Origin: a virus | Lineage: Duplodnaviria > Caudoviricetes | IMG/VR virus record: IMGVR_UViG_2706795344_000001 | Coordinates: 32,001 to 96,000 of that record | DNA: 64,000 nucleotides | Reading direction: 5' to 3' (one strand) | Shown: positions 1-64,000 of the stretch, one piece after another | How the letters are laid out: each line of letters begins with the position of its first letter | Position numbering within the stretch: the stretch's first letter is position 1 | Translations under genes and position numbers: made by a program | The notes under the pieces: model-generated | What the model was told of the DNA's origin: nothing | The model's input: only the letters and a program-made list of their open reading frames with translations | The model's database searches: none

Positions 1-2
1 CG

Positions 3-533
3 ACAGAGATTGCATTGATTGCCCGTTGTGGTGGAGATACTGCTGGTACAGTTCAATTCTTGATGAAAGAGTTGGTTGGTGTTCCAAGCCCAGATGCAAT
101 TGTTAAGACAAAAACTCATCAAAATACTTTAACAGCTAAAGGGTACACATTCGCTGCTGTTGGTAATAAGAAAGTCTACTCTTACGGTTCAGGTAAGGTA
201 GGTAACGGTGAGTGGATTGATATTCGCTTAGCAGTTACATGGATTGTAACAAACATCCGTGAACGAGTGTTCAACTTAATCACTGGTGTTGACAAGCTTC
301 CAATGGAAAACGATGGTGCTACAGCTATCGAATCGGTGGTTCGTTCAGTACTTATGGAAGGTCGTGATCTTGGTATTATCGCTCGTGATACTCCAATCAC
401 AGTAACTGTCCCAGACGTTACAGCGTTGACCAAAGCACAACGTGCTTCACGTATCTTGCCAAGAGTTCGCTTCACAGCTCGTCTATCTGGAGCGATCATC
501 GGTACAGTTATCCGTGGTGAGGTGTACGAGTAA
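3..533 (+). CDS. Tail sheath protein, C-terminal part (DUF3383-like; 5' truncated by window)
   Basis: Frame is open from the window start. GEWIDIR..W, KLPMENDG, RASRILP and F.ARLSGAI are typical of the DUF3383 sheath C-terminus; lies directly upstream of the tube gene. Confidence 0.85.
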   Translation, partial: TEIALIARCGGDTAGTVQFLMKELVGVPSPDAIVKTKTHQNTLTAKGYTFAAVGNKKVYSYGSGKVGNGEWIDIRLAVTWIVTNIRERVFNLITGVDKLPMENDGATAIESVVRSVLMEGRDLGIIARDTPITVTVPDVTALTKAQRASRILPRVRFTARLSGAIIGTVIRGEVYE

Positions 534-582
534 TCGTACCCTCTCAGGTAATAAATTTTTAGCAATTGCGAGGAAATAATAT

Positions 583-1113
583 ATGGCTAGTAAAACTGGT
601 GTTTATGATTTTAGCAAAACAATCATGACAATTAAGCACCCTCTGTACGATGGTATCGTGTTGATCGACGGTTTCATGACTGGTACGAATATCGTAGTTG
701 GTCGTAGTGACCCACGATGGAATAACCAATCGTCAGGTGATGCTAAATCTTCAACGTTGATTCGTAACCCTAAGAACAACGGCACGATCACCTTTACGTT
801 GAACCAATCAACAGACTCTTTGGCTAAGTTAAACGCCATCGTACAACATGCCAATGAGAGTGATGGTCGTGACATCCTGTTCGAAGTAACCTTGGCTGAT
901 AAATCTTCAGGTTCTATTCACTATAGCCGTGAGGCGATTGTTGGTGAGCCAGAGTCTATCGAGTACGGTGAAGATGAGAATGGTCGTGAGTTCCAGATTC
1001 AATGTGGTGACTTGTTCTCTAACTTGAATGGTGCAGCTCGTGTACCACAAGAAACTATGCGATTCATCAATGCTTTAGGCTTCACACTTGATGAAACACG
1101 TGTAGCTCAATAA
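583..1113 (+). CDS. Tail tube protein (DUF3277-like)
   Basis: YDF..., IDGF, GTITFTLNQST.S motif; RBS GAGGA; follows the sheath gene. Confidence 0.8.
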   Translation: MASKTGVYDFSKTIMTIKHPLYDGIVLIDGFMTGTNIVVGRSDPRWNNQSSGDAKSSTLIRNPKNNGTITFTLNQSTDSLAKLNAIVQHANESDGRDILFEVTLADKSSGSIHYSREAIVGEPESIEYGEDENGREFQIQCGDLFSNLNGAARVPQETMRFINALGFTLDETRVAQ

Positions 1114-1123
1114 GGAGTAACAA

Positions 1124-1693
1124 ATGAGTATTTCATTACTAGACCCCAACAAGCTTAGTTTAACTATTCTTGGATGTAAAGTAGAGGGTTTCTCCCAAGG
1201 CTCATTTGTCACGATGGAGAAAGAAACCCCGACGTTCAAAACCAAGAAATCGCTTAAAGGGTCTAAGCTTGTTGAACGTGATATCCATTCGGACTATCAA
1301 TTTGTTTTTAGGTTAGATAACACTGCTGGAGCCAATACATGGCTCCATGCAATCTACAAGCTACAAGAGGCTTATGGAATTATCTTCCCTGTTCCAATTA
1401 TTTACAAAGATATGAATGGTGTGAACTCATTCTTCTGCCCTTCAGCAATTTTACAAGAGCCTAGAGTTGAGCAAGGTGGCGAGGTCTACCCGACTGAATG
1501 GTCTTTAATTTGTCCAAAGGCAGTTACAACAATCGGTGGTAGTGCTATCGACGATAGAGTCGCTAAGACACTCCAGATGATTTCTACATTTGTACAGGCA
1601 GCTAGTTTAATCGATATTGATATGTCTAGTGTTTCAAGTATTGCAGAGTCAATCAAGGAACGTGCCACTTCTGCATGGGGGAACTTATTTTGA
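1124..1693 (+). CDS. Tail tube-like virion protein (tube paralogue)
   Basis: DPNK..LTI.G..VEGFSQGSFV resembles the tube fold; position in the tail module. Confidence 0.6.
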   Translation: MSISLLDPNKLSLTILGCKVEGFSQGSFVTMEKETPTFKTKKSLKGSKLVERDIHSDYQFVFRLDNTAGANTWLHAIYKLQEAYGIIFPVPIIYKDMNGVNSFFCPSAILQEPRVEQGGEVYPTEWSLICPKAVTTIGGSAIDDRVAKTLQMISTFVQAASLIDIDMSSVSSIAESIKERATSAWGNLF

Positions 1694-2142
1694 ACTTCGA
1701 TATGATTGATAAGATTCTCCAGAAGGTTGGGTTCTATAACTTCAACCCTTCAGACGTGGACTTCACTGTCGCTGGATATCAAATGTCAGACTTCACATCC
1801 TTGACAATCGTTCCTACACAAAGACGTGTGACGATTCAAGGTATTGATCGACTGTACCACACATATGCTGACCTTCCTTCTTATTACAAGATTTCATTCT
1901 CACTCCTAGCAGTATGTAAGGATGTGGAGATGATGGAATTACTCGCTACTACACTAAATGAGAAAGGTGGTGGCTTTGAGATTGTAATTAAGAGTAATGG
2001 TAGGTTTGTTGGTAACTTTAGAGGTTACTTTGAATTAGATTCTGCTGACTCATTCAATGAGGAAGCTAACGATAAAACATACGATATTGTAGCCATCAAA
2101 ACTGAGGCTAATATCATCCAATCAGATTTAGGAGATGAATAA
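1675..2142 (+). CDS. Tail tube-like virion protein (second paralogue; may start at ATG 1702)
   Basis: FNPSDVDFTVAGY N-terminal motif of the tube family; synteny. Confidence 0.5.
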   Translation: MGELILNFDMIDKILQKVGFYNFNPSDVDFTVAGYQMSDFTSLTIVPTQRRVTIQGIDRLYHTYADLPSYYKISFSLLAVCKDVEMMELLATTLNEKGGGFEIVIKSNGRFVGNFRGYFELDSADSFNEEANDKTYDIVAIKTEANIIQSDLGDE

Positions 2143-2615
2143 TGTTAAAGCCAAAGGTTACAGATTTCCAAGGTAAAAACGGACAACGGATTGTAGATTA
2201 TGGTGAAGGCCGTATTTACGTCATTAAGCCATTTAAAGGTAAGAAAGGTACTACCCTAGCGCTTAAGCTTACAAAATATGCCTCTGGCGCATTTGGTGGC
2301 ATTCTGGCAGGTGTTTTAGACCAGATTCAGGGTGGTACAGAGGTTGAGAAGCTTGACACTGTAGGTTTGATGATTTCAGGTGTTTTAGATGGTGCATTCC
2401 AAGAATTGGATGACCCAGACTTCTTAGCATTCTTCTTTGACCTATTCTCAGAAGTATATCGTGATAACTCTCCTATTGATTATGATGAAGAGTTCACACT
2501 TGAGCAAGAGTTACCAATCGATCTTATCCGTCACATTGTTACGTATAACTTCAGATCGGTTTTTCAGCGTCTCGGTATCGCTGCGCTCTTAAAGAAAAAG
2601 GTTCAAGCAGAGTAA
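2142..2615 (+). CDS. Tail assembly chaperone (gpG-like)
   Basis: Lies between tube genes and the tape measure gene; acidic helical protein ending NFRSVFQ. Confidence 0.7.
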   Translation: MLKPKVTDFQGKNGQRIVDYGEGRIYVIKPFKGKKGTTLALKLTKYASGAFGGILAGVLDQIQGGTEVEKLDTVGLMISGVLDGAFQELDDPDFLAFFFDLFSEVYRDNSPIDYDEEFTLEQELPIDLIRHIVTYNFRSVFQRLGIAALLKKKVQAE

Positions 2616-2839
2616 AGGATACGAGGGTAAACAACAAAGAATATGAAAGATTGGAGGCTAATCTTTCATTACCTAAAGAATGGGTACACATCTTAAATGC
2701 TGAAAAACCTTTGCTTTCTTTAGAGTATCTAATCAACGATGCCACACTCGAAGATGTATATGACGCTTTAGAGATGATGGAAGTACAGAAGTATCTGAAA
2801 ATAGAAGCGGAGAAATTCGAGGATGACAACAAAGGTTGA
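2549..2839 (+). CDS. Tail assembly chaperone gpT-like segment, probably reached by -1 frameshift
   Basis: The -1 frame is open from 2549 to 2839 and overlaps the chaperone 3' end; slippery G GTT TTT at 2558-2564; TLEDVYDALE motif. Confidence 0.6.
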   Translation, partial: LQIGFSASRYRCALKEKGSSRVKDTRVNNKEYERLEANLSLPKEWVHILNAEKPLLSLEYLINDATLEDVYDALEMMEVQKYLKIEAEKFEDDNKG

Positions 2840-4826
2840 AGTCGCTAAGTTTCTCTCTGTATTTGGATTTGATATCGATACTGCTCAATTAGAAAAATTT
2901 GAGAGTATCACAAGAGGTATCAGATTATCTACGGTGAAACTGGCAAGAGATTTAAGAGCTACCAACAAGCAATTAACTGATGTATCAAATAAGATGAAGT
3001 CAGTCAATGGCAAGTTGGACTCTGTAGGTGGAAAGAGGGGAGCAAACAGCTTAGCTAGTAGTTATGCTGGTCTCTCTCGAAACGTCAATGTCTCACAGTC
3101 AGCAATGACAAGACTTTCTACCACATTAACCTCACTTGACCCTAAGTTAGCAACACTTGATGACAAAGTTAAAAAACTTACAAATTCATGGGCTGCATAC
3201 GCTGATAAGGTTAAAGAAGCAAATGGTAGATTAAAAGAGACAAAAGAATTAAGAAACCAGCCAGCTGCACCTAGAAGTGGTGGAGGTTTGGCTTATGGAT
3301 TAGCTGCTGGAGCTGCTGCCTCAAGAGCTTCTAAAGGTTCAGGTGGTGGAGCTGCTGCTGGACTACTTGGTGGGGCAGTTGGAAGGTTCGCTGGTAACTT
3401 TGCTCCTTCTGCTGCTTTAGCTGGTGGTGCAGTGTCAGCTGGATATGCTGCCAAGGAAGTAATTCAGGTAGGCCGTGAATATCGTAAGATGAGACAGGTA
3501 CTCCTTGCTTCTTCAGATTCTCAAGCAGAGTTCAATAGGAACTTAGATTATGCAGAGAAAGTGACAAATAGATTAGGTACTAACATAATCGAATTTGGTT
3601 CTGCTTATGCTAAGACACTCCAAGCTGCTAAAGGTAAGCTGACACTAGACCAGACAGAAAAACTATTCGAACAATTCTCAGAGTTGATGGTAGTTTTAGG
3701 TTCTAGTGATGACGACCAGAAAGGTATCTTCCGAGCAATGTCACAGATGTTCTCGAAAGGTAAAATCCAGATGGAAGAAGTCAACCAGATGGCTGAACGT
3801 AACGTTCCAGCTCTGGCTATGTTGACAAGAGCCTATAAAGAATTAGGCATGACTCAGGATGAGTTTGAGAAAGCACAAAGGGAAGGTAAATTAGACCCTA
3901 CCAAGTTCTTGCCACTATTTGGTAAATATGCTAGTGAATTTGCTAGAAATAACAATGCTTTAAATAAAGCTTTGGAATCTAGTGTGACTCAACAAGGTAT
4001 CTTCATGAACCAAATGAGGAAACTTGCTGACCAGATTATGGAAGCTGGACTAGATAAATTACTTGGTGATATGTTCAAAGGATTAACAAACTTAGGTACA
4101 GCGCTGACACCATTAGTTATGTGGCTTGTTAAAGCTACTCTTGGATTCATTGAATTTACTAAAGCTATGGTTGACTGGTCTAAAGAGCATCCAATTATCG
4201 CTGGTATGTTAGCAGCATTAATCGGTGGATTCTTTGGCTTAGGTAAGATGATGAGAGCTGGTATCCCAATTGCTGGAGCTTTATTCTCTGCCCTTATTAC
4301 AGGGTTAGCTGGATTGAAGATCGCATTGGTTAGGACTGGTATCTTAGCAATCTTTGTAGCGATTGGTGAAGTACTGGCAGCTCTGTATGAGCATATGAAT
4401 GGTGAGAATAACTGGCTTTCTGTGATGATCAATGGTCTTACGATTTTTGGTTATAAAATCCAGAACGTTTATGAGAACTTCTTAACATTACTTACTGCCA
4501 TTCGTCAAGGTTTATCAGATAGCTTTATTGGTCAGTTCTTCTCTAAGATGTTGAACTTCGATTTTAGTAATGCTTTCAATGGGCCATCTAGTCCATTACA
4601 ACCTCAAAGACCAGCACCTCAAGGTTCTACATTAGCTCAGCAAAACCAAGCTGCTCAGCAATTAATGCAGAACAAAGGAAATTATGCGAATCAAATTCCT
4701 GCACCATCTAAACCTCCAATTTTTGGTGGATTCAATGCTCAGTACACGCTGAAGATTGAAAACGGTAAACAGGTATTTACAACTACTCAAGGACAGAAAA
4801 TTAACGTAGGAGGTCTGCAAAAATGA
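2823..4826 (+). CDS. Tape measure protein
   Basis: 667 aa, Ala/Gly-rich coiled coil; tape-measure domain AMSQMFSKGKIQMEEVNQMAE; hydrophobic C-terminal part. Confidence 0.9.
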   Translation: MTTKVEVAKFLSVFGFDIDTAQLEKFESITRGIRLSTVKLARDLRATNKQLTDVSNKMKSVNGKLDSVGGKRGANSLASSYAGLSRNVNVSQSAMTRLSTTLTSLDPKLATLDDKVKKLTNSWAAYADKVKEANGRLKETKELRNQPAAPRSGGGLAYGLAAGAAASRASKGSGGGAAAGLLGGAVGRFAGNFAPSAALAGGAVSAGYAAKEVIQVGREYRKMRQVLLASSDSQAEFNRNLDYAEKVTNRLGTNIIEFGSAYAKTLQAAKGKLTLDQTEKLFEQFSELMVVLGSSDDDQKGIFRAMSQMFSKGKIQMEEVNQMAERNVPALAMLTRAYKELGMTQDEFEKAQREGKLDPTKFLPLFGKYASEFARNNNALNKALESSVTQQGIFMNQMRKLADQIMEAGLDKLLGDMFKGLTNLGTALTPLVMWLVKATLGFIEFTKAMVDWSKEHPIIAGMLAALIGGFFGLGKMMRAGIPIAGALFSALITGLAGLKIALVRTGILAIFVAIGEVLAALYEHMNGENNWLSVMINGLTIFGYKIQNVYENFLTLLTAIRQGLSDSFIGQFFSKMLNFDFSNAFNGPSSPLQPQRPAPQGSTLAQQNQAAQQLMQNKGNYANQIPAPSKPPIFGGFNAQYTLKIENGKQVFTTTQGQKINVGGLQK

Positions 4827-5761
4827 TTTATTCATTAGTCATCTTGAATGACCAAGGAGCAATCCAAGAAACGATCTCCTTCGATGCTGTAACACGAATG
4901 GGTAAATCATACTCAATGACTGTTGCACAAAATGCTGTAGAAGAGGGCTTTAGTGTTTCGGACCATGTATCACGTGGCAACACCAAGTTCTCAATGTCTG
5001 CTGTAGTCTCTGACTCCTTGTTTATGCGTAAGGGTGCAACACTCCACTATGTGAATGGACGCTTTGAAAGGATTTATGAAGATGTAGACCCGATCACTGA
5101 TGAGTCTCCTTCTAAGGCCATGCAAGAGCGTCTTGAAGCCATGGCTGAGAAAGGTGAAATCTTTGGTTTGTTCGAGTCAAGAAGTACAGAGAGTACCAAT
5201 GTCGTAAACCTTATTTATCCATGTATCTTAACTGATTTGAGTTTTGATAACTCTGATGGTTCAGAAGCTGTCTACCCTAACATGTCTTTTGAGAAGATTA
5301 GGGTGGCTAAGGTCGAGACGAGAGTGGTGGAGAATCCCTCTCCAGAACTTATCCCTTATGTTAAAAGTTCAAATGCTGGGAATCAGACTGGTGCTTCTGG
5401 TAGCGCTGCTGTAACTGACCCTAAAGTTGATAATACCGATCTTATTGAACAGGCTAAGAAAGGTAATCAGGATTTGGTACAGAAGATTGTTCCAAAAGAA
5501 AAAACTTGGTCAGATTTAAAAGTGGCTGAACAGAAGAAACGTATTGATGAACTTAGTTACAGTAATCAAGCCGAGAGAGAGTTTAGGAAGAACTTGGAAA
5601 GCGGTAAATCAACATGGAGCCAGAAAGGTGAATTCGTTGATGGATACGTGAACAGGGAAATGACTAAGAAATATGGTGCTGGATGGAAGACATCAAGTAC
5701 ATCTCCTCAAGCTCCTGTTACTTCTACTGTTGCTGGTGGTGGTTCAATGAGGCAGAAATAA
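4823..5761 (+). CDS. Tail/baseplate protein (Dit-like tube initiator)
   Basis: FDAV...VEEGFSVSDHV motif; immediately downstream of the tape measure gene. Confidence 0.65.
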   Translation: MIYSLVILNDQGAIQETISFDAVTRMGKSYSMTVAQNAVEEGFSVSDHVSRGNTKFSMSAVVSDSLFMRKGATLHYVNGRFERIYEDVDPITDESPSKAMQERLEAMAEKGEIFGLFESRSTESTNVVNLIYPCILTDLSFDNSDGSEAVYPNMSFEKIRVAKVETRVVENPSPELIPYVKSSNAGNQTGASGSAAVTDPKVDNTDLIEQAKKGNQDLVQKIVPKEKTWSDLKVAEQKKRIDELSYSNQAEREFRKNLESGKSTWSQKGEFVDGYVNREMTKKYGAGWKTSSTSPQAPVTSTVAGGGSMRQK

Positions 5762-6096
5762 TGAGTTATTTTAATTATGCATGGGTACAGATGGTTGACC
5801 TACCAACGTATAGCTGTACTGCCACATGCTTTGAACAAACACTGAACATTCGGATTACTTGGATTGAGAGAATTAAGCGTAGGGCAATCTCAGTCACAGG
5901 TAGTAATGGTGCTGTCTATCTACAGAACACTGTAATCAATGTAGATGAACCATTACAGTTTAATTCAAACGCTCTTGAAGATGGTTATGACTGTTCAATT
6001 ATCTTGCAGTCTACACCTGACGCACCTAAAGAGGTGGACTATTTAAATTGGTCAAAGAATATGTTTTTGACAGTCTACAGAATCACGGAGAATTAA
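5761..6096 (+). CDS. Small baseplate protein
   Basis: ATG 5761 coupled to the upstream stop; synteny before the hub gene. Confidence 0.55.
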   Translation: MSYFNYAWVQMVDLPTYSCTATCFEQTLNIRITWIERIKRRAISVTGSNGAVYLQNTVINVDEPLQFNSNALEDGYDCSIILQSTPDAPKEVDYLNWSKNMFLTVYRITEN

Positions 6097-6097
6097 T

Positions 6098-7360
6098 ATG
6101 ATTGGTGGTGATATCCAATGGACAAGGTATGCCGAAGTAAGCTTCACAAACTTCAACAGTGGTGTCATCACTACAATCAAAAGCAATCAGATCGACGATA
6201 AAAACGATATTGTTGGTGAAGGATTAAGGATTGCTTTTGAATACTCTAAAAGTGATGACCAAGGTTATAACTCTCCTAATGGTAAAGTTGTTATCTATGG
6301 ACTGACAGAGAAGACTTTCAACACTCTTGGTGAGAGATTGAGATGTGAACTTGAGGTTAAAGCTGGATACCTTGAGTCTAAATTAAATGCTCCAAAGAGA
6401 TTGTTTTATGCAGTCTTGATGGATAAGAAATACGAAATCCAAAATGGTATTAGTGTTAGTACCTTTGATGTCCTTGGCAACTTTATCGAGAAGGTGATTG
6501 CCGAGAAGATGTCTTTAAATTTACCCAAACCTACAATGCGAGACATCATGGTTTCCATTTCTAGTGCCATGGGTAAAGCAATGGATATGTACATCCAAGG
6601 GGACCCAAACGATGCACAGTTAATTGCTGAATATATGATGAAGTGGGTTGTCTCTCCTTTTGGTTATTCTTTTGCTTCTACACCACAACAGGAATTGAAG
6701 AGATTAAAGGATGCCTATGGTATCACATACCGTATCGAAAAGGATGCTGTTGTATTTGGAATTATGGATAAAGCCTACAACTGGCATTTAGAAGGTGCAA
6801 GACAAATTTCTCAGATTGAGAAAAAGAAAGCAGATACAACCTTAGTGGCTCAGAATAAGATTGCCCCTGAAGTTGTTGAAACTAAACCTATCGAGACTCC
6901 AACACAGAAAGTTAACCTCATTAAAACTCATGCTTTAATTCTCTCAGCCGACACTGGACTGATTGGCTCTCCTGTGGTGAGTACACCGATTGAAGATAAG
7001 AACTATGATGAAGGTTTAGCTGAAGGTGAGGAAGTTTGGTCTAAGAAAGAGCAGAGAGCTTTAATTGATAAAAAGACAGGGAAAGCAAGGGTAGACAAGA
7101 AAACTGGCGAAGTCAAGATGACTAAAAAACCTAAGAAATATAAGGTAGCCAGACGGACAGTAACTGCTAAATGTTTTATCAATGCAATGCTCGAATTTAA
7201 CTCTCAAGTAACGATTGTCACTCCTAGTGCTATTGCAGACGGTACATATCGTGTACGTAGCATCAAGATTAATGGTGACACTGATGCCAGTGGTCCTTGG
7301 ACTATGGAACTTGAGTTGAATGGTGATGGTAAGTCGGATATGGAGATTGTAAATGGATGA
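6098..7360 (+). CDS. Baseplate hub protein (gp27/Tal-like)
   Basis: LEVKAGY, TGLIGSP and G.YRVRSI...GDT motifs; synteny. Confidence 0.75.
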   Translation: MIGGDIQWTRYAEVSFTNFNSGVITTIKSNQIDDKNDIVGEGLRIAFEYSKSDDQGYNSPNGKVVIYGLTEKTFNTLGERLRCELEVKAGYLESKLNAPKRLFYAVLMDKKYEIQNGISVSTFDVLGNFIEKVIAEKMSLNLPKPTMRDIMVSISSAMGKAMDMYIQGDPNDAQLIAEYMMKWVVSPFGYSFASTPQQELKRLKDAYGITYRIEKDAVVFGIMDKAYNWHLEGARQISQIEKKKADTTLVAQNKIAPEVVETKPIETPTQKVNLIKTHALILSADTGLIGSPVVSTPIEDKNYDEGLAEGEEVWSKKEQRALIDKKTGKARVDKKTGEVKMTKKPKKYKVARRTVTAKCFINAMLEFNSQVTIVTPSAIADGTYRVRSIKINGDTDASGPWTMELELNGDGKSDMEIVNG

Positions 7361-8123
7361 TGTGATTACGCTAAAACTTGAGAATGACATCATCAATATG
7401 GGTGGTGAAACAGAAGAAATTGAACTTGAGCCAATCCTGTACAACTTCATGGATGATTACATGAGGGAACTAAAGTTCTGTATGCCAGCTCGTGTTGTTA
7501 ATGTGCAACATGCTGAGGAGCTTAGAATTGATGTTCAGCCATTGAATAAGGTTCGACATAATGATGGTGTGGTCCAAGAACTTCCACTCATTACAAACGT
7601 TCCTATGTATTGTTACGGTACTGATGACAGTGCTGTACTGATCACTCCAAAACAAGGTCAAACAGTATTGATCATGTTCTCGCAATTGAGTTTAGATGAA
7701 TTCAAAGGGGGAAGTATTCAACCTTATGAGTCTCGTACTAATAGGAAGATGGATATTCAGGATGCTATCGCATTTCCAAGTCTATTTCCATTTAACCGTA
7801 GTCCAAACAGAAAGGTTCGTCACTTCACCGATCACTCCCTAGAAGATTTAACTGTAGTTCATAACCTTGGTACTGAAAAGGAAAACAAAGTCATTTTAAA
7901 ACGTGACGGAAAGGTTGGAATTATCAGCCCATCTTCAGTAGATATCGATGCACCACTTACAAACATCTCAAAGGATATGAATGTTAAAGGTTCAATCAAT
8001 GTTGATATCGATGTGAAGATTGCTGGACGTAGTGTTAAGACATTTATGGAAACTCATACACACAACTATACAGACGATGGTAATGCTATGGTTACTGCGC
8101 CACCAAATCCAACAGGAGCTTAA
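7353..8123 (+). CDS. Baseplate central spike (gp138/gpV-like)
   Basis: PARVV, IDVQP, DIQDAIAFP and a C-terminal HTH (His-x-His) iron-binding tip motif. Confidence 0.85.
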   Translation: MDDVITLKLENDIINMGGETEEIELEPILYNFMDDYMRELKFCMPARVVNVQHAEELRIDVQPLNKVRHNDGVVQELPLITNVPMYCYGTDDSAVLITPKQGQTVLIMFSQLSLDEFKGGSIQPYESRTNRKMDIQDAIAFPSLFPFNRSPNRKVRHFTDHSLEDLTVVHNLGTEKENKVILKRDGKVGIISPSSVDIDAPLTNISKDMNVKGSINVDIDVKIAGRSVKTFMETHTHNYTDDGNAMVTAPPNPTGA

Positions 8124-8124
8124 T

Positions 8125-8508
8125 ATGGACATTTTGATGACCACTGAGGGGGTTAGCCTATCTAAAGGCAAACTATCCCTTACAAAGAGCCGTGGTGAGT
8201 CCCTAGCACAACGTTTAGTTGTCCACCTGAGAACTTTCTTAGAAAGCTGGTTCTTGGATGTGAATATGGGGATTGACTACTTTAATAAAGTCTTTGAAAA
8301 AACAATTCCAAAGTCTTCTATTGATGCGACATTCCAGACAGCTATCTACAAGGATGTTCGAGTGGAAAAGATCATTGCATTCAATAGCACAATCGAGAGA
8401 AACAAGTATCGATTGTCATTCAAGGTAAAAGCCAAGGAAGGCTTTATTAGTGATGTCGTGAATGTTGACATTTCAAATAACGAAATTAGTATCGGAGTCG
8501 GAGCTTAA
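8125..8508 (+). CDS. Baseplate wedge/sheath initiator (gp25-like)
   Basis: QRL...LRTFL.SWFLD...GIDY motif; RBS AGGAG before ATG 8125. Confidence 0.75.
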   Translation: MDILMTTEGVSLSKGKLSLTKSRGESLAQRLVVHLRTFLESWFLDVNMGIDYFNKVFEKTIPKSSIDATFQTAIYKDVRVEKIIAFNSTIERNKYRLSFKVKAKEGFISDVVNVDISNNEISIGVGA

Positions 8509-8509
8509 T

Positions 8510-9952
8510 ATGGCAATTTTAAATGATAAAGGTGTTGAAATTCAAAAGCTTGAGGGTATCCTTCAAGACTTACAAACGATTGCCAGACGTAGATTTGCTG
8601 ATTTAATTGGCCCTGACGACGATCTGGACGTGAGTAGTTATTCTGTTCTTGGTCGTATCTTGGGTACAGTTGCTGAACCAGAAGCTCTAAATGAAGAGTT
8701 ACTTTTACTACTATGGCAGTCACTTGACCCTGAACAGGCTGAAGGTATTTTCCTTGACAAGATTCTTGGCCTTCTAGGTATTGTCCGTAAAGGTGAAGTC
8801 AAAGGATTCGCTGGTGTAATTGCTGAAGGTAATATCGGAGTTACAGTGCCAGCTAAGAGTTTAATCTCAAGCACAATCACTGGAGACGTATTCGAGACTA
8901 CAGCTGATGCCACTTTCTCTTTAGATAGTGCATGTGGTGTTGTTCTACAAATCCCAGATACCGTGGCTGACAAGACATATTCTTTAGGATATACAGGTAG
9001 TTATGGTCAAAACAAATACCCAACAATCTCAACAAGAAGTGTTGCTGGTGATACAAAGAATATGATTGCTAGACGTTTCGCTGAAACTGTCAATAGTTCA
9101 TCTACCCTATTGTACGCCACTGTTGATAATGATGACAACGTAATTGTTCGATTTATTAACCTTAACACTGTTGGCTACTTTAGTTTGACTGGAAGTAATT
9201 TTAAGGCGATTAAGTCCTTCATTCCTATTTCAACAATTTCTGTAACCGCTGCTGCTGGTGTACAAGCTGCTGACACATTGACAGTAATGCAAACCCCTGT
9301 AATTGGTTGGGTGAGTGTTACAAACCCATTTGACTCTATCGCAAGTGAGCCAAAGGAAGATGATGCCACTTTCCGTACAAGAGGTCGTATTTCTAAATCA
9401 ATTAAGTCTACAGCAAATAGAGCTGCACTGTACTCTGAATTATATTCATTGAATGGTGTTCGTTACGTGAATATTCAAGAAAACATCTATGACAACGTAA
9501 TTAATAATATCCCACCAAAGGGTATTGCTGTAGTTGTTCTAGGTGGTAGTGACACTGAGATTGCACAAGTGATCAAAGATAATATCGCTATCGGTTGTGG
9601 CACTGTAGGTAACTTAGTAGTCCCAATGGTAGATGCTGCTGGTACAGTGGACATTAAATTTAGTAGACCTGAGTATGTGCCTATTGCTATGAAACTTGGC
9701 TTAGAGACAGACTCATCATTCCCACAAAACGGTAAGGTACTTATCCAAGAAGCAATTGTTAGATACTTCGAGACTCTTGAAGTTGGTGACGATGTTGTTT
9801 GGTCTAAGTTATTCAATCCGATTAACGAGGTACGAGGCCAGAGTGTTAATTCACTTCTTATCGGTAAGAAAGGTGAAGAACTTAGCTTATCAAATGTCGT
9901 ACTTACATACAACCAATTGCCAATCATTTCATTTGAAGATATCGAAATCTAA
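8510..9952 (+). CDS. Baseplate J-like wedge protein
   Basis: AEGIFLD, EDDATFR.R, GGSDTEIA..I and FSRP motifs. Confidence 0.85.
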   Translation: MAILNDKGVEIQKLEGILQDLQTIARRRFADLIGPDDDLDVSSYSVLGRILGTVAEPEALNEELLLLLWQSLDPEQAEGIFLDKILGLLGIVRKGEVKGFAGVIAEGNIGVTVPAKSLISSTITGDVFETTADATFSLDSACGVVLQIPDTVADKTYSLGYTGSYGQNKYPTISTRSVAGDTKNMIARRFAETVNSSSTLLYATVDNDDNVIVRFINLNTVGYFSLTGSNFKAIKSFIPISTISVTAAAGVQAADTLTVMQTPVIGWVSVTNPFDSIASEPKEDDATFRTRGRISKSIKSTANRAALYSELYSLNGVRYVNIQENIYDNVINNIPPKGIAVVVLGGSDTEIAQVIKDNIAIGCGTVGNLVVPMVDAAGTVDIKFSRPEYVPIAMKLGLETDSSFPQNGKVLIQEAIVRYFETLEVGDDVVWSKLFNPINEVRGQSVNSLLIGKKGEELSLSNVVLTYNQLPIISFEDIEI

Positions 9953-9961
9953 GGAGGGTTC

Positions 9962-11443
9962 ATGGACAAGATTGATTATGCAGCTCTTGCAAGATCAAGA
10001 TACACAAGCCAATTCGAGAATGACAAGGTTTATGATGCCATCATTCAAACAATAATCGAATACAAACTTAAGACTCAGGATTTGTATATCAATTTTGCTG
10101 AAACTCTTCTCGACATTGACAAATCTACAGGACGTAACTTGGACCTGATTGGCAGCATTGTTGGTCAGCCAAGAGTCCTTGTGGACTTCAGTATTGACAA
10201 GTATTTTGGTTTCTTAGGGAATCCAAGAGCTGAGCCATACGATAAGGGTCTGTGGTACTCGACCTTTAGTGCTAAGGGTGCAGACTCAAGAGTACTTTCA
10301 GACGAGGAATACAGACGTATTATTAAGGCGAGAATCATTCGAAATAAGACAAACTGTAGTCGTAGCGACTTCATGAAAATTTTGGAACTTATTTTGAATA
10401 TCGATACAACCAAGAAATATACAAACATCCTTGGTAACAGCAACTTTACAACACCATTAGTCCTTGGCAATTCAACAGCTACTGTAACTAGAGGTGTGAC
10501 AATGAGTGACACAGCTACTGCTCAGATTACGAGTACATGGGTTGCACCTAATTTGATTACAGGTGGTGAAACTGAAGTTGATGGTAGTTTAAAACCTTCT
10601 CAAACAGAATACATCTTATGGCGTAGGTCAGCTGATTTGAATGCTGCATATGCTAAAGGTCAGGTTGTAATTTCCTTTGATATCAAAGTTGGTGTTGCTG
10701 GTAATGTTACGGTCTATTCTACGAATGGTACACCTGACTATTCTTTTACTACCAATGTAAACGTTCCTGTTGCCAATGAGTATGTAAGGATGTCTGTTAC
10801 TGTCACTCCTGCAAGAGTTACAGCAAACAATACTGGTATGTCATGCCTTGAGTTCTTTGGTACATACAGTACTGGAAGATGGGTGGCAGTGAAGAATGTG
10901 GTTGTTCAACAAGCATCTCAAATAAACACAACTATGTCTATGAATACAAATGGTAAATCTACCAAAATTGTTTCAGGGAAAGCATATACATTGTTTATGA
11001 AGGTTGCTACACAGACAGCTTCAAATGCTATCAGTGTGACTTTAAAAGGCCCATCAACAGCTACACAGAACATCGTAACATCGTCGGCTGTTGCTAGTAG
11101 AGACATTAATAACCCAACATTAATTAGGGTTACTTTTAATGCCACTATTTCAAGTGATCAAGCTGACATTGCCATTCTTTCAACAGGAAAACTTGGTGAT
11201 AAGTTCTGGGTTAAGGAGTTGCAGATTACTGAAGGTACATTAGCTACCTCTCCGACAACATGGTCAGCATCTTACTATGACTCGCCTAGATATACATTGA
11301 CATCTCCTAGTCATGGAAACATTGACTTATCAGTGTTCAATTATACAGGTGATCTTGGTATTCATTTCTTGTCTAACTTTGAGAAGACTGGTGATTTAAT
11401 CCCTGTCCCAATGGGATACAAGTTAAGCGTATATATTAATTGA
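9962..11443 (+). CDS. Baseplate wedge protein (DUF2612-like) with inserted carbohydrate-binding-like domains
   Basis: N-terminal G.NLDLIG.IVGQPR...FGF...LSDEEYRRIIKARI and C-terminal LIPVPMG are DUF2612-like; a ~290 aa Thr/Ser-rich beta insert lies between them. Confidence 0.75.
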   Translation: MDKIDYAALARSRYTSQFENDKVYDAIIQTIIEYKLKTQDLYINFAETLLDIDKSTGRNLDLIGSIVGQPRVLVDFSIDKYFGFLGNPRAEPYDKGLWYSTFSAKGADSRVLSDEEYRRIIKARIIRNKTNCSRSDFMKILELILNIDTTKKYTNILGNSNFTTPLVLGNSTATVTRGVTMSDTATAQITSTWVAPNLITGGETEVDGSLKPSQTEYILWRRSADLNAAYAKGQVVISFDIKVGVAGNVTVYSTNGTPDYSFTTNVNVPVANEYVRMSVTVTPARVTANNTGMSCLEFFGTYSTGRWVAVKNVVVQQASQINTTMSMNTNGKSTKIVSGKAYTLFMKVATQTASNAISVTLKGPSTATQNIVTSSAVASRDINNPTLIRVTFNATISSDQADIAILSTGKLGDKFWVKELQITEGTLATSPTTWSASYYDSPRYTLTSPSHGNIDLSVFNYTGDLGIHFLSNFEKTGDLIPVPMGYKLSVYIN

Positions 11444-11450
11444 GGATAAT

Positions 11451-12311
11451 ATGAGACTTTTGATTTCTGCCTTCTTTAACGTTGGCACATGGGACCGTAA
11501 ATTCTTATTGAATGGTGAATTTACAGGTTGGTTTAAGGGACACCTTACCAACCAAGGTCTTGACAGATGTGGTGATAGCTACTGGTATTCTGGTACTCAC
11601 ATTGGTTCAGGAACGGCAGATATCAGCGACGGTTCGACCACTCTTGCAAATCCATTCATGTTCTTAAGCGAGGCTGTGAGTGATAACTCTACCTCATACC
11701 TTAAGGATGACTACATTGTTTGGGAAAGGGAAATTGAATACCGTGTTGATGGTAAACAAGCCCCTTCTGTCTCTGAGATTTCAGCATCTTGGGATAACGA
11801 TGTTAAAACTGCTGTAGCTGTGGCAAATCTCCCACTCAATATCAGCTTAGGCGATAATGATGATCTAGTAGTTAAGGTTAAATTGGTTGTAAGACAATCT
11901 GCTACTGAGGTTATGACAGGGACTGTTGATTTTGGTGCATCGATTCATCAATACACAATCAAACCTTGTTTCTATAAGAAATTCGATAACTACTTTATTG
12001 GCAACCCTTTATCACAAAAAGATGGTCGTGTCTATAGTGGTGATATTCCTGCTGATATCGCACTAGAGCCAGAAGGTTCAATTGATTCTAACTTAGCTAT
12101 TTATGAGAGCTACACATTCAATTCCAGAAGTAGAAAGTTCTCTAACTTCTTCACATTGAGTAGCCCAAATGCTTACACACGTACAGCAACATCACACACA
12201 ATTGGAATTCCTAGCGCATATGGTGTCGAGTTTGAACCGCCTATCGATAAGAGTTTCAACAGAGAACTTACACTGAATTATTTATTGAAATGGGAGAGAG
12301 ATAATGGCTAA
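11451..12311 (+). CDS. Baseplate/tail fibre-associated virion protein
   Basis: LTNQGLD...IGSG motif of phage fibre-attachment proteins; synteny. Confidence 0.55.
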   Translation: MRLLISAFFNVGTWDRKFLLNGEFTGWFKGHLTNQGLDRCGDSYWYSGTHIGSGTADISDGSTTLANPFMFLSEAVSDNSTSYLKDDYIVWEREIEYRVDGKQAPSVSEISASWDNDVKTAVAVANLPLNISLGDNDDLVVKVKLVVRQSATEVMTGTVDFGASIHQYTIKPCFYKKFDNYFIGNPLSQKDGRVYSGDIPADIALEPEGSIDSNLAIYESYTFNSRSRKFSNFFTLSSPNAYTRTATSHTIGIPSAYGVEFEPPIDKSFNRELTLNYLLKWERDNG

Positions 12312-13386
12312 GTCACCAAAACCAGATTTTACAAATGTATGGGCTACACAAGGTAACTTGGTTGCTCCATCACTTAACCAATTGCTTAGTGGCTGGCAAC
12401 AAAACCAGTTCCCACCATCTGGTGTAACTAACTATCAGATGAATAAAGTTGAATCTGCCATCTCTTATATCTTCCAAATGGGTATTGCAGAATGGACTCC
12501 TGAAGTTGAATATCAGGTCAACAGCTTAGCTCTCCACCCAACTAATGGTTTGGTATATCGATCTAAGACAATCAACAAATCTAAGGACCCAATGACGTCT
12601 GGCACAGATTGGGCTGTGGCATTCGACCAATTTGGAGCTTCTAACGATCTTAGAACCGAACTGACAAAGATTATGACACAAGATGGGTACATCCCATACT
12701 ACGTTAAGAAGTCTGACCCTGTAATGACTGGTGTTGCCAAAGCTCCAGCATTTAGAGCTGGTGTTGGTGCTCCAGCTGGTAATACTGGATTCCAATTTGA
12801 AAACTACAATACCACTGGTATGTACAGTCAAGGAGGTGATCTACTATTTTCTGCAAATGGAATTATTAATGGTCGAATCAAGTCTATCGCTCCTACCTTG
12901 GAGATGAATGATAACACCTTAGTAACAACTGCTTTACTTAAGAAGGTTATAGATGAAATCAAGGTTGCTACACAGCTTCCTATTGGTATGTCTATTATCT
13001 CCTCTAACAAAGCAAACCCTTCAACTTATTTAGGATATGGTACATGGATTCAAGACTTGCAAGGTAAGGCCCTTGTAGGTGTCGTGGCAAACGCTGGTAC
13101 TGATATGCCTGATTGGGTTAAGTATGTAGATAGTACATCTGGTGACAGTTACACAACTAAACTTGATATTAAAAACTTGCCATCATTCAGAGCCAACATC
13201 TTACTTAACACATGGGTTGGTGGTGACGATGCTAGTGGTGAGGGTGCTATCCTTACAGCTAACCGAGAATGGAGAACAGGTACACAAATGCCTGATAAAT
13301 CTTACGCTGACTTTAAGGGTGAAAACCTTCCATTCAGCAACGTACAGCCTTCTCAAACTAAATATATTTGGACTAGGACTGCTTAA
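12304..13386 (+). CDS. Short tail fibre / gp10-like baseplate protein
   Basis: N-terminal WA..G...GW...PP...N.....I.Y..Q.GIAEW fibre anchor; C-terminal PIG......NP..YLG.GTW and NVQPS...Y.W.RTA. Confidence 0.75.
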   Translation: MAKSPKPDFTNVWATQGNLVAPSLNQLLSGWQQNQFPPSGVTNYQMNKVESAISYIFQMGIAEWTPEVEYQVNSLALHPTNGLVYRSKTINKSKDPMTSGTDWAVAFDQFGASNDLRTELTKIMTQDGYIPYYVKKSDPVMTGVAKAPAFRAGVGAPAGNTGFQFENYNTTGMYSQGGDLLFSANGIINGRIKSIAPTLEMNDNTLVTTALLKKVIDEIKVATQLPIGMSIISSNKANPSTYLGYGTWIQDLQGKALVGVVANAGTDMPDWVKYVDSTSGDSYTTKLDIKNLPSFRANILLNTWVGGDDASGEGAILTANREWRTGTQMPDKSYADFKGENLPFSNVQPSQTKYIWTRTA

Positions 13387-13388
13387 TT

Positions 13389-13790
13389 ATGGAATTTATT
13401 ACGAGCTTCATAGCTTTTGCCAAAGGCGTTTTCCCAGCTGCTGTTGGCTCGGTAATCGCTGTTTGGAGAAAGAGAAATGAAGTGAACTTTAGAGAGATGG
13501 ATGCTTACCAAAAAGCATCTATTATTCTTGTGGCACTCTTTGCCGTTTTGGTGGGTGTATGTATTGGTAAGTGGATTGGAGGCGCAGTAGCAGTGTATTA
13601 CACCACTTCACCTTTCGTAACAACCTTAATTGAATTCGCAACAGCCCTCAATGGCCTTAAACTTGTAGACAGTTTGATAAAGAGTGTAGAAGCAGCCTTG
13701 GATGTTGTTACAAAAAACGTTCCTGTTTTAATAGGGAATATTGTTGAACTCATTTCCGATAAAATCGAAAAGATTTTCGGTAAGAAGTAA
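13389..13790 (+). CDS. Putative holin
   Basis: Two to three hydrophobic helices; located in the lysis cassette upstream of the endolysin. Confidence 0.55.
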   Translation: MEFITSFIAFAKGVFPAAVGSVIAVWRKRNEVNFREMDAYQKASIILVALFAVLVGVCIGKWIGGAVAVYYTTSPFVTTLIEFATALNGLKLVDSLIKSVEAALDVVTKNVPVLIGNIVELISDKIEKIFGKK

Positions 13791-13801
13791 AAGGTGATTA
13801 T

Positions 13802-14134
13802 ATGGTTATTACCCTTATAAAGATTATTTTTATCGTATTCTACTTTATCAATGTGGCTTGTGAGGTTTCAAACAGGTACAGGGATTGTAAGATGCACGTA
13901 GCTGTACGATATACATTCATGGTAGCTTCCGCTATTGCCTACACTAAAATCGGGGTACTTGCTACAGCCCCTTTAGTAGTTCAGATTTCGGCACTTATTA
14001 TTGTCATTTTTCTTGCTAAGTTTTTATACGATCATGTATTGAAACGTCAAATTAGAATCAAGAATTTCAGACTTAAAAAACTCTACCTTTCAGAGTCTGC
14101 ACGAAAACCTTCCCATAAACTAAACAGGAGATAA
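13802..14134 (+). CDS. Membrane protein, putative holin/antiholin
   Basis: About three TM segments and a strongly basic C-terminal tail. Confidence 0.5.
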   Translation: MVITLIKIIFIVFYFINVACEVSNRYRDCKMHVAVRYTFMVASAIAYTKIGVLATAPLVVQISALIIVIFLAKFLYDHVLKRQIRIKNFRLKKLYLSESARKPSHKLNRR

Positions 14135-14135
14135 T

Positions 14136-14507
14136 ATGGCTGCTTTAAAAGGCTATGAACGAGTTTCAATCATCGGTGACTCAGCTAAGAGCTTTGCTAC
14201 ACTGGACGAGGTGAAGGAATACATGTCTGGTGGTTCTGTAGAAGGAGTCACAAAGGAGTATGTAGATACTCAGCTTGCTACTAAAGCAAGCACAACACAG
14301 TTAGCTGCTAAGGCTGATAAAACATACGTTGACACACAGTTGGCTACTAAGGCCACAACAGCATCTGTTTCAGCTAAGGCTGATAAGACGTATGTAGATG
14401 CAGAATTGGCTAAGAAAATTGGATTGCCAGCGACAGCAAATGAAGGTGATATTCTAACTTTCACAGGAGGGAAGTGGACTGCTGTAGCTGCATCTCAACC
14501 ACTATAA
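14136..14507 (+). CDS. KADKTYVD-repeat fibre-like protein
   Basis: Repeats KEYVDTQLATK / KADKTYVDTQLATK / KADKTYVDAELAKK; C-terminal GDILTFTGGKW. Confidence 0.55.
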   Translation: MAALKGYERVSIIGDSAKSFATLDEVKEYMSGGSVEGVTKEYVDTQLATKASTTQLAAKADKTYVDTQLATKATTASVSAKADKTYVDAELAKKIGLPATANEGDILTFTGGKWTAVAASQPL

Positions 14508-14517
14508 GGAGTATTAG

Positions 14518-15132
14518 ATGAAGTTGACAAAGGGTGGTTTTGACATCCTTAGAAGTGAGTTATTTAAGTCATTTACTGAAAGTCAAGTCAATGCACTTAA
14601 TTTCTTGGTCATGAAATGTAAGGAAGCTGGCATGACCTACCCTGAGACAGCTTATGCTTTGGCTACAGTATACCACGAAACTGGTGTAGTGAAAGGTGGT
14701 AAGCTTGTAAGGACTATGCTTCCTGTAGAGGAGCAAGGTAGTGACAAATATCTATCTAAATACGATACAGGTAAATTGGCGACATCTCTAGGCAACACTC
14801 AAGCTCTTGATGGTGACGGTCAAAAGTATAAAGGTCGTGGTTATGTTCAGCTTACTGGCACACGTAACTATGCACTCTTTTCCAAACTTTTGGGTGTGGA
14901 CCTGTTAGGGGAACCAGAGCTTGCCATGGACCCAGAGATTGCTGCTAAGATCATGACATATGGAATGTTAAATGGTTCCTTTACAGGTGTTGGGTTCAGA
15001 CGTAAACGTCCTGTATCTAAATACAATAAGGCCCAATACATTGCTGCTAGGAATATTATCAACGGTTCAGATCGTGCCAATGATATTGCTGGATATGCTA
15101 TGATCTTTGAGAGAGCTTTAAGAAGTTATTAA
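14518..15132 (+). CDS. Endolysin, glycoside hydrolase family 19-like
   Basis: AYALAT.YHET, GDGQKYKGRGYVQLTG..NY and ARNIING motifs. Confidence 0.9.
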   Translation: MKLTKGGFDILRSELFKSFTESQVNALNFLVMKCKEAGMTYPETAYALATVYHETGVVKGGKLVRTMLPVEEQGSDKYLSKYDTGKLATSLGNTQALDGDGQKYKGRGYVQLTGTRNYALFSKLLGVDLLGEPELAMDPEIAAKIMTYGMLNGSFTGVGFRRKRPVSKYNKAQYIAARNIINGSDRANDIAGYAMIFERALRSY

Positions 15133-15170
15133 CAAAAAGAAAGGGAGCCTAGTGCTCCCTATTTTTATTT
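15133..15170. terminator. Bidirectional intrinsic terminator between convergent gene blocks
   Basis: GGGAGC-ctagt-GCTCCC hairpin flanked by an A-rich tract and a T tract. Confidence 0.8.
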
Positions 15171-15488
15171 CTGGTATTCAACAAACTCTTTTAAAGCATC
15201 CACAAAGAATGGTTGCATAATAAGTTGCACACACAAAGCTTCATCGAAGATTTTTCCGACATTGACATCTGTTTCAAATCCGATTTCTTCGAAATGTTGA
15301 TTGATACGTTTAGCAAAGACGTCACCATCTATATCTGGACAACACTTTTCCATGAACTCCTCAAGCTTTTCAGCGTAGACTGGGTTCTCAAATATATCCA
15401 GCAATGCCGATGGGTCACACCCCTTGAATTCATTAACACGGTCATCAATATATTGCTCAACCCGTTTATTGATCGTATCAAAGTCCAC
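15165..15488 (-). CDS. Hypothetical acidic protein
   Basis: ORF with RBS GGAGGTG, overlapping the upstream kinase gene. Confidence 0.6.
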   Translation of the reverse strand: MDFDTINKRVEQYIDDRVNEFKGCDPSALLDIFENPVYAEKLEEFMEKCCPDIDGDVFAKRINQHFEEIGFETDVNVGKIFDEALCVQLIMQPFFVDALKEFVEYQK

Positions 15489-16113
15489 TGATCACCTCCT
15501 TCATATGGTTATTAATGCTCACAGAATCGCGCAGGAGCGCTTTTAACACATTTAATGGTGAATCATAGCCAAAGCCGAGAAAGTCCCTTAAATAAGCCTC
15601 TGAGAACTCTTTATGATTATGTCGCAACAATCCTCCCCAAGCATACTGCATGGTTAAGCTCTCATCTCTACTCTGTTCTCGACCAAAGCTTTGGTATTTA
15701 ACTTCAGGGTCATGTTTGAGTACGATGTTCAATGTGTTACCTTCGCCCACCATTTCTTCATGATTTTTGTAGAAGCGATCACAATGATCATCCCAATGAG
15801 TCCAAGGCATGTCAGGTTTTACACTCTTATTGGATAGGCCATAGAACTTTCCTGTCAGTACAGGAGAATCTGTGATAACTACATCACAACCAGAATTCAA
15901 ATATAGACCAAGTAGACGTGCTTGCTCACCTGTTATTGTCCATTGGTTTACGCTATTTGTACTTAAACCATTTAGGATAGGTTCCTTAATCCACTCACGA
16001 CAGTATTCAGCATTAATACCTTTTAATTTAAGTGCGTTGGCAAGTGTAGTAGCTAATATAGTTTTTCCTGTACCTGCTGCACCAAAAATGTTTATCAATA
16101 ATGGCTTCTTCAT
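15478..16113 (-). CDS. NadR/Ttd14-like (AAA_28) P-loop kinase
   Basis: INIFGAAGTGKT Walker A, E..RE, DVVITDSP and R.QS..E motifs. Confidence 0.75.
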   Translation of the reverse strand: MKKPLLINIFGAAGTGKTILATTLANALKLKGINAEYCREWIKEPILNGLSTNSVNQWTITGEQARLLGLYLNSGCDVVITDSPVLTGKFYGLSNKSVKPDMPWTHWDDHCDRFYKNHEEMVGEGNTLNIVLKHDPEVKYQSFGREQSRDESLTMQYAWGGLLRHNHKEFSEAYLRDFLGFGYDSPLNVLKALLRDSVSINNHMKEVISGL

Positions 16114-16256
16114 TTAACCTCCTCAATAGTTGTTCGACGGCTGTCAAAATGCTCTTTCTCAGCAACTTGTTTCCAAGCGTCTGTCTCATCAACAGCTGTG
16201 ATATTATAAATGATATTGTAGTTTAAAAATGCAACGGTAAATCTGAACTTTCGCAT
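16110..16256 (-). CDS. Small hypothetical protein (48 aa, MRKFRFTVAF...)
   Basis: RBS GGAGG; ATGA overlap with the kinase start; not in the supplied ORF track. Confidence 0.6.
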   Translation of the reverse strand: MRKFRFTVAFLNYNIIYNITAVDETDAWKQVAEKEHFDSRRTTIEEVK

Positions 16257-16265
16257 AATACCTCC

Positions 16266-16291
16266 AATAAAAAGGAGGGATAAACCCTCCC
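16266..16291 (-). terminator. Intrinsic terminator
   Basis: Minus strand GGAGGG-ttta-TCCCTCC followed by TTTTT. Confidence 0.65.
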
Positions 16292-16297
16292 AATTAA

Positions 16298-16432
16298 TTA
16301 AGCTTTAAACAAACCTTGATTAACACTTTTAGCAAACGCTAAGAACATACGTTTTTCATTCTCATTTACACCAACAGGAATTTGGATTTGACGAGTGAAT
16401 TGTCCACGTTTAACGATTGATGTATTCTTCAT
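16298..16432 (-). CDS. Small hypothetical protein (44 aa, MKNTSIVKRG...)
   Basis: RBS GAGGAG within the upstream gene end; clean ORF. Confidence 0.55.
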   Translation of the reverse strand: MKNTSIVKRGQFTRQIQIPVGVNENEKRMFLAFAKSVNQGLFKA

Positions 16433-16433
16433 A

Positions 16434-16916
16434 TTACAGCTCCTCTAATGAAATACTTTTAACTCTATTAGTTGCAGTTTCAAACTCAACTGTTGCATGG
16501 TATCCAACAGCGTTAAGTATGTCAACAACTTTTTTCATTCCGATTGAATCTTCAATTAAGACTCTCACAGTTTGCCCATTTGCCTTAACAATATCATGTA
16601 AACCAAAATATTGGACATTATCACGATACCGCCAAGTATTACCATCTTTCTTGATATATTCAACACTACTTCCTTTCCCAGCCAGTTTTAAAAGTTTATC
16701 TCTCATGAAATGGTTTACCCATCGAGATAATAATGTGCTAGGCACATAGGTATTAATTTTATCAAATGTAATGTCCGTTCGACGTGACGTCTTATCATCT
16801 GATATAGAAATTGTGTAGCGCCCCCTTAAATTTTTAAATGTTCTGAATGTAAGATTAATCTTCTCTTTTTTAGGTCGAACCTCAATAATGAAATCGCTCA
16901 ACTTGTCTATCTCCAA
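16434..16916 (-). CDS. Hypothetical protein
   Basis: ORF within the minus-strand operon. Confidence 0.55.
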   Translation of the reverse strand: MEIDKLSDFIIEVRPKKEKINLTFRTFKNLRGRYTISISDDKTSRRTDITFDKINTYVPSTLLSRWVNHFMRDKLLKLAGKGSSVEYIKKDGNTWRYRDNVQYFGLHDIVKANGQTVRVLIEDSIGMKKVVDILNAVGYHATVEFETATNRVKSISLEEL

Positions 16917-16943
16917 AACTAAAACACAAATAATACATTAAAA

Positions 16944-17345
16944 CTAATCAAACGTAAAGGTTGATTTATCATGTATTGTAACTTTTAAATTAAGCTCTCT
17001 GGCATAATTAATCATATGGGTTGTCCCTTTACTCAAGTCAGTCCTAAAAGCTATGACTTCAGATACCATATAATTATGAGATTTCTTTTCAAGGAACTTA
17101 GCCATGCATTCATTTCTGAGTATCCCAGCCTTCTTACCTTGGTTATCCCAATCAGCTTCAAATAGATAACTGTATATCTCATGCTTGAGGCAGAACTCTT
17201 TAGCGAATGTATCAATACCTCTTGCACAACCAAAGATCATAATCCCTATGTCTCTTGGTTGATATGTCTCAAGAATTATCTCTTCAAATTCCTCATAGGT
17301 CCACCCTTCTCGTGAACCTGTAATCAATAAAGCTACATGCTTCAT
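16944..17345 (-). CDS. SLOG-family protein (YspA/DUF2493-like)
   Basis: ITGSR, G.ARGID, ADW...GK.AG..RN..M and SKGT.HMI motifs. Confidence 0.85.
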   Translation of the reverse strand: MKHVALLITGSREGWTYEEFEEIILETYQPRDIGIMIFGCARGIDTFAKEFCLKHEIYSYLFEADWDNQGKKAGILRNECMAKFLEKKSHNYMVSEVIAFRTDLSKGTTHMINYARELNLKVTIHDKSTFTFD

Positions 17346-17560
17346 TTTGACCTCTCTTTTAATGTGTTGTTTAATTTAAGGGCCTCCATGTATAAAGGGT
17401 CATATATAGCTCTTGCATTAACAACAGAGCAAAGTGCTCTTGCCATAGGTGCTGTCAATCTTTTAAAACCACCTTTTTCATTGAACTCATAGAATTCCCT
17501 CTCAACAGTGTGCTGGATATCCAGTGCCTGATGATATCTCTTGTAGGCATCAAAACTCAT
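17342..17560 (-). CDS. Hypothetical protein
   Basis: ORF translationally coupled to both neighbours. Confidence 0.55.
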   Translation of the reverse strand: MSFDAYKRYHQALDIQHTVEREFYEFNEKGGFKRLTAPMARALCSVVNARAIYDPLYMEALKLNNTLKERSK

Positions 17561-18225
17561 TAATACTCCTCTTTAAAATATTTGGCATCCTCTTTCATCT
17601 TACGATTACGTTCTAAAATATCAATATTAGGAATACGTTTATAGATATCAGAGAAAGAGCCTTTAGGTTGATAGTCAATATGAGGTGCATTACATTCAGC
17701 CATAGCTGCATCGATAGCTGCAAAATATTCGTCAGCATCTACATCATCTTCCTCTTCTATAGTTTCACAAGGTAAATCTTCTTTCTTACCAACTAAGTGC
17801 TTCAAAGCATCTGGTATACCTTTGATGACATTAGAACGAGGTTTTCCTTGTTTCTGAAATGAGTCTTCCATAGTTGTCTTTGGTTTAATAACCTTAGAAA
17901 CTTTCTTAGTCACTTCTTTAACAACTTTCTTTACGACATTAAGAAGCTTACAAGCTTTCTCAGTAATTGAATAGTGAGTAGTTCTAGTATGACCCATGTC
18001 ATGAGAAATAAGGATAAGTCCAAAATCAACTAACTTTTTCTTAGCTCTTTGAATTTGACTTTCAGATAATGAACCTTCGAAGTCTTCAGACAGTTGTTTA
18101 TTAGTTCGATAGACCTTAGTCACATTCTTAGTCTCAGACCAGAATTTAATGTGATTAAGTAAGAGAGCAGCTTGGATACCAACTAAGTTAGCTACTTCTG
18201 GATTGTAAGATTTAATATACGACAT
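17560..18225 (-). CDS. Winged-HTH protein resembling phage replication initiators
   Basis: A...GI.AALLL..I.FW...Y.T...L......LS..QI.RA.KKL...GLI.......T.HY; RBS GAGGTG before ATG 18225. Confidence 0.65.
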   Translation of the reverse strand: MSYIKSYNPEVANLVGIQAALLLNHIKFWSETKNVTKVYRTNKQLSEDFEGSLSESQIQRAKKKLVDFGLILISHDMGHTRTTHYSITEKACKLLNVVKKVVKEVTKKVSKVIKPKTTMEDSFQKQGKPRSNVIKGIPDALKHLVGKKEDLPCETIEEEDDVDADEYFAAIDAAMAECNAPHIDYQPKGSFSDIYKRIPNIDILERNRKMKEDAKYFKEEY

Positions 18226-18518
18226 GATAACACCTCTTCGATGTAGGCAATCATACACATCTTAAAAACCCATATCAATATTTAATTTTATTTTAAATTT
18301 AATTTTATTCTATTAATAACATTTGGCAGATACGAAGAATGCATTTTTCATAAACGATAAATGGAGATTTTGATAACGAAATATGCATATTGCATTATCG
18401 AAATATGGGAGGGAAATAAAAAAGATTGAAAAACTACTGGACAATACATATATAGTAGTATAGTATGAATATATAAATAGACTGGAATTAATTTGATTAT
18501 AAATAATTGTACATAGTT

Positions 18519-18546
18519 ATAGTACCATAAAAATCCATTTTGTCAA
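18519..18546 (-). promoter_or_regulatory. Sigma70-type promoter, leftward
   Basis: TTGACA-16-TACTAT with a TG extension on the minus strand. Confidence 0.6.
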
Positions 18547-18582
18547 GTTCTTTGTTGTTACAGAAATGTAAACAATGAGGTC

Positions 18583-18610
18583 TTGACTATTGTCGTTTTT
18601 ACTGTATAAT
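18583..18610 (+). promoter_or_regulatory. Sigma70-type promoter, rightward (replication genes)
   Basis: TTGACT-16-TATAAT upstream of the dCMP deaminase RBS. Confidence 0.65.
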
Positions 18611-18640
18611 AGTGCGTGAAGATCAATATAGGAGGATAAG

Positions 18641-19111
18641 ATGTCGTGGAATAATCTATCTGATAGATGGAAGGATTACTTTATTAAGGAGCTACATTTA
18701 ATTGCATCAATGTCAAGAGATGTGGATACAAAGGTTGGGGCGATTATTATTGATACAGAGAATAAAGTTGTCATAGCTAAAGGCTACAACGATTTACCAA
18801 GAGGTGTCTATCATCACATTGCTAGAAACTCTAGGCCACTTAAATATAAATACACAACACATGCTGAAATGAATGCACTCTTCAATGCCTTATATCAAGG
18901 TGCTAGTGTTAAGGGTGCAACAATGTTGTGTACGTTATTCTCATGTTCTACATGTTGTGGTGGTGTGATTCAGAGTGGTATCAAAGAGTTTGTTTGCCCT
19001 GAACCTGATTGGGAGTACCCATCTTTAAAAGAAGATTTCCCTGTAACAAGTCAGATGTATGATGAAGCACTTGTACATGTAATATTTGAGGAGAAGTTAT
19101 CGAATGTCTAA
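18641..19111 (+). CDS. dCMP deaminase
   Basis: TKVGA, GYN, HAEMNA and CSTC zinc motifs. Confidence 0.9.
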   Translation: MSWNNLSDRWKDYFIKELHLIASMSRDVDTKVGAIIIDTENKVVIAKGYNDLPRGVYHHIARNSRPLKYKYTTHAEMNALFNALYQGASVKGATMLCTLFSCSTCCGGVIQSGIKEFVCPEPDWEYPSLKEDFPVTSQMYDEALVHVIFEEKLSNV

Positions 19112-21185
19112 CATCCCAACAAATATGATCTGGAAGAAGGTTAAGGGTGAATGGACAATTGGTAAGTTCATGGGTGTAGATTGGAGTGGTATAGTTTGGG
19201 AGGATGAAGGTAAACAACCATGCCCACATTGCCAAGCTAATGGAGAGGATAGGTCAGGAAACAACTTCCATGTTTATGGTTTAGACGAGCTTGGACGTCC
19301 ATTAGGTGGGAAATGTTTTAGGGAAGAGCTAGTCATTGTTTCTGTAGAGAAAGCAATTGATGATGCAAATGAAGAAAGTGGTAATGCTGCCAAGGATTAT
19401 GTAAAGAAGTATGACGGAGGTAAGTCGGTAAATATGTCAGCATTTGATGAGAAGAAGTTAAGTAAAGAAAAAGCCAAACTCAAACGTGAGCGTCTGAGTG
19501 GTGAAGAGTTAAGACAAATCCTAGAAGATACTGGTGACGACCCTAGAATGTTACGTGGTATGGATTTGGAAACCTCTAGGAAATATGATATTCGATATCA
19601 GTATGATACGAGTACAGGTAAAGCAAAAGTAATGATGATTCCAGCATTCATTGAAGAGGATGGTGAGTTTGTTATTACAGGTTATAAATGTCGTAACTTC
19701 CGTAAGAAGAAAGATCAGGAAGGTCACTTCTACTCTATTGGTTACGTAGGTAAACTGAACTGTTTCATGGGCCAGAATATTGCTAAGTCAGCTAACCATG
19801 CACTTATTGTTGGTGGTGAGATTGATGTTATTGCAGCCGATACTCTACTTAAGAAACATTCAAAGCTTAAGCAATACAACAAGAACTATGTTGTATTAAG
19901 CTCATTGGTTGGTGAGCCAGCTACATTTGAAGTGTGTAAACAAAACTACGAATTCATGTCTGGTTTCAGCAAAGTGGTAGTTGCACTAGACAATGATAAT
20001 GCTGGTAAAGAAGCTACTGAGCGTGTTAAAGAAGTTCTTCCAAATGAAACACTATTTGTTGCGAAACTCTCTTATAAGGACCCATGGGTTTATTGGGAGG
20101 AATTCAAAAAGAATGGTAATAAAGAAGCACCTAAAGAATTTGAGAATGATGTTCATTGGAACAGTAAAGTTGTCAAGTCGTTTGGTTTAGTTGGTTCACG
20201 ATCTTTACTATCACGAGCAATTGAGCATGTGGTACGTCCTAAGATTCCTTTACCAGCCTTCTTACGTGATTTGGATGATTATTTTACCGATGGTATTGGT
20301 CTCGGTGAAATCTTTAACATCATCTCTAACACTTCTACAGGTAAATCTGTTTATGTGAATGAGATGATCTCTGATTGGGTTGTAAATGCACCATACAAGA
20401 TGTGTATTTTCTCGTTAGAGGATAACTGTGGTTCATATGGTACTAAGATTGCTTCTCGCTTAATTGGTCGCTCCATTCACCGTGTTAAGGGTGCAGAGAA
20501 TCGTCGTAAGATTCTTGAGGACAATGAAGAGAAGATCATGGAGTTCTTAACTGACAAAGAAACTGGTGAAGATGCATTCTACTTAATTGAAGAGGCATTC
20601 AGTGACTTAGAGCAAGTTAAGCAAGCTATTCTTCAGGCTATTAAAGTTCTTGGCTGTAAGATCATTGTAATTGACCCATTAGTCAACTTGATCTCGCATA
20701 AGACAAATGAAGAGCAGATTGCATTCATGGTGTTCGAAGAAGAGTGTCGTCGTATCTATGATGTGACATTCATTAACGTGTGTCATACACGTAAAATTGG
20801 TGGTGGTGGTTCGAAAGCAGCTTCTCAAGGTGGAGACATCACAGAGGAAGATGTGAAGGGTTCAAGCCAGATTACAGGTTCAGCGACTATCAATATGATT
20901 ATTCGTCGTGACAAAGGTAATCCAGACCCAATCATCCGTAACACTACTGAGATCGACTTGATGAAGAATCGTACAGATGGTACTACAGGTAAGAGCGTTG
21001 CAAAAATCTTCTATCATGGAGAATCACATACACTCATTCCTTATAGTATTGCTGAGGAGAATGACTTCTTCCAAGATGGTCAAAAGGTTGACTTCAATCG
21101 TAAGGGTGTCACACCTGTAACTACACAGGAGGATGCAGAAGATGATAATGAAGTTGTAGACCCTAAAGAAATGGATTTTGCTTAA
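19104..21185 (+). CDS. DNA primase-helicase (T7 gp4-like)
   Basis: CPHC zinc finger; TOPRIM GGEID and DNDNAG; SF4 helicase STGKS, SLED, IVIDP, HTRK, GSSQI and KNR motifs. Confidence 0.92.
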   Translation: MSNIPTNMIWKKVKGEWTIGKFMGVDWSGIVWEDEGKQPCPHCQANGEDRSGNNFHVYGLDELGRPLGGKCFREELVIVSVEKAIDDANEESGNAAKDYVKKYDGGKSVNMSAFDEKKLSKEKAKLKRERLSGEELRQILEDTGDDPRMLRGMDLETSRKYDIRYQYDTSTGKAKVMMIPAFIEEDGEFVITGYKCRNFRKKKDQEGHFYSIGYVGKLNCFMGQNIAKSANHALIVGGEIDVIAADTLLKKHSKLKQYNKNYVVLSSLVGEPATFEVCKQNYEFMSGFSKVVVALDNDNAGKEATERVKEVLPNETLFVAKLSYKDPWVYWEEFKKNGNKEAPKEFENDVHWNSKVVKSFGLVGSRSLLSRAIEHVVRPKIPLPAFLRDLDDYFTDGIGLGEIFNIISNTSTGKSVYVNEMISDWVVNAPYKMCIFSLEDNCGSYGTKIASRLIGRSIHRVKGAENRRKILEDNEEKIMEFLTDKETGEDAFYLIEEAFSDLEQVKQAILQAIKVLGCKIIVIDPLVNLISHKTNEEQIAFMVFEEECRRIYDVTFINVCHTRKIGGGGSKAASQGGDITEEDVKGSSQITGSATINMIIRRDKGNPDPIIRNTTEIDLMKNRTDGTTGKSVAKIFYHGESHTLIPYSIAEENDFFQDGQKVDFNRKGVTPVTTQEDAEDDNEVVDPKEMDFA

Positions 21186-21189
21186 TAAC

Positions 21190-21218
21190 TTGTGAAATCA
21201 AGCAGATGCTGGTATAAT
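21190..21218 (+). promoter_or_regulatory. Sigma70-type promoter with -10 in a hairpin loop
   Basis: TTGTGA-17-TATAAT; AGATGCTGG...CTGGCATCT inverted repeat. Confidence 0.5.
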
Positions 21219-21245
21219 GCTGGCATCTAAATTTTAGGAGGTAAT

Positions 21246-21611
21246 ATGGAAAAGAATTTTGGTAATTTAATTTTAGATTTATTTAAATTAAACACAGGAG
21301 ATGAGGTAATTCGTTTAGCAGATTTTAGAATGCTGTCTGCTGAAGGTGTTGAATATAATTTTTTCTTTGGCAATGTTTATAACTTTGAGATTAATCTTGC
21401 ACACTACAGTAAAGAGTTTGTGAAAGGTCAAGGGGATGTACATAACTTTGTGTTATCTGTAACACAGGGTGCTATTAAAAAGTCTTCAATAATTTCTCAT
21501 GAAGCTTTAAATATCGTTGGTGAACAAGGTCTCATTAAAACTATTAAACGTATTTGTAATGAAATTATTTCTGAGCGTTTGAATGAAGTGTTAGGGGGTG
21601 ATAGTGTCTAA
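21246..21611 (+). CDS. Hypothetical protein
   Basis: Strong RBS AGGAGG. Confidence 0.65.
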   Translation: MEKNFGNLILDLFKLNTGDEVIRLADFRMLSAEGVEYNFFFGNVYNFEINLAHYSKEFVKGQGDVHNFVLSVTQGAIKKSSIISHEALNIVGEQGLIKTIKRICNEIISERLNEVLGGDSV

Positions 21612-23667
21612 GGATTTAAAACTACGTTTTTTCGCAAGTGACTTGGAGGCAACTGGTTTAATCTGGCAGATGATACAACAAGGTGATGATAAGAAGCTTC
21701 ATAACTTTTGTGGTATTGAAATCAAGGATAGTAAGTTTCAAGATATCCAGATGCATCATCCACATACAAAGAAAGCAATTCAACGATTGCAAGATTGGAT
21801 TGATGACCCTGAAAATGTTTTCATTATTCATAATGCCTATACATATGATTTACATGCATTAGAATTATTTGGGTTAGATACATCTAAGATGAAGATTATT
21901 GATACTCTACCGTTATCTTGGTACTTGCATCACGATCGTGAACGTCATGGTCTTGAGTGGTGGGGTGAAGAGTTTGGTGTACCTAAACCGAAGATCGACA
22001 ATTGGGAAGACTTAACACAAGAAGAGTATGATCATCGTGTTATAGAGGACTGTAAGATTCAACGATTGTTATGGATGAAGTTGTGTACTGAATTTGGAGA
22101 GATGTATGGAGTTAAGACTCAAACAGAAGTATATAACCATCCAGCATTTAAGTACATTCAATTTAAGTCTAAGCAATTGGCTGAGCAGATGCGTAATAAG
22201 TGGAAATTTAATGTAGAGGGTGGTAAGAAACTCTATGAGGAATTAGAAGCTGAAATTGCGACACGTACAGAAACATTGAAGTCTGTAATGCCAAAAGTAC
22301 CTAAGTATGCTAAACGTAAGCCACCAGCTAAACCTTATAAAGCTAATGGTGAACTTTCGGCTACAGGTGAGAAATGGAAAAAACTTTGTGAAGATAATGG
22401 GTATGATTTTAATACTTATCGAGGTGAGATTCAGGAACTTACTAAGTATGAGGAACCAAACCCTGCATCATCACAACAGAAGAAAGCTTGGTTGACCAGC
22501 TTAGGTTGGGAGCCAATGACCTTTGAATACAAGCGTCAGCCAGATGGTACTACACGTGCTATCCCTCAGATTAATAAGAAAAACTCTGGTGGATTGGTAT
22601 GTGAGTCTGTATCTTTACTTGCTGAAGAAGTTCCAGAGGTTAAAGCTTTAGAAGGTCTGGGAATTGTTAACCATCGATTTAGTATGGTTAAAGGTTGGTT
22701 AGAGAACCATGAAGACGGGTATTTGATTGCACAAGCTGGTGGATTCACAAACACATTACGTTTGAAACACCGTATTCTTGTGAACATGCCTTCTGGTCGT
22801 GTACCTTATGGTTTGGCTATCCGTGGATTGCTTGAGGCACGTGAAGGATGTACATTAACTGGTGCAGACTTAAGTTCCTTGGAGAACCGTTGGAAGTTCC
22901 ACCATCAGTACCCTTTAGACCCTGATTATGTAGAGGCACAGATGTCAGATGACTTTGACCCTCACTTAGCACTAGCTGAGATGGCAGGGTTATTAGATGC
23001 TGACGATGTAAACTTCTATAAATTATTTGAAAGTGGTTACACCATCCCAGAAGAGTGTTATACTGATGAGCTTAAGCGACGTATTGCTAAAGCTGAGAAG
23101 GATGAAGACTGGAAGCACTCAGAGATTAAGCGTATTGCTAAAATCCGTGGTGTTGGTAAAAATGGTAACTATGCTTTACAATATGGTTCTGGTGTTGAGA
23201 CTTTGGCCCGTACTGCTAAGATTACAAGAAAAGAAGCTACAAAGCTTAAGGCTGGTTATGATAAACTTAACTGGACTATTCCTGTTATCGCTAAAGCACA
23301 GCGTGTTAAGGATTTCAAACATGGACGATTCTTGTACAATCGTGAGAATAAGTTCTGGTATCCATTAAAGGCTGAGAAAGATAGATTCTCTACTCTTATT
23401 CAAGGTAGTGGTTCTTACACTCTCGACTTGTGGATTATGAAGTTCTTCCAGATTCGCAAGAAAGCTATTGAATCAGGCCGTATTAAGTTTGCTAGATTGT
23501 TGGGTACATTCCACGATGAATTGATCTTAGAGCACCGTACAGAGGATTCTGAGGCTATTCGTGAGATGTTAAAGGAAGCTATTGACTTAGTTAATAAATC
23601 ATTAAAGCTTTCTGTAGACTTGACATGTGATATCAAACAAGGTAATACTTACTCGGAGATACATTAA
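21598..23667 (+). CDS. DNA polymerase family A (T7-like, Tyr at the position equivalent to PolI 762) with 3'-5' exonuclease
   Basis: Exonuclease DLEATG, HNAYTYD and EDC; polymerase ADLSSLE (motif A), RGVGKNGNYALQYG (motif B) and FHDE (motif C). Confidence 0.95.
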   Translation: MIVSKDLKLRFFASDLEATGLIWQMIQQGDDKKLHNFCGIEIKDSKFQDIQMHHPHTKKAIQRLQDWIDDPENVFIIHNAYTYDLHALELFGLDTSKMKIIDTLPLSWYLHHDRERHGLEWWGEEFGVPKPKIDNWEDLTQEEYDHRVIEDCKIQRLLWMKLCTEFGEMYGVKTQTEVYNHPAFKYIQFKSKQLAEQMRNKWKFNVEGGKKLYEELEAEIATRTETLKSVMPKVPKYAKRKPPAKPYKANGELSATGEKWKKLCEDNGYDFNTYRGEIQELTKYEEPNPASSQQKKAWLTSLGWEPMTFEYKRQPDGTTRAIPQINKKNSGGLVCESVSLLAEEVPEVKALEGLGIVNHRFSMVKGWLENHEDGYLIAQAGGFTNTLRLKHRILVNMPSGRVPYGLAIRGLLEAREGCTLTGADLSSLENRWKFHHQYPLDPDYVEAQMSDDFDPHLALAEMAGLLDADDVNFYKLFESGYTIPEECYTDELKRRIAKAEKDEDWKHSEIKRIAKIRGVGKNGNYALQYGSGVETLARTAKITRKEATKLKAGYDKLNWTIPVIAKAQRVKDFKHGRFLYNRENKFWYPLKAEKDRFSTLIQGSGSYTLDLWIMKFFQIRKKAIESGRIKFARLLGTFHDELILEHRTEDSEAIREMLKEAIDLVNKSLKLSVDLTCDIKQGNTYSEIH

Positions 23668-23702
23668 TGAGAAAAATTTTATGAAAAAGTTGCAATTACT
23701 TG

Positions 23703-23730
23703 TTGACATTGCTGAAAGTTCTGATAATAT
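23703..23730 (+). promoter_or_regulatory. Sigma70-type promoter
   Basis: TTGACA-16-TAATAT with an AT-rich upstream tract. Confidence 0.55.
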
Positions 23731-23737
23731 GGTTGCC

Positions 23738-23860
23738 ATGAAGGGGAATGTGGATACAGCGACAAAGCTTCCTAGTTCCCACATAACCCTTCAAGAAGCT
23801 CATCAAATTATGGAAAGGTTTGAGGCGAGTTGGGAAAATTACTTCCCGAAGCCTTCAAAT
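23738..23860 (+). ncRNA. Candidate structured RNA (two hairpins) or leaderless small ORF
   Basis: Stems TGAAGGG/CCCTTCA plus ATGTGG/CCACAT, and TTTGAGGC/GCCTTCAAA plus TTGGGAA/TTCCCGA, beginning right after a promoter. Confidence 0.35.
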
Positions 23861-23896
23861 GCAATTTTCAGAGTTGTTTAACAGAAAGGTGGTTCT

Positions 23897-24106
23897 ATGT
23901 TATACTCGTTAGTTTTGGTTGTGTTCTTGAGCAACGGTTCAGAGGATAGAACCACTTTAGTTAAAAATTATCAAGATGATACTTGCATTGAGTCAAGAGA
24001 TATGTTAAGATCACAACTTGATTATTATAACAACTTACCAAAAGGTTCTGGTAAGGATGTTGAATTTGTGGATGCTGAGTGTATAGCTCAGAAAGATTTT
24101 GTTTAG
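23897..24106 (+). CDS. Small hypothetical protein with hydrophobic N-terminus and two Cys
   Basis: RBS AAGGTGG; pattern resembles 61003-61179. Confidence 0.6.
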   Translation: MLYSLVLVVFLSNGSEDRTTLVKNYQDDTCIESRDMLRSQLDYYNNLPKGSGKDVEFVDAECIAQKDFV

Positions 24107-24127
24107 TTAGTTAGAGGATGTAAATTT

Positions 24128-25336
24128 ATGGGTCTTAAAGCTCGTGGTATCAAACGTAATAATTCAGGCAAACCTAAGATCGACTACGAAGCAATTGCAG
24201 CTCAGGTTGATGAAGGTTCTCACGGTGCTCGAATTAGTCAGATTATTGACTTAGGTATGCACCAAGACTCAACCAAATTAAGTAACAAAGGTTACACTGC
24301 CTTTGAAACGGAAGAAGAAGCTGAGCAGTTTATCGAAGATATGATTGCTAAATACGGTGAACGCCACTCAGCTTTTGAGAATGAAGTTGAAGTAGAAGAT
24401 GCTGATGAAGCTAATTTCGATGACAAGAAAACAAAACTTGTTAAGTTGAAAGGTAAAGGTGACAAAGCCGAGTGGGTTGAAGCTAAAGGTGAGAAAAACT
24501 TTGTAGTTAAGATCAATGAGTATGGTGGTTATGATAAAAAAGGTGAGCCTTTAGAATATCAAGAACTCGCTATCATGGCTGACTTAACTGAGTTGGAAGT
24601 TGATTATGGTGGTGACATTGGTATTAAACCTTACCGTGTACTTTTAAACAAGTTCTTCAAAGGTAATATCAATGGATTCCAGTTGAAGAAATCACCTCCA
24701 GAGAAAGATGGTGGTGTTTGGACAGTTAAAAGCAACACTAAGTTGGCCGAGATTGCAACCGCTACTGGTCTTAAGAGTTTACTTCAGGTTGATCTTGAAG
24801 ATGCTGATTGGGCAGAAATGCTTGGACAAGCAATGAATGTGTCATTAACTAAGAGTGGTGACAAAGAGCAATACGTTAACGTTGGGAAGTGTGTTGCACT
24901 TAAGAAGAAAAAGAATCGTAAAACTGGTGAGATGGAAGTTGAAGAAGTTGAAGAACTTGCAGAAGAACCTCTATTGATCACGTTTGACGATGTAACAGTA
25001 GATATCTTGAAGAAGGCGCATCTACGTTACGACATCATTCAGAAAATTAAGAGTGCATCGGACTATGAAGGTTCACAAATGCAAGAAGCTCTTGAAGAGT
25101 ATGAAGAGTGGTTGGAAGCTCAAAATAAATCTAAGCCTAAGTCAGAAGATGAGGACGTAGATCAAGATGATGATGAAGACGACAATGATGACGATGAAGT
25201 TGTTGAAAAACGTAAAGTTACGAAAGTAACCAAAAAGTCGCCAGCTAAGTCAAAAGGTAAGAAAGAGGTTGAGCCTGATGATGAAGATGAAGACGAACCA
25301 GTCGATGATGAAGACGACGAAACTTGGACTGATTAA
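24128..25336 (+). CDS. Putative single-stranded DNA-binding/annealing protein
   Basis: ARISQIIDLGM motif; very acidic C-terminal tail ending ETWTD; position after the polymerase. Confidence 0.6.
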   Translation: MGLKARGIKRNNSGKPKIDYEAIAAQVDEGSHGARISQIIDLGMHQDSTKLSNKGYTAFETEEEAEQFIEDMIAKYGERHSAFENEVEVEDADEANFDDKKTKLVKLKGKGDKAEWVEAKGEKNFVVKINEYGGYDKKGEPLEYQELAIMADLTELEVDYGGDIGIKPYRVLLNKFFKGNINGFQLKKSPPEKDGGVWTVKSNTKLAEIATATGLKSLLQVDLEDADWAEMLGQAMNVSLTKSGDKEQYVNVGKCVALKKKKNRKTGEMEVEEVEELAEEPLLITFDDVTVDILKKAHLRYDIIQKIKSASDYEGSQMQEALEEYEEWLEAQNKSKPKSEDEDVDQDDDEDDNDDDEVVEKRKVTKVTKKSPAKSKGKKEVEPDDEDEDEPVDDEDDETWTD

Positions 25337-25339
25337 TGT

Positions 25340-25588
25340 ATGAAAGCAAGCGTTTCGATTTCCTCAAATGAGTTGAAGCGCTTATTTCACAAGTCAGTTA
25401 AAGAGGGTGGTTTCTCTGAGAGGATTATCTCGGAGACCATCCAAAAATTATTGGTGAGGGTGGAAAAGGATTATCCAAATCTTTTAAAAGGAATTTACCA
25501 ATCATCATATCGTAAGTATCAGAAGCATCTGGCTGATGAAATTAAGCGTCAACGTGACGAAAATATGAAGACAATTTATGGAGGGTAA
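25340..25588 (+). CDS. Hypothetical protein
   Basis: ORF in the operon. Confidence 0.6.
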   Translation: MKASVSISSNELKRLFHKSVKEGGFSERIISETIQKLLVRVEKDYPNLLKGIYQSSYRKYQKHLADEIKRQRDENMKTIYGG

Positions 25589-25591
25589 TGA

Positions 25592-25987
25592 ATGAGTAGA
25601 CTTACTGACTCAGAAGAAAAACACATCAATGAACTAGCAACAGAAGCTGCAAGCAAACGTGGTGCTGGACGTCCTGAAATTGATAGCGAAGCTATCTTCA
25701 ATGAACTTATCTCAAAACCTGAGACGCGAAAGAAAATTCGAGATCAAATTAAATATCTCGTAGCAGAACGTCGAAAGGCTAATGTAGTAAATGAGCGATA
25801 TAAAGATGATGTAAAAGCTACCAAAGAAGTGTTTGGATTGGCAACGTCATTTATCAATAGCACTGTAGATGCAATCGTAAAAGATAAAGTTGATAAGAAA
25901 AAATCAGAAGCATCACAATTCGCTGATTTCTTGCAAATCCTTATGGAAGATGAAGGAATGGAAGACGAATTCGATGAAGAAGATTGA
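25592..25987 (+). CDS. DsbA/GapR-like dsDNA-binding protein (putative)
   Basis: Helical I...V.....N...KD.....KE.FG....IN..V pattern of the T4 DsbA/DUF2312 family. Confidence 0.45.
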   Translation: MSRLTDSEEKHINELATEAASKRGAGRPEIDSEAIFNELISKPETRKKIRDQIKYLVAERRKANVVNERYKDDVKATKEVFGLATSFINSTVDAIVKDKVDKKKSEASQFADFLQILMEDEGMEDEFDEED

Positions 25988-26210
25988 GGTCAAGTACGGA
26001 CCTTATCGATTATTTGACGATGGCGAAGGCCATCGTTTTCTTATTCCAGTAGATGAATATGAAGAGTTTGAAAAGAAACTTAAATTAGTCGAAGAGGTCG
26101 ATGGAGATGAGTGGTATACAGCTTGGAGTGACTTACTAGACGGTTATGATCGTTTAGAAGGGGAATCCTACTTAGTAATTCTGGAGAATGAGGTGATTAG
26201 TGGGATTTAA
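25974..26210 (+). CDS. Small acidic hypothetical protein
   Basis: L.DD..GH..LIP motif; overlaps both neighbours. Confidence 0.6.
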   Translation: MKKIEVKYGPYRLFDDGEGHRFLIPVDEYEEFEKKLKLVEEVDGDEWYTAWSDLLDGYDRLEGESYLVILENEVISGI

Positions 26211-27462
26211 GATGAGAAAGCAGGGAGTCAAGGAACATTACGTTCATGAAATTGATTTTCCTAAGTATGAAAAGAAAAGTAAAGTTGTTTTATTCGATGC
26301 CGACATTTTAGCATTTAAAGTTTCTTCAGTTTGTGAATCACGTTTTGAGTTCACACATAAAGATGATGAGGATGAAGTCTACTTAGCAAAATCAATTACA
26401 GAGTTCAAAGGTTTTCTGGAAGACGAACAATCCCGCTTTGCACAAAAAATTGACAAAGCTGCACGTAAACTTATGGAAGTTAGAAAGTCTGGAGATGAGA
26501 AAGCAATTGCTAAAGCTCAGGCTACTCTGAATAAATGGCGTGAAGCGTTTGAAAATGTTCCGAAGTTTGAAGATTTTATTCGAAAGGACGTACAGATTCC
26601 TGACCCATTCGAGTATTGTGCAAAGACTCTTAATGAAGCTTATGATCGTGTTATGAAGTTACTAAAAGCCAAACATAGTGAAATATATGTGGGTGGTAGT
26701 GAAAATTTCCGATCTAAACTCCCATTACCTTTAGAGTATAAGGTTTCTGTCCGTAGTGATGGTATTCGACCTATACACTTAACTGCTGCCAAAGAACATC
26801 TTATTAAGAAGTTTAATGGCATCAAGGTTAAAGGTATTGAAGCTGATGATGTATTACAGATGCGACAATTTCAGTTGGCTAGTCAAGGTATTGATGTCTA
26901 CATGTATTCAAATGATAAAGATAGAATGCAAGGTTGGTACGGTAAATACTACAATCCAGACAATAATGAGATTAAGGCATTAGATTGCTATTTAGGTACT
27001 ATCAATGAGAAGGGTAAAGGTTGTGGACTAAAATGGTTGTTATTCCAAATGTCACAAGGCGACCCAATTGATGGTTATAGCCCTAAAGAGTGGTACGATA
27101 AAACTTATTATAAGCGTGGATATGGGCCAAAAAGTTTTTATGATGACTTTGCCCACATCGACAATGTAAAAGAGCTTCTGGAGCATTACATCGTCGTACA
27201 TCGTGATAGATTGATGTCTAAAGAGTTTTATACATGGGAAACTTGGGATGGACGTCATGTTAAAGCAAATTGGTTAGGTATCCTTGAGCTGATGTTCTCT
27301 TGTGCTTATATGAAATTGGAAGTTGATGATAAACGTACATTCCGATCTTTATGTCAAGAGCATGGTGTTGATGCTGGTGAAATGATCTTTGAAGTTAAAA
27401 ACATTGAAGACTTCCCAACAGAGGAACTTGGCTGTGTTGCTGAGGAGTATAAGAATGTATAA
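26200..27462 (+). CDS. 5'-3' exonuclease (T7 gp6/FEN-like)
   Basis: FDADI, NFR...YK..R, EADD, NDKD and GDPIDG motifs. Confidence 0.88.
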   Translation: MGFKMRKQGVKEHYVHEIDFPKYEKKSKVVLFDADILAFKVSSVCESRFEFTHKDDEDEVYLAKSITEFKGFLEDEQSRFAQKIDKAARKLMEVRKSGDEKAIAKAQATLNKWREAFENVPKFEDFIRKDVQIPDPFEYCAKTLNEAYDRVMKLLKAKHSEIYVGGSENFRSKLPLPLEYKVSVRSDGIRPIHLTAAKEHLIKKFNGIKVKGIEADDVLQMRQFQLASQGIDVYMYSNDKDRMQGWYGKYYNPDNNEIKALDCYLGTINEKGKGCGLKWLLFQMSQGDPIDGYSPKEWYDKTYYKRGYGPKSFYDDFAHIDNVKELLEHYIVVHRDRLMSKEFYTWETWDGRHVKANWLGILELMFSCAYMKLEVDDKRTFRSLCQEHGVDAGEMIFEVKNIEDFPTEELGCVAEEYKNV

Positions 27463-28057
27463 ACGTGGGTTAATATCTGTACAGGAAGCTGCTCGTGATC
27501 TTGTGAGTAATAAGTTTACTGTAGGGCAGTCAGCATACGTTGCTGATGGTATCTATATGTTGGATTATAACGACTTCGCCAGAGTAGAAAACGGTGTAGT
27601 GGTAGAAAGATGTAGAAATGGAGGAATAGAAATGAATTTAGGTGGACATACACACGAATTTGTTGATTTATCTTTGGATAGAGAAAGAATTAGATCACTT
27701 TCAAATAATTTAACGACCATTAGTGGTAAAATTAGTGGTAGTGGTTTAAAGAGTTTTAGTTTTGATTTGGCACGACGTGAATGCCCTCCAAATAAGGTCG
27801 TTATTTATAATCAACGGGTTTGGAATATTGACAGTTCAGCACGTGATAATCTGGCAATTATGACAGTTAACGATTATTACAAACTGTCAGGTAAGACAGT
27901 CTCTCAAATTTTGGAGAATTCAGTTACAGATCGATTTGATATCGAAGTGTGGTTTGAAGATGACCGTCAATTCCACGTATATAAAAACGACAAACGAATC
28001 TTTGAGAGTAAATCAGCCAAAGCTACAGCTGCATTCATTGAGGGTGGATTGAAGTGA
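27455..28057 (+). CDS. Hypothetical protein
   Basis: RBS GAGGAG before ATG 27455. Confidence 0.6.
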   Translation: MYKRGLISVQEAARDLVSNKFTVGQSAYVADGIYMLDYNDFARVENGVVVERCRNGGIEMNLGGHTHEFVDLSLDRERIRSLSNNLTTISGKISGSGLKSFSFDLARRECPPNKVVIYNQRVWNIDSSARDNLAIMTVNDYYKLSGKTVSQILENSVTDRFDIEVWFEDDRQFHVYKNDKRIFESKSAKATAAFIEGGLK

Positions 28058-28677
28058 TGGATTTTGGGATTGAAGAAGCTGAGCAAGATATCCCTAAAGA
28101 TTTTTCGAAGATGTCTGATGTAGAGTTGAAGCAATTCCTAACATGTACACGACACGTATTCAAGAATGAAGCATCTTTCTTCACTTGGGTACGTAGTGGA
28201 TTAAGACAAGGTTTGTGGATGAAACACCCTATTAAAATGGAGATGTTAAAGTCACAGCGTCGTAAGATTCCTAACCCTAGACCAAACCCACGTAAAGGTG
28301 CTGAGTTAGTTTGGGGTTTCGATTGTGCATGTTGTGGTGGACAGTTCACTGCATCCAATGTCGAGGTAGACCATAAGGTTGGCGAACATAGCTTAAAGAC
28401 CATTGAAGATTTAGTAACTTTCTTTAAGAAAATCATGTTAGTAACGCCATCTGACCTACAGATACTTTGCAAAGGATGTCATGGTATCAAGACATATGCT
28501 GAACGTTATGGAGTAACAGAGACGAGAGCAAAAGCTATTAAGAAAGCAATTGCAACCATCAAAGAAGGCAATCATCAAGAGGAGCTGAAAAGGTTGGGTG
28601 TTCTTAAACTCGTAACTAAAGCCAAGGCTAGGCCACTACTTGAAGATTTATACGAAAGAGAAATCTTGGAGGAATAG
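28054..28677 (+). CDS. HNH endonuclease
   Basis: CACC...VEVDH...LQILCKGCH..KT. Confidence 0.85.
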   Translation: MMDFGIEEAEQDIPKDFSKMSDVELKQFLTCTRHVFKNEASFFTWVRSGLRQGLWMKHPIKMEMLKSQRRKIPNPRPNPRKGAELVWGFDCACCGGQFTASNVEVDHKVGEHSLKTIEDLVTFFKKIMLVTPSDLQILCKGCHGIKTYAERYGVTETRAKAIKKAIATIKEGNHQEELKRLGVLKLVTKAKARPLLEDLYEREILEE

Positions 28678-29643
28678 TTGAAAGATTTTAAAGACTTGCG
28701 ATACTGGAAACAGAAAGCATTATACATGAATATGTACGAGGGCAAGTCTGGTGCATCTATTAGTAGGGAATTGAATATTCCTGAACGTACAGTACAAGAC
28801 AACCTTAAAAAACTCAAAGTGAAGATAGATATTAATTCTATTTATGACCCTGACAATATTGGTAAGAGTATTGTGGATGGAGCTAAAATCCTATTCCATG
28901 ATATTGAAACATCACTAGCAGTTTCATATCACTTTGGTCAATGGCAACAAAATTTAGGTATTAAGCAACAAGTTTATGAGAGTCACCTATTATCACACTC
29001 ATGGGCATGGAATGATGGTGAGGTTGAAGGTACAATTCTAACTCCTGAAGAGGTTTTAGCTCGTGATGATAGTCGTTTAGTATTTGAAGTATGGGCCTTA
29101 CTAGATAAGTGTGATATCTATGTTGCACATAATGGTAAGAAGTTCGATGTCAAGAAACTAAATGGTTTCTTCCTTAAACATGGCTTACCGCCACCATCAC
29201 CATACAAGGTAGTTGATACCTTACAAATATCTCGAAACAAGTTTGGTTTACCTTTCCACAATCTTGCATACTTGGCTAAATTCTTGGATGTGACTCGTAA
29301 GATTGAGAACTCAGGTATTGAGCTATGGATTGATTGTGCCCATGGCATTCAATCAGCTTTAGATGAGATGTTGGACTACAACAAAGGTGATATCATTACC
29401 CTACGTGAGATTTACTATAAACTCATTGGTTGGGATAATAACGCTGTCAATATGTCGTTATATGTTCCTGTGGATGGTTTAGTGTGTCCACATTGTGCAA
29501 GCAATAAGATTACTAAGCTTCACAACAAGAGAGCGAGAACGGCACAAAGGACCTACCATGTCTATAGGTGTACTTCATGTACTGCTGTATTACGTGGTGG
29601 TACAGTGACAGGAAATGATACTAAGTTGTATCGTGTGATTTAA
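28678..29643 (+). CDS. RNase H-fold (DEDD) exonuclease with N-terminal HTH and C-terminal Zn ribbon
   Basis: HDIET, HNGKKFD and YNKGD; ISRELNIPERTV HTH; CPHC...CTSC. Confidence 0.85.
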   Translation: MKDFKDLRYWKQKALYMNMYEGKSGASISRELNIPERTVQDNLKKLKVKIDINSIYDPDNIGKSIVDGAKILFHDIETSLAVSYHFGQWQQNLGIKQQVYESHLLSHSWAWNDGEVEGTILTPEEVLARDDSRLVFEVWALLDKCDIYVAHNGKKFDVKKLNGFFLKHGLPPPSPYKVVDTLQISRNKFGLPFHNLAYLAKFLDVTRKIENSGIELWIDCAHGIQSALDEMLDYNKGDIITLREIYYKLIGWDNNAVNMSLYVPVDGLVCPHCASNKITKLHNKRARTAQRTYHVYRCTSCTAVLRGGTVTGNDTKLYRVI

Positions 29644-29668
29644 ATGGTTGTTTAATAGCCGTTTATGT

Positions 29669-29697
29669 TTGAAAATGGTAGGTTTCATTGTTATAAT
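29669..29697 (+). promoter_or_regulatory. Sigma70-type promoter inside an inverted repeat
   Basis: TTGAAA-17-TATAAT; TGGTAGG...CCTACCA. Confidence 0.5.
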
Positions 29698-29725
29698 GGC
29701 CTACCAATTAATTGAGGGATAGTTA

Positions 29726-30370
29726 ATGAGTCAGTATATAGAATTTGGTGTAGAGCAATTTAACAAATTTTTAAATGAGGAATTGCAACCAGCCGTTTAT
29801 GAATTTAATGGTGCATGTGGTAAAGACCCACACGTTGTAGATGATATCGATGAAGCAGCATTAATGGTTATTAATGAGTGTAAACGTGTTATTGAAGAAT
29901 GTGATGAAACTATTGCAGCATTTAAGGCTAAAGATTTAAAAGAGCGTTTAGATGGTGTGGTTGATGTTTACTGGACGTTTAGTCAGTTAGACAAATTAAT
30001 GGTTGTGTTTAATGAGAAGTTTGGAGACAAGCTTATTCAACACATGAAAGAAAATTACGAATATGATGAAGTATTGTTATTAACTTATGCAGTTAAGCTT
30101 GCACCATTAGCTATTCAGTTGGGTCAAGGTACAATCATTTCAGGTCATCGTATTTCTATTGCAGCTCGACGTATTATCGAGAACAACAAGCAAAAGTATA
30201 CAACAGATTTAGATACTGCATTGGATTGGGAAAAACATCGACCAGAAGGTGTTGTATTACGTAAGTATGAGTATTTAGGTAAAGAGTATTACTGCTTGAA
30301 ACGTGTGTCAGATGACTACATTGTTAAACCTTATACATTCAAGGATGTAAAGTTAGAGGACTTAGTATGA
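29726..30370 (+). CDS. MazG-like (all-alpha) NTP pyrophosphohydrolase
   Basis: EECDET...ERLDGVVD; N..K and K motifs. Confidence 0.65.
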   Translation: MSQYIEFGVEQFNKFLNEELQPAVYEFNGACGKDPHVVDDIDEAALMVINECKRVIEECDETIAAFKAKDLKERLDGVVDVYWTFSQLDKLMVVFNEKFGDKLIQHMKENYEYDEVLLLTYAVKLAPLAIQLGQGTIISGHRISIAARRIIENNKQKYTTDLDTALDWEKHRPEGVVLRKYEYLGKEYYCLKRVSDDYIVKPYTFKDVKLEDLV

Positions 30371-30750
30371 CAAGAAAAGTGGTGCGTGGTCCAGATCGAA
30401 TTCCACCTCCAGAGCGTTCAGTAAGTTTTAGCGACCTTACTCTTGGAGATAAGGATATTCAAGCAGTTCTGGATAAATGTGGTTTGGAATATGTATTAGT
30501 AAATCTATGGGGTTTCGATAAGAAATTCAATGCTGGTACACCAGAGAAGTTTTATGAAGTTAAAGAATGCCAACATGTCAATCGTGAAGGAAAAAGAGTA
30601 ACTGGAAAATTATATATTGGAGTCGAGAGACTTGATGATGAGTGGATTTTGCATGGTGCTCCGTCTGAACGGGCTAAGTTGGTTGCAAAGCGAGATGTGT
30701 CACTTTTACGAGAACTTTCTAGTATGAGTAGATCAGTAAATTCTTGCTAA
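30367..30750 (+). CDS. Hypothetical protein
   Basis: ATGA-coupled ORF. Confidence 0.65.
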   Translation: MTRKVVRGPDRIPPPERSVSFSDLTLGDKDIQAVLDKCGLEYVLVNLWGFDKKFNAGTPEKFYEVKECQHVNREGKRVTGKLYIGVERLDDEWILHGAPSERAKLVAKRDVSLLRELSSMSRSVNSC

Positions 30751-30754
30751 GTGT

Positions 30755-30780
30755 AATCCAGCCTTAGTGCTGGATTTTTT
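30755..30780 (+). terminator. Intrinsic terminator
   Basis: ATCCAGC-cttagt-GCTGGAT followed by a T run. Confidence 0.7.
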
Positions 30781-30799
30781 GTTATATAGGAGTAGTAAA

Positions 30800-33706
30800 T
30801 TGTCAGGAAAATATACATCAATCTTAATGCAAGAATCGAACTCATATGTGGATAGATTCCCTCAGTTCGTGGATGCAATTACATTTCAAAAGGAGGATTT
30901 GTTCTGGACAGAGAAAGAGATCAAAGTTGAAAAAGATGAACAGGACTTAAAACATAATATCCTACATTCGCAAGTTCACGCTTTGATGTTCAACCAACGA
31001 CTCTTTACTAAATATGAAGATGTCATTGGTAATGATTACTGGATTGGTGTTGTACATAAGAAGTATAAGTGTCATGAAATTCGAAGACTGGCTATTTGTT
31101 TTGCTGATGTCGAGAATAACATTCACTTCCCATTCTATCGTCGTGTGAACGAAGTTTTAGGGACCCATAACGATGAATTCTATGATGCATTTGAGACAGA
31201 CCCTATTTTAGTGGAACGTGTTAAATTCATGCAGGAATTGGTGGCATCGAAAGATACACTGGCATCTATGGGTGGATTTGCTTTCATGGAAGGTGCAGTA
31301 TTATTTACAGCATTTGCTATGATCAAGTCTCTCGGTGTTAAAGGTCAGTCATTTATGCCTAATTTGATTTCAGGTATTAACATGTCTATCCTTGACGAGA
31401 ACTTTCACATGCAGACGGCTTGTGAGATTTTCCGTACACAGTTAGAACTTGAGAATCGTACAGAGGAGGATGTTCGTAAGCTTAAAGAGGCCATCTATAA
31501 GCATGCTGAGAATGTCTTGGAACATGAATACATTATCATTAATGCTATGTTAGCTGAAGGTGATATTCCTTTTGCTTCTAAGAAGGAGTTGCAAGCATTT
31601 GCTCGTCACCGTGTTAACGTTGTATTAACAACTTTAGGTTTCCCTGAGTTAGCCACATTTGATGAGACAGATGATACTATCTCTGAGTGGTTCTATGAAT
31701 TCATGGGTGGGTATACAAGTAACGATAACTTCTATTCTCGTGGTCGTAACTACAAGAAAGAGTTCTCTGCTGTTGACTATGACATTATCTCAAATGGTGC
31801 TGTAGAGGAAGTACTTGCACAAATCCCTGATGAGTATTTAGACCAAATGGGTATTGACTTGAATCGTAAGTTCGAAAAGACTTTAGAGGAAGAGTTAGAG
31901 GCCAAACGTCCTAAACGTAAGAAGCACAACAATGCGGAAGATGCTTTATATGTTCCAGATTACAGTCGTGAACGTAAAGAGATGCAAGCACGTGGTGAAG
32001 CTCCTGAGTGGATGGCAACGGCTGGATGGCAGTTATTCAAGAAGAAATATCTTAACGGTGACTGTAAGACTCCAAAAGACCAGTACATGCGTATTGCTAA
32101 GTGTTTAGGGCAGTATGCACCTGAAGTTTACCCTTCTTGGTGGAATACTATTCCATATTGGGCTGGTTTGACATGGGAAGAGGCATTCTTCAAAATCATG
32201 TGGGATGGTTTCTTAAGTCCTTCAACTCCTGTACTTTCAAACACAGGTACAGATTTTGGTATGTCGGTATCATGCTCTGGTGCTGTAACTGAAGATAGTG
32301 TTGCTGGGTTCTATGACGCTCGTAAGATCAATGCATTACTTTCGAAAGAAGGTTTTGGTACTACAATTGATTTAGATCGTATCCGTGGACGTGGCATGCC
32401 AATGAAGGGTGGTATTGCCAATGGTGCTCTTCCTGTAGCTCGTATGTTCCGTCAGGATGCTTTAGATATCAGCCAAGGCTCACAACGTCGTGGTGCTACA
32501 GCTTGGTATTACAGTGTGGAAGGTTTGGACTTTGATGAATTATTACACTTCTTAGAGTATGATACGGATGGCAATAATGGTGGTTGGAAAATTACTAATG
32601 AGCTTCTTAACCGTGTCTTAATTGGTGATACATTAGCTATTGAACGTTTGAATAAAATCTTAGCTGTTCGACACCATGTAGGTTTGGGTTACGAATTATT
32701 TATCGATAAGGTGAATGCTCGTCGTCCTCAGATGTACAAAGATCGTGGTATGATGGTTTCTACAAGTAACCTATGTACTGAGATTACATTGTTTAGTGAC
32801 CCTGAACATACATTTACATGTGTATTGTCAAGTGAGAACTTAGTTCGATTTGATGAGCGTCCAGAGAACTTGGCCTTTGTTGGTACAGTGTTCCTTGACT
32901 GTGTGGCTGAAGACTTTATTCAGAAAGGTTCTAAGATCAAAGGTCTTGAAACTGCTGTTGAGTTTACTAAGAAAGGCCGTGCTCTTGGTTATGGTACAAT
33001 GGGCTTTGCTTCATACTTAATGCGTAACGACATCGAGTATGGTTCAATGGAATCATTCTGGAAGAATAAGAAGATTTATTCTACCCTTGAAGCAGAAACA
33101 AAAGCAGCTTCTAAATGGTTGGCTAAAGTTCTTGGTGAACCAGAGTGGTGTGAAGGTTATGGTGTTCGTAATACACACTTAATGGCTATCGCTCCTACTA
33201 AGTCTACAGGCTTATTAATGGGTGGTGACTCTGAGGGTATTAATGTTCCGTCAGCATTTGTATTTGCACAAGATACTCCAGCTGGAACTGTATTCCGTAT
33301 TGACCCATCATTCTTGATGTTGTTGAAACGTAAAGGTCTATATAAAATTGACCCTGAAACAAAACGATTAACACCTGAAACTGAGGCGTTATTAAAACGT
33401 GTGTCAGACAACCTTGGTAGTGTGCAAACATTAACAGATGTCTTGACAGACAAAGAACGTGCTGTATTTAAAACAGCTTATGAGATTAACCAGTACCGTC
33501 ATATTGATTTGTGTGCTCAACGTCAAGAACATATTGACCAAGCTCAATCAATCAACTTATTCATTGCGAATATGTCGGCTCAGGAAATCGCTAAGTTGTA
33601 TATGTATGCTGCACTTAACCCTAATATCTTGAGTTTGTATTACCATACTGGTATTCGTGACTCTCGTATTGGGGAGAATAAAAACGAATGTGAATCTTGT
33701 CAATAA
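30800..33706 (+). CDS. nrdB-nrdA: Class I ribonucleotide reductase, beta (NrdB) and alpha (NrdA) subunits fused in one ORF
   Basis: N-terminal half: FWTEKE, YE, ENNIHFPFY, EGAVLF, DENFH. C-terminal half: SPSTP, VSC, SNLCTEI, TCVLSS, APT, QAQSINL, LYY and terminal CESC. TTG start at 30800 after AGGAG. Confidence 0.9.
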   Translation: MSGKYTSILMQESNSYVDRFPQFVDAITFQKEDLFWTEKEIKVEKDEQDLKHNILHSQVHALMFNQRLFTKYEDVIGNDYWIGVVHKKYKCHEIRRLAICFADVENNIHFPFYRRVNEVLGTHNDEFYDAFETDPILVERVKFMQELVASKDTLASMGGFAFMEGAVLFTAFAMIKSLGVKGQSFMPNLISGINMSILDENFHMQTACEIFRTQLELENRTEEDVRKLKEAIYKHAENVLEHEYIIINAMLAEGDIPFASKKELQAFARHRVNVVLTTLGFPELATFDETDDTISEWFYEFMGGYTSNDNFYSRGRNYKKEFSAVDYDIISNGAVEEVLAQIPDEYLDQMGIDLNRKFEKTLEEELEAKRPKRKKHNNAEDALYVPDYSRERKEMQARGEAPEWMATAGWQLFKKKYLNGDCKTPKDQYMRIAKCLGQYAPEVYPSWWNTIPYWAGLTWEEAFFKIMWDGFLSPSTPVLSNTGTDFGMSVSCSGAVTEDSVAGFYDARKINALLSKEGFGTTIDLDRIRGRGMPMKGGIANGALPVARMFRQDALDISQGSQRRGATAWYYSVEGLDFDELLHFLEYDTDGNNGGWKITNELLNRVLIGDTLAIERLNKILAVRHHVGLGYELFIDKVNARRPQMYKDRGMMVSTSNLCTEITLFSDPEHTFTCVLSSENLVRFDERPENLAFVGTVFLDCVAEDFIQKGSKIKGLETAVEFTKKGRALGYGTMGFASYLMRNDIEYGSMESFWKNKKIYSTLEAETKAASKWLAKVLGEPEWCEGYGVRNTHLMAIAPTKSTGLLMGGDSEGINVPSAFVFAQDTPAGTVFRIDPSFLMLLKRKGLYKIDPETKRLTPETEALLKRVSDNLGSVQTLTDVLTDKERAVFKTAYEINQYRHIDLCAQRQEHIDQAQSINLFIANMSAQEIAKLYMYAALNPNILSLYYHTGIRDSRIGENKNECESCQ

Positions 33707-33716
33707 GGAGACAGAT

Positions 33717-33827
33717 ATGAAAGATGGATGGGGTATCGGCATCCGTGATGGTCATGGACTTGGTAAAGAGGGTTGGTCGTTTAAACGCTCAGAAGGCTGG
33801 GATGACAAAGAAGCTTGGGACTTGTAA
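33717..33827 (+). CDS. 36-aa peptide with repeated (D/E)GW motifs
   Basis: RBS TAAGGAG; MKDGWGIGIRDGHGLGKEGWSFKRSEGWDDKEAWDL; not in the ORF track. Confidence 0.6.
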   Translation: MKDGWGIGIRDGHGLGKEGWSFKRSEGWDDKEAWDL

Positions 33828-33834
33828 AAAGTTG

Positions 33835-33895
33835 TTGACAAGCTAAAACTTAACCATTAATATAAGGGCATATCTTTCGGGATGTGCCCTTTTTT
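33835..33895 (+). promoter_or_regulatory. Promoter abutting an intrinsic terminator
   Basis: TTGACA-17-TAATAT, then AAGGGCATATC-tttcgg-GATGTGCCCTT and a T run. Confidence 0.7.
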
Positions 33896-33909
33896 ATTAT
33901 GAGGTAAAT

Positions 33910-34173
33910 ATGAGTGTTACTGAAGCTAAACGATCAATGGTTGTAACAATTGGGAATAACGTATATAAAGTTGTTGCCTTGAAGAAAGGTATCAATGGTG
34001 GGGATAATAAATTATACCTTAATCGCATCGTTCATGGTGAGGTTGTGCCATTTATCCATAGAATTGCAAAGATGTCTGAAGTTTGCACAGTCGCATTGGA
34101 TGGAGTTATTCATTATAAGGTTGAGAAGCCTGATGGGTCTATCGGTTTCATTAAATTCGGAGAAATTAAATGA
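33910..34173 (+). CDS. Hypothetical protein
   Basis: RBS GAGG. Confidence 0.6.
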   Translation: MSVTEAKRSMVVTIGNNVYKVVALKKGINGGDNKLYLNRIVHGEVVPFIHRIAKMSEVCTVALDGVIHYKVEKPDGSIGFIKFGEIK

Positions 34174-34763
34174 TTGAGGTTGGTAAAAAATATAAAGTTG
34201 TTGTAGATGAGAATCTAACAAAATTTGGTATATGTAGAGGTGATATACTTGAGGTATTGAAAATAGTAACTCAGTCTGATGGATTAAATCATGCGACTGT
34301 TGTTCGAGTCCATCGTGATGGTGATTCATTTGATGTTAACTTTAAAGGTTATCAATATTACTGGTGTATATTTACAGATGGTATGGTTAATACATCTCAG
34401 GAACTTTATGAGTTGGTTGAGACTGAAGGGAAAGCAGAGGTCACTAAGGCTTACCTTAATGCGTATGGTGTAGAAACGTTAGAAGATCGTTATAATAAAT
34501 GGATTGTAGAAAATATCCATGTATACGAACTATTCTCTAAGTTTGCTATGCAAGCGATTGCTTCTGGCAAGAAACGTATTTCCCATTGGCTTATTGTGAA
34601 TCGTTTACGTTGGGAGGTTGAGATTGAAACTAAAGGTACAAGCTATCAAGATAAAGATTTCAAAATCTCAAATGATTACATTGCATTTCTAGCACGTGAT
34701 TTTATGAAAGATCATCCTGAACATGCTGGAGTATTTAAAATTAAGCAAATGAAGAGAGCTTAA
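34170..34763 (+). CDS. Two-domain hypothetical protein (conserved phage C-terminal domain)
   Basis: N.HVYELF..FA...I.NRLRWE...FKISNDYIAFLAR.F motif. Confidence 0.6.
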   Translation: MIEVGKKYKVVVDENLTKFGICRGDILEVLKIVTQSDGLNHATVVRVHRDGDSFDVNFKGYQYYWCIFTDGMVNTSQELYELVETEGKAEVTKAYLNAYGVETLEDRYNKWIVENIHVYELFSKFAMQAIASGKKRISHWLIVNRLRWEVEIETKGTSYQDKDFKISNDYIAFLARDFMKDHPEHAGVFKIKQMKRA

Positions 34764-34764
34764 T

Positions 34765-35802
34765 ATGTTCATATTCATACTTGGTTTTATTCTTGTTGGG
34801 GCGATCTTCTACCTGTGGAAAGATCATTTAAGAGATTTTTGGTGGGTTGTATTAGCCTCCGTGGTGATCTTCTCTATGATGTCAGCAATAACCTACAATG
34901 GGGCTAAAGATTCTCAGGGTGGGGATAAAATGATCTTAAATGGTCATGTGGTAAGTAAGTACTCAAAGCGAGTATCATGTAGCCATAGTTACAGTTGTAA
35001 CTGTAGGGTTGTAATAAATGGGAAATCATCATCGACCAAGTGTGATACATGTTATGAACATATGTATGATGTGGATTGGGTTGTGAAGTCGAATGTTGGT
35101 TCTGTAGAGATTGATCGTATCAATAGGCAGGGTACAAAAGAGCCACCTAGATTCACACAAGCTTATGTGGGAGAGCCATTCTCGATAGAGCTTGATTACT
35201 TTAATTACATCAAAGCGTCACCATTGAGTGTATTTAAGGACTTCAATGCTTATAAAAATGTAAGTATACCAAGTTACCCTAAGATATTTGACTATTACAG
35301 AGTGCATCATGTGGTTGATTTTAATAGTGAGTGGAGAGGTCAGTTCAAAGTTATTGATGACTATCTTGCACATAAACTAAAATACAGCTCAGCCAAAGTA
35401 AAGGCTAATGTGGTTGTGATCTTCTATGGTGCTGAAGATATACGTGAAGCTATGAGAGTTAAGAATTATGGTGGACGTATCAATGATTTAACAGTGATGA
35501 TTCAGGCTGATAAATCTGGTGTAATTAAGAATGCTTATGTATTCTCTTGGTCAAAAAGTGATTTAGTGAATGTCGTATTAAGGGACAAAATCCTTGATAT
35601 GAAAAATATGAATGGTAGTCAGAAGATTTTAGTTGACAGCATTGATGACATTCTATTAAAATACTACACACATCGAAGCGTAGAAGATTTTAAGTATCTT
35701 GAGGCAAACATTCAAATGCCTACGTGGTATTATGTAGTAACTATTATGTACAGTTTATTAATTTTTGGTGCTAACGTTTTTCTTAGCCGTAATGTGAGGT
35801 AA
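34765..35802 (+). CDS. Membrane protein with Cys/His cluster and TPM-like periplasmic domain
   Basis: Two N-terminal TM segments and one C-terminal TM; SCSHSYSCNC...CDTCYEH; GG..ND..V...FSWS. Confidence 0.6.
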   Translation: MFIFILGFILVGAIFYLWKDHLRDFWWVVLASVVIFSMMSAITYNGAKDSQGGDKMILNGHVVSKYSKRVSCSHSYSCNCRVVINGKSSSTKCDTCYEHMYDVDWVVKSNVGSVEIDRINRQGTKEPPRFTQAYVGEPFSIELDYFNYIKASPLSVFKDFNAYKNVSIPSYPKIFDYYRVHHVVDFNSEWRGQFKVIDDYLAHKLKYSSAKVKANVVVIFYGAEDIREAMRVKNYGGRINDLTVMIQADKSGVIKNAYVFSWSKSDLVNVVLRDKILDMKNMNGSQKILVDSIDDILLKYYTHRSVEDFKYLEANIQMPTWYYVVTIMYSLLIFGANVFLSRNVR

Positions 35803-35805
35803 TTT

Positions 35806-36375
35806 ATGAAGATTAGTGGTAAGGTTATTTTTGCAATTGTTGTAGGTTTACTATCGGTTGCTCTGGTTGCATGTGGATTAACATATGTGAAATATAAAAA
35901 TATTGGTGTCAACTATGAGCAGCAAGTGAAGGCTGTATATGACGACAATAAGGTGACATTGAACTCCTACACTACGAAAGTGCAAGAAGTGGCTCAAGTA
36001 CCTGACATGTACAAAAAGGACTTGCAGGATGTGATTAAAGGTACATTCGAAGGTCGATATGGTGAGAATGGTTCACAAGCTGTATTTCAAATGATTCAAG
36101 AAAGTAATATGAATCTGGACCCTAAGATGTACCAACAGATTCAACAGGTTATGGAGTCTGGGCGTAATGAGTTTAAGACTTCTCAGAAACAGTTGATTGA
36201 TGTGACACGAAACTATGAAGCGTCTTTAAACTATGTCTGGTCTGGCTTCTGGTTGAACCTTGCTGGATACCCTAAGATTAACTTGAATGATTACCGTATT
36301 ATTGTAACTGACGATGTTGATCAGAAGATGAAATCTGGCAAAGATTCGGTAATTAAATTAAAATCTGGAGAGTAG
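35806..36375 (+). CDS. LemA-like membrane-anchored helical protein
   Basis: N-terminal TM; Y.QIQQ.MESGRNEF...Q..LID....Y pattern. Confidence 0.55.
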   Translation: MKISGKVIFAIVVGLLSVALVACGLTYVKYKNIGVNYEQQVKAVYDDNKVTLNSYTTKVQEVAQVPDMYKKDLQDVIKGTFEGRYGENGSQAVFQMIQESNMNLDPKMYQQIQQVMESGRNEFKTSQKQLIDVTRNYEASLNYVWSGFWLNLAGYPKINLNDYRIIVTDDVDQKMKSGKDSVIKLKSGE

Positions 36376-36376
36376 T

Positions 36377-36553
36377 ATGAAAGCATTTTTTACAACCTAT
36401 TGGATTGTAGTTGCCTTGGTTTTGATTGGTTGGGTGTTGAATATCGCACAGATCATTAAGATGTCGGCTGTGACTGGATTGACGATTGTTAAGGTCATTG
36501 GTGTATTCATTGCCCCTCTTGGTGCTATATTGGGTTGGATAGGAGCATTTTAA
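36377..36553 (+). CDS. Small membrane protein (58 aa)
   Basis: GWVLNI...IGVFIAPLGAILG; RBS GGAG; not in the ORF track. Confidence 0.65.
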   Translation: MKAFFTTYWIVVALVLIGWVLNIAQIIKMSAVTGLTIVKVIGVFIAPLGAILGWIGAF

Positions 36554-36780
36554 TGCCTAAATACAAAATCTGTGTCACACGCATTCATGTGGATGAGATC
36601 ATCGTAGAGGCTGCTGATTTAGAGCATGCACAGGAGATTGGTAGTCATTATGAGGATGAGATGGAGTCTACACGAGATAACCATATTGAGTCTGAATGGC
36701 CTGTAACCAAATTACCAGATGATGCTGTAGTAAATTACAAACCTAAAGCGAAATATCTTGCAATGAAGAATTGGAAGTAA
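36553..36780 (+). CDS. Hypothetical protein
   Basis: TAATG coupling; VEAAD.EHA motif. Confidence 0.6.
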   Translation: MPKYKICVTRIHVDEIIVEAADLEHAQEIGSHYEDEMESTRDNHIESEWPVTKLPDDAVVNYKPKAKYLAMKNWK

Positions 36781-36814
36781 TATAATTGGGACTATCGAGA
36801 GATGGTCCCTTTTT
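36758..36814 (+). promoter_or_regulatory. Promoter abutting an intrinsic terminator
   Basis: TTGCAA-17-TATAAT, then GGGACTATC-gaga-GATGGTCCC-TTTTT. Confidence 0.7.
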
Positions 36815-36828
36815 ATTTGGAGGAAGTT

Positions 36829-37074
36829 ATGTGGAGAGGTAGAGCAATTTCTTTCATGATTATCGATGACTGCTTGCATGATATTGTAACTCATGATGAT
36901 ATGATGAAAGGTATATCTGAAAGGCTGTTGGAAGAGAATATTGTAGCTCCAGCATTTGATTCGGTTGGGAATTTTAAATTTAAACCACGTTATGCAAACA
37001 TGCGTCAACAAGAGTCAAATGACTGGAGACGTAAAGGTAAACGTGGTTTTAATGGATATCATAGATATGGATAA
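36829..37074 (+). CDS. Hypothetical protein
   Basis: RBS GGAGG before ATG 36829. Confidence 0.55.
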   Translation: MWRGRAISFMIIDDCLHDIVTHDDMMKGISERLLEENIVAPAFDSVGNFKFKPRYANMRQQESNDWRRKGKRGFNGYHRYG

Positions 37075-37249
37075 GAAGTTTAAAGTCAAATATAATACTA
37101 TCTCTTGGGGATTTAAGGGTACTATAACCAGTCATGAAACTACAGTTAAGGCTGAGGATGTAAAAGATGCAGTAAAGAAGGTCTTGATTAAAACTAAAGG
37201 CCATGCAATTAACTTGAGAGCTGAGGAACTTGAAAATGGGTCTGACTAA
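37067..37249 (+). CDS. Hypothetical protein
   Basis: Overlapping coupled ORF. Confidence 0.5.
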   Translation: MDKKFKVKYNTISWGFKGTITSHETTVKAEDVKDAVKKVLIKTKGHAINLRAEELENGSD

Positions 37250-37353
37250 ACATGAACGCCTTGCTATACTCTATGGTTTTATGGCTTTTATATTTTGCCT
37301 AATGTTTCTGATGGCTGGTGGGTCTTATTTAAAAACTACATGTGGAGGTTGAT

Positions 37354-37767
37354 ATGGGTAAAGCGTCACGCCTTAAACGGCAACGTAAGGCTCAGAGAGA
37401 GCAGAAACAACAAGCAGCTACTATCGCACCAATTCCATTGGAAGATGTCTTAAATGGGCAAATGGGGCGCTCCTATTGGGTGACAGGATACTATTGGGAA
37501 CACGACGTTAAAATCGTAGAACCTTTCTGTGTTGTTTGTATGTTTAAGAAGCTTGAGATTTCTAATTTAGATTCAAGAGATATAGAATACTATGAAGCTA
37601 AAAAGCTGTTGCTTGAGCCTCAGAAGTTATTTATACTTGAGGACAGGGTGGAAGCACTGAATGTATGTCAGATGCTTAATGATGAAAAAGAATTGTTGGA
37701 TGGTATGTCTTCATTCATGTCAGAGAACGATTTTAAAGAGTTTGCAAATAGTCGTATAGAGGGTTAA
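37354..37767 (+). CDS. Hypothetical protein
   Basis: RBS GGAGG; MGKASRLKR start. Confidence 0.6.
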   Translation: MGKASRLKRQRKAQREQKQQAATIAPIPLEDVLNGQMGRSYWVTGYYWEHDVKIVEPFCVVCMFKKLEISNLDSRDIEYYEAKKLLLEPQKLFILEDRVEALNVCQMLNDEKELLDGMSSFMSENDFKEFANSRIEG

Positions 37768-37769
37768 TT

Positions 37770-38747
37770 ATGAGTGATGAAGTCCAGTATTTAAATCTAT
37801 TAAAGGATTTATGTCGGAAGATTGAAGAGAAAGGGTTTACAACCAATGATCGAACTGGTGTTGGCACGTGTAAAATATTTGGTGCTCAGATGAGGTTTGA
37901 TTTGGAAAAAGGATTCCCTTTATTTACACATAAAAAAGTATTCATGCGTGGTATTTTTGAAGAGTTGATGTGGTTCTTACGTGGCGAAACTAATATTAGA
38001 AGTTTGCTTGAAAAAGGTGTGCATATCTGGACTGAATGGCGATACAAAGCATACTTGAAAGATTTCGAAGATAAGAATGCTGGACGTGGTTTAACTCCAT
38101 ACACCATGGAAGAGTTTGAGGCAATGGTCGTAAACCATACGCCTACTGCTATTAAGTGGGGTGATATTGGTAAGGGTTATGGACATCAATGGCGTAACTT
38201 TGGTGCGATTGAAGATGAAGCAGTTGATGTTGGTGCATTTGGGCAGAGAAGTGTATTATACTCACGTGAGGGTATTGATCAGATCGAGTGGGTAATTAAT
38301 GAGATTAAAACTAATCCAAATAGCCGTCGTATGATTGTCACGGGGTGGAACCCTCATGAGATTGAAGATGTAGACCTTCCACCATGTCATACACTATTCC
38401 AATTCTTTGTGGAAGATGGTAAGCTTTCTTGCCAGCTATATCAACGTAGTGCTGACATTTTACTTGGTGTGCCATTCAATATTGCATCATATGCCTTACT
38501 TACACATCTTATTGCTGCTGAGTGTGGGTTAGGTGTTGGTGAGTTTGTTTGGACTGGTGGTGATATCCATGTGTACTCGAATCAATATGAAGGGTTGAAA
38601 GAGATTGTGAACAATCGCTTTGCTTTGAAAGCACCTACATTAAAGTTACGGAGAGTACGTGAAGATATTTCACAATATCAATGGCAAGATATTATTATAG
38701 AAGGGTATAATTCATTACCTAAAGTGGAAATGCCTGTGGCTGTATAA
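37770..38747 (+). CDS. thyA: Thymidylate synthase
   Basis: DRTGVGT, ELMWFLRG, YGHQWR, LPPCH, YQRSAD, GVPFNIASY and DIHVY. Confidence 0.97.
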   Translation: MSDEVQYLNLLKDLCRKIEEKGFTTNDRTGVGTCKIFGAQMRFDLEKGFPLFTHKKVFMRGIFEELMWFLRGETNIRSLLEKGVHIWTEWRYKAYLKDFEDKNAGRGLTPYTMEEFEAMVVNHTPTAIKWGDIGKGYGHQWRNFGAIEDEAVDVGAFGQRSVLYSREGIDQIEWVINEIKTNPNSRRMIVTGWNPHEIEDVDLPPCHTLFQFFVEDGKLSCQLYQRSADILLGVPFNIASYALLTHLIAAECGLGVGEFVWTGGDIHVYSNQYEGLKEIVNNRFALKAPTLKLRRVREDISQYQWQDIIIEGYNSLPKVEMPVAV

Positions 38748-38757
38748 GGAGATTAAT

Positions 38758-38961
38758 GTGAGTCAGTGTAGAGATGTTTGTAATTTTAGTTTTACTAACA
38801 ACAAGAATATGGTAGTTGTTGTTCAAATTCGTACTGACGAAGAGGTGTATTGGGTAATGGAAGGACCACGGTATATCGGGGAGTTTGATAGTTTGGAAGG
38901 AATTGAAAATTATTTCTTCTCAAATCATACTGTTGAAGTTGACTTGTCTGCATTTAAGTAG
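38758..38961 (+). CDS. Hypothetical protein
   Basis: RBS AAGGAG. Confidence 0.5.
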   Translation: MSQCRDVCNFSFTNNKNMVVVVQIRTDEEVYWVMEGPRYIGEFDSLEGIENYFFSNHTVEVDLSAFK

Positions 38962-38994
38962 TAACCTATGGGCTGTCGAAAGATGGCCCTTTTT
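38939..38994 (+). promoter_or_regulatory. Promoter abutting an intrinsic terminator
   Basis: TTGACT-17-TAACCT, then GGGCTGTC-gaaa-GATGGCCC-TTTTT. Confidence 0.6.
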
Positions 38995-39010
38995 AGTTTG
39001 AGGTATAATT

Positions 39011-39577
39011 ATGTATAATGGACGTAATAAAGTTAAAATTTGCCATATTGTGGCTGCTGGTTTAAATGGTGAGATTGGGAAAGATAATAAATTACTTTGC
39101 CATATTCCAGAGGATTTAGCTTACTTTAAGAAGATGACGTTAGGTCATGCTGTAGTAATGGGTCGCAAGACTTTAGAATCACTACCAAACAAACTATCTC
39201 GTCGTGCTGTATGGGAAGTCACCAATCGAAAACATGATGGAAGTCGATGGTATAATGGTTTACACTCAGCTTTATATGCTGCATCTGGTTCATGCTATTT
39301 CTTGAACACGAATAAAATTTGGATTGCTGGTGGTGCATCTATCTATGAGCAGACAAATGATATTGTTGATGAGGTTTACCTTACACGTATTCATCATGAA
39401 TTCCCTGACGCTGACAGCTTCTATAAGATTCCTGAAGGATTTGTGTTTGAGGGATATACAGAGCGTACATTGGAGCATTTCCCTGAAGAACGATTTCTTG
39501 AGGATAAATTAAGTTTAGATACATGGAAAGTTACATTTGAGAAGTGGGTTCGTGTTGACAGTTGGAAAAATAAGTAG
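39011..39577 (+). CDS. folA: Dihydrofolate reductase
   Basis: IGKDNKL..HIPEDL.YFK..T, VMGRKT..SLP, IAGGASIY and YLTRI. Confidence 0.95.
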   Translation: MYNGRNKVKICHIVAAGLNGEIGKDNKLLCHIPEDLAYFKKMTLGHAVVMGRKTLESLPNKLSRRAVWEVTNRKHDGSRWYNGLHSALYAASGSCYFLNTNKIWIAGGASIYEQTNDIVDEVYLTRIHHEFPDADSFYKIPEGFVFEGYTERTLEHFPEERFLEDKLSLDTWKVTFEKWVRVDSWKNK

Positions 39578-39583
39578 TAAACT
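39555..39583 (+). promoter_or_regulatory. Sigma70-type promoter
   Basis: TTGACA-17-TAAACT. Confidence 0.55.
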
Positions 39584-39608
39584 TCAGGAGTAAATTAGGA
39601 GATACATC

Positions 39609-39887
39609 ATGGCTTTTAAAATTTATGATTTAGATGACAATACATTTTTAGTTGATGCTGCTGACGGTGGTGTGGTATTGTTCGGGTATGTTTGTGATGT
39701 CAAGTTTGGGACTGATGAGATTGATGTAAATGATTTGAAATTGGAAATGATCAGTACTGATAGTCCAATAGAAGAAAATGAACTATCAATCTTACAGAAG
39801 GAAGTTTTAGATAGAAAATCTGAAATTGAAGGTATGATTATCGACTACTGGATTAAGGAGCGTAATAAAGAATCAAATGAAATCTAA
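39609..39887 (+). CDS. Hypothetical acidic protein
   Basis: RBS AGGAG. Confidence 0.6.
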   Translation: MAFKIYDLDDNTFLVDAADGGVVLFGYVCDVKFGTDEIDVNDLKLEMISTDSPIEENELSILQKEVLDRKSEIEGMIIDYWIKERNKESNEI

Positions 39888-40057
39888 TGTAGGTAAGTTT
39901 TTCTGTGTTAAAACAGGTAGTTATTTATCGGGTGAGGTTGGAGAGTGTATTGAACACCTTACTAAGAAACAACATAAAGTTCAGGAAGATTACGTTAAAC
40001 TTGTTTTAGATGAAACAGTTATGTGGTTTAAACTGTCCGAAGTACGTGAGGTATAAA

Positions 40058-40342
40058 ATGAAAGTTGGAATTATTGGTGGTGGTAGACAAGCTTGTGCTG
40101 CTATCGTGGCCCATGCATTAGCAAATGATTTGGTGGCAGCTATTGGTGGACCACAGCCTGTAAGATATACTTATCGAGATGATGATGGTGATTTTACAAG
40201 AGCTTATGCACAAGATAACGTATCAAATCGACATACGTTTGTTAAGCTGTTACAGGGTACAGAGTTTTGTTATCAAGAATCTGATATACAGAAGTTTTTA
40301 ACATTTGCACATCAACGAGCAATTACAGTGGAGAATATTTAA
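40058..40342 (+). CDS. Hypothetical protein starting with a Rossmann-like KVGIIGGG strand-loop
   Basis: RBS GAGG before ATG 40058. Confidence 0.55.
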   Translation: MKVGIIGGGRQACAAIVAHALANDLVAAIGGPQPVRYTYRDDDGDFTRAYAQDNVSNRHTFVKLLQGTEFCYQESDIQKFLTFAHQRAITVENI

Positions 40343-41406
40343 TGTCAAAAGAGCCTAAACCATTTCGTCCGATGAAGACAGTAAACGAAGCTTTAGACTT
40401 TGGCGACGTTAAGTATCCTAAACTTGGTTCAATCAAGTTTGATGGTGTGTATGGCCTAGTTAAAGATAATAAACTATTAGGTCGTTCATTGAAGCCGTTA
40501 AAGAATAAATGGTTGACAGAGCAACTTAGCCAACCAGAGTTTAATGGTATGGTGTTTGAAATTTTGAACGCTCGTATTGATGGGAAAGAAGGTCTCCACC
40601 TTAATCGTCAGGATTTATACAACAACAGTAACTCATGTACTGGAACGATTGAAAAAGAAGATTGGGATGTCGTGTTGGTATTATTCGATTACATCGACAA
40701 TTGTGACCCTGACTACTTGAGTAATAAATTCATTCATCGTATGGAGCGTTTAAATGAATTACTCTCATTGTTGAGTGATCGAAACTACATCACTGCACAC
40801 AATATTTGTGGTATCCAATATCATGAGTACATGATTCGTGGTATTACTTTACTTATTCCAATGCCACATGACTTGGAAGGGCCAGAGGAAGCACGAGAGT
40901 TGTATGAGAGTATTGTTTCTGAAGGTCATGAAGGATTGATTCTACGATGCCCTGAAGGTATTTTTAAATGTGGTCGAGCTACTAAGAAGTCTCAAGAGAT
41001 GGTTCGTTTTAAACCATCTGGTGATAGCGAGATCATCGTCACTCGTATGGAAGAGATGATGGAAAACCAGAATGAGGCTAAAAAGAATGAGCTTGGCTAT
41101 ACAGAGCGATCTTCTCATCAAGAAAACAAAGTCCCTTTGGGTATGGTTGGTGCTTTAATTGGTATTGATATCAATTCTGGTGTTGAGGTTAAGATTGGTG
41201 CTGGCAAATTAACTCATGAACAACGTAAAGAAGTTTGGGAAAATCGAGGTGATTATATTGGCCGATTAGCTAAGTATAAGTTTATGGATACAGGTCAGAA
41301 AGATTTGCCAAGACATCCACGTTGGGTTGGTTGGCGAGAGTTGACAGATGTGGACTCAGAAGTTGTATCCTTTGCGAAAGAACATGATGTATACATCAAA
41401 GAATAA
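40342..41406 (+). CDS. lig: ATP-dependent DNA ligase
   Basis: KFDG motif I, FD, EGLILR, RFKP, GAL and PRHP. Confidence 0.92.
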   Translation: MSKEPKPFRPMKTVNEALDFGDVKYPKLGSIKFDGVYGLVKDNKLLGRSLKPLKNKWLTEQLSQPEFNGMVFEILNARIDGKEGLHLNRQDLYNNSNSCTGTIEKEDWDVVLVLFDYIDNCDPDYLSNKFIHRMERLNELLSLLSDRNYITAHNICGIQYHEYMIRGITLLIPMPHDLEGPEEARELYESIVSEGHEGLILRCPEGIFKCGRATKKSQEMVRFKPSGDSEIIVTRMEEMMENQNEAKKNELGYTERSSHQENKVPLGMVGALIGIDINSGVEVKIGAGKLTHEQRKEVWENRGDYIGRLAKYKFMDTGQKDLPRHPRWVGWRELTDVDSEVVSFAKEHDVYIKE

Positions 41407-41419
41407 TCTGAAATAGTTG

Positions 41420-41455
41420 TTGACCCGTTATAGATTAATCTCTATAATGGGTTCA
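41420..41455 (+). promoter_or_regulatory. Sigma70-type promoter spanning a long inverted repeat
   Basis: TTGACC-17-TATAAT; TGACCCGTTATAGA / TCTATAATGGGTTCA palindrome. Confidence 0.65.
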
Positions 41456-41474
41456 TTATTTAGGAGGTAACATC

Positions 41475-43343
41475 ATGAGTTTTAAACCAACAGATGAACA
41501 ACAAGCAATTATCGATCTGGCATTGGATGGCGAAGACTTACGCATCAATGCATTTGCTGGTGCATCTAAAACAACAACATTAACAATGATTGCTGAGGCT
41601 AAGCATGAAGAGGGTGGTGAAGTTGGAATGTATTTAGCATTCAACAAAGCTATTGCTACTGAGGCAGAGGAACGTTTCCCTAACTCTGTTGAGTGTCGTA
41701 CAGTTCACTCCCTTGCATATCGTCATACACCTAAAGCGTTGAAAGCTAAGATTGGTGGGAAGATTTTCCCTAAAGAGTGTGCAGCTTTATTAGGTTTTTC
41801 GGGTGAGTTTATTGTGAGTAAGCATAACTCAGATGTACGTCGGATGATTTCTGTAAATGCTAAGACAAGTATGATTCGTTCTACGCTAGCACGTTTCTGC
41901 AACTCTGCTGATGATGAAATCTCAGCAAAGCATCTTGTAATGATTGATTGGATGTACAAGATTAAAGATGGTGAATTCGATTTCAAACCTTTAATGGCAG
42001 AGATTCTAAGACTTACACGTGAATACTGGAAAGAGTGCCAAGACCCGTCATCACCTGTACCGTTAGGTCACGATGGATACTTGAAGTTATACTCAATGCA
42101 GCGTAGACAAATTCCTGTTTCTTATATTATGATTGACGAGAATCAAGATTCATCACCTGTAATTCTAAACATTATTGAAGCTCAGAAGAAAGCTCAAAAA
42201 ATTTATGTGGGTGATAAATTCCAAGCTATCTATGGATGGCGTGGGGCGATCAATGCTATGGACTTTGTGACTGGTAAAGAGATGTTCCTAACTAAGTCTT
42301 TCCGATTTGGTAAGAATGTTGAAACTATTGCTAACTTAGTTTTAGAGGCGTCTGGTTGTGGTGTGACTCTTGAAGGTAATGGTAGTGAGGATGGTGGAAT
42401 CTTCCTTAAGGAGAATTCTATTGTACCTAATGCAGTAATCTGTCGTACAAACTCTGGTGTTATCAAAAATATTTTTGAATACAGTAATAAGTACCCTAAC
42501 TTAGTTATTGGAGCAAGTTGTGACCTGACAGCTATCCAAAACTTTGTACGTGCTTATGAAGATTTATGTGCTGGGAAGAGTGTTGAACATCCTTTATTAT
42601 TTACTTTCAACAGTAAAGCAGAGCTTTTAGAGTATTGTGACGAAAGTCCAGACGACTTAGAAGTGTCAGGTTTGGTTAAGTTGATTGAGCGCTTTGGAGC
42701 TAAAGCTTTGATGGCTGCTATGAGTAAATGTTCTCAGCAACAAAACTGTGACATTATGATTACCACTGCACATAAATCAAAAGGTCTTGAGTGGGACAAC
42801 GTAATTCTTTATAACGATTACGGATATGATATTAATGAAGATGGCGAAATCGATGCTTCAGATGAGGAATTGAACGTCGTCTATGTGGCTTGTACTCGTG
42901 CCAAGAAGCATCTTTGTATTGCTGGTGTGCATGACTTGCTAAATCTTCTAACGAAGCGTAAAGGTATTAAATTAGACCTAAAAGATGCATCACCAGATCA
43001 TTTAGATTACTTGAATCGAGTTATCGCTGCTGCTAAAGCTAATCAGGTTAAGTTCTCTTATAAAGGCTCAACCATGGGAGAGTTGGAGAAATTTGTAGAA
43101 CGTCACAGACACTTGGTTGAGTTTGACCCAACACAAGCTGATGGTGGTCTCTATGGCTATGACGAAGTAGCAGCTGCTACAGGTGGAGTTTTAACGGGTG
43201 CTAAGATGATGACTATATCTCCTAACACTGGCATTTCTAATGAAGTAATGATGGAGAAAGTCGGAGAGTTTATTGATGGAAACAGTAATCATTATTTTGA
43301 TGCTGTTATTAGTGAACAGGAGCACGATCACATAGATAATTAG
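41475..43343 (+). CDS. UvrD/SF1-like DNA helicase
   Basis: PT.EQ, AFAGASKT, LAFNK, IDENQD, VGDKFQAIY, LTKSFRFG, TAHKSKGLEW and YVACTRAK. Confidence 0.92.
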   Translation: MSFKPTDEQQAIIDLALDGEDLRINAFAGASKTTTLTMIAEAKHEEGGEVGMYLAFNKAIATEAEERFPNSVECRTVHSLAYRHTPKALKAKIGGKIFPKECAALLGFSGEFIVSKHNSDVRRMISVNAKTSMIRSTLARFCNSADDEISAKHLVMIDWMYKIKDGEFDFKPLMAEILRLTREYWKECQDPSSPVPLGHDGYLKLYSMQRRQIPVSYIMIDENQDSSPVILNIIEAQKKAQKIYVGDKFQAIYGWRGAINAMDFVTGKEMFLTKSFRFGKNVETIANLVLEASGCGVTLEGNGSEDGGIFLKENSIVPNAVICRTNSGVIKNIFEYSNKYPNLVIGASCDLTAIQNFVRAYEDLCAGKSVEHPLLFTFNSKAELLEYCDESPDDLEVSGLVKLIERFGAKALMAAMSKCSQQQNCDIMITTAHKSKGLEWDNVILYNDYGYDINEDGEIDASDEELNVVYVACTRAKKHLCIAGVHDLLNLLTKRKGIKLDLKDASPDHLDYLNRVIAAAKANQVKFSYKGSTMGELEKFVERHRHLVEFDPTQADGGLYGYDEVAAATGGVLTGAKMMTISPNTGISNEVMMEKVGEFIDGNSNHYFDAVISEQEHDHIDN

Positions 43344-43348
43344 GAGGT

Positions 43349-43603
43349 TTGATGGTTTTACTAGGGTGGTCGCAACGGGAAGTGTATAATGATAGATTAT
43401 TCGATCATGTACGCTTCTCTGGTGAAACCAAGTTGATTCATGTACTGGAAAATGACATCCAGTACATTGGTGTAGAGGTACGATATAAAGGACAGGTTAA
43501 AGAAGCTGACATTGACAGGGCAAGAAAATTCTTGGAAAAGAATGTGTTCGGTTTATTGGAAGGTAGAGAACCAAAATTGTTTATTTTAAGTGAGGTGTCA
43601 TGA
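43349..43603 (+). CDS. Hypothetical protein
   Basis: RBS AGGAGG. Confidence 0.55.
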   Translation: MMVLLGWSQREVYNDRLFDHVRFSGETKLIHVLENDIQYIGVEVRYKGQVKEADIDRARKFLEKNVFGLLEGREPKLFILSEVS

Positions 43604-43875
43604 AGCGAATATTATTTATTACAGGAGACTTTGACGAGGGTGAGTTAAGAACTGAATACTATGACGATGTAGATCATATGGTTCGTGACCGATCTGGTTG
43701 GAACTCTTTTAAAGAGATGAAAGACTATGTAGAAGAACATGGACTTGATGATGACGAGTGTGAAGGTTGCGAGAAAATGCTTCTTGAGCTTGTTGAAGAT
43801 GGTTATCATATTGATGAATGGCACAGCTATCACGTATACTATGGTGACATGGCTATGGGGGTGGGTAATGTTTAG
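43600..43875 (+). CDS. Highly acidic small protein
   Basis: About 25 Asp/Glu in 91 aa; RBS GAGGTG. Confidence 0.6.
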   Translation: MKRILFITGDFDEGELRTEYYDDVDHMVRDRSGWNSFKEMKDYVEEHGLDDDECEGCEKMLLELVEDGYHIDEWHSYHVYYGDMAMGVGNV

Positions 43876-44017
43876 TTCATTTGATGATTGGTTTGAGGAG
43901 CTTAAGGAAGCTGCAAGCTTTCAAGGTTTCTATGTAGATAATGCTGCTGATTGGGAAGATTACTATAAGATGGGTATGTTGCCAGAAGTAGCTTGGAAGA
44001 AATACGGTAATAAATAG
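43868..44017 (+). CDS. Small hypothetical protein (FDDWFEEL...)
   Basis: ATG 43868 overlaps the upstream gene. Confidence 0.55.
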   Translation: MFSSFDDWFEELKEAASFQGFYVDNAADWEDYYKMGMLPEVAWKKYGNK

Positions 44018-44025
44018 GAGGGTCT

Positions 44026-44742
44026 ATGACAGACAAAACTTTAGTTGAGAGTGAAAACATTTCACAAATTAATAAAGATGGCAGCACAACGCCATTGAAA
44101 ACAAAGAAGACTGTGTTCTTGATTAATGGAGCACCTAATAGTGGTAAAGATGCTTCAGCTACATTGCTTAAGAAAGTGTTTGGGGGTGGTTCACATCGAG
44201 CTTTTAAAGATGCTCTTTATGAAGAAACAGCAAAACATTTTAATGTGGACCTTGATTGGTTTATCAAACAGGCAACAGATCGTACAACAAAAGAAACTCC
44301 TACACGAATTCTTTTTGATCGTAGTATGAATCCATTAGTACGTATTGCTTTATTCTTGTTTAGTCTGATTCGTCCTGTAGGTTTTAGCCCACGTCAAGCT
44401 TTAATCCATGTGTCTGAAAATATTATCAAACCTAAGTTTGGTGATACATTCTTTGGTATTAAGTTGCTGGATGCCATTTTGGATGATGACCAAGCAATCA
44501 CTTTTGTTTCTGACTCAGGTTTTGAAAGTGAGATTGTCCCTCTGGTAGAAGCTGGCTTGAAAGTATATGTAATCCGTTTACATCGTGAAGGTTGCACATT
44601 TGAAGGTGACAGTCGCACTATGTTATCTGATGAAGTACTTAACAAGTTAGGTGTGACATTCCGAGATGTGTATAATGATGGTACATTAGAAGATTTAGAA
44701 AAGAAATTGACAAGCGCTGCTTGTGATTTATTGGTGGGCTAA
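44026..44742 (+). CDS. Deoxynucleoside monophosphate kinase
   Basis: NGAPNSGKD, FKDALY, SPRQALI, SDSGF..E and F.GDSR. Confidence 0.85.
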   Translation: MTDKTLVESENISQINKDGSTTPLKTKKTVFLINGAPNSGKDASATLLKKVFGGGSHRAFKDALYEETAKHFNVDLDWFIKQATDRTTKETPTRILFDRSMNPLVRIALFLFSLIRPVGFSPRQALIHVSENIIKPKFGDTFFGIKLLDAILDDDQAITFVSDSGFESEIVPLVEAGLKVYVIRLHREGCTFEGDSRTMLSDEVLNKLGVTFRDVYNDGTLEDLEKKLTSAACDLLVG

Positions 44743-44764
44743 TACCCACCTTGTTGGAGGTAAT

Positions 44765-44992
44765 ATGTTTAAAGATAAATTTTTAATTTGGATTTTGGTG
44801 GTAGTGTTTATCATCTTATTGGTTAGTAACATGTATGAAGCTAAAGCAGCAACATTATTAGCCAAGAAACCTTCTGTAGCTGTTACGCCACCCTTAGTCA
44901 TCCCTCAGCATTTAGATATGATTAAGAAAGAGTGCAAGTATCGGATTAAGACAGGGAAGAAAGTGCCTAAACACTGCTATAAGTTTGTATAG
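44765..44992 (+). CDS. Small membrane-anchored protein
   Basis: RBS GGAGG; N-terminal TM segment. Confidence 0.55.
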   Translation: MFKDKFLIWILVVVFIILLVSNMYEAKAATLLAKKPSVAVTPPLVIPQHLDMIKKECKYRIKTGKKVPKHCYKFV

Positions 44993-45000
44993 GAGTTATC

Positions 45001-45186
45001 ATGAAGTTAAACAGGCACTACACAATTACAAATCAGAAATATGTACACAGGAAATTATTTCTATGTAGAAGTTGTGGCAAGCCTTGTAAGCCTTCCAAGT
45101 ATGTCGTATTCCCAAAAGATAAGAGATACATGATAGCTCAATCATACGGTTGCCTACCTTGTGACACAAATTACAAGGTAAGTTAA
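45001..45186 (+). CDS. Small Zn-finger protein
   Basis: CRSC...CLPC; RBS AGGAG. Confidence 0.55.
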   Translation: MKLNRHYTITNQKYVHRKLFLCRSCGKPCKPSKYVVFPKDKRYMIAQSYGCLPCDTNYKVS

Positions 45187-45289
45187 GGAGTTATCATGAA
45201 ATTGAGATACATTGCTGTAGGTCTAATCTTATTAAGCTTGGTGTACTATAAATCTTTAAAAGATTTTGATTATATTTTGGTTGGAGATG

Positions 45290-45318
45290 TTGACAACAAA
45301 AATGATGTGAGTTAATAT
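45290..45318 (+). promoter_or_regulatory. Sigma70-type promoter
   Basis: TTGACA-17-TAATAT. Confidence 0.6.
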
Positions 45319-45351
45319 TCTCACATCAACAACGAAGTAAGGAAGTCTAGT

Positions 45352-46092
45352 ATGACACAATTCACTAAAGGTGCATTCACTGCTGAACAATTAAACACTA
45401 AAACTTGTATTGCTACAGTTTTTCATGAAGCTGAACCAATGCGTATTGCTCGTAAACAAGCATTTAAATTGATGATTCCTTACCTTGGAAGTCATAAAGC
45501 GCGTTTAATGGCAACAGTCTTAGAAGATTCAGTTGTTTTACGTATGAGTAAAGCTATTGGTGGTGCTATGAATGCTGAAGGTTTTAATGCATGTTGGTTC
45601 TTTGACATGTGTAATGCACAGAATATGAATTTGTTTGAAGGTGTGCCTGAAGCTGTATTGTTCAGTCTTGGTCAAGTCTTTAAAAATGCAAACATCAATT
45701 CAGTTAAATGGGCAATGAATCCAGATACACTAAAAGTTGTTGAAATGCATGCAAAAGAGTCTGGATTACGTTTAGGTCGTTTGGTTACAAAAACTTTAGG
45801 ATACAAAGATAAATTGTATATTAAAGATGAGCTATTAGCTGACTTAGCGAATACTGCAATTGGTTTACAGGTACAGCAATTGTCTCGTATAGATGTCACC
45901 AAATCTATTTTACAGATGTTAGTACATAATATTTTGTGTGGTAATGAAAAGGATGTGGTAATTGATACACTAATCTTGTTATATGGATTCCGTATAACAT
46001 TAGCTTATTCTACCTATGACGTGGTAGAGAAGATGGTTAAATTGGTAAAACAAAATGAGATGGTGATTAAAGATGCAACTCGATTACAGTAA
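45352..46092 (+). CDS. Hypothetical protein
   Basis: 246 aa ORF with RBS. Confidence 0.65.
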   Translation: MTQFTKGAFTAEQLNTKTCIATVFHEAEPMRIARKQAFKLMIPYLGSHKARLMATVLEDSVVLRMSKAIGGAMNAEGFNACWFFDMCNAQNMNLFEGVPEAVLFSLGQVFKNANINSVKWAMNPDTLKVVEMHAKESGLRLGRLVTKTLGYKDKLYIKDELLADLANTAIGLQVQQLSRIDVTKSILQMLVHNILCGNEKDVVIDTLILLYGFRITLAYSTYDVVEKMVKLVKQNEMVIKDATRLQ

Positions 46093-46633
46093 GTGGAATG
46101 TTGGTCAAGCTAAGGAAGCTATTGAAAATTTGGCTAATGCTCTTAAAACTGTGGAAGTTAAAGTTCAGGAAACATTGGAGCGTAACCGATCACAGTTTTG
46201 TAAAAATGACCCTGAACTAATTCAATTAGTGAATACAATCCATCCTGAGTTGAATTTCAAGATTGTCATGGATGTGCTTGGACCTAAACAAGATGGTGCA
46301 ATGTGGGTAGCATTGGCTAAGATTGAAACTAAGACTGGTATCGAAGGTATAGCTAAAAAACTTGTGGAGTCTGGACTCTTACGTGAAGAGTATTGGTATA
46401 TGGACCCATCGGGGATTCATGGAGACACCAAGATCGGTGATGAAGATGACCTTGATAGTTTTAAGGAAATCGAGGGTGGTATCGAAACTTGGGCTTGTCC
46501 AATACGTGGAATAATCATCTCAAAAGATGAATTTGATGAAGGTTTATATAGTATTCTATATACAACAGATGTATATCACCAGATTTATCAGCGTATGATG
46601 GAAGGTGTTGACGAGTTAAAACTTGTACCTTAA
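46073..46633 (+). CDS. Hypothetical protein
   Basis: 186 aa overlapping ORF. Confidence 0.6.
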   Translation: MQLDYSKWNVGQAKEAIENLANALKTVEVKVQETLERNRSQFCKNDPELIQLVNTIHPELNFKIVMDVLGPKQDGAMWVALAKIETKTGIEGIAKKLVESGLLREEYWYMDPSGIHGDTKIGDEDDLDSFKEIEGGIETWACPIRGIIISKDEFDEGLYSILYTTDVYHQIYQRMMEGVDELKLVP

Positions 46634-46667
46634 AATGAGGGAGGTGGCTTAGGCTGCTTCCCTTTTT
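46608..46667 (+). promoter_or_regulatory. Promoter abutting an intrinsic terminator
   Basis: TTGACG-17-TAAAAT, then AGGGAGGTGGC-ttag-GCTGCTTCCCT-TTTT. Confidence 0.65.
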
Positions 46668-46685
46668 ATTTATCTGGAGAAAATT

Positions 46686-46871
46686 ATGTCTAAAACATTA
46701 AGGCCAACTTTTATTTGTAAGTGTGGTGGAACCATATCAGCTGGCTGTTGGGTGATGGGTAATAAAAGTGTACGCATCGGAGAGAGTGGTAGATTCATGA
46801 GGTTGGAAGACAAAGGATATTGGGAAATGTCGTGTAACAAATGTGATTACAGAGGGAGTTATACACCATGA
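46686..46871 (+). CDS. Small Zn-ribbon protein
   Basis: CKCG...CNKC. Confidence 0.55.
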   Translation: MSKTLRPTFICKCGGTISAGCWVMGNKSVRIGESGRFMRLEDKGYWEMSCNKCDYRGSYTP

Positions 46872-47137
46872 GTATTAAAGATTATATTGACAAAGTTCTT
46901 GCATATAATGATGATTGTGATGTCAAATCGGACCTGTTGTACTACAAAGAGTTTGAGGACTTTATGTTTGAATTGTTCTACTCAGAGCATTTCCAGTGTC
47001 TAGTTAAGTTTATTGGTAACAGGGCTTTCTTGGAACAAGAGGGTGGGTGGACATTTTACTCATCTAGCCATTCTGCCATTGATACTCTTAAGAATAAGGC
47101 TGGGTTAAAAAATATTAAAAAGTATTTGACTGGATAA
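46868..47137 (+). CDS. Hypothetical protein
   Basis: ATGA-coupled ORF. Confidence 0.55.
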   Translation: MSIKDYIDKVLAYNDDCDVKSDLLYYKEFEDFMFELFYSEHFQCLVKFIGNRAFLEQEGGWTFYSSSHSAIDTLKNKAGLKNIKKYLTG

Positions 47138-47154
47138 CTAATAAACTATACAAT
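47126..47154 (+). promoter_or_regulatory. Sigma70-type promoter
   Basis: TTGACT-17-TACAAT. Confidence 0.6.
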
Positions 47155-47183
47155 CACTGCATAACTTAAAGAGGTAGAGAAAG

Positions 47184-48137
47184 ATGGGTTTAAAAGAAGG
47201 TAAGCGTCCAATTGTGATAAAACAAACTAAGCCACAAATTACCATGGCTGGTACTGAGACGGTTCTAACAGTTAAGAAATATGCTCGTGAGATATTTTAC
47301 AATAATCTGTGGAATGAGTATCCTGAAGCGATTAAAAATCGTGGTGCTGTGTTTATTGGAGATACACCAGTAGTTTCTCCTATGGACAAATGCTTTAACT
47401 ACAAAGAGAATGGTGTTGGATTAGATGTTAGTGATGAAACCCATGTATATGTTTACCGTAAGGTGAATGGTTACATGGCTAATTTAACATACATCAATGG
47501 TATTGGTTGGATTATCTCAACTACTGGTGATGCAATGATTGTTGGGAATAAGACTGACAATAAGTATCTAAATATGGCCCAAGAATATTTTGAGCGTTTT
47601 GATGCTTATGCATATTATTTGGAACTGTCACAAGCTGTTGATTCTCGTATTGTTGAGTTGAAAGATCAGCCACCTTTGACAATCACCTTTGAGATTACAC
47701 ACCCAGATGACCCTCATATTGTGGAAGAGTTGTATGGTGTTTACGCTTTGTGTTATCAGATCGGTGATAATCAGCGACCATGTTTTAACATTTATACAGT
47801 GAAACATTGTGTTGTTCCTGTACGTGGAAAGCTTATGACATTTGGTCAAGCTAAAGCAGAGCTTCAAGAATGTAAACATGAAGGGTTTATGGTGTATAAC
47901 ATTAATCATAAATTATTATTCAAATTGAAGTCTCCTTATTACTTGGCAAAGAAATGGGTTCAGCGTCGTAGTGCAGACCATTTGTGGAGTCCTCTGTATA
48001 AGAGTCGTATGGAAGAGGAATACTACCCTATTGTTGTACGTATTCGTGAGAAGTTGACTAAGGAAGAGTGGGATGCTTTGGATGAGAAAGGTAAGTCAGC
48101 TTTATTCTTAGAAGTGTATAAGGAGTTGTTAGGTTAA
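47184..48137 (+). CDS. RNA ligase, Rnl1-like
   Basis: RG.V, KCFNY.E, RKVNG (motif I), FEI.HP, EGFMV and KLKSPYY. Confidence 0.8.
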   Translation: MGLKEGKRPIVIKQTKPQITMAGTETVLTVKKYAREIFYNNLWNEYPEAIKNRGAVFIGDTPVVSPMDKCFNYKENGVGLDVSDETHVYVYRKVNGYMANLTYINGIGWIISTTGDAMIVGNKTDNKYLNMAQEYFERFDAYAYYLELSQAVDSRIVELKDQPPLTITFEITHPDDPHIVEELYGVYALCYQIGDNQRPCFNIYTVKHCVVPVRGKLMTFGQAKAELQECKHEGFMVYNINHKLLFKLKSPYYLAKKWVQRRSADHLWSPLYKSRMEEEYYPIVVRIREKLTKEEWDALDEKGKSALFLEVYKELLG

Positions 48138-48550
48138 TGAATAATAAGATACTATGGTTTGTACGTGGTGTCTCAGGAGCTGGAAAGAGTACCGTAGCAA
48201 AAGTGTTACGGGAACAGCTACCATTTGGTTGTGGAACTGAGGCTGATGACTTTCGTTATATCGATGGTCGGTATGCATGGGAGGAGGTCCCAAATTATAT
48301 TGCACACCGTAAATGTTTTGATACTACAAAAGAATACTTGATAGATGGTCGTCAAAATGTGGTAGTATCCAATACATCGACAAGAAGTAAAGATGTTCGC
48401 AAGTATAAGAAGCTTGCAGAAGAATTTGGATATATGTTTATCTCTATTGTGGTTGAGAATTACCATGAGACAGGTAATACACACAATGTACCATATGCTA
48501 CACTTGTTGATATGGAAAATAAACTACGTGGTAGTATTAAATTAAAGTGA
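48137..48550 (+). CDS. Polynucleotide kinase-like P-loop kinase (AAA_33)
   Basis: VRGVSGAGKST, EADD, AH..C, VVVSNT and HNVP. Confidence 0.8.
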   Translation: MNNKILWFVRGVSGAGKSTVAKVLREQLPFGCGTEADDFRYIDGRYAWEEVPNYIAHRKCFDTTKEYLIDGRQNVVVSNTSTRSKDVRKYKKLAEEFGYMFISIVVENYHETGNTHNVPYATLVDMENKLRGSIKLK

Positions 48551-48557
48551 GATTATT

Positions 48558-48749
48558 ATGAAGCTTTTACGAGGTGGCGTACTTTGGGACTCAGAAGTAC
48601 ACAAGAAATTGATTGAAAAACTTGGTGGTGTTAAGGCTATTGAAGAAAAACTCAAACAAGGGTTGATGTTTGGTGAGCTTCACTATTATAAGAAAGCTAT
48701 TGAGATCAAAGATGCTTTTGAAGCACATAATGTAGAATTTAAACAGTGA
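48558..48749 (+). CDS. Hypothetical protein
   Basis: ORF in the operon. Confidence 0.5.
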   Translation: MKLLRGGVLWDSEVHKKLIEKLGGVKAIEEKLKQGLMFGELHYYKKAIEIKDAFEAHNVEFKQ

Positions 48750-48757
48750 GGTAAAAT

Positions 48758-49099
48758 ATGAATCGTAAGCAACGTAAAATTAAAAAGATGATCGCTCGTT
48801 TTCACACAGGACATACAGCAATCACTCCAACTCACAAACTCTTAGGTAAAGAGTGTTTCTTAAGAGCTGAGTATTGCAAAGATGCAACTACAGAAAAACT
48901 TGCTAAGGTTTTGGGCATAGATCGAGAGATGACCAGTGTATTGGTTTACTGCCCTTACTTAGAATCTATAAATTTTGGTCATGATGGTGGGGAACTTCAC
49001 AGATTCGCAAATGATCTACTATACAGAAACATTGACAAGTTTAAACCAAAGAAACATGGTTGTTGGTGGGTTGACATTAAAGATGTGAGATTCAAATAA
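48758..49099 (+). CDS. Hypothetical protein
   Basis: RBS GAGG; GHDG...GCWWV motif. Confidence 0.55.
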   Translation: MNRKQRKIKKMIARFHTGHTAITPTHKLLGKECFLRAEYCKDATTEKLAKVLGIDREMTSVLVYCPYLESINFGHDGGELHRFANDLLYRNIDKFKPKKHGCWWVDIKDVRFK

Positions 49100-49725
49100 T
49101 GGCTAAATTATCTACAAGTGATTTACATTTTGGACATGTGAATATTTTAAATTTTACAACCAGACATCATTTTATGGAGGCTGCGAGTATATGTGGAAAA
49201 GATTTTGGATTGACTATGGGTGTATTATCGCGTCTGGAGTCTCGCACATTAACCCCTGAAGATAAGGAGTTAATTAAGTCTAAGCATGATGCATGGTTAA
49301 TCTATTTCCTAAATTTGCAAATTGAAAGTGGTGATGTGATCTATCACGTTGGTGATTTTGCATTCTACAAGGATGTGAATAAGATTCGTGAAATCATTTT
49401 ACAGTTATCTGGTGACTGGATTTTCATTCTTGGTAATCATGACAATGAATCTGCACTACGTGAAGCTTGTAAAGGTACTCGACACAAAGTCGTAGGCCAC
49501 TATCATGAGGCCCATGTAAATCGTAAACGTGTGATTTTCTGCCACTACCCTATCGAGGAATGGAATCAATGTCACAACGGTTCATGGCATGTCTACGGGC
49601 ATCTTCATGGGAGTGAGGGTCATGGCGAGTTTAAGATTCGTAAAGACTTACCACGTCGTTTTGATACAGGAATTGATGCACACCCTAATTGCTTAATGTT
49701 TAACTTAGACGAGGTGATTCAATGA
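49099..49725 (+). CDS. Calcineurin-like metallophosphoesterase
   Basis: SDLHFGH, GD, GNHD, HYP and GHLH. Confidence 0.9.
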   Translation: MAKLSTSDLHFGHVNILNFTTRHHFMEAASICGKDFGLTMGVLSRLESRTLTPEDKELIKSKHDAWLIYFLNLQIESGDVIYHVGDFAFYKDVNKIREIILQLSGDWIFILGNHDNESALREACKGTRHKVVGHYHEAHVNRKRVIFCHYPIEEWNQCHNGSWHVYGHLHGSEGHGEFKIRKDLPRRFDTGIDAHPNCLMFNLDEVIQ

Positions 49726-49907
49726 GTTTATTCACAGTGGGTAATGACGTTGGATTAGCTGCCGATCATCTGAATTTTGCAATCGAGGCTTTAGAAGATT
49801 GTGACATTGATGGTGAGGCTATGGATTCATTACGTGAGGCCCAGCAACGATTAGATCAAGCTATGGCTGAGATTGCAGATTTGAGAGGTAAGTATGGCGA
49901 AGCATAG
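49722..49907 (+). CDS. Hypothetical helical protein
   Basis: ATGA-coupled ORF. Confidence 0.5.
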   Translation: MSLFTVGNDVGLAADHLNFAIEALEDCDIDGEAMDSLREAQQRLDQAMAEIADLRGKYGEA

Positions 49908-50063
49908 TCAAGCTACGAAAGACTTTAAGCAGAAACACTACCAAGACATTCGTGTCAAATATGGTTGTGGTGTATGTTTACAGCAAGGTGGGGAGGCAGT
50001 TGTTCTTGATAAGGTTGGAGCTAAGAAATTGATTAAAGAACTTAGTTCTTGGATTGATAGTAA

Positions 50064-50333
50064 ATGATGATACATGGCAGAAAGACTACATATAAGGATT
50101 CGGTTCAACGTCTCCTTAATTGTGGTGCTGACCTTGAATCAATGATGATTGATATGCTTGAGTTTGAAAAGAATCTTACTGCTGGTCTAAAGGAACGTCA
50201 CTGGACAGCCTCATTTCACGTAGGAGGAGAGTTAAAGTCTTTGACTATAGTACCAGAGGGAACAGAGCTTTCATTCCGTGTGCAGGATTTGGCGAAGTAT
50301 AGGGTGTTATTGACACCAGAGGAGTTGAGATAA
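50064..50333 (+). CDS. Hypothetical protein
   Basis: ORF in the operon. Confidence 0.5.
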   Translation: MMIHGRKTTYKDSVQRLLNCGADLESMMIDMLEFEKNLTAGLKERHWTASFHVGGELKSLTIVPEGTELSFRVQDLAKYRVLLTPEELR

Positions 50334-50566
50334 TGCCTATATGTGTTGGTGGGCCTTTACATTATCAACATGCATTATGTGGGGATTATATATATACACA
50401 TGATCGTGGAAGAGTTGTTAAGTCTTATGTGTTGAGAGAGTATTGGTACAACGATGGGTCGGTTAAAAAGATTCAACTATACCAACACTGCTCATACTCT
50501 GATGAATGCATCATAAAATTCCTAAATGAGAAATTTAATTTGAACCCTGTTGAGAAAAAGTCTTGA
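50333..50566 (+). CDS. Hypothetical protein (GGP.H motif)
   Basis: TAATG coupling; CVGGPLH. Confidence 0.5.
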   Translation: MPICVGGPLHYQHALCGDYIYTHDRGRVVKSYVLREYWYNDGSVKKIQLYQHCSYSDECIIKFLNEKFNLNPVEKKS

Positions 50567-50591
50567 CAGGGCTTTTTTATACCTGTAATAT
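50545..50591 (+). promoter_or_regulatory. Terminator-like hairpin whose 3' arm carries a -35 box
   Basis: CCCTGTTGAGA...TCTTGACAGGG followed by a T run; TTGACA-17-TAATAT. Confidence 0.55.
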
Positions 50592-50621
50592 TCACCACAT
50601 AGACAAACATCGGAGCTATAA

Positions 50622-51165
50622 AATGGGAATGCAAAGAACTTTAGAATTTGCAATTTGGAATTTACCATATGAAGATATCGTAAATAAAACATTGTTTGAA
50701 TTATTGGGCAAGAAGGAGACCATAGAAAGTTTTCTTGATGCTTTTAAAAAATTAAAATCTTTACAAAGATTTGATGAGTTCTATCTTTACAAGATTGGTA
50801 ATCGTAAAGTGGTGGACTACATCTCAACTCTACGGGAGTTAAATGGTCAAGTGGGTACAAAATTGTACAAAGTTGAGCACAATGCATTGATGACAGGATT
50901 ACTACGTAGTGCTGGTATCTTAAATGGCGAGTTGTTCATAACTCTGTATCCTAACTTTATGAGAAAGATGAATGTAGCAGCTCAAGCTCATATGGGAAAC
51001 CTTAAATCAGAAGCAGAAATTAACGATGGAAAGCGCCATAACATCTATGTTATTTATGATGAGTCTGGATTGATTAGCCATGAGAATTCTAAAGCTCTTG
51101 GTGTACCTATGGGGCATTGGTTAAATCCACGAGACAATTCTAAAAAATCGTTGACAGATATTTAA
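50622..51165 (+). CDS. Hypothetical protein
   Basis: RBS GGAG before the ATG near 50622, downstream of the promoter. Confidence 0.55.
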
Positions 51166-51179
51166 TTTTTAATTATATT
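51151..51179 (+). promoter_or_regulatory. Sigma70-type promoter
   Basis: TTGACA-17-TATATT. Confidence 0.6.
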
Positions 51180-51212
51180 TAATTCACAAACAAACAAACT
51201 GGAGTAAAGAAA

Positions 51213-51353
51213 ATGTCGAAGTTCACTAAGCCATCACAAGATAAAGATCAGTTCGAATCTTATCATGATGAACGTAAACAACGTGGACGTAAACGTCATG
51301 ATGGTGGTAAAAAAGTGAAATCATCAACTAAATGGTATGATCGGATGAATTGA
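51213..51353 (+). CDS. Small basic protein (46 aa, MSKFTKPSQD...)
   Basis: RBS GGAG; first ORF after a promoter; not in the ORF track. Confidence 0.55.
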   Translation: MSKFTKPSQDKDQFESYHDERKQRGRKRHDGGKKVKSSTKWYDRMN

Positions 51354-51354
51354 T

Positions 51355-51927
51355 ATGAGGAAAGTCCTTAAAAATGATGCTTTGGAAAACGGCAACTTTA
51401 TTTTAATGTGTTACCAAGATGTACTAAGAGTGTTGAAGGCTATTCAGAAAGGTGAGGGGCCTCCAGAATGGTTTGGATGCCATTTTGGTACATGTAAGAA
51501 TACTGAACGTGCTGCAAAACGATATGGTTTTGGTGATTGGCATCTTCTTAAATTGAAACGAGATGTGGTAGATAAAGAAATTGCTATCAGACATGGAGTT
51601 TCAGATGTAGATACTTTACTTAGCCTTTTCTGGATATGTGAGCAGCTTGGGAATGGTGGTGACAAAGATCAGAAAGTATTTGTAGACAGAAATTCAAGGC
51701 CATGTTATCCTGTCATTGCAGAGTATGAAGGCATTGATGTAGCAAAATCCTACCTTAAAAGTTGTGCTTATGGTACACTATATCAAGGATTGCAACTAGA
51801 AGCTCGTATAAGTTTGCTAGAATACAAATGTAAAGTTTTACACAACGAATTATCGGAAATGTTCCAGAATGCTAAGAAGCCTGTAACACATGAAGATGTG
51901 AAGAAAAGATTAGAGGATTTTAAATGA
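51355..51927 (+). CDS. Hypothetical protein
   Basis: 190 aa ORF; G.C.N...YPV pattern. Confidence 0.6.
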   Translation: MRKVLKNDALENGNFILMCYQDVLRVLKAIQKGEGPPEWFGCHFGTCKNTERAAKRYGFGDWHLLKLKRDVVDKEIAIRHGVSDVDTLLSLFWICEQLGNGGDKDQKVFVDRNSRPCYPVIAEYEGIDVAKSYLKSCAYGTLYQGLQLEARISLLEYKCKVLHNELSEMFQNAKKPVTHEDVKKRLEDFK

Positions 51928-53027
51928 TGAAATTTATTAAGTACCCAAGCATTAAACGTTTGACAGAACGTGCTATCCATGAGTTGGATAAACTGCCATT
52001 TGATTTGCCTGTATTTGTCGTGACTGAGAAGTTGCATGGGGCTAATATGGGGATTTACTGTGATGGTGAAACAATCCGTATTGCCAAACGTGAGGGATTC
52101 CAAGACGAATGTGAAACGAAAAACTTCTTTGATTCAGCTCGTGTTGCAGAAAAATATAGTGAAAGCATTCTTGGTCTGGTTAGAAGTTGGAATCTTGTGA
52201 AGAAGTCTCATGGGCTTGAGGGATATGCTTATTATATCTTCTTAGGTGAATTGTTTGGTGGTGGTATTCACAAAGGTACACCGTACAGTATGGAGCAAGA
52301 TTTTGCTTTGTTCAACATCTTTACTGTTATTGATGATACTGAAGCTAACCGTGAGTATGTTAAGAAATTGTGTGCAGCTTATTTTGAAGATGAAGTCAAT
52401 GGTAAGTTGGTGTTGATGCCTCAGTCTCGTGAACGTATTGTTAATATCGCAAAGTATATCAATTGTAAGGTTCTGGATATCCTGTTTAAAGGTACATTAG
52501 AAGAGTGTGCTCAATTCGCAAATGATTTCGAATCACACTTTGTATGTCCTAATAGAGTTCGTGAATCTGGTGTTGAGAAACACGGTGATGATGCTGTGAA
52601 GAATTTATGCATTACAGAGGGTGTAATTATAGAGCCATTCTATTACACAAATTACAAAGGTAATAACTTCACTTACAAGAGTAAGAATGCTAAGTTTGAA
52701 GAGAAGTATGCTACAGGATATAAACCTAAAGTGTCTTTAGTACAAAAAGCAATTGATAACCTTACAGAAGATCAGGCAGAGATGTTGTATACTTTGAATG
52801 AGTATCTGGTGATGCCACGTTACCAATCTGTTGTCAGTAAGATGGGTGAAGTGACAATCAAAGACTTCTCAAAAGTTTTGAAAGCTTTTGTTGAGGATGT
52901 CCTTAAGGATGCTAAAGAAGACTTTGCCGAAGATGGTAAAGAGTTTGTTAAACCAACTAAAGACATGATGATGTTATTCACAAATGAAGTGAAATCATAT
53001 ATCCGTCCAATCTTATTAGGAGAGTAA
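51924..53027 (+). CDS. RNA ligase, Rnl2-like
   Basis: F.KYPSI, TEKLHGAN, GELFGG, F..F.I, EGVII and K.KN.KF.E; Rnl2-type C-terminal domain (R..SVVSKMG). Confidence 0.85.
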   Translation: MMKFIKYPSIKRLTERAIHELDKLPFDLPVFVVTEKLHGANMGIYCDGETIRIAKREGFQDECETKNFFDSARVAEKYSESILGLVRSWNLVKKSHGLEGYAYYIFLGELFGGGIHKGTPYSMEQDFALFNIFTVIDDTEANREYVKKLCAAYFEDEVNGKLVLMPQSRERIVNIAKYINCKVLDILFKGTLEECAQFANDFESHFVCPNRVRESGVEKHGDDAVKNLCITEGVIIEPFYYTNYKGNNFTYKSKNAKFEEKYATGYKPKVSLVQKAIDNLTEDQAEMLYTLNEYLVMPRYQSVVSKMGEVTIKDFSKVLKAFVEDVLKDAKEDFAEDGKEFVKPTKDMMMLFTNEVKSYIRPILLGE

Positions 53028-53029
53028 AA

Positions 53030-53968
53030 ATGGGTGTAGCCATTCATAAATATATCAGCTTACGTACACCTAAAGAGCAGATTGAGTTGGATATATCTTC
53101 ATTTGCTGATGGGACTAAACGTGTGATCATTCCAGATATTGATCAGTTTGATATGCAGAAAGAATTTCGAATAGATGTGTACCATCGTAGTTTGGACGAC
53201 ATCATGATTGTTGCACAGATTGTAGATATTATACGTCGTAATACACGTATAATTCCAGACATTACATTGACACTAAACTCTCCAGCATATATGCGATATG
53301 ATCGTGTAATGTTGAAGACTCGTCGAGATGCTTTTGTTCTCAACCAGTTTGCTGATATGCTTAAGTGTACAGGTGTAAACAAAATCCTTGTCTTAGACCC
53401 ACATAGCGAAGTCTTTCGTGAGTTGATGAATCTTAAGGGTGTAATGACTATTGAGTTGCGTCAATCTGGTTGTCTTGATGATGTGGTTCGTGAGTATATG
53501 GACCTTGGTATGTATCCTATCACAAGTAATATGCAAACCAAATATGATATCTTAGTTCCAGATGCTGGAGCAGCTAAGAAATGGTCTGCCTCACGAGGTC
53601 GTAAGATTTACAACTCTACAAAGAGTCGTAATCCAAAGACAGGTCATCTATCTGACTTTGCTATTGATGATGCTGACTTTGAAAAATTGATGCAGAGTAA
53701 GCAAGAGCGTTTGTTGATTGTAGATGATATCTGTGAAAATGGTGGGACCTTCATAGGATGCGTTGAGATGCTACGTAAGCGAGGCTTTACTAAACCTGTG
53801 GATTTATATGTAACACATGGAATCTTTCCTAAACACGAGCCTATGTTGCTTATGGGAGAGACATTTGAGAACATTTATATCCATAGTTGTAAGTTGGACA
53901 CATACAATGCCTTAAATACTTTCTGCAACTCTAAAATATTTGCATTAAATACTTATACTGGTTATTGA
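53030..53968 (+). CDS. adps: PRPP-synthetase homologue, likely Adps (ADPR-PP synthetase) of NARP1
   Basis: F.DG, Y.RYDR, LDPHS, VPDAGA.K, K.R, LIVDDICENGGTF and YVTHGIF; paired with a NAMPT homologue. Confidence 0.75.
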   Translation: MGVAIHKYISLRTPKEQIELDISSFADGTKRVIIPDIDQFDMQKEFRIDVYHRSLDDIMIVAQIVDIIRRNTRIIPDITLTLNSPAYMRYDRVMLKTRRDAFVLNQFADMLKCTGVNKILVLDPHSEVFRELMNLKGVMTIELRQSGCLDDVVREYMDLGMYPITSNMQTKYDILVPDAGAAKKWSASRGRKIYNSTKSRNPKTGHLSDFAIDDADFEKLMQSKQERLLIVDDICENGGTFIGCVEMLRKRGFTKPVDLYVTHGIFPKHEPMLLMGETFENIYIHSCKLDTYNALNTFCNSKIFALNTYTGY

Positions 53969-53998
53969 CAGGTACGTGGGGGCATAGTAATATGCTCT
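53965..53998 (+). promoter_or_regulatory. Sigma70-type promoter with -10 in a hairpin
   Basis: TTGACA-17-TAATAT; GGGCATA-gtaa-TATGCTC. Confidence 0.55.
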
Positions 53999-54020
53999 CA
54001 CAATTTTTATGAGGTGCTTT

Positions 54021-54242
54021 ATGAAAGCAAAGATTATAGCAAGTCAGGAAAGCCTTATTGGTATGTGTCTTGGCGGTGTTACGGTACAAGGGAAACCACT
54101 GGAAGCTGGGCTAATTATTGAAGTAGAGCTTGCTGATCACGATGTTAGTGGTAATGTATACTCATTCATTGGTGAGCTGGGTGATGATGAAGGTGTCCTA
54201 TGGTTCATCTATGGTGATTTATTAGAGATTATTGAGGAGTAA
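54021..54242 (+). CDS. Small hypothetical protein
   Basis: RBS GAGGTG before ATG 54021. Confidence 0.55.
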   Translation: MKAKIIASQESLIGMCLGGVTVQGKPLEAGLIIEVELADHDVSGNVYSFIGELGDDEGVLWFIYGDLLEIIEE

Positions 54243-54247
54243 TTTAA

Positions 54248-56064
54248 TGACATTTTTGGAAAAGAAAGCTTTACTAGAAGAACAAATGTTTGATGCTGTA
54301 CCAAAAGTAAATCCATTCTTATATTGGACAGACTCATATAAAGATTCTCACATTCGTTTCGAAGTTGAAGGTGTTAAGTACATCTATTCAAATGCTACGG
54401 CTCGTTTTGGAACTTACATGCGTGAATTGCTAGGTGATTATTACACTGATGAATTTGTTGTATTTGGTATTCAGTGGATGCTTGCACGTTTCCACGCTAT
54501 GGCTAAGATTGGGTTCTTTGATCGACCTAAACAAGAAGTCTTGGATGAGATGTTAGATGTTCTTGGACCTTATATCGGTGAAACTGATGTTAGTCGTTTT
54601 GGTGATCTGCATGATCTTGGCTATGTACCATTAATCTTTAAGGCATTACCTGAAGGTACAGTTGCACCTATTGGTACTCCATTCTATACATGTGAGAATA
54701 CATTGCCAGAGTTCGAGTGGCTATCTAATTTCTTAGAATCTGGTATGTCTACCGATACTTGGAAACAGTTGACAGTTGCTACAGTAGCATATGCTTTCCG
54801 TAAGATCAGTAACCAGTTTGCTTTGGAGACTCAGGGTACTCTTGAAGGGACAGAGTGGCAGAATCATGACTTCTCAACACGTGGTCAGTCTGGTTTTGAG
54901 TCTGGTGCAATTAATGGTGTAGCATTCTTGCTTAGCTCTTGTGGTACTGACAATAAGCCATCGTTGTGGGCTGCTAAAACATTCTATATGAGTGAGAACT
55001 CAAGTGATGTAGTGTTATGTGGTTCTGTTCCTGCTGGTGAGCATAGTGTTTCGACGTTAGGTATTCAGTCTTATATTAAAAAGGCTCAGATGGATGGTGA
55101 AGAGTTATCTTTACTTGATGCGGAAATTAAGTACGCTAAGTTTATCGCTACTGAACGTTTCCCTAAAGGTATTGTCTCTTATGTCGCAGATTCATATGAT
55201 TATTGGTCATTCATTACTAAAGTTCTTCCAGCTATTAAAGAAGATATTTTGGCTCGTGATGGTAAATTTGTTGTTCGGGGTGACTCTGGCAATCCTATTA
55301 ATATTATTGCTGGCTATCGTATTTTCGATGCTGATACAGATACTCGTGTTAAAGGTAAATTTAATACCATTACTCAGTTGATGTTGAACACACATTTATG
55401 GTGGGACTCTAAATGGGAAGTGGTTAAATTTAAAGACCAGTATTACCGTATTACCGAAGAGGGTATCGGCATTGAGGAAATCTCAGGTGAAGAGGCTCAC
55501 GGAACTATTCAATGTCTGTGGAATGAGTTTGGTGGCACTGTAAATGATCTTGGATTTAAACATTTAGATTCTCATATTGGTATGATTTATGGTGATGGGA
55601 TTACCATCCAACGCTCTGTGGAAATCTTATCTCGATTAAAAGAGAAAGGTTTTGCATCTACTAACATTGTGTTTGGTGTAGGTAGCTACTCGTTGAACAT
55701 GTTGTCTCGTGACCATCTTGGTATTGCTATTAAGGCAACCAATGCAATCATTGACATTAATGGTGAAGACGTAGAGATGCCAATCTACAAGGACCCTAAG
55801 ACAGATACAAGCAAGAAATCTGCTAAAGGTTATTTGGTGGTATCTGCTGATAAAGAGGGTAACATCATTACTTTGGATGAACAGAGTCGTGAAGCAGCTT
55901 TACGTACAGGACTATTAGAAACTGTGTATATGAATGGGCAATTCCAAGTATTAACTACAGTACCAGAGATTCGTGAACGTTTGTGGAATCCTAAGTCCTT
56001 AGCTCCTCCTGTAGTTGAAGAGCCAGAAGCTGAGCAAACTCAACCAGAGGAGTCTGTAGAGTAA
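54248..56064 (+). CDS. namat: Nicotinamide phosphoribosyltransferase homologue, likely Namat of NARP1 (start approximate)
   Basis: TDSYK.SH, HDFSTRG, GTD, SVPAGEHSV, SYVADSYD, RGDSG, IYGDGIT, FGVGS, KAT, KDPKTD and KKSAKG. Confidence 0.8.
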
Positions 56065-56534
56065 TGATTGAGGAACGCATCAAAGGTGATGTGTTCCCTT
56101 ATCTTATGAGGAAAAACAATAATTTCGATGCATTCGTGCATGGTTGTAATTGTTTCTGCACTATGGGTAAGGGGATAGCTCCATTGGTAAAGAAAAACTT
56201 TCCTGTAGCTTATGAAGCTGATTTGTTGACAGAGAAAGGTGATCGAAGTAAGCTTGGTGACTATACGTGGGCTTGGGTGAATGAGTATAAACTTGAAATT
56301 ATCAATGCTTACACTCAGTATGACTATAGAAGAGCGTATGGCGATTCAGATGTGAATGTCAGTTACCATGCGATTCGAGAAGTGTTCAGGAAACTTAACA
56401 AAGATTATCGAGGCAGTCGAGTTGCGATACCTAAGATCGGTGCTGGGTTAGCTGGTGGAGATTGGGAGTTGATAGAAAAGATTATCAATGAAGAGACACC
56501 AGACCTACACATTACATTGTTTTATTTAGATTAA
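56064..56534 (+). CDS. Macrodomain protein (ADP-ribose binding/hydrolase)
   Basis: GD, HGCNCFCTMGKGIA, INAYTQ and PKIGAGLAGGDW. Confidence 0.9.
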   Translation: MIEERIKGDVFPYLMRKNNNFDAFVHGCNCFCTMGKGIAPLVKKNFPVAYEADLLTEKGDRSKLGDYTWAWVNEYKLEIINAYTQYDYRRAYGDSDVNVSYHAIREVFRKLNKDYRGSRVAIPKIGAGLAGGDWELIEKIINEETPDLHITLFYLD

Positions 56535-56545
56535 AATATTCAAAT

Positions 56546-56590
56546 AAGGGTGAGCTAATGCTTGCCCTTTATTTTTATCTGTAGTATAGT
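56546..56590 (+). terminator. Intrinsic terminator overlapping a promoter
   Basis: AAGGGTGAGC-taat-GCTTGCCCTT; TTGCCC-17-TATAGT. Confidence 0.65.
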
Positions 56591-56625
56591 AAGCCGTACA
56601 TAAACAACCTATAAAGGTCTATCAA

Positions 56626-57177
56626 GTGAAACTGTATAGAATTGAACATATTATGACTCAAAAAGGGTTCTTTAGAACTGATTGGACTGACGTAAAACCG
56701 TTTTACGAAGCATTGTTATCTGAAGGTCAGATATCTCAAGAAGTTTTTGATAAGGTCTATAGAGCTGTATGGGATATCGATGATGGTACTTCATACACAT
56801 CACATCCAAATCCATGGGATGAAGCCGAGAATTTTGACTACGAGACGGAACAGAAAGTACGTTGGATGTTATCTGCTACTGGAGATTGGCTCACGAACAC
56901 CTACCCAGAAAGGGAAGAGGAGATTGAGACTCGGTATACCTCTACAAGTAGGGAACGTGGCGTATGTGGTTGTCCAAATCTTAAGGTTTTATCAACATGG
57001 ATTGATGAAGGTATTATAGACTCATTTAAAATAGCTGGGTATCAATTGTTTGAGTTAGAATTAAAACCCGATGCCATATATGTCCCTATGAAGTACCAAG
57101 TCGTATACTTCAAAAGTGATGTAGTTAAACAAACAGAATTAAGTTTTGATTTATTAAAAGGTGAAGCAAATGTTTGA
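56626..57177 (+). CDS. Hypothetical protein, possible ADP-ribosyltransferase-like fold
   Basis: LYRIEH, HPNP, CGC....L..W, G.QL.EL and QVVY. Confidence 0.45.
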   Translation: MKLYRIEHIMTQKGFFRTDWTDVKPFYEALLSEGQISQEVFDKVYRAVWDIDDGTSYTSHPNPWDEAENFDYETEQKVRWMLSATGDWLTNTYPEREEEIETRYTSTSRERGVCGCPNLKVLSTWIDEGIIDSFKIAGYQLFELELKPDAIYVPMKYQVVYFKSDVVKQTELSFDLLKGEANV

Positions 57178-57865
57178 GACATTTTTGACAATTACTTGCA
57201 TATTTATAAGTGGTGTTGTGATCTTGAGTTTTGTATCTCGTCGTGTTGACCAGACTGTAGGCGCATTCTTAGAGATGTGTGTGAATATCTTTAAAATAAT
57301 TGTTGGTATAGATAAGGACTCGCATCCTGTTGAGGATGAGGTAGACCCAAAAGAGCAGTTGTTGTGTGAAAACATGCTTAGGGAGAGTTTACTGAGAGAA
57401 TGTTGCCAGTTATATATGAAAGCTTGCAACCGTTTTGGTGTCCAATATTACTACAAACATATCGAGGATTACTATAGGGAAGGTAACTTGATTGGTATGG
57501 AGAACTTCTTGCACCTAGTGTTTAAGGATTTTAATTCTGGATTACCGTTCTGTTTCAGTGAGTCACCATTTAATTTTGAGATAAAAGATATTGAAGGTAG
57601 GTTCGATCTTGGTAATCAACTTGTATGGCATCATACGAATATGAAAGAGGCTTGTGAAATCTTTATCAGAATGTGTAAAGGCTATCTTGAGGGTGATAAG
57701 GATGATTTACTTTACACTATGGCTATTAAGTATGATGTGGAGGTGAATAATATGAAGTCTCAGGGTGTTAAAACTGCTAACGAACGTTTTGACAGACATT
57801 ATATAATGAGTAGTTCAAAAATTGGAGAGGTAAATGAGGGTAGAAAAGGTAGAAGATTCCTTTAA
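57170..57865 (+). CDS. Hypothetical membrane-anchored protein
   Basis: N-terminal TM segment. Confidence 0.55.
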   Translation: MFETFLTITCIFISGVVILSFVSRRVDQTVGAFLEMCVNIFKIIVGIDKDSHPVEDEVDPKEQLLCENMLRESLLRECCQLYMKACNRFGVQYYYKHIEDYYREGNLIGMENFLHLVFKDFNSGLPFCFSESPFNFEIKDIEGRFDLGNQLVWHHTNMKEACEIFIRMCKGYLEGDKDDLLYTMAIKYDVEVNNMKSQGVKTANERFDRHYIMSSSKIGEVNEGRKGRRFL

Positions 57866-58625
57866 TATAGGTTTTCCAAGAAGACACCCTGCTTTGGAGT
57901 CTATGTCGGAGTCTGTTATGAGGTGTGAAGAGTATATGAAGGCTACTTCTGTGGGTTTAGAAAGCTTAAGAGAGGATGCAATCTTCTCTGGAGAGTATGT
58001 GCCTAGAGATACTAGAGGTATCCTTAAGTTTATTCGTGAAAGGGGTTACAATCTCAAGGAAGCCTCTTACGATGTAAGAACGGGGATGATAACCATTAGG
58101 ACTAAGGATTCTAAAGAGGTGTTGTGTAGTCCTGAAACTTTCAAGGGTGAGGATGAGGCAACAAAGCTGGACATCCTTTACAGACTCACTACTGGACACA
58201 GAGGGCCTATATTGGGTTACAAAGCCTTTTTGGCTTCAGGGCACTTTGACTTGGCAAGGTCTGACTCAAGTTCAAACTATGTAGAGTTACGGCAAAGACT
58301 TAGTGGAAATTGGATATCATTAGACAATAGTGTCATCAGAAATATAGGTATTAGGGCGGTGATTGACAATGTTAAATTCAACGAGTCCCCTAGTCAGGTT
58401 AGGAGAAATATTGAAGATCAGGCATTAGAGGCTGAGATGCGTAGGACTAGTAGTGTAAAAGCTTCAGCTCAAGCTCTTACATCATTACATACCACTGTGA
58501 GTAAGTTTAATCGTAACACTGGTTTATGGGAAGAAAGAGATAGTTCTTTGGAGGAGCCTGAATCTGAGGCTATTAGTAGTCGTAATGCATTGTTAGAAGA
58601 GATGCGTAAGAAATATTTGAAATAG
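57834..58625 (+). CDS. Hypothetical protein
   Basis: 263 aa ORF; RBS GAGG. Confidence 0.6.
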   Translation: MRVEKVEDSFNIGFPRRHPALESMSESVMRCEEYMKATSVGLESLREDAIFSGEYVPRDTRGILKFIRERGYNLKEASYDVRTGMITIRTKDSKEVLCSPETFKGEDEATKLDILYRLTTGHRGPILGYKAFLASGHFDLARSDSSSNYVELRQRLSGNWISLDNSVIRNIGIRAVIDNVKFNESPSQVRRNIEDQALEAEMRRTSSVKASAQALTSLHTTVSKFNRNTGLWEERDSSLEEPESEAISSRNALLEEMRKKYLK

Positions 58626-58628
58626 TTG

Positions 58629-58657
58629 TTGACATTAAAATTGTATGTCAGTATTAT
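58629..58657 (+). promoter_or_regulatory. Sigma70-type promoter
   Basis: TTGACA-17-TATTAT. Confidence 0.65.
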
Positions 58658-58685
58658 AGGTTCATAACTTAAGAGGAGTAGTAAA

Positions 58686-59384
58686 ATGAGTTGGTTCAAA
58701 AAATTATTTACAATTGGTGTAAACACAGTTAACGAAAAAGGTGAGCAAGCTGTTGTAAATTTTGTTGACATCTCTCGTGAAGGTAAAGCAATTGTTGCTA
58801 AGCGTAAAAAAGATATTGAAGATTCAAAAAAGTCTATCTTGGAGTCTAACACGACTGTAAAGAAGCATGAGAATCGTATCAAACGGAATGAAGAATCATT
58901 ACGTGATTGGAACTTGATTGCAGAGCAAGCTGTTAAAGCTGGCAATGACGGTGATGCACTAAAAGCGGTAACTCAAATTGAGATTATCGAAAGTGAAAAT
59001 GAGACTCTTAAGTCTGTGGTCGAAGATTTAAAACCTTTAATTGCTAAGCGTAAGGCTCAGTTAGATCAGATGGAAATCGATGTGTTCAAGATTGAGCATG
59101 AGATTGAACGTTTAAGCATCCTTCATGAATCTCTTAAAGATCGTGAGAAAGCAACAGGTAAAGCGGAGGGCAGTTTGACTAATGCATTTAACGTAGAAGA
59201 CCTACGAAACATTGTTGACAATGCCAAAGCTCGTGTTGAAGCTAAAGAGGAGTTAGGTTCCAACGATTTACAGGACTTGACTAAGAAGTATAGCTCTACA
59301 CAAATCTCTGCTGAGGAGCGATTAGCTAAGCTGAAAGAGAAGATTAATGGCCCACAAGAAGGTGAGAAAAAGCGTAGTAAATAA
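58686..59384 (+). CDS. PspA/IM30 (ESCRT-III-like) family protein
   Basis: Amphipathic MSWFKKLF; long coiled coil; W...AEQAVKAGNDGDALKA; C-terminal AEERLAKLK. Confidence 0.75.
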   Translation: MSWFKKLFTIGVNTVNEKGEQAVVNFVDISREGKAIVAKRKKDIEDSKKSILESNTTVKKHENRIKRNEESLRDWNLIAEQAVKAGNDGDALKAVTQIEIIESENETLKSVVEDLKPLIAKRKAQLDQMEIDVFKIEHEIERLSILHESLKDREKATGKAEGSLTNAFNVEDLRNIVDNAKARVEAKEELGSNDLQDLTKKYSSTQISAEERLAKLKEKINGPQEGEKKRSK

Positions 59385-59389
59385 TTTAT

Positions 59390-59419
59390 AAGGCAGCATC
59401 GAAAGGTGTTGCCTTTTTT
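59390..59419 (+). terminator. Intrinsic terminator
   Basis: AGGCAGCATC-gaaa-GGTGTTGCCT-TTTTT. Confidence 0.8.
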
Positions 59420-59467
59420 ATTGTCTTGTGAAATAATATCTACATATTAAATCTGAGGTAAGTTTAA

Positions 59468-59917
59468 ATGTTTCTAGAAAAATTTCGATCTGGAGTGAGA
59501 TTCATTACAGTAATTGTTGTGGTTATGGCTCTATCAATAGCTTATGTAGTTGGTGCATATAACTTCTATATGGACATGACTAGTGACCCTGTTTATGAAA
59601 ACCAAATCATTGCAAGTGGTGTAGTATCTGATAAATACGATGAGGCTTATAGCTGTGGCAGTAAAGGGCGTTACACATGTTTTAATAGATACTTAGTTGT
59701 GAATGGTAAAGCTGTTATTGTGAGTGATAACCTATATACAGAAAAGCGTCTAGGTGAGCATATTAGCTTAAGTCAAAACACTCTGGTTGATGTTGGATAT
59801 GTGGTGAAACCTCTTGGTGGGGTCTGCATAGTTGTATTCTGGGTACTAAGCTTATGTGGGGTTATAATGTTCTTTATTTGGGTATTTTCTGAAGAGAAGA
59901 AGGAAGGTGATAAATGA
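59468..59917 (+). CDS. Two-TM membrane protein
   Basis: N- and C-terminal hydrophobic helices. Confidence 0.6.
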   Translation: MFLEKFRSGVRFITVIVVVMALSIAYVVGAYNFYMDMTSDPVYENQIIASGVVSDKYDEAYSCGSKGRYTCFNRYLVVNGKAVIVSDNLYTEKRLGEHISLSQNTLVDVGYVVKPLGGVCIVVFWVLSLCGVIMFFIWVFSEEKKEGDK

Positions 59918-60240
59918 TCACAGTTGTACTACCTGAAGTAGAAGAGATATTGAAAGCTCTTAAAGAAGAGTATCGATTTGAACGTCTGGAAGGTTGTTGG
60001 ATTAAGTCTGTAGATATTAAACCAAAAAATATTCATATAACTGGATTTATTATATGGCACTGGACTCAAAAAGATTTTGGAAACCATGAAGCTAAAGTAT
60101 CTATGGTTGAGTTTGATGTATATGATACAGGCTCTTGTTTTGATGGAACTGTTGTTGACATTGGTTGTGCTTTTGATATGATATCGGTTGAAGATGCTAA
60201 GCAACGTATGGGTGAATTCGTGGAGAGACTTGATGATTGA
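59914..60240 (+). CDS. Hypothetical protein
   Basis: ATGA-coupled ORF. Confidence 0.55.
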   Translation: MITVVLPEVEEILKALKEEYRFERLEGCWIKSVDIKPKNIHITGFIIWHWTQKDFGNHEAKVSMVEFDVYDTGSCFDGTVVDIGCAFDMISVEDAKQRMGEFVERLDD

Positions 60241-60547
60241 TTTCGACAAGATGGTTCAGGATATGTTGACTATTCCTGATGAAGATTTGAAGGAGTGGGT
60301 AGATAAAATCGAAGGTAGTATGGCTTTACATATTGCCACATACCCTGATGAGGTTGTATGGGAGACTATGAATCCAACAAATCGAGGGGCAGCGTATAGT
60401 AATGTATTGCTTAAAGACTTACATGATAAGTATGTTGTAAAAGAGAAGACTCAGTTAAAGTTTTCGATTGAGCAAGCTATTAAACACAATGAGAGTCAGT
60501 TCTTTATTAAAGCTGTATATGAGAGAAAAAGTGATGTCCCAAACTAA
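60233..60547 (+). CDS. Hypothetical protein
   Basis: RBS GGAG; overlapping coupling. Confidence 0.55.
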   Translation: MIDFDKMVQDMLTIPDEDLKEWVDKIEGSMALHIATYPDEVVWETMNPTNRGAAYSNVLLKDLHDKYVVKEKTQLKFSIEQAIKHNESQFFIKAVYERKSDVPN

Positions 60548-60995
60548 ACTTAAATTAGACCTTACACGTAAATTTGGTGGATTAGCAAAAGCTTTTGATT
60601 TCCTGATGGACATGGATGTCTGGGGCAGAAGTCGTAAGTATGAAGTGGTTGATGGTGAATTAACTGTTAGCGACAAAGGGTACACGTATTACGAGCTGAG
60701 AGACGCTATACGGGAGCTTTTGGAGAAAGAGGTACGAATGTACCAAGCGCCAGATAGAATTCAATATCGAAGCGCTGATGAGTATCCAGAGGTATATTCA
60801 GAGAACGTTAGGCTAGATGGCATCACAACATTCTCAAAGTCTCCAAAACTTCTATTGAAGTATCGCCATCGTGGTGAAGTAAACTATGTTACAGGTTATA
60901 TGATTAATTATCATGATGAACGACCTAATGTATATCACCTTGACGGACATAATGGAGACTGGCATAATACTGTGGAAGGTTGGATTTATTGTTGA
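60534..60995 (+). CDS. Hypothetical protein
   Basis: C-terminal V.GW.Y pattern of DUF551-like phage proteins. Confidence 0.55.
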   Translation: MSQTKLKLDLTRKFGGLAKAFDFLMDMDVWGRSRKYEVVDGELTVSDKGYTYYELRDAIRELLEKEVRMYQAPDRIQYRSADEYPEVYSENVRLDGITTFSKSPKLLLKYRHRGEVNYVTGYMINYHDERPNVYHLDGHNGDWHNTVEGWIYC

Positions 60996-61002
60996 GGTAT
61001 TC

Positions 61003-61179
61003 ATGTATACATTAGTTTTAACAATTACGATGTTTGGTTGGATTTGGGATGATGTCCGAACTGTTAGTGTTGATGGCTTTAAGAGTTTATCAAACTGTCA
61101 GAATGCTGGAGAGCAGCTTAAGAAAGAGCACACCAAAAACTTTATAGGTAAAGCTACATATACTTGTGTTAAGAGATAG
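61003..61179 (+). CDS. Small protein with hydrophobic N-terminus
   Basis: RBS GAGG; F.S...C..AG.......CVK. Confidence 0.55.
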   Translation: MYTLVLTITMFGWIWDDVRTVSVDGFKSLSNCQNAGEQLKKEHTKNFIGKATYTCVKR

Positions 61180-61299
61180 ATATTGGAGGTATAAATGGTC
61201 ATTTATTCATTCAGTACAGAAGAGGCAAAGCGTTGCCCTGAGTGTCTTGGCTATACTCATATGCATAAACCTTGGTGTAATAATTGGTAGGAGTTTAAT

Positions 61300-61539
61300 A
61301 TGAAATTATATTTAGTGGTAAATGAACAATCTGGTGAATGTGTTGGTTTTAATGACTTAGCTGATGCACAACATGCAGCTACAGGGAAGAACTTTAGTAG
61401 TGATCAGCGACAAGGTTGGTACAGTACTTTGGGTTCAGAGTTCCGTGAAAGTGTTCTTGAAAGTGGTGATGAGCAGTTACGTATCGCTGAGGTGGAAATT
61501 GATTTGGCTACATTAAAAAATGCAGAGGACTTTAAATGA
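61300..61539 (+). CDS. Hypothetical protein
   Basis: RBS AGGAG. Confidence 0.6.
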   Translation: MKLYLVVNEQSGECVGFNDLADAQHAATGKNFSSDQRQGWYSTLGSEFRESVLESGDEQLRIAEVEIDLATLKNAEDFK

Positions 61540-61886
61540 AAAAGTTAGTTAAAGAATTCCATGAACATAGCTTAAAGCAGCGTAATACCAAGCGTACAAG
61601 TAAGATGCTCTGCGATGCTGCATTCTACATCATGAATAGCAAAAGCAGTAGAGAAGCTATTATTGTGGGAGCTACTGAGCATCATTTAGCTGAGATGAAG
61701 GCTACAGCAAATCGACTTTTCAATTCTCACATAGCATGTTCTATGGTATTCGTGACAAGAAGTGCCTTAGATGACAAAGTTAAAGGTAGAAATGAGAAAA
61801 CTTACAAGGTGTTCTATGACCACTTTGCTTTAGAGTCAGAGATTGCTAAACTGTTAGTAGAGTACACCAAGTACGAGGAGAACTAA
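61536..61886 (+). CDS. Miniature degenerate terminase/P-loop ATPase-like protein (paralogue 1)
   Basis: QRNTKRT (RxxGKT-like), IIVGAT...A and KG...KVFYDH (Walker B-like). Confidence 0.45.
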   Translation: MKKLVKEFHEHSLKQRNTKRTSKMLCDAAFYIMNSKSSREAIIVGATEHHLAEMKATANRLFNSHIACSMVFVTRSALDDKVKGRNEKTYKVFYDHFALESEIAKLLVEYTKYEEN

Positions 61887-62267
61887 GTGGAAAGAATACC
61901 TAAAGATATGAAAGAGGCATCGGAACATTTTAGGGCTATTAGTTCTTTTAAACATAGAATTAATCGAAGTGTTCGAATGCTTTGTCAGGCATTGTTCCAT
62001 GTGTCAAATGGCTATTCTGGAAATCATTCTATAGTTGTTGCTTTGGATGAAGATCATAAGAAACAGCTAGAAGATAAAGCTAAGGAGATGTTCTCTACTG
62101 AGGTACTTAAACATATTGGATTCATTAGTTACGAAAAGTATAAGAAGTTTAATAGGGAAGGTGAGGTGGTAGGTTTAAAATATTTTATCGACCCTGCTTG
62201 CCTTGAAGATGATATCGCTGTACTATTAAAGAAGTGGGAACAGTACGATGACCCAAGAGATTATTAA
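61887..62267 (+). CDS. Miniature degenerate terminase/P-loop ATPase-like protein (paralogue 2)
   Basis: Aligns with 61536-61886: R...RS.RMLC, IVVA, A..MF, F.D...LE..IA.LL.....Y. Confidence 0.45.
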   Translation: MERIPKDMKEASEHFRAISSFKHRINRSVRMLCQALFHVSNGYSGNHSIVVALDEDHKKQLEDKAKEMFSTEVLKHIGFISYEKYKKFNREGEVVGLKYFIDPACLEDDIAVLLKKWEQYDDPRDY

Positions 62268-62278
62268 CGGAGACTGAT

Positions 62279-62785
62279 ATGTCACACTTTGGTATAGACC
62301 CAAGAGCAGCTAAAGAATTTTGGAATGAGAAAACCAAAGAGCCATTCGATTTTGACTGGAAAGAAATCAATGCAGATATGGCTGCTGCTGTAGTACACAA
62401 CCTAAGAGTATGTGAGGCGTTCCTATTTGGACGTTTCCCTAGCGCTGAGGAAGCTAAGGAACATATCGATGTGTGGGCAGAGTGGCAAGAGATACGTCGT
62501 AATAACCCTGTAAGCTTCTTCAAGCCACGAAAGATGCCAAACGTTGGAACTATAGGGTATCCAGAAGAACCTTGCTTAAACGAGCTTACACGCTTAATTA
62601 GAGGTAGTATTGCTAAGGACGAACTGTGTATGGTGGTTGGTAAACCTACAAATGCATCTACTGTACGTCCTGAAGTGTTGGAGTTTTATAAGAGTCGTCG
62701 TAGTAGTAATCCTATATTGCATGTAGCTCTTGAAGACACTAAGCCTTATCTAATTGATAGGTACTTAGGAACCTCAATAAAATAA
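62279..62785 (+). CDS. Protein carrying an EF-Tu-like NVGTIG motif and a dead DnaB-helicase H1/H1a fragment
   Basis: Ungapped register with this phage's own helicase segment LRDLDD...STGKSV...FSLED. Confidence 0.5.
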   Translation: MSHFGIDPRAAKEFWNEKTKEPFDFDWKEINADMAAAVVHNLRVCEAFLFGRFPSAEEAKEHIDVWAEWQEIRRNNPVSFFKPRKMPNVGTIGYPEEPCLNELTRLIRGSIAKDELCMVVGKPTNASTVRPEVLEFYKSRRSSNPILHVALEDTKPYLIDRYLGTSIK

Positions 62786-62801
62786 TCTTGGAGATTTTGA
62801 T

Positions 62802-63002
62802 ATGAGTCATGACTTACACACAAGAACAGCTATGTGGATGTTTGATGTTGGGGCTAGTGAAGTGACGGAAACTCAGAGACGTGGAGCTAAAGCATATAAC
62901 TATGCTAAACAGTATGGAGCTAGTAATACAACAGCTACTGTTGAAGCCATCAAAGCTATGCGAGAGGGTAAGTGTGAAGTGTACAGGAATGAGGGAGCTT
63001 AG
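62802..63002 (+). CDS. Stand-alone DNA polymerase A fingers/O-helix (motif B) mini-protein
   Basis: DLH..TA...F.V...EVT..QRR.AKA.NY...YG.S; RBS GGAG. Confidence 0.7.
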   Translation: MSHDLHTRTAMWMFDVGASEVTETQRRGAKAYNYAKQYGASNTTATVEAIKAMREGKCEVYRNEGA

Positions 63003-63014
63003 GCTCTCTTTTTT
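62992..63014 (+). terminator. Intrinsic terminator closing the decoy-like cluster
   Basis: AGGGAGC-ttag-GCTCTCT-TTTTT. Confidence 0.75.
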
Positions 63015-63019
63015 ATTGT

Positions 63020-63100
63020 CCAGATATTCCCTAGATATTTCCAGATATTCCAGCAAATTGCAAAAAGTTTTGAAAAGTTTTTGAAAAATTTTGAATTTTC
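63020..63100. repeat. Short tandem repeats (AGATATT x3) and phased A/T tracts (AAAA..TTTTG x3)
   Basis: ccagatattccctagatatttccagatattcc; aaaaagttttgaaaagtttttgaaaaattttg. Confidence 0.6.
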
Positions 63101-63101
63101 C

Positions 63102-63130
63102 TTGACACCTATGTATGTTATAAATATAAT
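63102..63130 (+). promoter_or_regulatory. Consensus sigma70 promoter
   Basis: TTGACA-17-TATAAT with upstream A/T tracts. Confidence 0.8.
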
Positions 63131-63136
63131 GAAATC

Positions 63137-63354
63137 TCTTTAATGTAGTAAGTTAATAAGTTGATTTAAGATTGGTGGCATTGCAGTGCCAAGTATATAG
63201 GAGTGTTGGGTATGTGAACTTATGTGGTAGATAGGTGTGACACTATGGAAGATTGGTAGACGAAGTGCTATACATTTCCAGCATCTTGATGGAGGTTCAT
63301 GAAAGTGTCTAATGAGCTGTGAGAAATTGCCCATGCTTTGTCGTGGGCTTTTTT
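63137..63354 (+). ncRNA. Candidate ~220 nt small transcript containing only minigenes
   Basis: Bounded by a consensus promoter and the terminator GCCCATG-ctttgt-CGTGGGC-TTTTTT; ATG-initiated ORFs are at most 7 codons. Confidence 0.45.
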
Positions 63355-63703
63355 GTGCCTGTCTGTCTGGCCTGAAAAAATTTTTAGAGGGCATGATGAC
63401 TTTTGAAAATTAGAGTGAGATTACAGGAATATCCATTTTTACAACTTGGGTTAAATTTAAACACCTTGGATTTTGAAGAAACTGAAAAGTTAGAGTTTGT
63501 CAATAGGTATTAACAAAAAATATTGAATTATTTTTATTGACTTTAATTATCATCTATTGTATTCACATGCGCCCGCTCTTTATAAACGTGACCTTGTTTT
63601 GTTGTGGTGATAGTATGAAAGGTATAAAGAGACATTCCAAATGATTATTTAGAACTATAAATTTATTTAATTCATGCACTTATAAAATTTATATAAAATT
63701 TTC

Positions 63704-63731
63704 TTGCATTTATTTTTAGATTGTTTACTAT
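63704..63731 (+). promoter_or_regulatory. Putative early promoter
   Basis: TTGCAT-16-TACTAT upstream of the 63771 ORF. Confidence 0.4.
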
Positions 63732-63770
63732 GTGCTTATCGAAACGAAACAAGCCTAGAAAGGTGATGAG

Positions 63771-64000
63771 ATGGAACAAATTACATTAGATTTATTTAGC
63801 TTTGAAGAACTCTCTAATGAAGCTCAACAAGTGGCAATTGAAGCAGTCCGTAACAGTGAATATTATTTATCTCATGATTGGTATGATTCTACAAAAGAAG
63901 ATTTTCACCAAATCTTAAACATTATCGGCTTTTATGATGTTAAGAGTCAATTTTCTGGTTTTAATTCTCAAGGTGATGGGGCGAGTTTTTCAGCTAACTA
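63771..64000 (+). CDS. Early-region protein, F.ELS..A...DW...FSGF.SQGDGA family (3' truncated)
   Basis: RBS AAGGTG; MEQITLDLFSFEELSNEAQQ...FSGFNSQGDGASF; this family is often loosely labelled antitoxin-like. Confidence 0.65.
   Translation, partial: MEQITLDLFSFEELSNEAQQVAIEAVRNSEYYLSHDWYDSTKEDFHQILNIIGFYDVKSQFSGFNSQGDGASFSAN

What the first reader, a model, noticed from the sequence alone, without database searches (positions are those of the whole stretch)
30800..33706. Single-chain class I ribonucleotide reductase: beta subunit fused N-terminally to alpha
Seen: one uninterrupted ORF of about 968 aa. It has a ferritin-like radical subunit (metal ligands in YE, ENNIH, EG and DENFH; radical Tyr in HFPFY; C-tail NY), a charged linker of about 65 aa (about 31766-31960), and a compact alpha subunit with no ATP-cone (VSC, NLCTE, TCV, YY, terminal CESC). 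Established: class I RNRs are normally separate alpha2/beta2 proteins, and the free beta C-tail docks on alpha. Inference: covalent tethering enforces cognate pairing and avoids mixing with host subunits. The first metal ligand is Glu and the ExxH motif has a one-residue insertion, so the cofactor is also worth testing.
Basis: partly seen in the sequence, partly recalled or inferred. Interest (0 to 1): 0.7.

Follow-up and report, generated by a model that had tools for sequence, protein, structure and literature searches.

The report
Single-chain phage ribonucleotide reductase (beta-alpha fusion)
This Acinetobacter phage makes both subunits of its aerobic ribonucleotide reductase, the enzyme that supplies DNA building blocks, as one conserved 968-residue protein; I found no paper describing this natural arrangement, and it could serve as a ready-made tethered form of a normally short-lived enzyme complex.

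Summary
Window 30800-33706 (+) is one uninterrupted 968-aa ORF with a TTG start and an AGGAG ribosome-binding site. It carries a complete NrdB-like radical subunit joined to a compact NrdA-like catalytic subunit with no ATP-cone. It is the only RNR gene in the 104.9-kb phage genome.

The fusion is not an assembly error:
- It occurs in 16 Saclayvirus-type Acinetobacter phage records, in Acibel004, and in seven 90%-identity protein clusters (six known only from metagenome assemblies) down to 74% identity.
- Contigs from four independent studies cross the junction without indels.
- dN/dS is 0.02-0.05.

The fused forms are one clade. Its sister clade has tightly packed split nrdB-nrdA genes. At least one independent fusion exists in the bacterial class Id clade.

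The closest known enzymes are class Id RNRs. The alpha fold matches theirs (TM 0.93-0.95), and the ligand set is E/E/H/E/E/H. The ExxxH spacing is real, but it is a hallmark of the whole phage clade, not of the fusion.

AlphaFold suggests that only about 17 residues form a free linker. Residues 320-369 look docked on alpha.

I found no paper describing a natural NrdB-NrdA fusion. This scan has already confirmed the same fusion on other phage genomes. The claimed benefit of avoiding host subunits is untested.

The parts
30755..30776 (+). Terminator-like hairpin with T-run just upstream of the gene. It contains the GTG at 30767 that the ORF listing used as start.
   Evidence: 8-bp stem, 4 GC pairs, TTTTGTTATA tail
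30788..30792 (+). Ribosome-binding site AGGAG, 7 nt before the TTG start
   Evidence: sequence read directly
30800..33706 (+). Whole fused nrdB-nrdA gene (968 codons plus stop)
   Evidence: PHROG 30939 matched end to end, 2208 bits
30800..31708 (+). Beta (NrdB-like, ferritin-like) core, residues 1-303. Ligands are E73, E105, H109, E164, E200, H203; Tyr113 sits at the radical position.
31709..31756 (+). Flexible proximal beta tail, residues 304-319. It holds Y318, which aligns with the radical-transfer Tyr of the tail (E. coli Y356 position, by motif).
   Evidence: pLDDT below 50; alignment with class Id tails
31757..31906 (+). Ordered tail module, residues 320-369. It comprises the canonical alpha-binding peptide (about 320-330), a helix shared with split relatives (335-341), and fusion-specific helices (344-349, 362-367).
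   Evidence: pLDDT 81-95 with the beta core present and 82-94 without it; conservation
31907..31957 (+). True flexible linker, residues 370-386. It is basic and variable in sequence and length.
   Evidence: pLDDT below 50. 21 of 27 residues of 356-382 differ from Acibel004, and fused relatives carry 8-10-residue indels here.
31958..33658 (+). Alpha (NrdA-like) catalytic domain, residues 387-953. Key residues are C492, N657/C659/E661, C674 and Y947/Y948. There is no ATP-cone.
   Evidence: TM 0.93-0.95 to class Id alpha structures 6DQX/6DQW
33659..33703 (+). Flexible alpha C-terminal tail with the C964-x-x-C967 redox shuttle pair
   Evidence: low pLDDT 954-968
33835..33891 (+). Downstream promoter-like site followed directly by a strong terminator-like hairpin; marks the end of the transcription unit

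Best explanation
The gene encodes a working single-chain class I ribonucleotide reductase.

Origin (inferred). In the ancestor of Saclayvirus-type Acinetobacter phages, the adjacent and often overlapping nrdB and nrdA genes were joined in frame. The gene order beta then alpha is universal in this phage clade.

Chemistry (inferred from conserved residues). The enzyme should work like any class I RNR:
- The beta domain's dimetal site (E73, E105, H109, E164, E200, H203) builds the oxidant. This is either a Tyr113 radical or, as in class Id, a high-valent Mn2 centre.
- The radical passes through Y318 in the flexible tail to Y948/Y947 and then to C659 in alpha.
- C492 and C674, with N657 and E661, reduce the nucleoside diphosphate.
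- C964/C967 re-reduce the active site, drawing on a phage or host redoxin.
- With no ATP-cone, there is no dATP off-switch.

Architecture (from AlphaFold confidence only). The beta core is followed by a 16-residue flexible stretch holding Y318. Next comes a 50-residue tail module docked on alpha, then a flexible linker of about 17 residues, then alpha.

Benefit (inferred, not shown). The tether fixes the stoichiometry at 1:1 and keeps the normally weak, transient alpha-beta contact at high local concentration. The likely assembly is a (beta-alpha)2 dimer that preserves both homodimer interfaces.
For: - One ORF holds both Pfam families, and every catalytic, radical-path and ligand residue is present.
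- It is the only alpha locus and the only beta locus in the complete 104,906-bp phage record.
- The fused form occurs in 16 phage records at 95-97% aa identity while the DNA is only about 80% identical. It also occurs in Acibel004 at 77% and in protein clusters P0002-P0008 at 74-96%.
- dN/dS is 0.018 for the beta core and 0.048 for alpha at dS 0.7-0.9.
- Contigs of four studies cross 31500-32200 with no indels. All substitutions listed between 31642 and 31960 fall on third codon positions.
- In the alpha-domain tree the fused forms are one clade (SH-aLRT 100), sister to a split clade.
- Split relatives have beta then alpha, a median of 26 nt from the beta stop to the first aligned alpha residue. 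In Phab24 the two genes overlap by 8 nt.
- Residues 320-369 stay at high pLDDT when the beta core is removed from the fold. This points to docking on alpha.
- The alpha fold matches class Id alpha structures.
Against: - There is no biochemical or proteomic evidence that the full-length chain is the active species.
- The linker holds a basic run (KRPKRKK) that could be a cleavage site.
- AlphaFold folded a monomer, so it can only show cis docking.
- Whole-chain pTM is only 0.70, so the relative placement of beta and alpha is uncertain.
- The selective advantage is conjecture. Among the 80 related viral loci kept, 77 stay split, and split relatives infect the same host genus.
Confidence: 0.85

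Rival explanations
1. Polyprotein. The fused chain is only a translation product and is cut in the flexible basic linker, by a host or phage protease, to give ordinary separate beta and alpha subunits.
For: Residues 370-386 are low-confidence, basic, and variable in sequence and length. Split relatives work as two proteins.
Against: No protease motif or protease gene was identified. The linker sequence is not conserved (21 of 27 residues differ from Acibel004), which argues against a specific cleavage site. The fusion-specific segment 344-369 is conserved among most fused forms and is confidently folded. That would be pointless if the join were merely severed.
Confidence: 0.08
2. Dual products. 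An internal start near the alpha boundary also yields free alpha, so the cell holds both fused and free subunits.
For: An in-frame ATG (M393) lies just inside alpha, with AAAGAG directly before it.
Against: M393 is Leu in most fused relatives. The purine run abuts the ATG with no spacer. The other nearby Met (in EWMATAG) is a structural residue also conserved in split alphas. No promoter-like site lies before the alpha part; the only internal one, at 32168-32196, is weak and lies downstream of the boundary.
Confidence: 0.04
3. Artefact. A sequencing or assembly error removed a stop codon and restart at the junction.
For: None found. Related phages such as Phab24 have an 8-nt overlap, where a single-base error could mimic a fusion.
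Against: The same frame is open in 16 isolate genomes, in Acibel004, in seven protein clusters, and in contigs of four studies (one at depth 134) with zero gaps. The fused forms carry about 40 extra in-frame residues that the split forms lack. dN/dS through the junction is low.
Confidence: 0.01

Closest known systems
Split nrdB-nrdA pairs of related phages (Acinetobacter phages Phab24, Ab3/Ab5/Ab7, MD-2021a; Edwardsiella phage ET-ABTNL-9)
   Same: They share 59-69% identity with this gene in both domains. They have the same ligand set, including ExxxH and HFPFY, the same tail motif, the same compact alpha, and the same beta-then-alpha order. They form the sister clade in the alpha tree.
   Different: They are two genes. 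In Phab24 beta ends about 20 residues after the alpha-binding motif, and alpha starts at an overlapping GTG in another frame. The fused form has about 40 extra residues joining them.
Class Id RNR (NrdAi/NrdBi) of Flavobacterium johnsoniae, Actinobacillus ureae and Leeuwenhoekiella blandensis (PDB 6DQW, 6DQX, 6CWO-6CWQ, 6SF4, 5OLK)
   Same: Alpha is short, has no ATP-cone, and gives the best sequence and fold matches (E 7e-81; TM 0.93-0.95). The ligand identities are E-E-H-E-E-H, as tabulated for NrdBi in PMC6370689. Tyr is kept at the radical position. The beta-then-alpha operon order is typical of this clade (PMC9669993).
   Different: The subunits are separate. Spacing is ExxH, not ExxxH. 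Beta identity is only about 20%. NCBIfam NrdE-prime scores 427 bits, below its 602 cut-off. The best solved beta match is 9DWS, not a class Id beta. The cofactor here is unknown.
Engineered E. coli class Ia alpha-beta-tail chimeras (PDB 8VHU; PhotoRNR, PMC11067019)
   Same: Part of beta is covalently joined to alpha so that the tail stays at its docking site. That work notes that flexibility at the join is needed (PMC11067019).
   Different: These are man-made. Only the last 35 residues of beta are attached, and to the C-terminus of alpha. They have no metal-cofactor domain. The phage protein is natural, carries the whole beta, and has the order beta then alpha.
Other natural RNR fusions: NrdD-NrdG in eukaryotes (PMC3019208); Grx-ATP-cone-NrdB of Facklamia ignava (PMC6187632); ATP-cone-NrdB (PMC5794259)
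   Same: They are precedents for RNR components or accessory domains being fused into one chain.
   Different: None of them joins the class I radical subunit to the catalytic subunit.
Bacterial NrdB-NrdA fusions found here: P0204 (ATP-cone-NrdB-NrdA, 1019 aa) and L067:506-3262 (Kapaibacterium MAG, 918 aa)
   Same: They have the same beta-then-alpha single-ORF architecture with a linker of 40-50 residues.
   Different: They are only 27-30% identical to the phage protein. They lie inside the Bacteroidota-type class Id clade and have canonical ExxH. P0204 adds an N-terminal ATP-cone. Each is known from only one or two assemblies.

Membership tests
Class I RNR catalytic subunit (NrdA; Pfam PF02867 + PF00317) | Barrel domain and all-alpha domain detected above curated cut-offs | tested here: met
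   PF02867 scores 219 bits (cut-off 23.9) and PF00317 scores 37.1 bits (cut-off 28).
Class I RNR catalytic subunit (NrdA; Pfam PF02867 + PF00317) | Thiyl-radical Cys in N-x-C-x-E, redox Cys pair, Tyr-Tyr dyad, C-terminal Cys pair | tested here: met
   N657/C659/E661, C492 and C674, Y947/Y948, and C964/C967 are present. They are invariant or nearly so in alignment A3.
Class I RNR radical subunit (NrdB; Pfam PF00268) | Ferritin-like domain with six carboxylate/His metal ligands, Tyr at the radical site, and Tyr in the C-terminal tail | tested here: met
   PF00268 scores 108.8 bits (cut-off 33.6). E73, E105, H109, E164, E200, H203, Y113 and Y318 are conserved across the clade.
Class I RNR radical subunit (NrdB; Pfam PF00268) | Canonical E-x-x-H spacing in both ligand helices | tested here: not met
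   The first pair is E105-N-N-I-H109 (ExxxH). No acidic residue lies at H-3. The second pair, E200-x-x-H203, is canonical. ExxxH occurs in 79 of 80 clade members.
Class Id RNR (NrdAi/NrdBi) | Short alpha with no ATP-cone whose closest structures are class Id alphas | tested here: met
   There is no PF03477 hit. 6DQX and 6DQW are the top matches by sequence and by fold.
Class Id RNR (NrdAi/NrdBi) | First-sphere ligand identities E-E-H-E-E-H | tested here: met
   E73 is invariant and aligns with the class Id Glu. The ligand table is in PMC6370689. The spacing differs, as noted above.
Class Id RNR (NrdAi/NrdBi) | Curated equivalog model for the short alpha (NCBIfam TIGR02510 NrdE-prime) passed | tested here: not met
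   It scores 427 bits against a cut-off of 602.
Class Id RNR (NrdAi/NrdBi) | Mn2(IV,III) cofactor used directly as radical initiator, with no stable tyrosyl radical | not testable with these tools
   This needs metal analysis and EPR on purified protein.
Natural single-chain (beta-alpha) class I RNR, as proposed here | Both subunits in one ORF, reproduced in independent assemblies and kept under purifying selection | tested here: met
Natural single-chain (beta-alpha) class I RNR, as proposed here | The full-length chain is the active enzyme and is not cleaved | not testable with these tools
   No proteomic data were held, and no RNA run was listed.

The most novel reading that the evidence does not exclude
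The Saclayvirus enzyme is a constitutively assembled (beta-alpha)2 holoenzyme, which would make it the first natural class I RNR whose radical-transfer complex is permanently tethered. In addition, the phage clade's ExxxH/HxPFY metal site would define a new cofactor subclass distinct from Ia-Ie.
Probability: 0.15. Interest if true: 0.8.

Novelty: new variant of a known kind. Interest (0 to 1): 0.6.

Why it matters
Class I RNRs depend on a weak, transient alpha2-beta2 contact across which a radical travels more than 30 Å.

A natural protein under strong purifying selection that holds the two subunits together would be useful in three ways:
- It is a ready-made system for cryo-EM and for spectroscopy of radical transfer.
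- It is a minimal RNR (no ATP-cone, one gene) for synthetic biology.
- It shows how subunit stoichiometry can be fixed by gene fusion.

The finding also corrects database labels. These genes are filed as 'large subunit', 'class Ia alpha', 'deoxynucleoside kinase' or 'hypothetical'.

Separately, the ExxxH spacing shared by a large phage clade of beta subunits raises a question about which metal and oxidant they use. That question can be tested.

Tried and rejected
Docking of the tail on alpha was therefore tested only indirectly, by folding residues 300-968 without the beta core.
No contacts, distances or metal-site geometry could be measured.
The smaller alignment A4 worked.
- No RNA holder was listed among the sequencing runs, so nothing can be said about transcripts.
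- Literature searches found no natural NrdB-NrdA fusion. I tried fusion/NrdA/NrdB/phage terms, Saclayvirus, Acibel004, class Id plus fused, NrdBi/NrdAi, 'NrdB-NrdA', 'nrdAB fusion' and 9DWS. They turned up only engineered chimeras, NrdDG, Grx-NrdB and ATP-cone-NrdB. Subscription journals are not covered.
I could not reproduce it. Among the 80 best IMG/VR loci only the two Saclayvirus records are fused. The independent fusions I found are bacterial.
- An internal start was considered and rejected (M393 is not conserved).
- The many 700-1500-aa alpha homologues could have been fusions. None carries a beta domain, and the two checked with Pfam (P0175, P0148) carry inteins.
Full report
**What is there**

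The window belongs to a complete 104,906-bp virus record. Its nearest named relatives are Acinetobacter myophages of the genus Saclayvirus, such as vB_AbaM_B09_Aci01-1, TAC1, P1 and Acibel004.

One open frame runs from 30767 to 33706 on the + strand. The GTG at 30767 lies inside a terminator-like hairpin at 30755-30776. An AGGAG at 30788-30792 precedes TTG 30800 by 7 nt, and the annotated homologues begin at the equivalent codon.

Pfam finds Ribonuc_red_sm (29-284), Ribonuc_red_lgN (408-486) and Ribonuc_red_lgC (to 937), and no ATP-cone. PHROG 30939, a 977-position profile, matches from end to end at 2208 bits, so a family of such full-length proteins already sits in phage databases. Searches of the phage's own genome find exactly one alpha locus and one beta locus, both in this gene. 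A weak glutaredoxin-like ORF lies outside the window. The gene sits in a nucleotide-metabolism and replication block with thymidylate synthase, DHFR, DNA ligase and a UvrD-type helicase.

**Is the fusion real?**

Yes.
- tblastn finds the uninterrupted protein in 16 phage records at 95-97% aa identity, although their DNA is only about 80% identical to the window. It also finds it in Acibel004 at 77%.
- The large protein collection adds seven clusters of 959-976 aa at 74-96% identity. All carry both domains.
- Contigs from four different studies were laid on 31500-32200. They cross the junction with no inserted or deleted letters. One is a 103,866-nt contig at depth 134 that spans the whole stretch. 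Every substitution listed between 31642 and 31960 falls on a third codon position.
- Nei-Gojobori estimates against Aci01-1 give dN/dS of 0.018 for the beta core and 0.048 for alpha at dS 0.7-0.9. Against Acibel004, the linker (356-382) has dN 0.86 versus 0.16-0.18 for the two domains. The linker drifts freely while its reading frame is kept.

**Where it came from**

The next relatives, at 59-69% identity, encode beta and alpha as two genes. These are Acinetobacter phages Phab24, Ab3/Ab5/Ab7 and MD-2021a, Edwardsiella phage ET-ABTNL-9, and many metagenomic contigs.

In Phab24 the alpha GTG overlaps the last codons of beta by 8 nt, in another frame. Among the 80 best IMG/VR loci, 77 have beta directly followed by alpha. 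The median distance from the beta stop to the first aligned alpha residue is 26 nt, and 10 of the 77 are in the same frame. Only the two Saclayvirus records are fused.

A quick maximum-likelihood tree of alpha domains puts the eight phage fusions in one clade (SH-aLRT 100). That clade is sister to the split clade (95), and the two together have support of 100. This indicates a single fusion event in the Saclayvirus stem.

The beta tail lengthens stepwise. Betas at 50% identity end right after the D-D/E-F-S-W/Y motif. Betas at 63-69% identity carry 17-35 more residues, including a helix equivalent to 335-341. The fused forms then continue into alpha.

**Independent fusions**

A scan of every representative protein found P0204 (1019 aa), which reads ATP-cone, then NrdB, then NrdA. 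A scan of species genomes with P0204 returned 80 nrdB-nrdA loci, mostly from Bacteroidota. Only one of them is a single ORF: a 918-aa gene in a Kapaibacterium MAG, L067:506-3262. Both sit inside the bacterial class Id clade, far from the phage clade. The architecture therefore arose at least twice. Each bacterial case rests on only one or two assemblies.

**What kind of RNR it is**

The alpha part's best solved relatives, by sequence and by fold, are the class Id alphas of Actinobacillus ureae and Flavobacterium johnsoniae (E 7e-81 and 6e-70; TM 0.93-0.95, rmsd 2.4-2.8 Å). NCBIfam's short-alpha model NrdE-prime matches along its whole length but scores below its cut-off (427 vs 602 bits).

The beta part's best solved match is 9DWS (E 2e-18), whose origin I could not trace. 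The class Id betas follow at E 1e-13 to 1e-10.

The ligand identities are E/E/H/E/E/H. That matches class Ic, class Id and the cyanophage 'If' group in the table of PMC6370689. E73 is invariant, while the residue after it varies (D/N/S/V/R/L). This settles which of the adjacent residues E73 and D74 is the first metal ligand.

The first Glu-His pair is spaced ExxxH (E105-N-N-I-H109), and no acidic residue lies at H-3. This holds in 79 of 80 betas of the wider phage clade, together with an H-x-P-F-Y signature. The Bacteroidota-type class Id betas and 9DWS have ExxH. The unusual spacing is therefore real but belongs to the clade, not to the fusion. I file the enzyme as class Id-like with its subclass unassigned. 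The metal cannot be read from sequence.

**Anatomy of the join**

AlphaFold2 on the full chain with a 90-row alignment gives mean pLDDT 89 and pTM 0.70. The low-confidence stretches are 304-319, 370-386 and the alpha C-terminal tail (954-968). Residues 320-369 score 81-95 and form four short helices.

Refolding residues 300-968 without the beta core keeps the same segment at 82-94, with pTM 0.89. I infer that this 50-residue module packs on alpha. It contains three parts:
- the canonical alpha-binding peptide, which aligns with the C-terminal ...D-L-F of class Id betas;
- a helix shared with the split relatives;
- a fusion-specific part that is conserved among most fused forms.

Y318 aligns with the tail Tyr of class Id betas, and by motif with E. 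coli Y356. It sits in the flexible stretch before the module, as expected for a residue that must reach the alpha-beta interface. The truly free tether is therefore about 17 residues, not 65.

The monomer fold cannot say whether the tail docks on its own alpha or on the partner's.

**How it most likely works**

- Shown: the gene is intact, is the phage's only RNR, is conserved, and has every residue needed for class I chemistry.
- Inferred: it acts as a single chain, probably as a (beta-alpha)2 dimer. The tether gives 1:1 stoichiometry and a high local concentration of the two partners.

Split-gene relatives infect Acinetobacter too. From general knowledge, the beta tail peptide already confers partner specificity.

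The rivals are cleavage in the linker, an internal start, and artefact. I rate them at about 0.08, 0.04 and 0.01.

**Novelty**

I found no paper that describes a natural NrdB-NrdA fusion. The nearest items are:
- engineered alpha-beta-tail chimeras (PMC11067019; PDB 8VHU);
- NrdD-NrdG fusions (PMC3019208);
- Grx- or ATP-cone-NrdB fusions (PMC6187632, PMC5794259).

PMC9669993 notes that the beta-then-alpha operon order is typical of the class Id clade, which explains the direction of the fusion. Public records label the gene as a large subunit, 'class Ia alpha', a kinase, or hypothetical.

Earlier follow-ups of this scan reached the same main conclusion on at least six other phage genomes, so the finding is not new to the scan.
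- the clade-wide ExxxH result;
- the settled first ligand;
- the stepwise lengthening of the tail;
- the structured tail module with a short true linker;
- the junction check across four studies;
- the two bacterial fusions, one of which carries an ATP-cone.

Noticed in passing
window 31109-31138 (residues 104-113); IMG/VR loci L090-L169: A large phage clade of NrdB proteins has E-x-x-x-H followed by x-P-F-Y in place of the canonical ExxH ligand helix. It appears in 79 of 80 loci (alpha identity 44-94% to this gene), 77 of them with split genes. Its first ligand is Glu. The cofactor of this clade may be worth testing in its own right.
   Followed up: partly
P0204 (protein; Logan contigs, longest 85 kb): A 1019-aa protein reads ATP-cone, then NrdB, then NrdA in one chain. 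It is a triple fusion inside the bacterial class Id clade.
   Followed up: partly
L067:506-3262 (Candidatus Kapaibacterium MAG SKYG14): A 918-aa single ORF carries NrdB and NrdA domains. It was the only fused case among 80 species-representative nrdB-nrdA loci, mostly from Bacteroidota. It comes from a single MAG contig, so an assembly error is not excluded.
   Followed up: partly
P0150 (829 aa, ENA contig of 4,086 nt): The first 231 residues are 78% identical to residues 10-237 of this beta domain. About 600 further residues have no Pfam hit. This may be an intein or homing-endonuclease insertion, or another fusion.
   Followed up: no
window 30367-30750: The 127-aa ORF just upstream is named 'thymidylate synthase' in RefSeq relatives but has no Pfam match. 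A genuine ThyA (PF00303, E 2e-101) lies at 37770-38747, with DHFR at 39011-39577.
   Followed up: partly
window 30755-30776 and 33835-33891: A terminator-like hairpin sits directly before the RNR ribosome-binding site. After the gene, a TTGACA-17-TAATAT promoter-like site abuts a 12-bp-stem terminator.
   Followed up: no
G000:C1:11659-11796 (outside the window): A weak glutaredoxin/NrdH-like match (20.1 bits, below the Pfam cut-off) lies in an 84-aa frame. It is a candidate reductant for the RNR.
   Followed up: no
P0175, P0148 checked; many other long alpha homologues listed: Many alpha homologues of this clade are 700-1500 aa long with two to four separate matched stretches and no beta domain. 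The two scanned with Pfam (P0175, P0148) carry intein and LAGLIDADG domains, so length alone does not indicate a fusion.
   Followed up: partly

Follow-up and report, generated by a model that had tools for sequence, protein, structure and literature searches.

A small-gene cluster in a Saclayvirus-type Acinetobacter phage with a predicted catalytically dead homologue of polymerase fingers and a probable helicase fragment

The question raised by this locus is whether four adjacent small ORFs are dead copies of fragments of core phage proteins and, if so, what such fragments might be used for. The initial annotation took them for an array of non-activating decoys, two reproducing segments of a terminase-type ATPase, one of the replicative helicase, and one of the DNA polymerase. 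Their source is a Saclayvirus-type Acinetobacter myophage of ~105 kb, part of which, a stretch of 64,000 nucleotides (positions 32,001 to 96,000 of IMG/VR record IMGVR_UViG_2706795344_000001), was analyzed and is referred to here as the window. Saclayvirus-type phages are therapy candidates against A. baumannii, so the roles of their accessory genes are of practical value.

Organization and conservation of the locus

The four ORFs (O1 to O4) and the gene preceding them (O0) close a run of small accessory genes at its 3′ end, beside a promoter-rich intergenic region. Sigma-70-like promoters are present in the run that holds O1–O4. The features of the locus, and the two full-length genes with which it is compared, are listed below.

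61300..61539, + strand: O0, 79 aa, matching phrog_18211 (E 8e-33), part of the same packed run
61536-61886, + strand: O1, 116 aa, a phrog_5437 member
61887-62267, + strand: O2, 126 aa, a phrog_5437 member, with a GTG start immediately 3′ of the O1 stop
62279-62785, + strand: O3, 168 aa, orphan family
62543..62776, + strand: O3 residues 89-166, probable dead fragment of a DnaB/SF4 RecA-type ATPase
62802-63002, + strand: O4, 66 aa, stand-alone fragment of family-A polymerase fingers
62808..62933, + strand: O4 residues 3-44, predicted N-helix, O-helix, and motif B, from Pfam, Bst Pol I, and invariant columns
62991-63010, + strand: intrinsic terminator-like hairpin followed by a T-run, with the O4 stop codon within its loop and stem
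63102-63130: perfect TTGACA-17-TATAAT promoter, 3′ of the terminator-like hairpin
19086-21185: gp4-like primase-helicase, elsewhere in the window
21598-23667: full-length PolA, elsewhere in the window

The O0 stop and the O1 start overlap (ATGA), and each of O1–O4 is preceded by a GGAG/GAGGA Shine-Dalgarno site 7–13 nt 5′ of its start. These sites, the gene coordinates, and the hairpin at 62991-63010 confirm the original description of four adjacent small ORFs with intact ribosome-binding sites closed by one terminator. It was equally correct that full-length polymerase and helicase genes lie elsewhere in the window, the complete polymerase gene being 40 kb away from O4. In related phages, O4-type genes end with identical ...GA residues. 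Rfam and tRNA scans of the O1–O4 region gave no match.

The O1–O4 cluster was found in 16 related phage records, and it is syntenic, with all reading frames intact, in all relatives; a search of IMG/VR added one further locus only. Comparison of dN/dS across related phages, which had been suggested as a check, revealed purifying selection on O1–O4, with overall values of about 0.1–0.3 except for O3. By gene, dN/dS is about 0.1 for O1, 0.05–0.29 for O2, 0.13–0.70 for O3, and 0.07–0.27 for O4 (dS up to about 2), the O4 values applying to the common allele class only, whereas the source phage carries a divergent class, the KissB type. For O0, the corresponding range is 0.07–0.29. Because no relative has a broken frame and dN/dS falls well short of 1, O1–O4 are not random pseudogene debris, as had been argued from the outset, and, as judged from these sequence comparisons, they are real protein-coding genes.

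O1 and O2, tandem members of phrog_5437

O1 and O2 had been thought to resemble a terminase-like ATPase core, and no such likeness emerged in any test. Both proteins match phrog_5437 over its full length (positions 1–115 of 115), with E values of 2.8e-36 (O1) and 2.5e-37 (O2), and they are tandem paralogues (29% identity, E 8e-13). O2 is present in 16/16 related records. O1 is an extra paralogue found in some relatives only, with a DNA match only in Liucustia and Aci05 and a very divergent copy in D22. No terminase family in Pfam (such as Terminase_6N, PF03237), PHROGs, or NCBIfam matched O1 or O2, and none appeared at E ≤ 10 in 11 family members. When the O1/O2 family was aligned using hhalign, the comparison with the phage's own TerL gave P 0.63, and that with all 99 ORFs of the window returned no helicase or terminase. 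Similarly, tblastn at E ≤ 10 found only the 16 related phage records. There is no GxxxxGK[ST] in either protein, and the AlphaFold model of O2 (pLDDT 77.5) displays a three-stranded parallel α/β fold without a Walker A, none of its three strands preceding a would-be P-loop.

Profile searches of the PDB with O1/O2 gave only weak BTB-domain matches (E ≥ 0.24), Foldseek with the O2 model returned nothing below E 0.3 in the PDB, and the protein atlas gave one ResIII lead at 0.89 alongside unnamed viral clusters. As assessed by VIA-align, the best matches of the O2 model are RecA-like domains of SF1/SF2 helicases, with Z scores (5.6–7.9) that fall within the tool's stated noise range, and there is no terminase among the 50 matches listed. 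On the same model, O2 appears to resemble uncharacterized ~110-aa proteins of Acinetobacter phages Aristophanes and Acibel007 and of Pseudomonas phage phiB1_1 (TM 0.58–0.79). With no terminase signal in profile, tblastn, or own-TerL searches, and no terminase among the fold matches listed, we rejected O1 and O2 as terminase fragments; on the predicted fold, they are an autonomous small α/β family. Because the terminase link is rejected, so is the picture of a four-member decoy array, and because O1 and O2 are not terminase-like, the argument that invoked terminase sensing by Avs1–3 has no footing. What is left of the idea that each ORF copies a fragment of a core protein concerns O4 and probably O3.

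O4 and O3 as fragments of replication enzymes

The assignment of O4 to the fingers region of PolA stands. Pfam DNA_pol_A (PF00476) matches O4 at 35.0 bits (cut-off 34.3) over profile positions 184–225 of 381, and it is matched by 8/8 O4 alleles examined. In the PDB, O4 matches residues 383–421 of Bst Pol I (O-helix region), and in NCBIfam it is matched by DNA polymerase I (E 3.6e-8), the best models being bacterial DNA polymerase I. Residues 3–44 align gaplessly to the N and O helices of the fingers and to motif B of family-A DNA polymerases (Pol I/Klenow type), with DxH, F, VT, R-x3-K, N, Y, and S conserved. The residues that are invariant in 10 O4 sequences from three allele classes, including R26, K30, and Y38, are family-wide conserved PolA positions, and O4 retains the residues aligning with the dNTP-contacting R754, K758, and Y766. 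The motif B/O-helix pattern of the family (R-x3-K ... F/Y ... Y-G) is thus present; within it, the Gly after the phenylalanine is Ala in every O4, and that Phe position itself varies. On the other hand, O4 proteins, which are 55–76 residues in length, differ from the family in having no palm, thumb, or exonuclease domain, and palm motifs A and C with their catalytic aspartates are absent. Without a palm, O4 cannot polymerize. On these alignments, O4 is a true stand-alone fragment homologue of family-A polymerase fingers, predicted to be catalytically dead and exapted.

PolA pieces encoded as separate genes have been described in other mobile elements, namely the exo/pol split in S-SBP1-like T7-type phages and CCPol of staphylococcal elements (PMC10201439). 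O4 resembles these split or truncated polymerases in being a PolA piece with a gene of its own, but they are whole domains that still polymerize, together or with a partner, whereas O4 amounts to one helical hairpin. Pieces of core replication enzymes that persist under selection as separate genes seldom attract notice, and surveys discard short sequences, the PolA census having dropped those under 350 aa (PMC10201439).

Sequence comparison led us to reject O4 as a duplicate of the phage's own polymerase. The longest stretch that O4 shares with the motif-B coding DNA of that polymerase is a 9-nt run, and because identity there is confined to this run, there is no sign of gene conversion between the two. 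No complementary polymerase piece was found in the genome, nor were other PolA or DnaB remnants at E ≤ 10. O4 alleles form sharply divergent classes without detectable DNA similarity. Sharply divergent alleles also occur in a PspA-like gene nearby (dN 0.58).

DNA encoding motif B is well known as a target of homing, which raises the possibility that O4 is a relic brought in as a passenger by homing endonucleases or introns; a piece of a foreign polA exon would have arrived with a mobile endonuclease and persisted as an ORF, its protein having no role connected with where it came from. Aci05 carries a free-standing HNH endonuclease gene at the exact junction of O4 and the intergenic region, and the relatives of this endonuclease are HNH homing endonucleases of many phages. 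However, only one phage, represented by two of the 16 related records, carries this endonuclease, and the endonuclease family shows no special link to polA. Moreover, O4 is under purifying selection, and PolA functional residues are conserved across alleles without detectable DNA similarity. Because a neutral relic would not keep these residues, a neutral origin is disfavored, and we consider a relic of homing traffic very improbable.

For O3, the initial annotation had proposed a DnaB segment (H1-H1a) plus an EF-Tu strand. O3 is an orphan family confined to Saclayvirus-type phages, whose members are hypervariable toward the N terminus (nt 47 to nt ~176–219 of the gene) and whose N-terminal 88 residues are unrelated to DnaB. 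Residues 89–166 would probably span a pre-Walker-A turn, strand 1, a destroyed P-loop, helix 1, and an H1a-like ALED. As assessed by hhalign, O3 matches a 9-sequence DnaB profile with P 8e-4, above all 200 column shuffles, and the DnaB segment with P 0.0011 over 74 columns; BLASTP against Vieuvirus DnaB gives a pairwise E of 1e-6. An unbiased tblastn finds a replicative helicase at E 0.6 database-wide, and the sense-strand matches outside the family with a named product are replicative helicases only. Matches in the Escherichia phage BF9 group from the same type of search were rejected as spurious, being antisense to annotated genes (BF9 checked). Pfam KaiC matches one of 11 family members (E 0.027), and a gapless scan of O3 along the phage's own helicase has its best register at residue 393, with a score of p about 0.10 versus shuffles. 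These four weak and partly overlapping tests (DnaB profile, tblastn, Pfam KaiC, and own-helicase scan) point to the same register, and the O3-DnaB score rises once profiles replace single sequences. Because hhalign of O3 against the own helicase as a single sequence picks a different, non-significant register, the register on that helicase comes from the gapless scan alone.

Over residues 109–163, O3 aligns gaplessly to residues 193–247 of Vieuvirus DnaB, with an identity of about 24% over 55 residues. The likeness to the DnaB/SF4 RecA core consists of a hydrophobic strand, the P-loop position, a helix, and an (A/S)-L/A-E-(D/M) strand, the ALED of O3 aligning gaplessly with SAEM/SLEM of DnaB (H1a strand; own-helicase register score p about 0.10). 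The "EF-Tu strand," which we take to be a six-residue likeness, falls inside the hhalign-aligned DnaB stretch upstream of Walker A. Unlike DnaB/SF4 helicases, O3 has a broken Walker A, with GKPTNAST in place of GxxxxGK[ST] where Vieuvirus DnaB reads GRPGSGKS, and the P-loop lysine and serine/threonine are gone in 11/11 family members (NAS for GKS/T). In addition, O3 stops about 15 residues past the H1a-like strand and lacks Walker B (H2), H3, H4, the arginine finger, and the DNA loops.

These features could be read in another way, in which the four genes share no logic and are unrelated and lineage-specific, only O4 deriving from a core enzyme and the helicase likeness of O3 being a chance one between strand-loop-helix-strand units. 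O3 is below every family cut-off, and it has no Pfam match to DnaB_C (PF03796) at E ≤ 1. A six-frame genome search for DnaB at E ≤ 10 recovered the phage's own helicase only, and not O3. A PDB profile search with O3 gave nothing below E 0.3, the protein atlas no usable match, and AlphaFold an unusable model (pLDDT 44). Searching 1.84 billion proteins recovered nothing but the O3 family and P0024, which was rejected as a relative because it is an artefact, a translated tandem repeat. As a single sequence, O3 comes fourth among the 99 proteins of the window in score against the DnaB profile, just exceeding the 95th percentile, and DnaB had been picked by the initial annotation after the sequence was seen. 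Chance is nevertheless at odds with the single register chosen by four different tests, with the climb in score from single sequences to profiles, and with the restriction of named sense-strand tblastn matches outside the family to replicative helicases. We regard the absence of any shared logic as rather unlikely, and we think it likely that the C-terminal third of O3 is a dead DnaB-type RecA-core piece, from Walker A to H1a. The DnaB assignment of O3 is probable: the four tests agree on the register, but no family cut-off is reached and Walker A is destroyed.

Possible roles of O3 and O4

By these comparisons, O4 is, and O3 probably is, a catalytically inactive piece of a core replication enzyme, exapted and not debris. 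That an O-helix hairpin, and probably a helicase P-loop segment, are kept as genes across a phage genus points to use for surface, not activity. Both O4 and O3 resemble bacterial Pol I and DnaB-type proteins more than the phage's own enzymes. The best explanation in our view is that O3 and O4 are exapted dead fragments of replication enzymes acting as mimics, with O1 and O2 autonomous. O3 and O4 would be competitive mimics, each offering a conserved replication-enzyme surface to its usual partner, without enzyme activity. The partner might be a host sensor of polymerase/helicase folds (Avs19/Avs20-like) or a replisome of DnaB/Pol I type belonging to the host or to resident prophages. The descriptive part of this explanation is highly likely. 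As a whole it is tentative, its chances falling somewhat short of even, and mimicry as the mode of action of O3 and O4, which we infer, is the more doubtful element. Sensors that enclose entire domains may not be occupied by fragments as short as 40–75 residues.

An effect on the replisome could also be that of dominant-negative poisons, O3 capping or disrupting DnaB-type hexamers, whether from the host or from phages that are resident or co-infecting, and O4 disturbing Pol I-type enzymes. The benefit would be host shut-off or inter-phage competition, and the phage's own gp4-like helicase and divergent polymerase would be spared. Consistent with this, among helicases O3 comes closest to the DnaB of temperate Acinetobacter phages (Vieuvirus) rather than to the phage's own enzyme, and the best models for O4 are those of bacterial DNA polymerase I, not the phage's own polymerase. 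In addition, it is textbook knowledge that the subunits of DnaB hexamers contact one another through the N-terminal edge of the RecA core and the linker before it. However, O3 shares no more than about 24% identity with any DnaB, over 55 residues, and we know of no way in which an isolated O-helix hairpin could poison Pol I. We consider poisoning an unlikely role.

If the partners that O3 and O4 mimic for were instead defense sensors, O4 would bind an Avs19-type and O3 an Avs20-type STAND sensor without allowing oligomerization, leaving the real polymerase and primase-helicase undetected. A 2026 paper reports that Avs19 senses the family-A polymerase core and Avs20 the RecA-type ATPase domain of primase-helicase and RecA, both independently of catalysis (PMC13581612), so the two fragment types correspond to two published classes of Avs trigger, and the decoy idea is testable for O4 and O3. 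The two genes are adjacent, under purifying selection, and located among small accessory genes in a block with sigma-70-type promoters, and they display sharply divergent allele classes. Such classes are frequent in arms-race genes, but they are not special to O4, the nearby PspA-like gene being similar. Furthermore, Avs19 activation required the whole core polymerase domain and Avs interfaces are extended (PMC13581612), so a 40-residue hairpin may not bind, and O1 and O2 are outside the scheme. We consider sensor decoys of this kind decidedly improbable.

Comparison with known anti-Avs proteins bears on the same point. O3 and O4 resemble phage anti-defense proteins that act by mimicry or direct blocking, among them the anti-Avs proteins ORF55 and ORF83, in being small phage accessory genes that vary among close relatives, the likeness in binding without activity being a proposal only. 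The anti-Avs proteins in the accessible part of the EVADES preprint are enzymes or nucleotide binders (a ligase and an Smf-like nucleotide binder), not trigger fragments, whereas O3 and O4 are candidate trigger fragments. Were they to act on Avs sensors, they would constitute a new class of anti-defense protein, consisting of adjacent, minimal, dead trigger fragments serving as non-activating decoys, a prospect with the same low probability. The O3/O4 pair nonetheless offers a concrete and inexpensive means of testing whether a phage can blind pattern-recognition receptors by supplying parts of the pattern they recognize.

Finally, the order of O3 and O4, a helicase piece followed by a polymerase piece, mirrors that of the working primase-helicase and polymerase genes, which could be a coincidence. 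Polymerase and primase-helicase have been swapped repeatedly in the clade holding Saclayvirus, and the O3-O4 order fits the swapping of a polymerase-plus-helicase module reported for this wider clade (PMC11348598).

Layout and conservation of the gene cluster

The window covers bases 32001-96000 of a 104,906-bp virus record. Across much of the region, the window DNA is 81-89% identical to 16 records corresponding to 13 distinct phages. All are Acinetobacter myophages (genus Saclayvirus), among them Liucustia, Ab_121, Aci05, Aci01-1, CP14, P1, TAC1, and D22. The initial annotation described four adjacent small ORFs (O1-O4) as a candidate array of decoy fragments of core enzymes, with a working polymerase and helicase encoded elsewhere in the window. 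The ORFs, the hairpin that closes them, and both working enzymes are all present.

61536-61886, + strand: O1, ORF
61887-62267, + strand: O2, ORF
62279-62785, + strand: O3, ORF
62802-63002, + strand: O4, ORF
62991-63010: terminator-like hairpin, with the O4 stop inside it
63102-63130: sigma-70 consensus promoter (12/12, TTGACA-17-TATAAT) downstream of the hairpin, the sole 12/12 site in a scan of 58500-64000
19086-21185: primase-helicase, outside the cluster
21598-23667: divergent family-A polymerase, outside the cluster

Each of the four ORFs has a GGAG-type site 7-13 nt upstream of its start. O1 shares an ATGA overlap with O0, the 79-aa gene just upstream (61300-61539), and O2 starts at the base right after the O1 stop. 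The order O0-(O1)-O2-O3-O4-terminator-intergenic region is kept in every relative examined, O1 being found in only some of them, and the genes are annotated there as hypothetical proteins.

Codon alignments against seven relatives contained no internal stops and gave dN/dS values of ∼0.05-0.29 for O0, O1, and O2, and 0.13-0.70 for O3. For O4, dN/dS was 0.07-0.27 within the common allele class, with dS up to ∼2. O0-O4 are under purifying selection. Pseudogene debris, against which the initial annotation had already argued for O1-O4, is ruled out by intact frames and dN/dS well below 1.

The window also encodes a tape-measure gene, a UvrD-type helicase, NAPRTase, and what looks like a fused beta-alpha ribonucleotide reductase (30767-33706), a single 979-aa ORF in which a small-chain domain (residues 40-295) precedes the N and barrel domains of the large chain; the large terminase gene is located outside it. 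Past the cluster, the intergenic region 63003-63770 is 85-88% identical across seven relatives. A strong terminator (63329-63348) lies ∼200 nt past the 63102-63130 promoter, and the stretch at 63102-63354, which has no sizeable ORF and no match in Rfam, may be a small non-coding transcript. In Aci05, alone among the relatives, a free-standing HNH homing endonuclease gene (L002:4707-5273) separates the O4 orthologue from the conserved intergenic region, inserted precisely at their boundary. In CP14 (locus L004, OP585105.1), small ORFs around the cluster are labelled as T4-type products, arranged as in T4 (recombination endonuclease subunit, sliding clamp, clamp loader, translational repressor, DNA polymerase), which looks like shifted or mistaken annotation because the proteins are just 47-79 aa; the CP14 O4 orthologue has lost its stop, which extends the protein to 69 aa.

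O3 and O4 resemble segments of replication enzymes

O4 was proposed to be the fingers region of PolA, and profile and sequence searches agreed. Its match to Pfam DNA_pol_A spans positions 184-225 of the 381-position profile and, at 35.0 bits, exceeds the cut-off of 34.3; all eight O4 alleles tested matched PF00476. As assessed by PDB sequence search, residues 4-42 align gap-free with the N/O-helix region of Bst Pol I (383-421). Among NCBIfam models, the one for bacterial DNA polymerase I scores best (E 3.6e-8), and the PHROGs matches are polymerase families only. O4 is not a local duplicate of the phage's own polymerase, because the latter matches only around motif B (E 0.086).

The DNA of O4 found no blastn match in seven relatives, in which its flanks, including the non-coding downstream region, are 77-98% identical. 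The protein shares 37-45% identity with the relatives' counterparts, which are 55-69 aa long. Two database proteins, of which one is from phage KissB, match it at 95% and 82% identity. The PspA/IM30-like gene at 58686-59384 is likewise a very divergent allele in this phage (dN 0.58 to five relatives, among which dN is ∼0.01 in four cases), so that the replacement of entire gene alleles is common in the region and not special to O4. Ten O4 sequences representing three allele classes share, as invariant columns, D4, H6, F14, T22, R26, K30, Y32, N33, A35, Y38, S41, A45, and A49. By alignment, we take R26, K30, and Y38 to be Pol I R754, K758, and Y766 (E. coli numbering). Because a protein this small has no room for a palm, O4 cannot polymerise. 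The residues that persist between alleles saturated for synonymous change are exactly the enzyme's conserved fingers residues, which suggests that selection acts to keep the surface itself.

The O3 family is confined to Saclayvirus-type phages. Its N-terminal part is hypervariable and its C-terminal half well conserved; the hypervariable stretch (62325-62497, codons about 16-73) has no DNA match to relatives, and both gene ends are 85-98% identical in most of them (77-86% in D22 and P1). By hhalign, the family matched E. coli DnaB at P 0.035 and a 9-sequence DnaB profile at P 8e-4, with O3 109-166 on DnaB 213-271, from Walker A to H1a; the observed score was 32.3, against a maximum of 25.1 in 200 column shuffles. 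A Pfam KaiC/RecA-type model matched the phage P1 orthologue (residues 105-168 on profile positions 7-70, E 0.027). An untargeted tblastn search of 50,697 phage records with the C-terminal 89 residues matched, outside the family, the replicative DnaB helicase encoded by temperate Acinetobacter phages (∼27 records, E 0.6). Among the other weak matches, those in the BF9-type Escherichia phage group were spurious and antisense (BF9 checked), and the rest were single matches at E 2-5. Pairwise, O3 109-163 aligned with Vieuvirus-type DnaB 193-247 over 55 gapless residues (E 1e-6), GKPTNAST facing GRPGSGKS and VALED facing ISAEM, and hhalign lengthened the alignment to 74 columns (P 0.0011).

Other comparisons were less clear-cut. 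Scored against the DnaB profile as a single sequence, O3 came only fourth among the 99 window proteins, below true P-loop proteins. A gapless scan of the phage's own helicase peaked, among 633 registers, at residue 393, the RecA domain start by Pfam, with a score not above shuffles (p ∼0.10), and hhalign against that helicase picked another register. Targeted and untargeted tests, which are not independent of one another, converge on the DnaB RecA-core segment. This segment corresponds to the DnaB H1-H1a piece named in the initial annotation. Library searches with the window's O3 protein (including Pfam and PDB profile searches) gave no match; on the alignments above, we consider homology of the C-terminal segment to DnaB probable. 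If the homology is real, O3 cannot hydrolyse ATP, since the Walker A lysine is lost and the protein ends soon after H1a. The AlphaFold model of O3 was unusable (pLDDT 44). One database protein, P0024 (1285 aa), is a translated tandem DNA repeat; its E 7e-18 with the O3 profile came from the summing of 13 weak repeats and is an artefact, a pitfall to keep in mind with profile searches. Two small ORFs of 211 and 137 aa (15478-16113, - strand, and 48137-48550, + strand), whose N termini match the DnaB-profile Walker A position, are probably P-loop proteins.

O1 and O2 form a separate family

O1 and O2 are paralogues (29% identity, E 8e-13) and both match phrog_5437 across the whole profile. Their proposed identity as terminase-like ATPase fragments found no support: there is no glycine-rich loop, no terminase family matched at E ≤ 10, the phage's own TerL shows no likeness, and tblastn at E ≤ 10 found nothing outside the family. 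In the O2 model (pLDDT 77.5), two N-terminal helices precede three parallel strands that alternate with helices. Foldseek against the PDB gave no match. A wider structural search included SF1/SF2 helicase RecA-like domains among the matches listed, at Z 5.6-7.9, a range that the tool itself gives as typical of the top score when a model has no true match; no terminase was among the 50 matches listed. In a viral structure library, the matches were uncharacterised ∼110-aa proteins of Acinetobacter podophages and a Pseudomonas phage, which points to an autonomous small-protein family. The four-fragment array therefore shrinks to O4 and, probably, O3.

Possible origin and candidate role of the O3-O4 pair

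Two of the four genes, O3 and O4, are most likely dead replication-enzyme fragments kept by selection, and the pair is a real, unusual feature that offers a testable case. In a limited literature text search, no earlier account of a gene of this kind came up, the portion covered of a 268-protein anti-defence catalogue describes no trigger-fragment decoy, and a PolA census left out short sequences (PMC10201439). No other PolA or DnaB remnants were found elsewhere in the genome. The order of the pair, helicase piece then polymerase piece, mirrors that of the working primase-helicase and polymerase, and published work assigns Saclayvirus to a clade whose polymerase has been swapped repeatedly, once with the primase-helicase replaced as well (PMC11348598). 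It is thus reasonable to infer that O3-O4 is what is left of a displaced module or a foreign one, later exapted.

Because the sole conserved thing is a surface recognised by other molecules, we favour mimicry, in which O3 and O4 would bind without activity. The proposed decoy role would apply at most to these two proteins. One candidate partner would be an immune sensor similar to Avs19 or Avs20, which sense, respectively, family-A polymerases and the RecA-type ATPase of primase-helicase and RecA, in both cases independently of catalysis (PMC13581612). Another would be a replisome of DnaB or Pol I type, belonging either to the host or to resident prophages; O3 and O4 are closer to DnaB and Pol I-type proteins than to the phage's own enzymes.

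Follow-up and report, generated by a model that had tools for sequence, protein, structure and literature searches.

A small conserved gene of Saclayvirus-type phages probably encodes a non-catalytic piece of an SF4 helicase ATPase domain

Results

Layout of the locus

The window, by which we mean the whole 64,000-nucleotide stretch of DNA that was analysed, is part of a 104.9-kb virus record, and its ORF168 region shows 72-85% DNA identity to Saclayvirus phages of Acinetobacter baumannii. ORF168 is the penultimate gene in a row of small same-strand genes, with sigma-70-like promoters upstream of the row at about 59409 and 60155, and its ATG lies 6 nt from a GGAG. The features on which the analysis rests are the following.

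62269-62272, plus strand: Shine-Dalgarno-like GGAG of ORF168, read directly from the sequence
62279-62785, plus strand: ORF168, an open reading frame of 168 amino acids whose family is confined to Saclayvirus-type Acinetobacter phages and a few metagenome contigs
62321-62518, plus strand: variable helical middle of ORF168 (residues about 15-80), from a drop in nucleotide identity, dS > 1 and predicted helices
62561-62782, plus strand: helicase-like module (ORF168 residues 95-168), very probably homologous to about residues 388-465 of gp4-like primase-helicases, from hhalign, a KaiC match and Smith-Waterman alignments
62639-62662, plus strand: degenerate P-loop GKPTNAST (ORF168 residues 121-128) in place of Walker A, with Ser at the Lys position, from alignments
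62729-62737, plus strand: retained H1a motif L-E-D (ORF168 residues 151-153), from alignments
62802-63002, plus strand: ORF66, a free-standing gene of 66 aa that encodes the motif B (O-helix) piece of a DNA polymerase A (Pfam DNA_pol_A, 1e-8, with 35.0 bits where the cut-off is 34.3; NCBIfam Pol I, 3.6e-8)
about 62991-63018, plus strand: intrinsic terminator ending the multi-gene unit that contains ORF168 and the polymerase fragment
19086-21185, plus strand: resident T7 gp4-like primase-helicase of 699 aa (Pfam Toprim_2 and DnaB_C, PHROG 239; T7 gp4 structures, E 1e-8)

Homologues of ORF168, at 48-76% identity, were found only in 16 Saclayvirus-type records and a few assembled contigs. An alignment of this family (hereafter A1) has 14 conserved N-terminal residues, a variable middle and a strongly conserved block at about residues 83-156; within this block G121, P123 and S127 are nearly invariant, positions 124-129 vary across orthologues, and L151, E152 and T154 are invariant. 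ORF168 has no match in Pfam, PHROGs, NCBIfam or PADLOC, and a search of the ESM Atlas returned no usable match. Since it matches neither a PADLOC model nor a PHROG of known function, it could not be assigned to a known defence or anti-defence protein. When a HMMER profile of the family was run against 1.84 billion protein representatives it retrieved its own family and one spurious entry, and no helicase. The spurious entry (P0013), a database 'protein' of 1285 aa, is a translated tandem DNA repeat in which 13 weak repeat matches to the ORF168 profile sum to an apparent match.

Pairwise comparison with the resident helicase

The initial annotation, made from the sequence of the window alone, had described nucleotides 62576-62737, which code for ORF168 residues 100-153, as a dead helicase fragment aligned without gaps to nucleotides 20262-20423, which code for residues 393-446 of the resident primase-helicase. 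The coordinates and translations of both segments are correct, and the ungapped alignment of 54 residues exists, with 8/54 identities, 18 positives and a BLOSUM62 score of 8. At this fixed position it lies at z = 4 relative to shuffles; once the 74,290 possible window pairs were allowed for, however, 95 of 100 shuffled ORFs had, at some place along the helicase, a 54-mer that matched at least as well. By the shuffling check that had been proposed beforehand the score is therefore not above controls, and as a pairwise match the alignment is at chance level. Nor did BLASTP of ORF168 against the resident helicase report it.

The spacing from the G-I-x-x-x-E motif through Walker A to L-E-D, said to be identical to that of the helicase, is so in the window phage and in phage Aci05, whereas most orthologues have one residue fewer from the P-loop to L-E-D; the orthologue P0002 carries a 14-residue insertion after RG.

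Profile-level evidence for homology

Comparison of whole families by hhalign gave a different result from the single pair. When A1 was aligned with A2, an alignment of 36 gp4-like primase-helicases that are 31-89% identical to the resident one, one match was obtained (score 36.4, P 3.1e-4), pairing ORF168 59-155 with helicase 333-449, and its core, ORF168 96-156 against helicase 387-449, is exactly the register noted earlier. With only those helicases that share 31-44% identity with the resident one, the score was 40.8 (P 6.6e-5, probability 64%), and it was still 38.5 (P 1.4e-4) when the window ORF168 and its nearest relative were also removed. Five resident-type helicases alone gave no signal (score 17.7, P 0.18). 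Overall, the comparisons of the ORF168 family with helicases yielded P-values of 7e-5 to 8e-4 and probabilities of 25-64%.

These scores were set against several controls. Reversing one of the two alignments reduced the score to 16-19 (P 0.13-0.3), and 120 column shuffles of A1 had a mean of 16.2 (sd 2.9, maximum 23.9) compared with 33.7 for the real alignment in the same setting. Three families of small genes from the neighbourhood, serving as negative controls against the helicase and Pol A profiles, scored 11-16.5 (P above 0.1). As a positive control, ORF66, a true Pol A fragment, scored 30.7 (P 4.1e-4) against the Pol A profile.

An unselected scan was also performed, in which orthologue alignments from five related genomes were built for 86 of the 101 non-overlapping window ORFs and compared with the helicase profile; the list of 86 omits very strong hits, including the self-match of the helicase family, which leaves the ranking of the remainder unaffected. 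Against a median score of 15.8 and a 90th percentile of 21.7, the ORF168 family ranked second (score 34.5, P 4.8e-4), and about 0.04 families would be expected by chance at P <= 4.8e-4. Ranks 1 and 5 were held by genuine P-loop proteins (AAA_28 and AAA_33), which indicates that the scan detects true distant relatives at such scores. The two small P-loop proteins that match the helicase profile are encoded at 15481-16113 on the minus strand (Pfam AAA_28) and at 48137-48547 on the plus strand (AAA_33 / Zeta toxin / dNK-like). The P-values for ORF168 carry some selection bias, as the comparison was prompted by a resemblance that had already been noticed.

Profile-to-sequence searches were silent: hmmsearch with an HMM of the helicase segment against all 572 window ORFs, and with an ORF168 HMM against the same set, gave no link, and Pfam DnaB_C matched none of 11 ORF168 family members at E <= 10.

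Other routes to the same register

A second line of evidence came from Pfam. Residues 105-168 of one orthologue (P0010) match positions 7-70 of the KaiC model (PF06745) with E 0.027 and 14.3 bits, which is below the gathering threshold of 26.6 bits and was obtained for one of 11 family members. In true helicases the same model begins at the equivalent point, with residues 393-546 of the resident helicase matching model positions 5-141 and residue 344 of the helicase of the IMG/VR contig L043 falling on model position 7. By all three routes, followed through the alignments, ORF168 residue 102 is placed at model position 7.

Direct alignment with helicases of other types agreed. In Smith-Waterman comparisons, ORF168 scored 50-70 against the helicase P0027 and its IMG/VR relative L043, where the background was 33 +/- 5 (Gumbel p 1e-5 to 7e-3), and p-values of 2e-3 to 4e-2 were obtained for the helicases of the Vibrio, Psychrobacter and Edwardsiella phages VH-8, D'Alembert and ET-ABTNL-9. 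With all five helicases the alignment landed on ORF168 residues about 89-157 or further, and with orthologues that have longer C-termini it spans 86 residues, continuing past H1a. BLASTP was blind to the alignments with the P0027-type and other helicases as well. When the register was held fixed, ORF168 had a mean BLOSUM score of 40 against P0027 and of 1 against the resident helicase.

The noted register is thus recovered by profile-profile comparison, by the KaiC match and by Smith-Waterman alignment with other gp4-like helicases, though not by BLASTP, and this agreement indicates that the resemblance of the ORF168 segment to the helicase is very probably real homology, as judged from sequence. 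The similarity is highest to the P0027 type and gives no signal with resident-type helicases, which speaks against the suggestion that the segment copies the phage's own helicase; ORF168 does not appear to be a recent copy of it, and seems closest to another gp4-like type.

The principal alternative is that ORF168 is an independent orphan in which a hydrophobic strand, a loop of small residues, a helix and a second strand fall into the helicase register by coincidence. The failure of the own-genome pair to exceed shuffles would fit such a coincidence, as would the silence of BLASTP and hmmsearch, the lack of any helicase among the 1.84 billion proteins searched with HMMER and the lack of a confident predicted fold (below). 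A control small protein also reached a comparable maximal Smith-Waterman score, of 63 against some helicases. On the other side, hhalign, Pfam KaiC, Smith-Waterman with five helicases and the family scan all share one register; the signal persists without both window sequences, while shuffled, reversed and real-family controls score far lower; and the conserved columns of the two families coincide at the GGI turn and at the L-E of H1a. We therefore regard coincidence as unlikely, and homology with SF4 helicases as a conclusion that can be held with good confidence.

Part of the motor probably represented in ORF168

The piece matched in ORF168 starts with the helix that precedes strand 1 and its GGI turn. 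Strand 1, the P-loop position and helix 1 come next, then strand 2, which ends in the H1a Glu, and a short continuation. At the P-loop position the Walker A pattern G-x-x-G-x-G-K-[ST] has become GKPTNAST, with the two inner Gly replaced by Thr and Ala and the Lys by a nearly invariant Ser; the loss of Gly-Lys-Ser had been recognised correctly in the initial annotation, and the position is variable within the family. The S-L-E strand bearing the H1a Glu is retained, with L151 and E152 invariant and aligned with E445, which is itself invariant in the 36 helicases. Walker B (H2), H3, the H4 DNA-binding loop and the arginine finger are all missing, as ORF168 ends 15-25 residues past H1a and the alignment reaches no further than about residue 465 of the 699 in the helicase.

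Without the Walker A Lys and all later motifs, the protein would neither bind nor hydrolyse NTP nor move on DNA: NTP binding or hydrolysis by ORF168 is excluded as far as sequence tells, and given homology it is practically certain that the protein is non-catalytic. These alignments support the view that the helicase-like part derives, in non-catalytic form, from the first portion of an SF4/RecA-type ATPase domain. The earlier description of a 'non-catalytic mimic' of the RecA core therefore holds as to the derivative but not as to the core, since only about 70-90 of roughly 290 motor residues are represented; 'mimic' would moreover be a statement about function.

Structure prediction, from which a beta1-helix-beta2 unit had been expected, gave no confident fold: two AlphaFold2 models, with mean pLDDT of 44 (window protein) and 52 (the longer orthologue P0008), predict no strands in the helicase-like part. 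Both place helices at residues 100-110 and 131-138, where the RecA-type fold has helices, at low confidence. An isolated beta-alpha-beta piece of the RecA core is not expected to fold alone.

Among known systems, the T7 gp4-type helicase domain (SF4; PDB 1CR0, 1E0J and 6N7I; Pfam DnaB_C, PF03796) is collinear with the ORF168 piece from the P-x-x-P / L-x-x-L helix and the GGI turn through the L-E strand of H1a, and by transfer via the resident helicase the piece corresponds to about T7 gp4 residues 288-360. ORF168 differs in having about a quarter of the domain, with the Walker A Gly and Lys replaced and no primase part, in the approximately 95 unrelated and partly variable N-terminal residues that precede the match, and in falling below any Pfam threshold. 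The KaiC/RadA-type ATPases of the RecA superfamily (PF06745) provide the only Pfam model touched by the helicase-like part, with the same model start as in true helicases; here the differences lie in the shortfall of the match (14.3 against 26.6 bits, in 1/11 members) and in the absence of nucleotide-binding residues from ORF168.

Conservation and selection

ORF168 orthologues are intact in 16 of 16 related phage records, with no stop or frameshift at 48-70% protein identity. Estimates of dN/dS (Nei-Gojobori) were 0.22-0.41 among the other phages and 0.40-0.70 in comparisons with the window copy, in which the middle part has been replaced; in the helicase-like part omega was about 0.3. In contigs of near-identical genomes, 4/4 differences within the gene were third-position synonymous changes. 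No other stretch of the locus is as well conserved as the helicase-like part, which has a nucleotide identity of about 0.9. The middle of the gene (62321-62518) has a DNA identity to other Saclayviruses of 0.31-0.6, against about 0.9 for its flanks, and dS > 1, which points to a recombinational replacement inside the window gene and hence to a mosaic. Taken together, the intact frames, the dN/dS values, the synonymous changes and the presence of a ribosome-binding site, promoters and a terminator indicate a real gene under selection, and we have high confidence that ORF168 is functional.

Neighbouring genes and possible origin of the fragments

ORF66 follows every ORF168 orthologue. It keeps the R, K and Y of the O-helix and evolves under purifying selection (dN/dS 0.05-0.6); the resident Pol A is not its source. 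The two genes lie in different reading frames, each with its own ribosome-binding site, and their order, helicase piece then polymerase piece, is that of the resident replication module. Several DNA polymerase swaps, one of them together with the primase-helicase, have been described in the clade that holds Saclayvirus (PMC11348598), which makes a displaced or foreign replication module a plausible source of the fragments. A common donor for both was considered and set aside: the helicase type nearest ORF168, the P0027 type, adjoins in L043 a polymerase without a Pfam hit that carries a B-family-like motif; this enzyme is not a Pol A and is not matched by ORF66, so that the data do not support one shared donor.

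These data also bear on whether the locus might be the debris of a displaced replication module with no present function. The copied gene order, the swaps of polymerase and primase-helicase documented in the clade (PMC11348598), the fact that both pieces are internal fragments without catalytic sets and a weak collinear TOPRIM-like match in an upstream gene (below) would all be consistent with such a relic. Against it, the frames are undisrupted in 16 phages that have diverged to 48-70% protein identity, dN/dS is about 0.3 for ORF168 and 0.05-0.6 for ORF66, 4 of 4 changes among near-identical strains are synonymous, each ORF has a ribosome-binding site of its own, and the helicase-like part is the most conserved stretch; the position of the P0027-type relative beside a B-family-like polymerase, and not a Pol A, likewise argues against it. 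An inert relic is consequently improbable in our view.

Two other identities for ORF168 fared worse. A degenerate thymidylate/NMP kinase-like P-loop protein in another register, with its P-loop at about residues 85-95, was suggested by a profile search of solved structures (PDB), whose top entries were thymidylate kinases at positions 124-165, with R-Y after the strand; we rejected it as very improbable, since the match is not significant (E = 0.32), no Pfam or NCBIfam kinase model matches, the Asp of D-R-Y is not conserved and the register conflicts with the better-supported helicase register. That the C-terminus might be the palm/motif A portion of a Pol A remnant that also includes ORF66, which it adjoins with an acidic L-E-D about 26 residues before the D-x-H of ORF66, is barely credible, given an hhalign score of 14.5 (P 0.48) for the ORF168 family against a 26-sequence Pol A profile, compared with 30.7 for ORF66, and given the different reading frames of the two genes.

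Upstream of ORF168 lie genes of phrog_5437, whose copy number varies among Saclayviruses; in a comparison with all window families nothing significant was found for them. The second paralogue (61887-62267) is weakly similar to the part of the resident primase-helicase around the TOPRIM D-x-D (about residues 279-352), in collinear order with the helicase piece of ORF168, with a Smith-Waterman score of 64 (p 7e-4) and an hhalign P of 0.018 for close relatives only. The likeness was absent against a wider helicase profile and the acidic residues are not conserved, and as a reading of the sequence it is not established. In near-identical genomes from three public runs, 393 bases are skipped at 61886-62280, with AG between the two sides, and the second paralogue is lacking.

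A link between ORF168 and a homing endonuclease was likewise rejected, as an HNH gene follows the ORF66 orthologue in Aci05 only and is one of a family of free-standing genes whose sites are unrelated. In Aci05 this gene (L001 4707-5273) lies directly after the Pol A fragment gene. Its relatives occupy varied places: TaPaz has one after the RNR genes, Phab24 has one in the early region, and in Vibrio phage VH-8 and Psychrobacter phage D'Alembert one lies between the genes for primase-helicase and polymerase.

Discussion

The explanation that we favour is that the C-terminal half of ORF168 descends from the first 70-90 residues of the ATPase domain of an SF4 (T7 gp4 / DnaB / KaiC-like) helicase, most likely as a piece of a foreign or displaced replication module that was then retained. 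Because selection appears to have preserved exactly this piece, ORF168 may be a non-enzymatic binding module; a conserved but dead partial helicase surface, made from a promoter region of host type, would, on the simplest view, act by binding. Its partner could be a subunit of a ring helicase, whether of a rival phage, of the host or of the phage itself, or a factor that recognises a helicase surface, and binding would, in the early phase of infection, modulate assembly or sensing or stop it. We lean towards this combination of homology and function as the explanation of the gene.

A partial parallel is offered by Walker A mutants of T7 gp4, which, according to work reportedly from the Richardson laboratory, poison mixed hexamers. 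Like them, ORF168 would be helicase-derived without a working P-loop and could act only by joining active subunits; unlike ORF168, the mutants are full-length and enter the ring, while ORF168 lacks most of the fold. A literature search for truncated or dominant-negative phage helicases returned nothing relevant.

An immune-related role is conceivable in light of defences that respond to phage replication proteins, as escape from ShosTA maps to the primase-helicase and escape from Borvo to the DNA polymerase (bioRxiv 10.1101/2022.08.27.505566). By extension, the end of this early-looking operon might encode a few mini-proteins, kept by selection and drawn from the helicase P-loop region, the Pol A O-helix and perhaps TOPRIM, that act jointly as non-enzymatic binders, a proposal that we consider doubtful. 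Such mini-proteins could possibly jam the replisome of a rival phage or the host, or occupy immune sensors of replication proteins.

If both the homology and the selection are real, this phage keeps a short, dead piece of a ring helicase as a gene of its own, beside a similar piece of a polymerase, and pieces of the ORF168 type become candidate agents of protein-level interference, directed at replisomes or at the immune sensors of replication proteins. To our knowledge, few studies have dealt with protein-level interference in conflicts between phages or between phage and host. It would also follow that debris of genes left by swaps of replication modules can be put to use. Saclayviruses serve as agents against carbapenem-resistant Acinetobacter baumannii, and knowing the roles of their early accessory genes would be of practical value. 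Should the resemblance be due to chance, ORF168 would be one more orphan early gene.

Other features of the window

Downstream of the unit that contains ORF168, a candidate small RNA is suggested at 63102-63354, where a perfect promoter (TTGACA-17-TATAAT) precedes about 215 nt that hold no sizeable ORF, and a strong terminator lies at 63329-63348; the region has no Rfam match at E <= 1. Elsewhere, many close relatives of the resident Pol A (21598-23667) are polymerases of 790-990 aa (P0100-P0131) in which the match to the query spans only 55% of the region searched and Pfam LAGLIDADG_3 is present, and by sequence these look like intein-bearing genes.

Follow-up and report, generated by a model that had tools for sequence, protein, structure and literature searches.

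A stand-alone polymerase fingertip mini-protein encoded by Saclayvirus-type Acinetobacter phages

Near the end of the DNA stretch analyzed here, a 66-codon open reading frame (ORF) of a Saclayvirus-type Acinetobacter phage is a genuine protein-coding gene. From a family A DNA polymerase (PolA) of bacterial type, its product has just helices N and O, with motif B; a short, variable helix follows as the third. As a non-catalytic form of a known domain that stands alone it is new, and it belongs to a recurrent class of phage mini-proteins that has no name; its members start before a D-x-H motif and match the polymerase profile as far as motif B. We infer that the mini-protein is a non-catalytic binding mimic of the polymerase fingertip with either a host protein or a triphosphate nucleotide as its partner.

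Results

The mini-ORF and its locus

The window, as we call the whole 64,000-nt stretch, covers positions 32,001 to 96,000 of a 104.9-kb virus record (IMG/VR IMGVR_UViG_2706795344_000001) from an Acinetobacter myophage of the genus Saclayvirus. The mini-ORF is intact, lies on the plus strand at 62802-63002 and begins with ATG; its translation is the one quoted in a sequence-only reading of the window that had singled it out. A Shine-Dalgarno GGAG at 62789-62792 (+) sits 9 nt upstream of the start codon. In the five phages aligned, the GGAGATT, the GA that comes next and the ATGAGT start are identical and two spacer bases vary. The gene ends in an intrinsic terminator at 62991-63016 (+), with an 8-pair stem (62991-63010) followed by a T run. 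The stem contains the last two codons of the mini-ORF, the TAG stop sits in the loop, and the hairpin sequence is identical among the aligned relatives of the locus.

Such an invariant hairpin, with codons and stop embedded in it, would suit a regulatory leader-type ORF, in which translation up to the stop in the loop would control downstream read-through and the peptide would be secondary. Purifying selection along the whole peptide (below), including residues with no role in RNA structure, argues against this, as does the same peptide type in other phages that have no such terminator arrangement, and we consider a leader function extremely improbable.

The flanks of the mini-ORF are 84-90% identical to those in the phages Liucustia, Ab_121, Aci05, TAC1 and others. 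The protein closest to its product is from phage KissB (95% identity). A search for proteins of near length returned just KissB and one metagenomic protein, and a word-based search for longer relatives returned none. Scanning IMG/VR with the mini-ORF gave one orthologue and one intein-bearing full polymerase. The latter, a metagenomic viral family A polymerase (L009:157-3648), has an HNH-containing intein in motif A and shares a D-L-H-T-R-T-A-M-W-M-F stretch with the mini-ORF product. No PADLOC family matches the mini-ORF product, no tRNAs were found, and an Rfam scan of 61000-64000 gave no credible match.

Directly upstream, in the same operon, is a gene for a 168-aa protein (62279-62785, +) that is not part of the mini-protein. 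We considered and rejected a two-gene module made of this neighbor and the mini-ORF, as the neighbor is not homologous to the genes upstream in Friunavirus or Ralstonia phage RP13; the upstream genes of the mini-ORFs in the window phage, Friunavirus and RP13 are unrelated to one another.

Several other features of the window were recorded. Two tandem paralogues at 61536-62267 (116 and 126 aa) both match phrog_5437, a family of unknown function, with E ~1e-36. Downstream of the mini-ORF, 63102-63352 looks like a small non-coding RNA unit, judging by a perfect TTGACA-17-TATAAT promoter, a strong terminator at 63329-63348 and, between them, about 215 nt that hold no sizeable ORF; it has no Rfam match. 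At 53030-56534, PRPP-synthetase-like, NAMPT-like (NAPRTase family, E=6e-26) and macro-domain genes stand in a row that would fit an NAD-salvage counter-defence module. In a single 979-aa ORF at 30767-33706, the two chains of ribonucleotide reductase, small and large, are fused.

The product is confined to the N and O helices

The sequence-only reading had expected a PF00476 (DNA_pol_A) match limited to motif B, and this is what the profile search returned: residues 3-44 align to profile positions 184-225 of 381 with E=1e-8 and a score of 35.0 bits against a cut-off of 34.3. The matched stretch corresponds to helices N and O with motif B, and several PHROG polymerase families match it as well. 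The gap-free alignment to bacterial Pol I proposed in that reading was recovered by phmmer against the PDB, in which residues 4-42 align to residues 383-421 of Bst Pol I with 21 of 39 identical (E=1.7e-5). The product also aligns with Taq 636-678 and, more weakly, with Klenow 408-446 (chain numbering; E=0.048). Its N-to-O helix spacing is the same as in Bst, Taq and Klenow, which agrees with the bacterial Pol I-type scaffold claimed for it.

Residues 4-14 (62811-62843, +) form the D-x-H motif and N helix; in the Bst/Taq/Klenow alignment Asp4 and His6 correspond to Klenow D732 and H734. The O helix with motif B follows at 62868-62915 (+) and contains Arg26 (62877-62879), Lys30 (62889-62891), the variable Tyr34 (62901-62903) and Tyr38 (62913-62915). 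The motif B pattern R-x3-K-x3-F/Y-x3-Y-G is present as R26, K30, Y34, Y38 and G39. Arg26, Lys30 and Tyr38 are the counterparts of Klenow R754, K758 and Y766, the three residues earlier named as kept. Over the whole mini-protein, Asp4, His6, Phe14, Arg26, Lys30, Asn33 and Tyr38 are retained.

An AlphaFold2 model of the product (mean pLDDT 80.5) predicts helices at residues 5-14, 23-37 and 42-55. When the PDB was searched with this model using Foldseek, ranks 1-50 among the matches listed were all family A polymerases, at E ~0.04 for this small query. The positions of Klenow L764 and I765, hydrophobic and presumably buried in Klenow, are Lys/Arg and Gln/Glu in the mini-ORF alleles, which is what one would expect of a fragment that has adapted to existence on its own.

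The product lacks motifs A and C, as had been noted from the sequence: the ORF has no room for them, and motif B is all that the Pfam match covers. The palm with its catalytic aspartates (motifs A and C) is missing from the product, and no other PolA match is found in the flanks. Lacking palm, motif A and motif C, the mini-protein cannot polymerise and, by its sequence, is non-catalytic and unable to copy DNA.

The mini-ORF is a conserved cassette under purifying selection

A syntenic ORF of 55-69 aa is present in 16 of the 16 Acinetobacter Saclayvirus-type records found. The ORFs fall into four main allele types with just 45-49% protein identity to the window allele. In the CP14 allele (L006:2501-2710) the in-frame stop is lost and the terminator hairpin is read through, giving a 69-aa product. 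Net charge differs, the window allele being near neutral and the 55-aa alleles basic.

With 10 distinct alleles, the Goldman-Yang codon model gave an omega of 0.135 (2dlnL 68.4 versus omega=1); the 55-aa clade alone gave 0.165 (2dlnL 39.2). Pairwise Nei-Gojobori dN/dS values were 0.08-0.2 at dS 0.2-1.6. Within Saclayvirus, to which this statement is limited, the mini-ORF is under strong purifying selection as a separate gene. Asp4 and His6 are invariant in 12 Saclayvirus alleles. In 20 stand-alone relatives Asp4, His6 and Arg26 are invariant, and Lys30, Asn33 and Tyr38 nearly so. Position 34 (Klenow F762) is Tyr, Thr, Ile, Val or Leu among the syntenic ORFs.

Nucleotide identity to Liucustia is 53% in the ORF body versus 91% in the upstream flank and 79% in the downstream flank. 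Upstream flank, ORF and downstream flank each group the phages differently. This divergence within the ORF body, together with the discordant groupings, marks the mini-ORF as an old cassette that assorts and recombines separately and is kept in frame by selection.

Relation to the resident polymerase and other possible origins

The phage encodes its own family A polymerase of 689 aa (window 21598-23667). The sequence-only reading called motif B of the mini-protein phage-like. The part of this claim that stands is that the resident polymerase does read NYALQYG; on the other side, since position 34 varies among the orthologues, the "phage-like" Tyr34 is specific to the window allele, and just 9 of 19 residues are shared. 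In the resident enzyme, a D-P-H motif is separated by an insertion of about 50 residues from a motif B of its own (R-x3-K-x3-Y-x3-Y-G). Descent of the mini-ORF as a copy of this polymerase was rejected on the 9/19 identity and on the roughly 50 extra residues that separate the N and O helices in the polymerase.

A decayed polA beside the mini-ORF had been named as a finding that would undo the proposal. When all six frames of the complete 104.9-kb genome were searched with PF00476, the true polymerase and the mini-ORF alone were found, so there are neither frameshifted polA remnants nor pieces of a split polymerase. A split-polymerase subunit was likewise rejected: complementary pieces are missing from the genome and the resident PolA retains its N/O segment.

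In Aci05 an HNH endonuclease gene (L002:4507-5073) lies between the mini-ORF and its terminator; the mini-ORF there sits directly before it. This HNH gene has no Pfam hit. It looks like a recent insertion, since near-identical copies occur only in two Aci05 records and the gene is absent from the 11 other syntenic loci inspected. Its relatives are widespread free-standing phage HNH genes, and in BSP10 and TaPaz they are not within polymerase genes. Reported PolA intron sites are at E. coli positions 674, 676 and 881 (PMC3428280); the ends of the mini-ORF, at about 729 and 775 in E. coli numbering, do not coincide with them. An exon remnant of a homing endonuclease or intron was rejected on these grounds (HNH only in Aci05, different intron sites) and on an omega far below 1.

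The same observations bear on the mini-ORF being a relic in general, that is, a translated but functionless intron exon scrap, split-polymerase piece or remnant of a replaced polymerase. The Aci05 HNH gene speaks for a relic, as do the C-terminal halves of split PolAs, which start at the same D-x-H position, and the repeated polymerase swapping reported for a wider clade including Saclayvirus (PMC11348598, which makes no mention of fingertip-type polymerase fragments). Against it stand the restriction of HNH to Aci05, the mismatched intron sites, the lack of any other polA piece in the genome and a resident polymerase with N and O helices of its own. The selection test largely refutes a relic, and we regard it as highly improbable.

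Stand-alone fingertip proteins in other phages

Similar stand-alone ORFs, envisaged in other phages by the sequence-only reading, were found in Friunavirus, Phimunavirus, Kotilavirus and Ralstonia phage RP13. Two match Pfam positions ~174-221: gp08 of Friunavirus IME-200 (59 aa), which also occurs in at least four other Friunavirus phages, and ORF9 of RP13 (66 aa), near the start of its record. The other two, a 60-aa ORF of Phimunavirus CX5 and the 60-aa ORF5 of Kotilavirus PPWS2, were recognized by tblastn similarity; ORF5 is annotated "DNA polymerase". One GenBank record carries the note "belongs to DNA_pol_A superfamily". The Autographiviridae copies (Friunavirus, Phimunavirus and Kotilavirus) sit within a series of small genes in the early region, where the genome starts, and precede the replication genes where these were in view. 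In RP13, ORF9 is beside exonuclease III and ligase genes, and a second PolA-like match lies elsewhere in the record. In the Friunavirus form both the His and the Arg are gone, and constraint on it appears weak.

One such mini-protein family is phrog_38792, a 62-position family of unknown function. The window ORF has no match to it at E<=1, and the metagenomic proteins P0006, P0008, P0020 and P0039 match it at 1e-5 to 1e-8. At E<=1e-3, a search of 1.84 billion representatives returned 440 hits to a profile built on four members of the family. Among the best metagenomic hits are many short proteins that start M-x(1-5)-D-x-H and diverge after motif B; many other short proteins among the 440 are ordinary polymerase fragments from short contigs. 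Ten of the metagenomic short proteins were checked, and their Pfam match is just at ~183-225.

Two further arrangements were seen. In P0020 and P0026 (101-112 aa), the fingertip is joined to a C-terminal domain, common to both, of unknown family. In the permuted mini-proteins P0024, P0058, P0070 and P0100, the last found on 15 contigs, the O helix is followed by a TGR...NLQNIP-like motif. In real polymerases the TGR...NLQNIP-type motif precedes motif A and lines the dNTP site.

We set the limits of the class as an own start from a few to ~20 residues before the D-x-H, a match within Pfam ~174-225 and a length of ~55-110 aa. The window ORF lies within them in start, Pfam extent and length. Our literature searches found no paper describing stand-alone PolA fingertip mini-proteins.

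Discussion

What the mini-protein may bind

The residues retained in the mini-protein belong to a surface of known role. In solved ternary complexes this conserved face contacts the triphosphate of the incoming dNTP (Taq H639, R659 and K663; T7 H506, R518 and K522). The mini-protein would present this dNTP-facing surface (His6, Arg26, Lys30 and Tyr38) in free form. Tentatively, our preferred reading is a protein mimic of the fingertip that engages a host factor, a nucleotide binder being nearly its equal. The mimic would engage, by competition, a host factor that normally recognizes or attacks that surface of family A polymerases, and it would be deployed with other accessory or counter-defence genes. 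We favor a protein mimic on the cassette-like turnover of alleles, the leading-end position of the Autographiviridae copies among small genes, and the accessory neighborhood. In the window phage that neighborhood has NAMPT-like, PRPP-synthetase-like, macro-domain and PspA-like genes 3-9 kb upstream of the mini-ORF.

More broadly, though we hold this to be doubtful, several phage families may use free copies of the fingertip as an early counter-measure that blocks a host sensor or effector or absorbs an alarm molecule resembling a dNTP. The sensor or effector would be one of host immunity that recognizes the least mutable surface of family A polymerases, and the fast allele turnover of the mini-ORF would then be the trace of an arms race.

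Several points count against a mimic. The parent family conserves these same residues most strongly, and their retention may in part be inherited. By resembling a defence trigger, a mimic could on its own set off the sensor; the logic of a decoy needs a binder that does not activate, and we know of no precedent for a non-activating binder of this kind. A near-neutral window allele beside basic 55-aa alleles fits no single ligand well. The loss of the His and the Arg and the apparently weak constraint in the Friunavirus form suggest that the class may not have one shared function.

The alternative closest to a protein mimic is a nucleotide binder. The mini-protein would grip a nucleoside triphosphate, or a signal that bears a triphosphate, via His6, Arg26, Lys30 and the aromatics at positions 34 and 38 without catalysis, and could thereby buffer or sequester dNTPs or a dNTP-like immune signal. 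This is possible, if unlikely, from the residues involved. All PolA residues known to contact the triphosphate are retained across divergent stand-alone members, and the permuted relatives add the TGR...NLQNIP-like motif. A synthetic 50-residue peptide of E. coli Pol I reportedly binds substrates and DNA, going by the title of a 1989 study by Mullen, Shenbagamurthi and Mildvan (PMID 2684960; a further study by Mullen et al., PMID 8442659, is from 1993). On the other hand, position 34, whose Klenow counterpart F762 packs on the sugar, is Thr, Ile, Val or Leu in most Saclayvirus alleles. Isolated fingers without the palm carboxylates and metal ions would be expected to have weak affinity, and fast allelic turnover with differing net charge is unusual for a small-molecule pocket. 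The known sponges of nucleotide signals (Tad1, Tad2 and Acb2 type) are oligomers with ligand pockets and have been shown to bind an immune signal; for the mini-protein, sequence similarity was sought in Pfam, PHROG and PADLOC.

A third explanation is an accessory to replication: the mini-protein would attach to primer-template DNA or to the replisome of the phage and modulate the resident family A polymerase. It is consistent with the resident PolA of the window phage, the second PolA-like match in RP13, the exonuclease III and ligase genes that adjoin RP13 ORF9, and the basic 55-aa alleles. Autographiviridae encode family A polymerases, which also fits. We judge this role improbable: in the window phage the mini-ORF is ~40 kb from the replication module, the mini-protein resembles the resident polymerase no more closely than it does bacterial Pol I, and cassette-like exchange is atypical for a core part of the replisome.

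Significance

If the mini-protein is a mimic, it would uncover a factor by which the host targets phage polymerases, and a tactic, general among viruses, in which fragments of enzymes serve as baits. Should it bind nucleotides, it would rank as the smallest polymerase-derived module in nature that grips a nucleotide. On either reading, this is an unstudied gene class in Acinetobacter phages that are therapeutic candidates. Automatic annotation sometimes mislabels genes for such mini-proteins as "DNA polymerase" (phi1_092033 and PPWS2).

Comparison with known systems

The closest known counterpart is the fingers of bacterial Pol I (helices N, O and O1; motif B). The mini-protein is homologous to them without gaps, with 54% identity to Bst over 39 residues, and has the same His/Arg/Lys/Tyr constellation, the same N-to-O spacing and a predicted helical fold like theirs. 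Unlike Pol I, it has only ~45 of the ~400 residues of the polymerase domain, with no palm, thumb, motif A or motif C. It also differs in having its own start codon, ribosome site and terminator and in being polar at Klenow L764 and I765.

The C-terminal halves of split family A polymerases (phrog_6982; P0049 and P0065) start within a few residues of the same D-x-H. They are 213-321 aa long, extend through motif C and have an N-terminal half as their complement, whereas the mini-ORF stops after motif B.

The ORFs of IME-200, CX5, PPWS2 and RP13 are the same PolA excerpt in the same size class, set among small genes outside the replication module, and their phages carry, or are expected to carry, a full PolA like the window phage. 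They differ in sequence, with just 23-46% identity to the window ORF. The synthetic E. coli Pol I peptide, which is said to span residues 728-777, essentially the segment that the mini-ORF encodes, is a laboratory excerpt of the fingers, whereas the mini-ORF is a natural gene.
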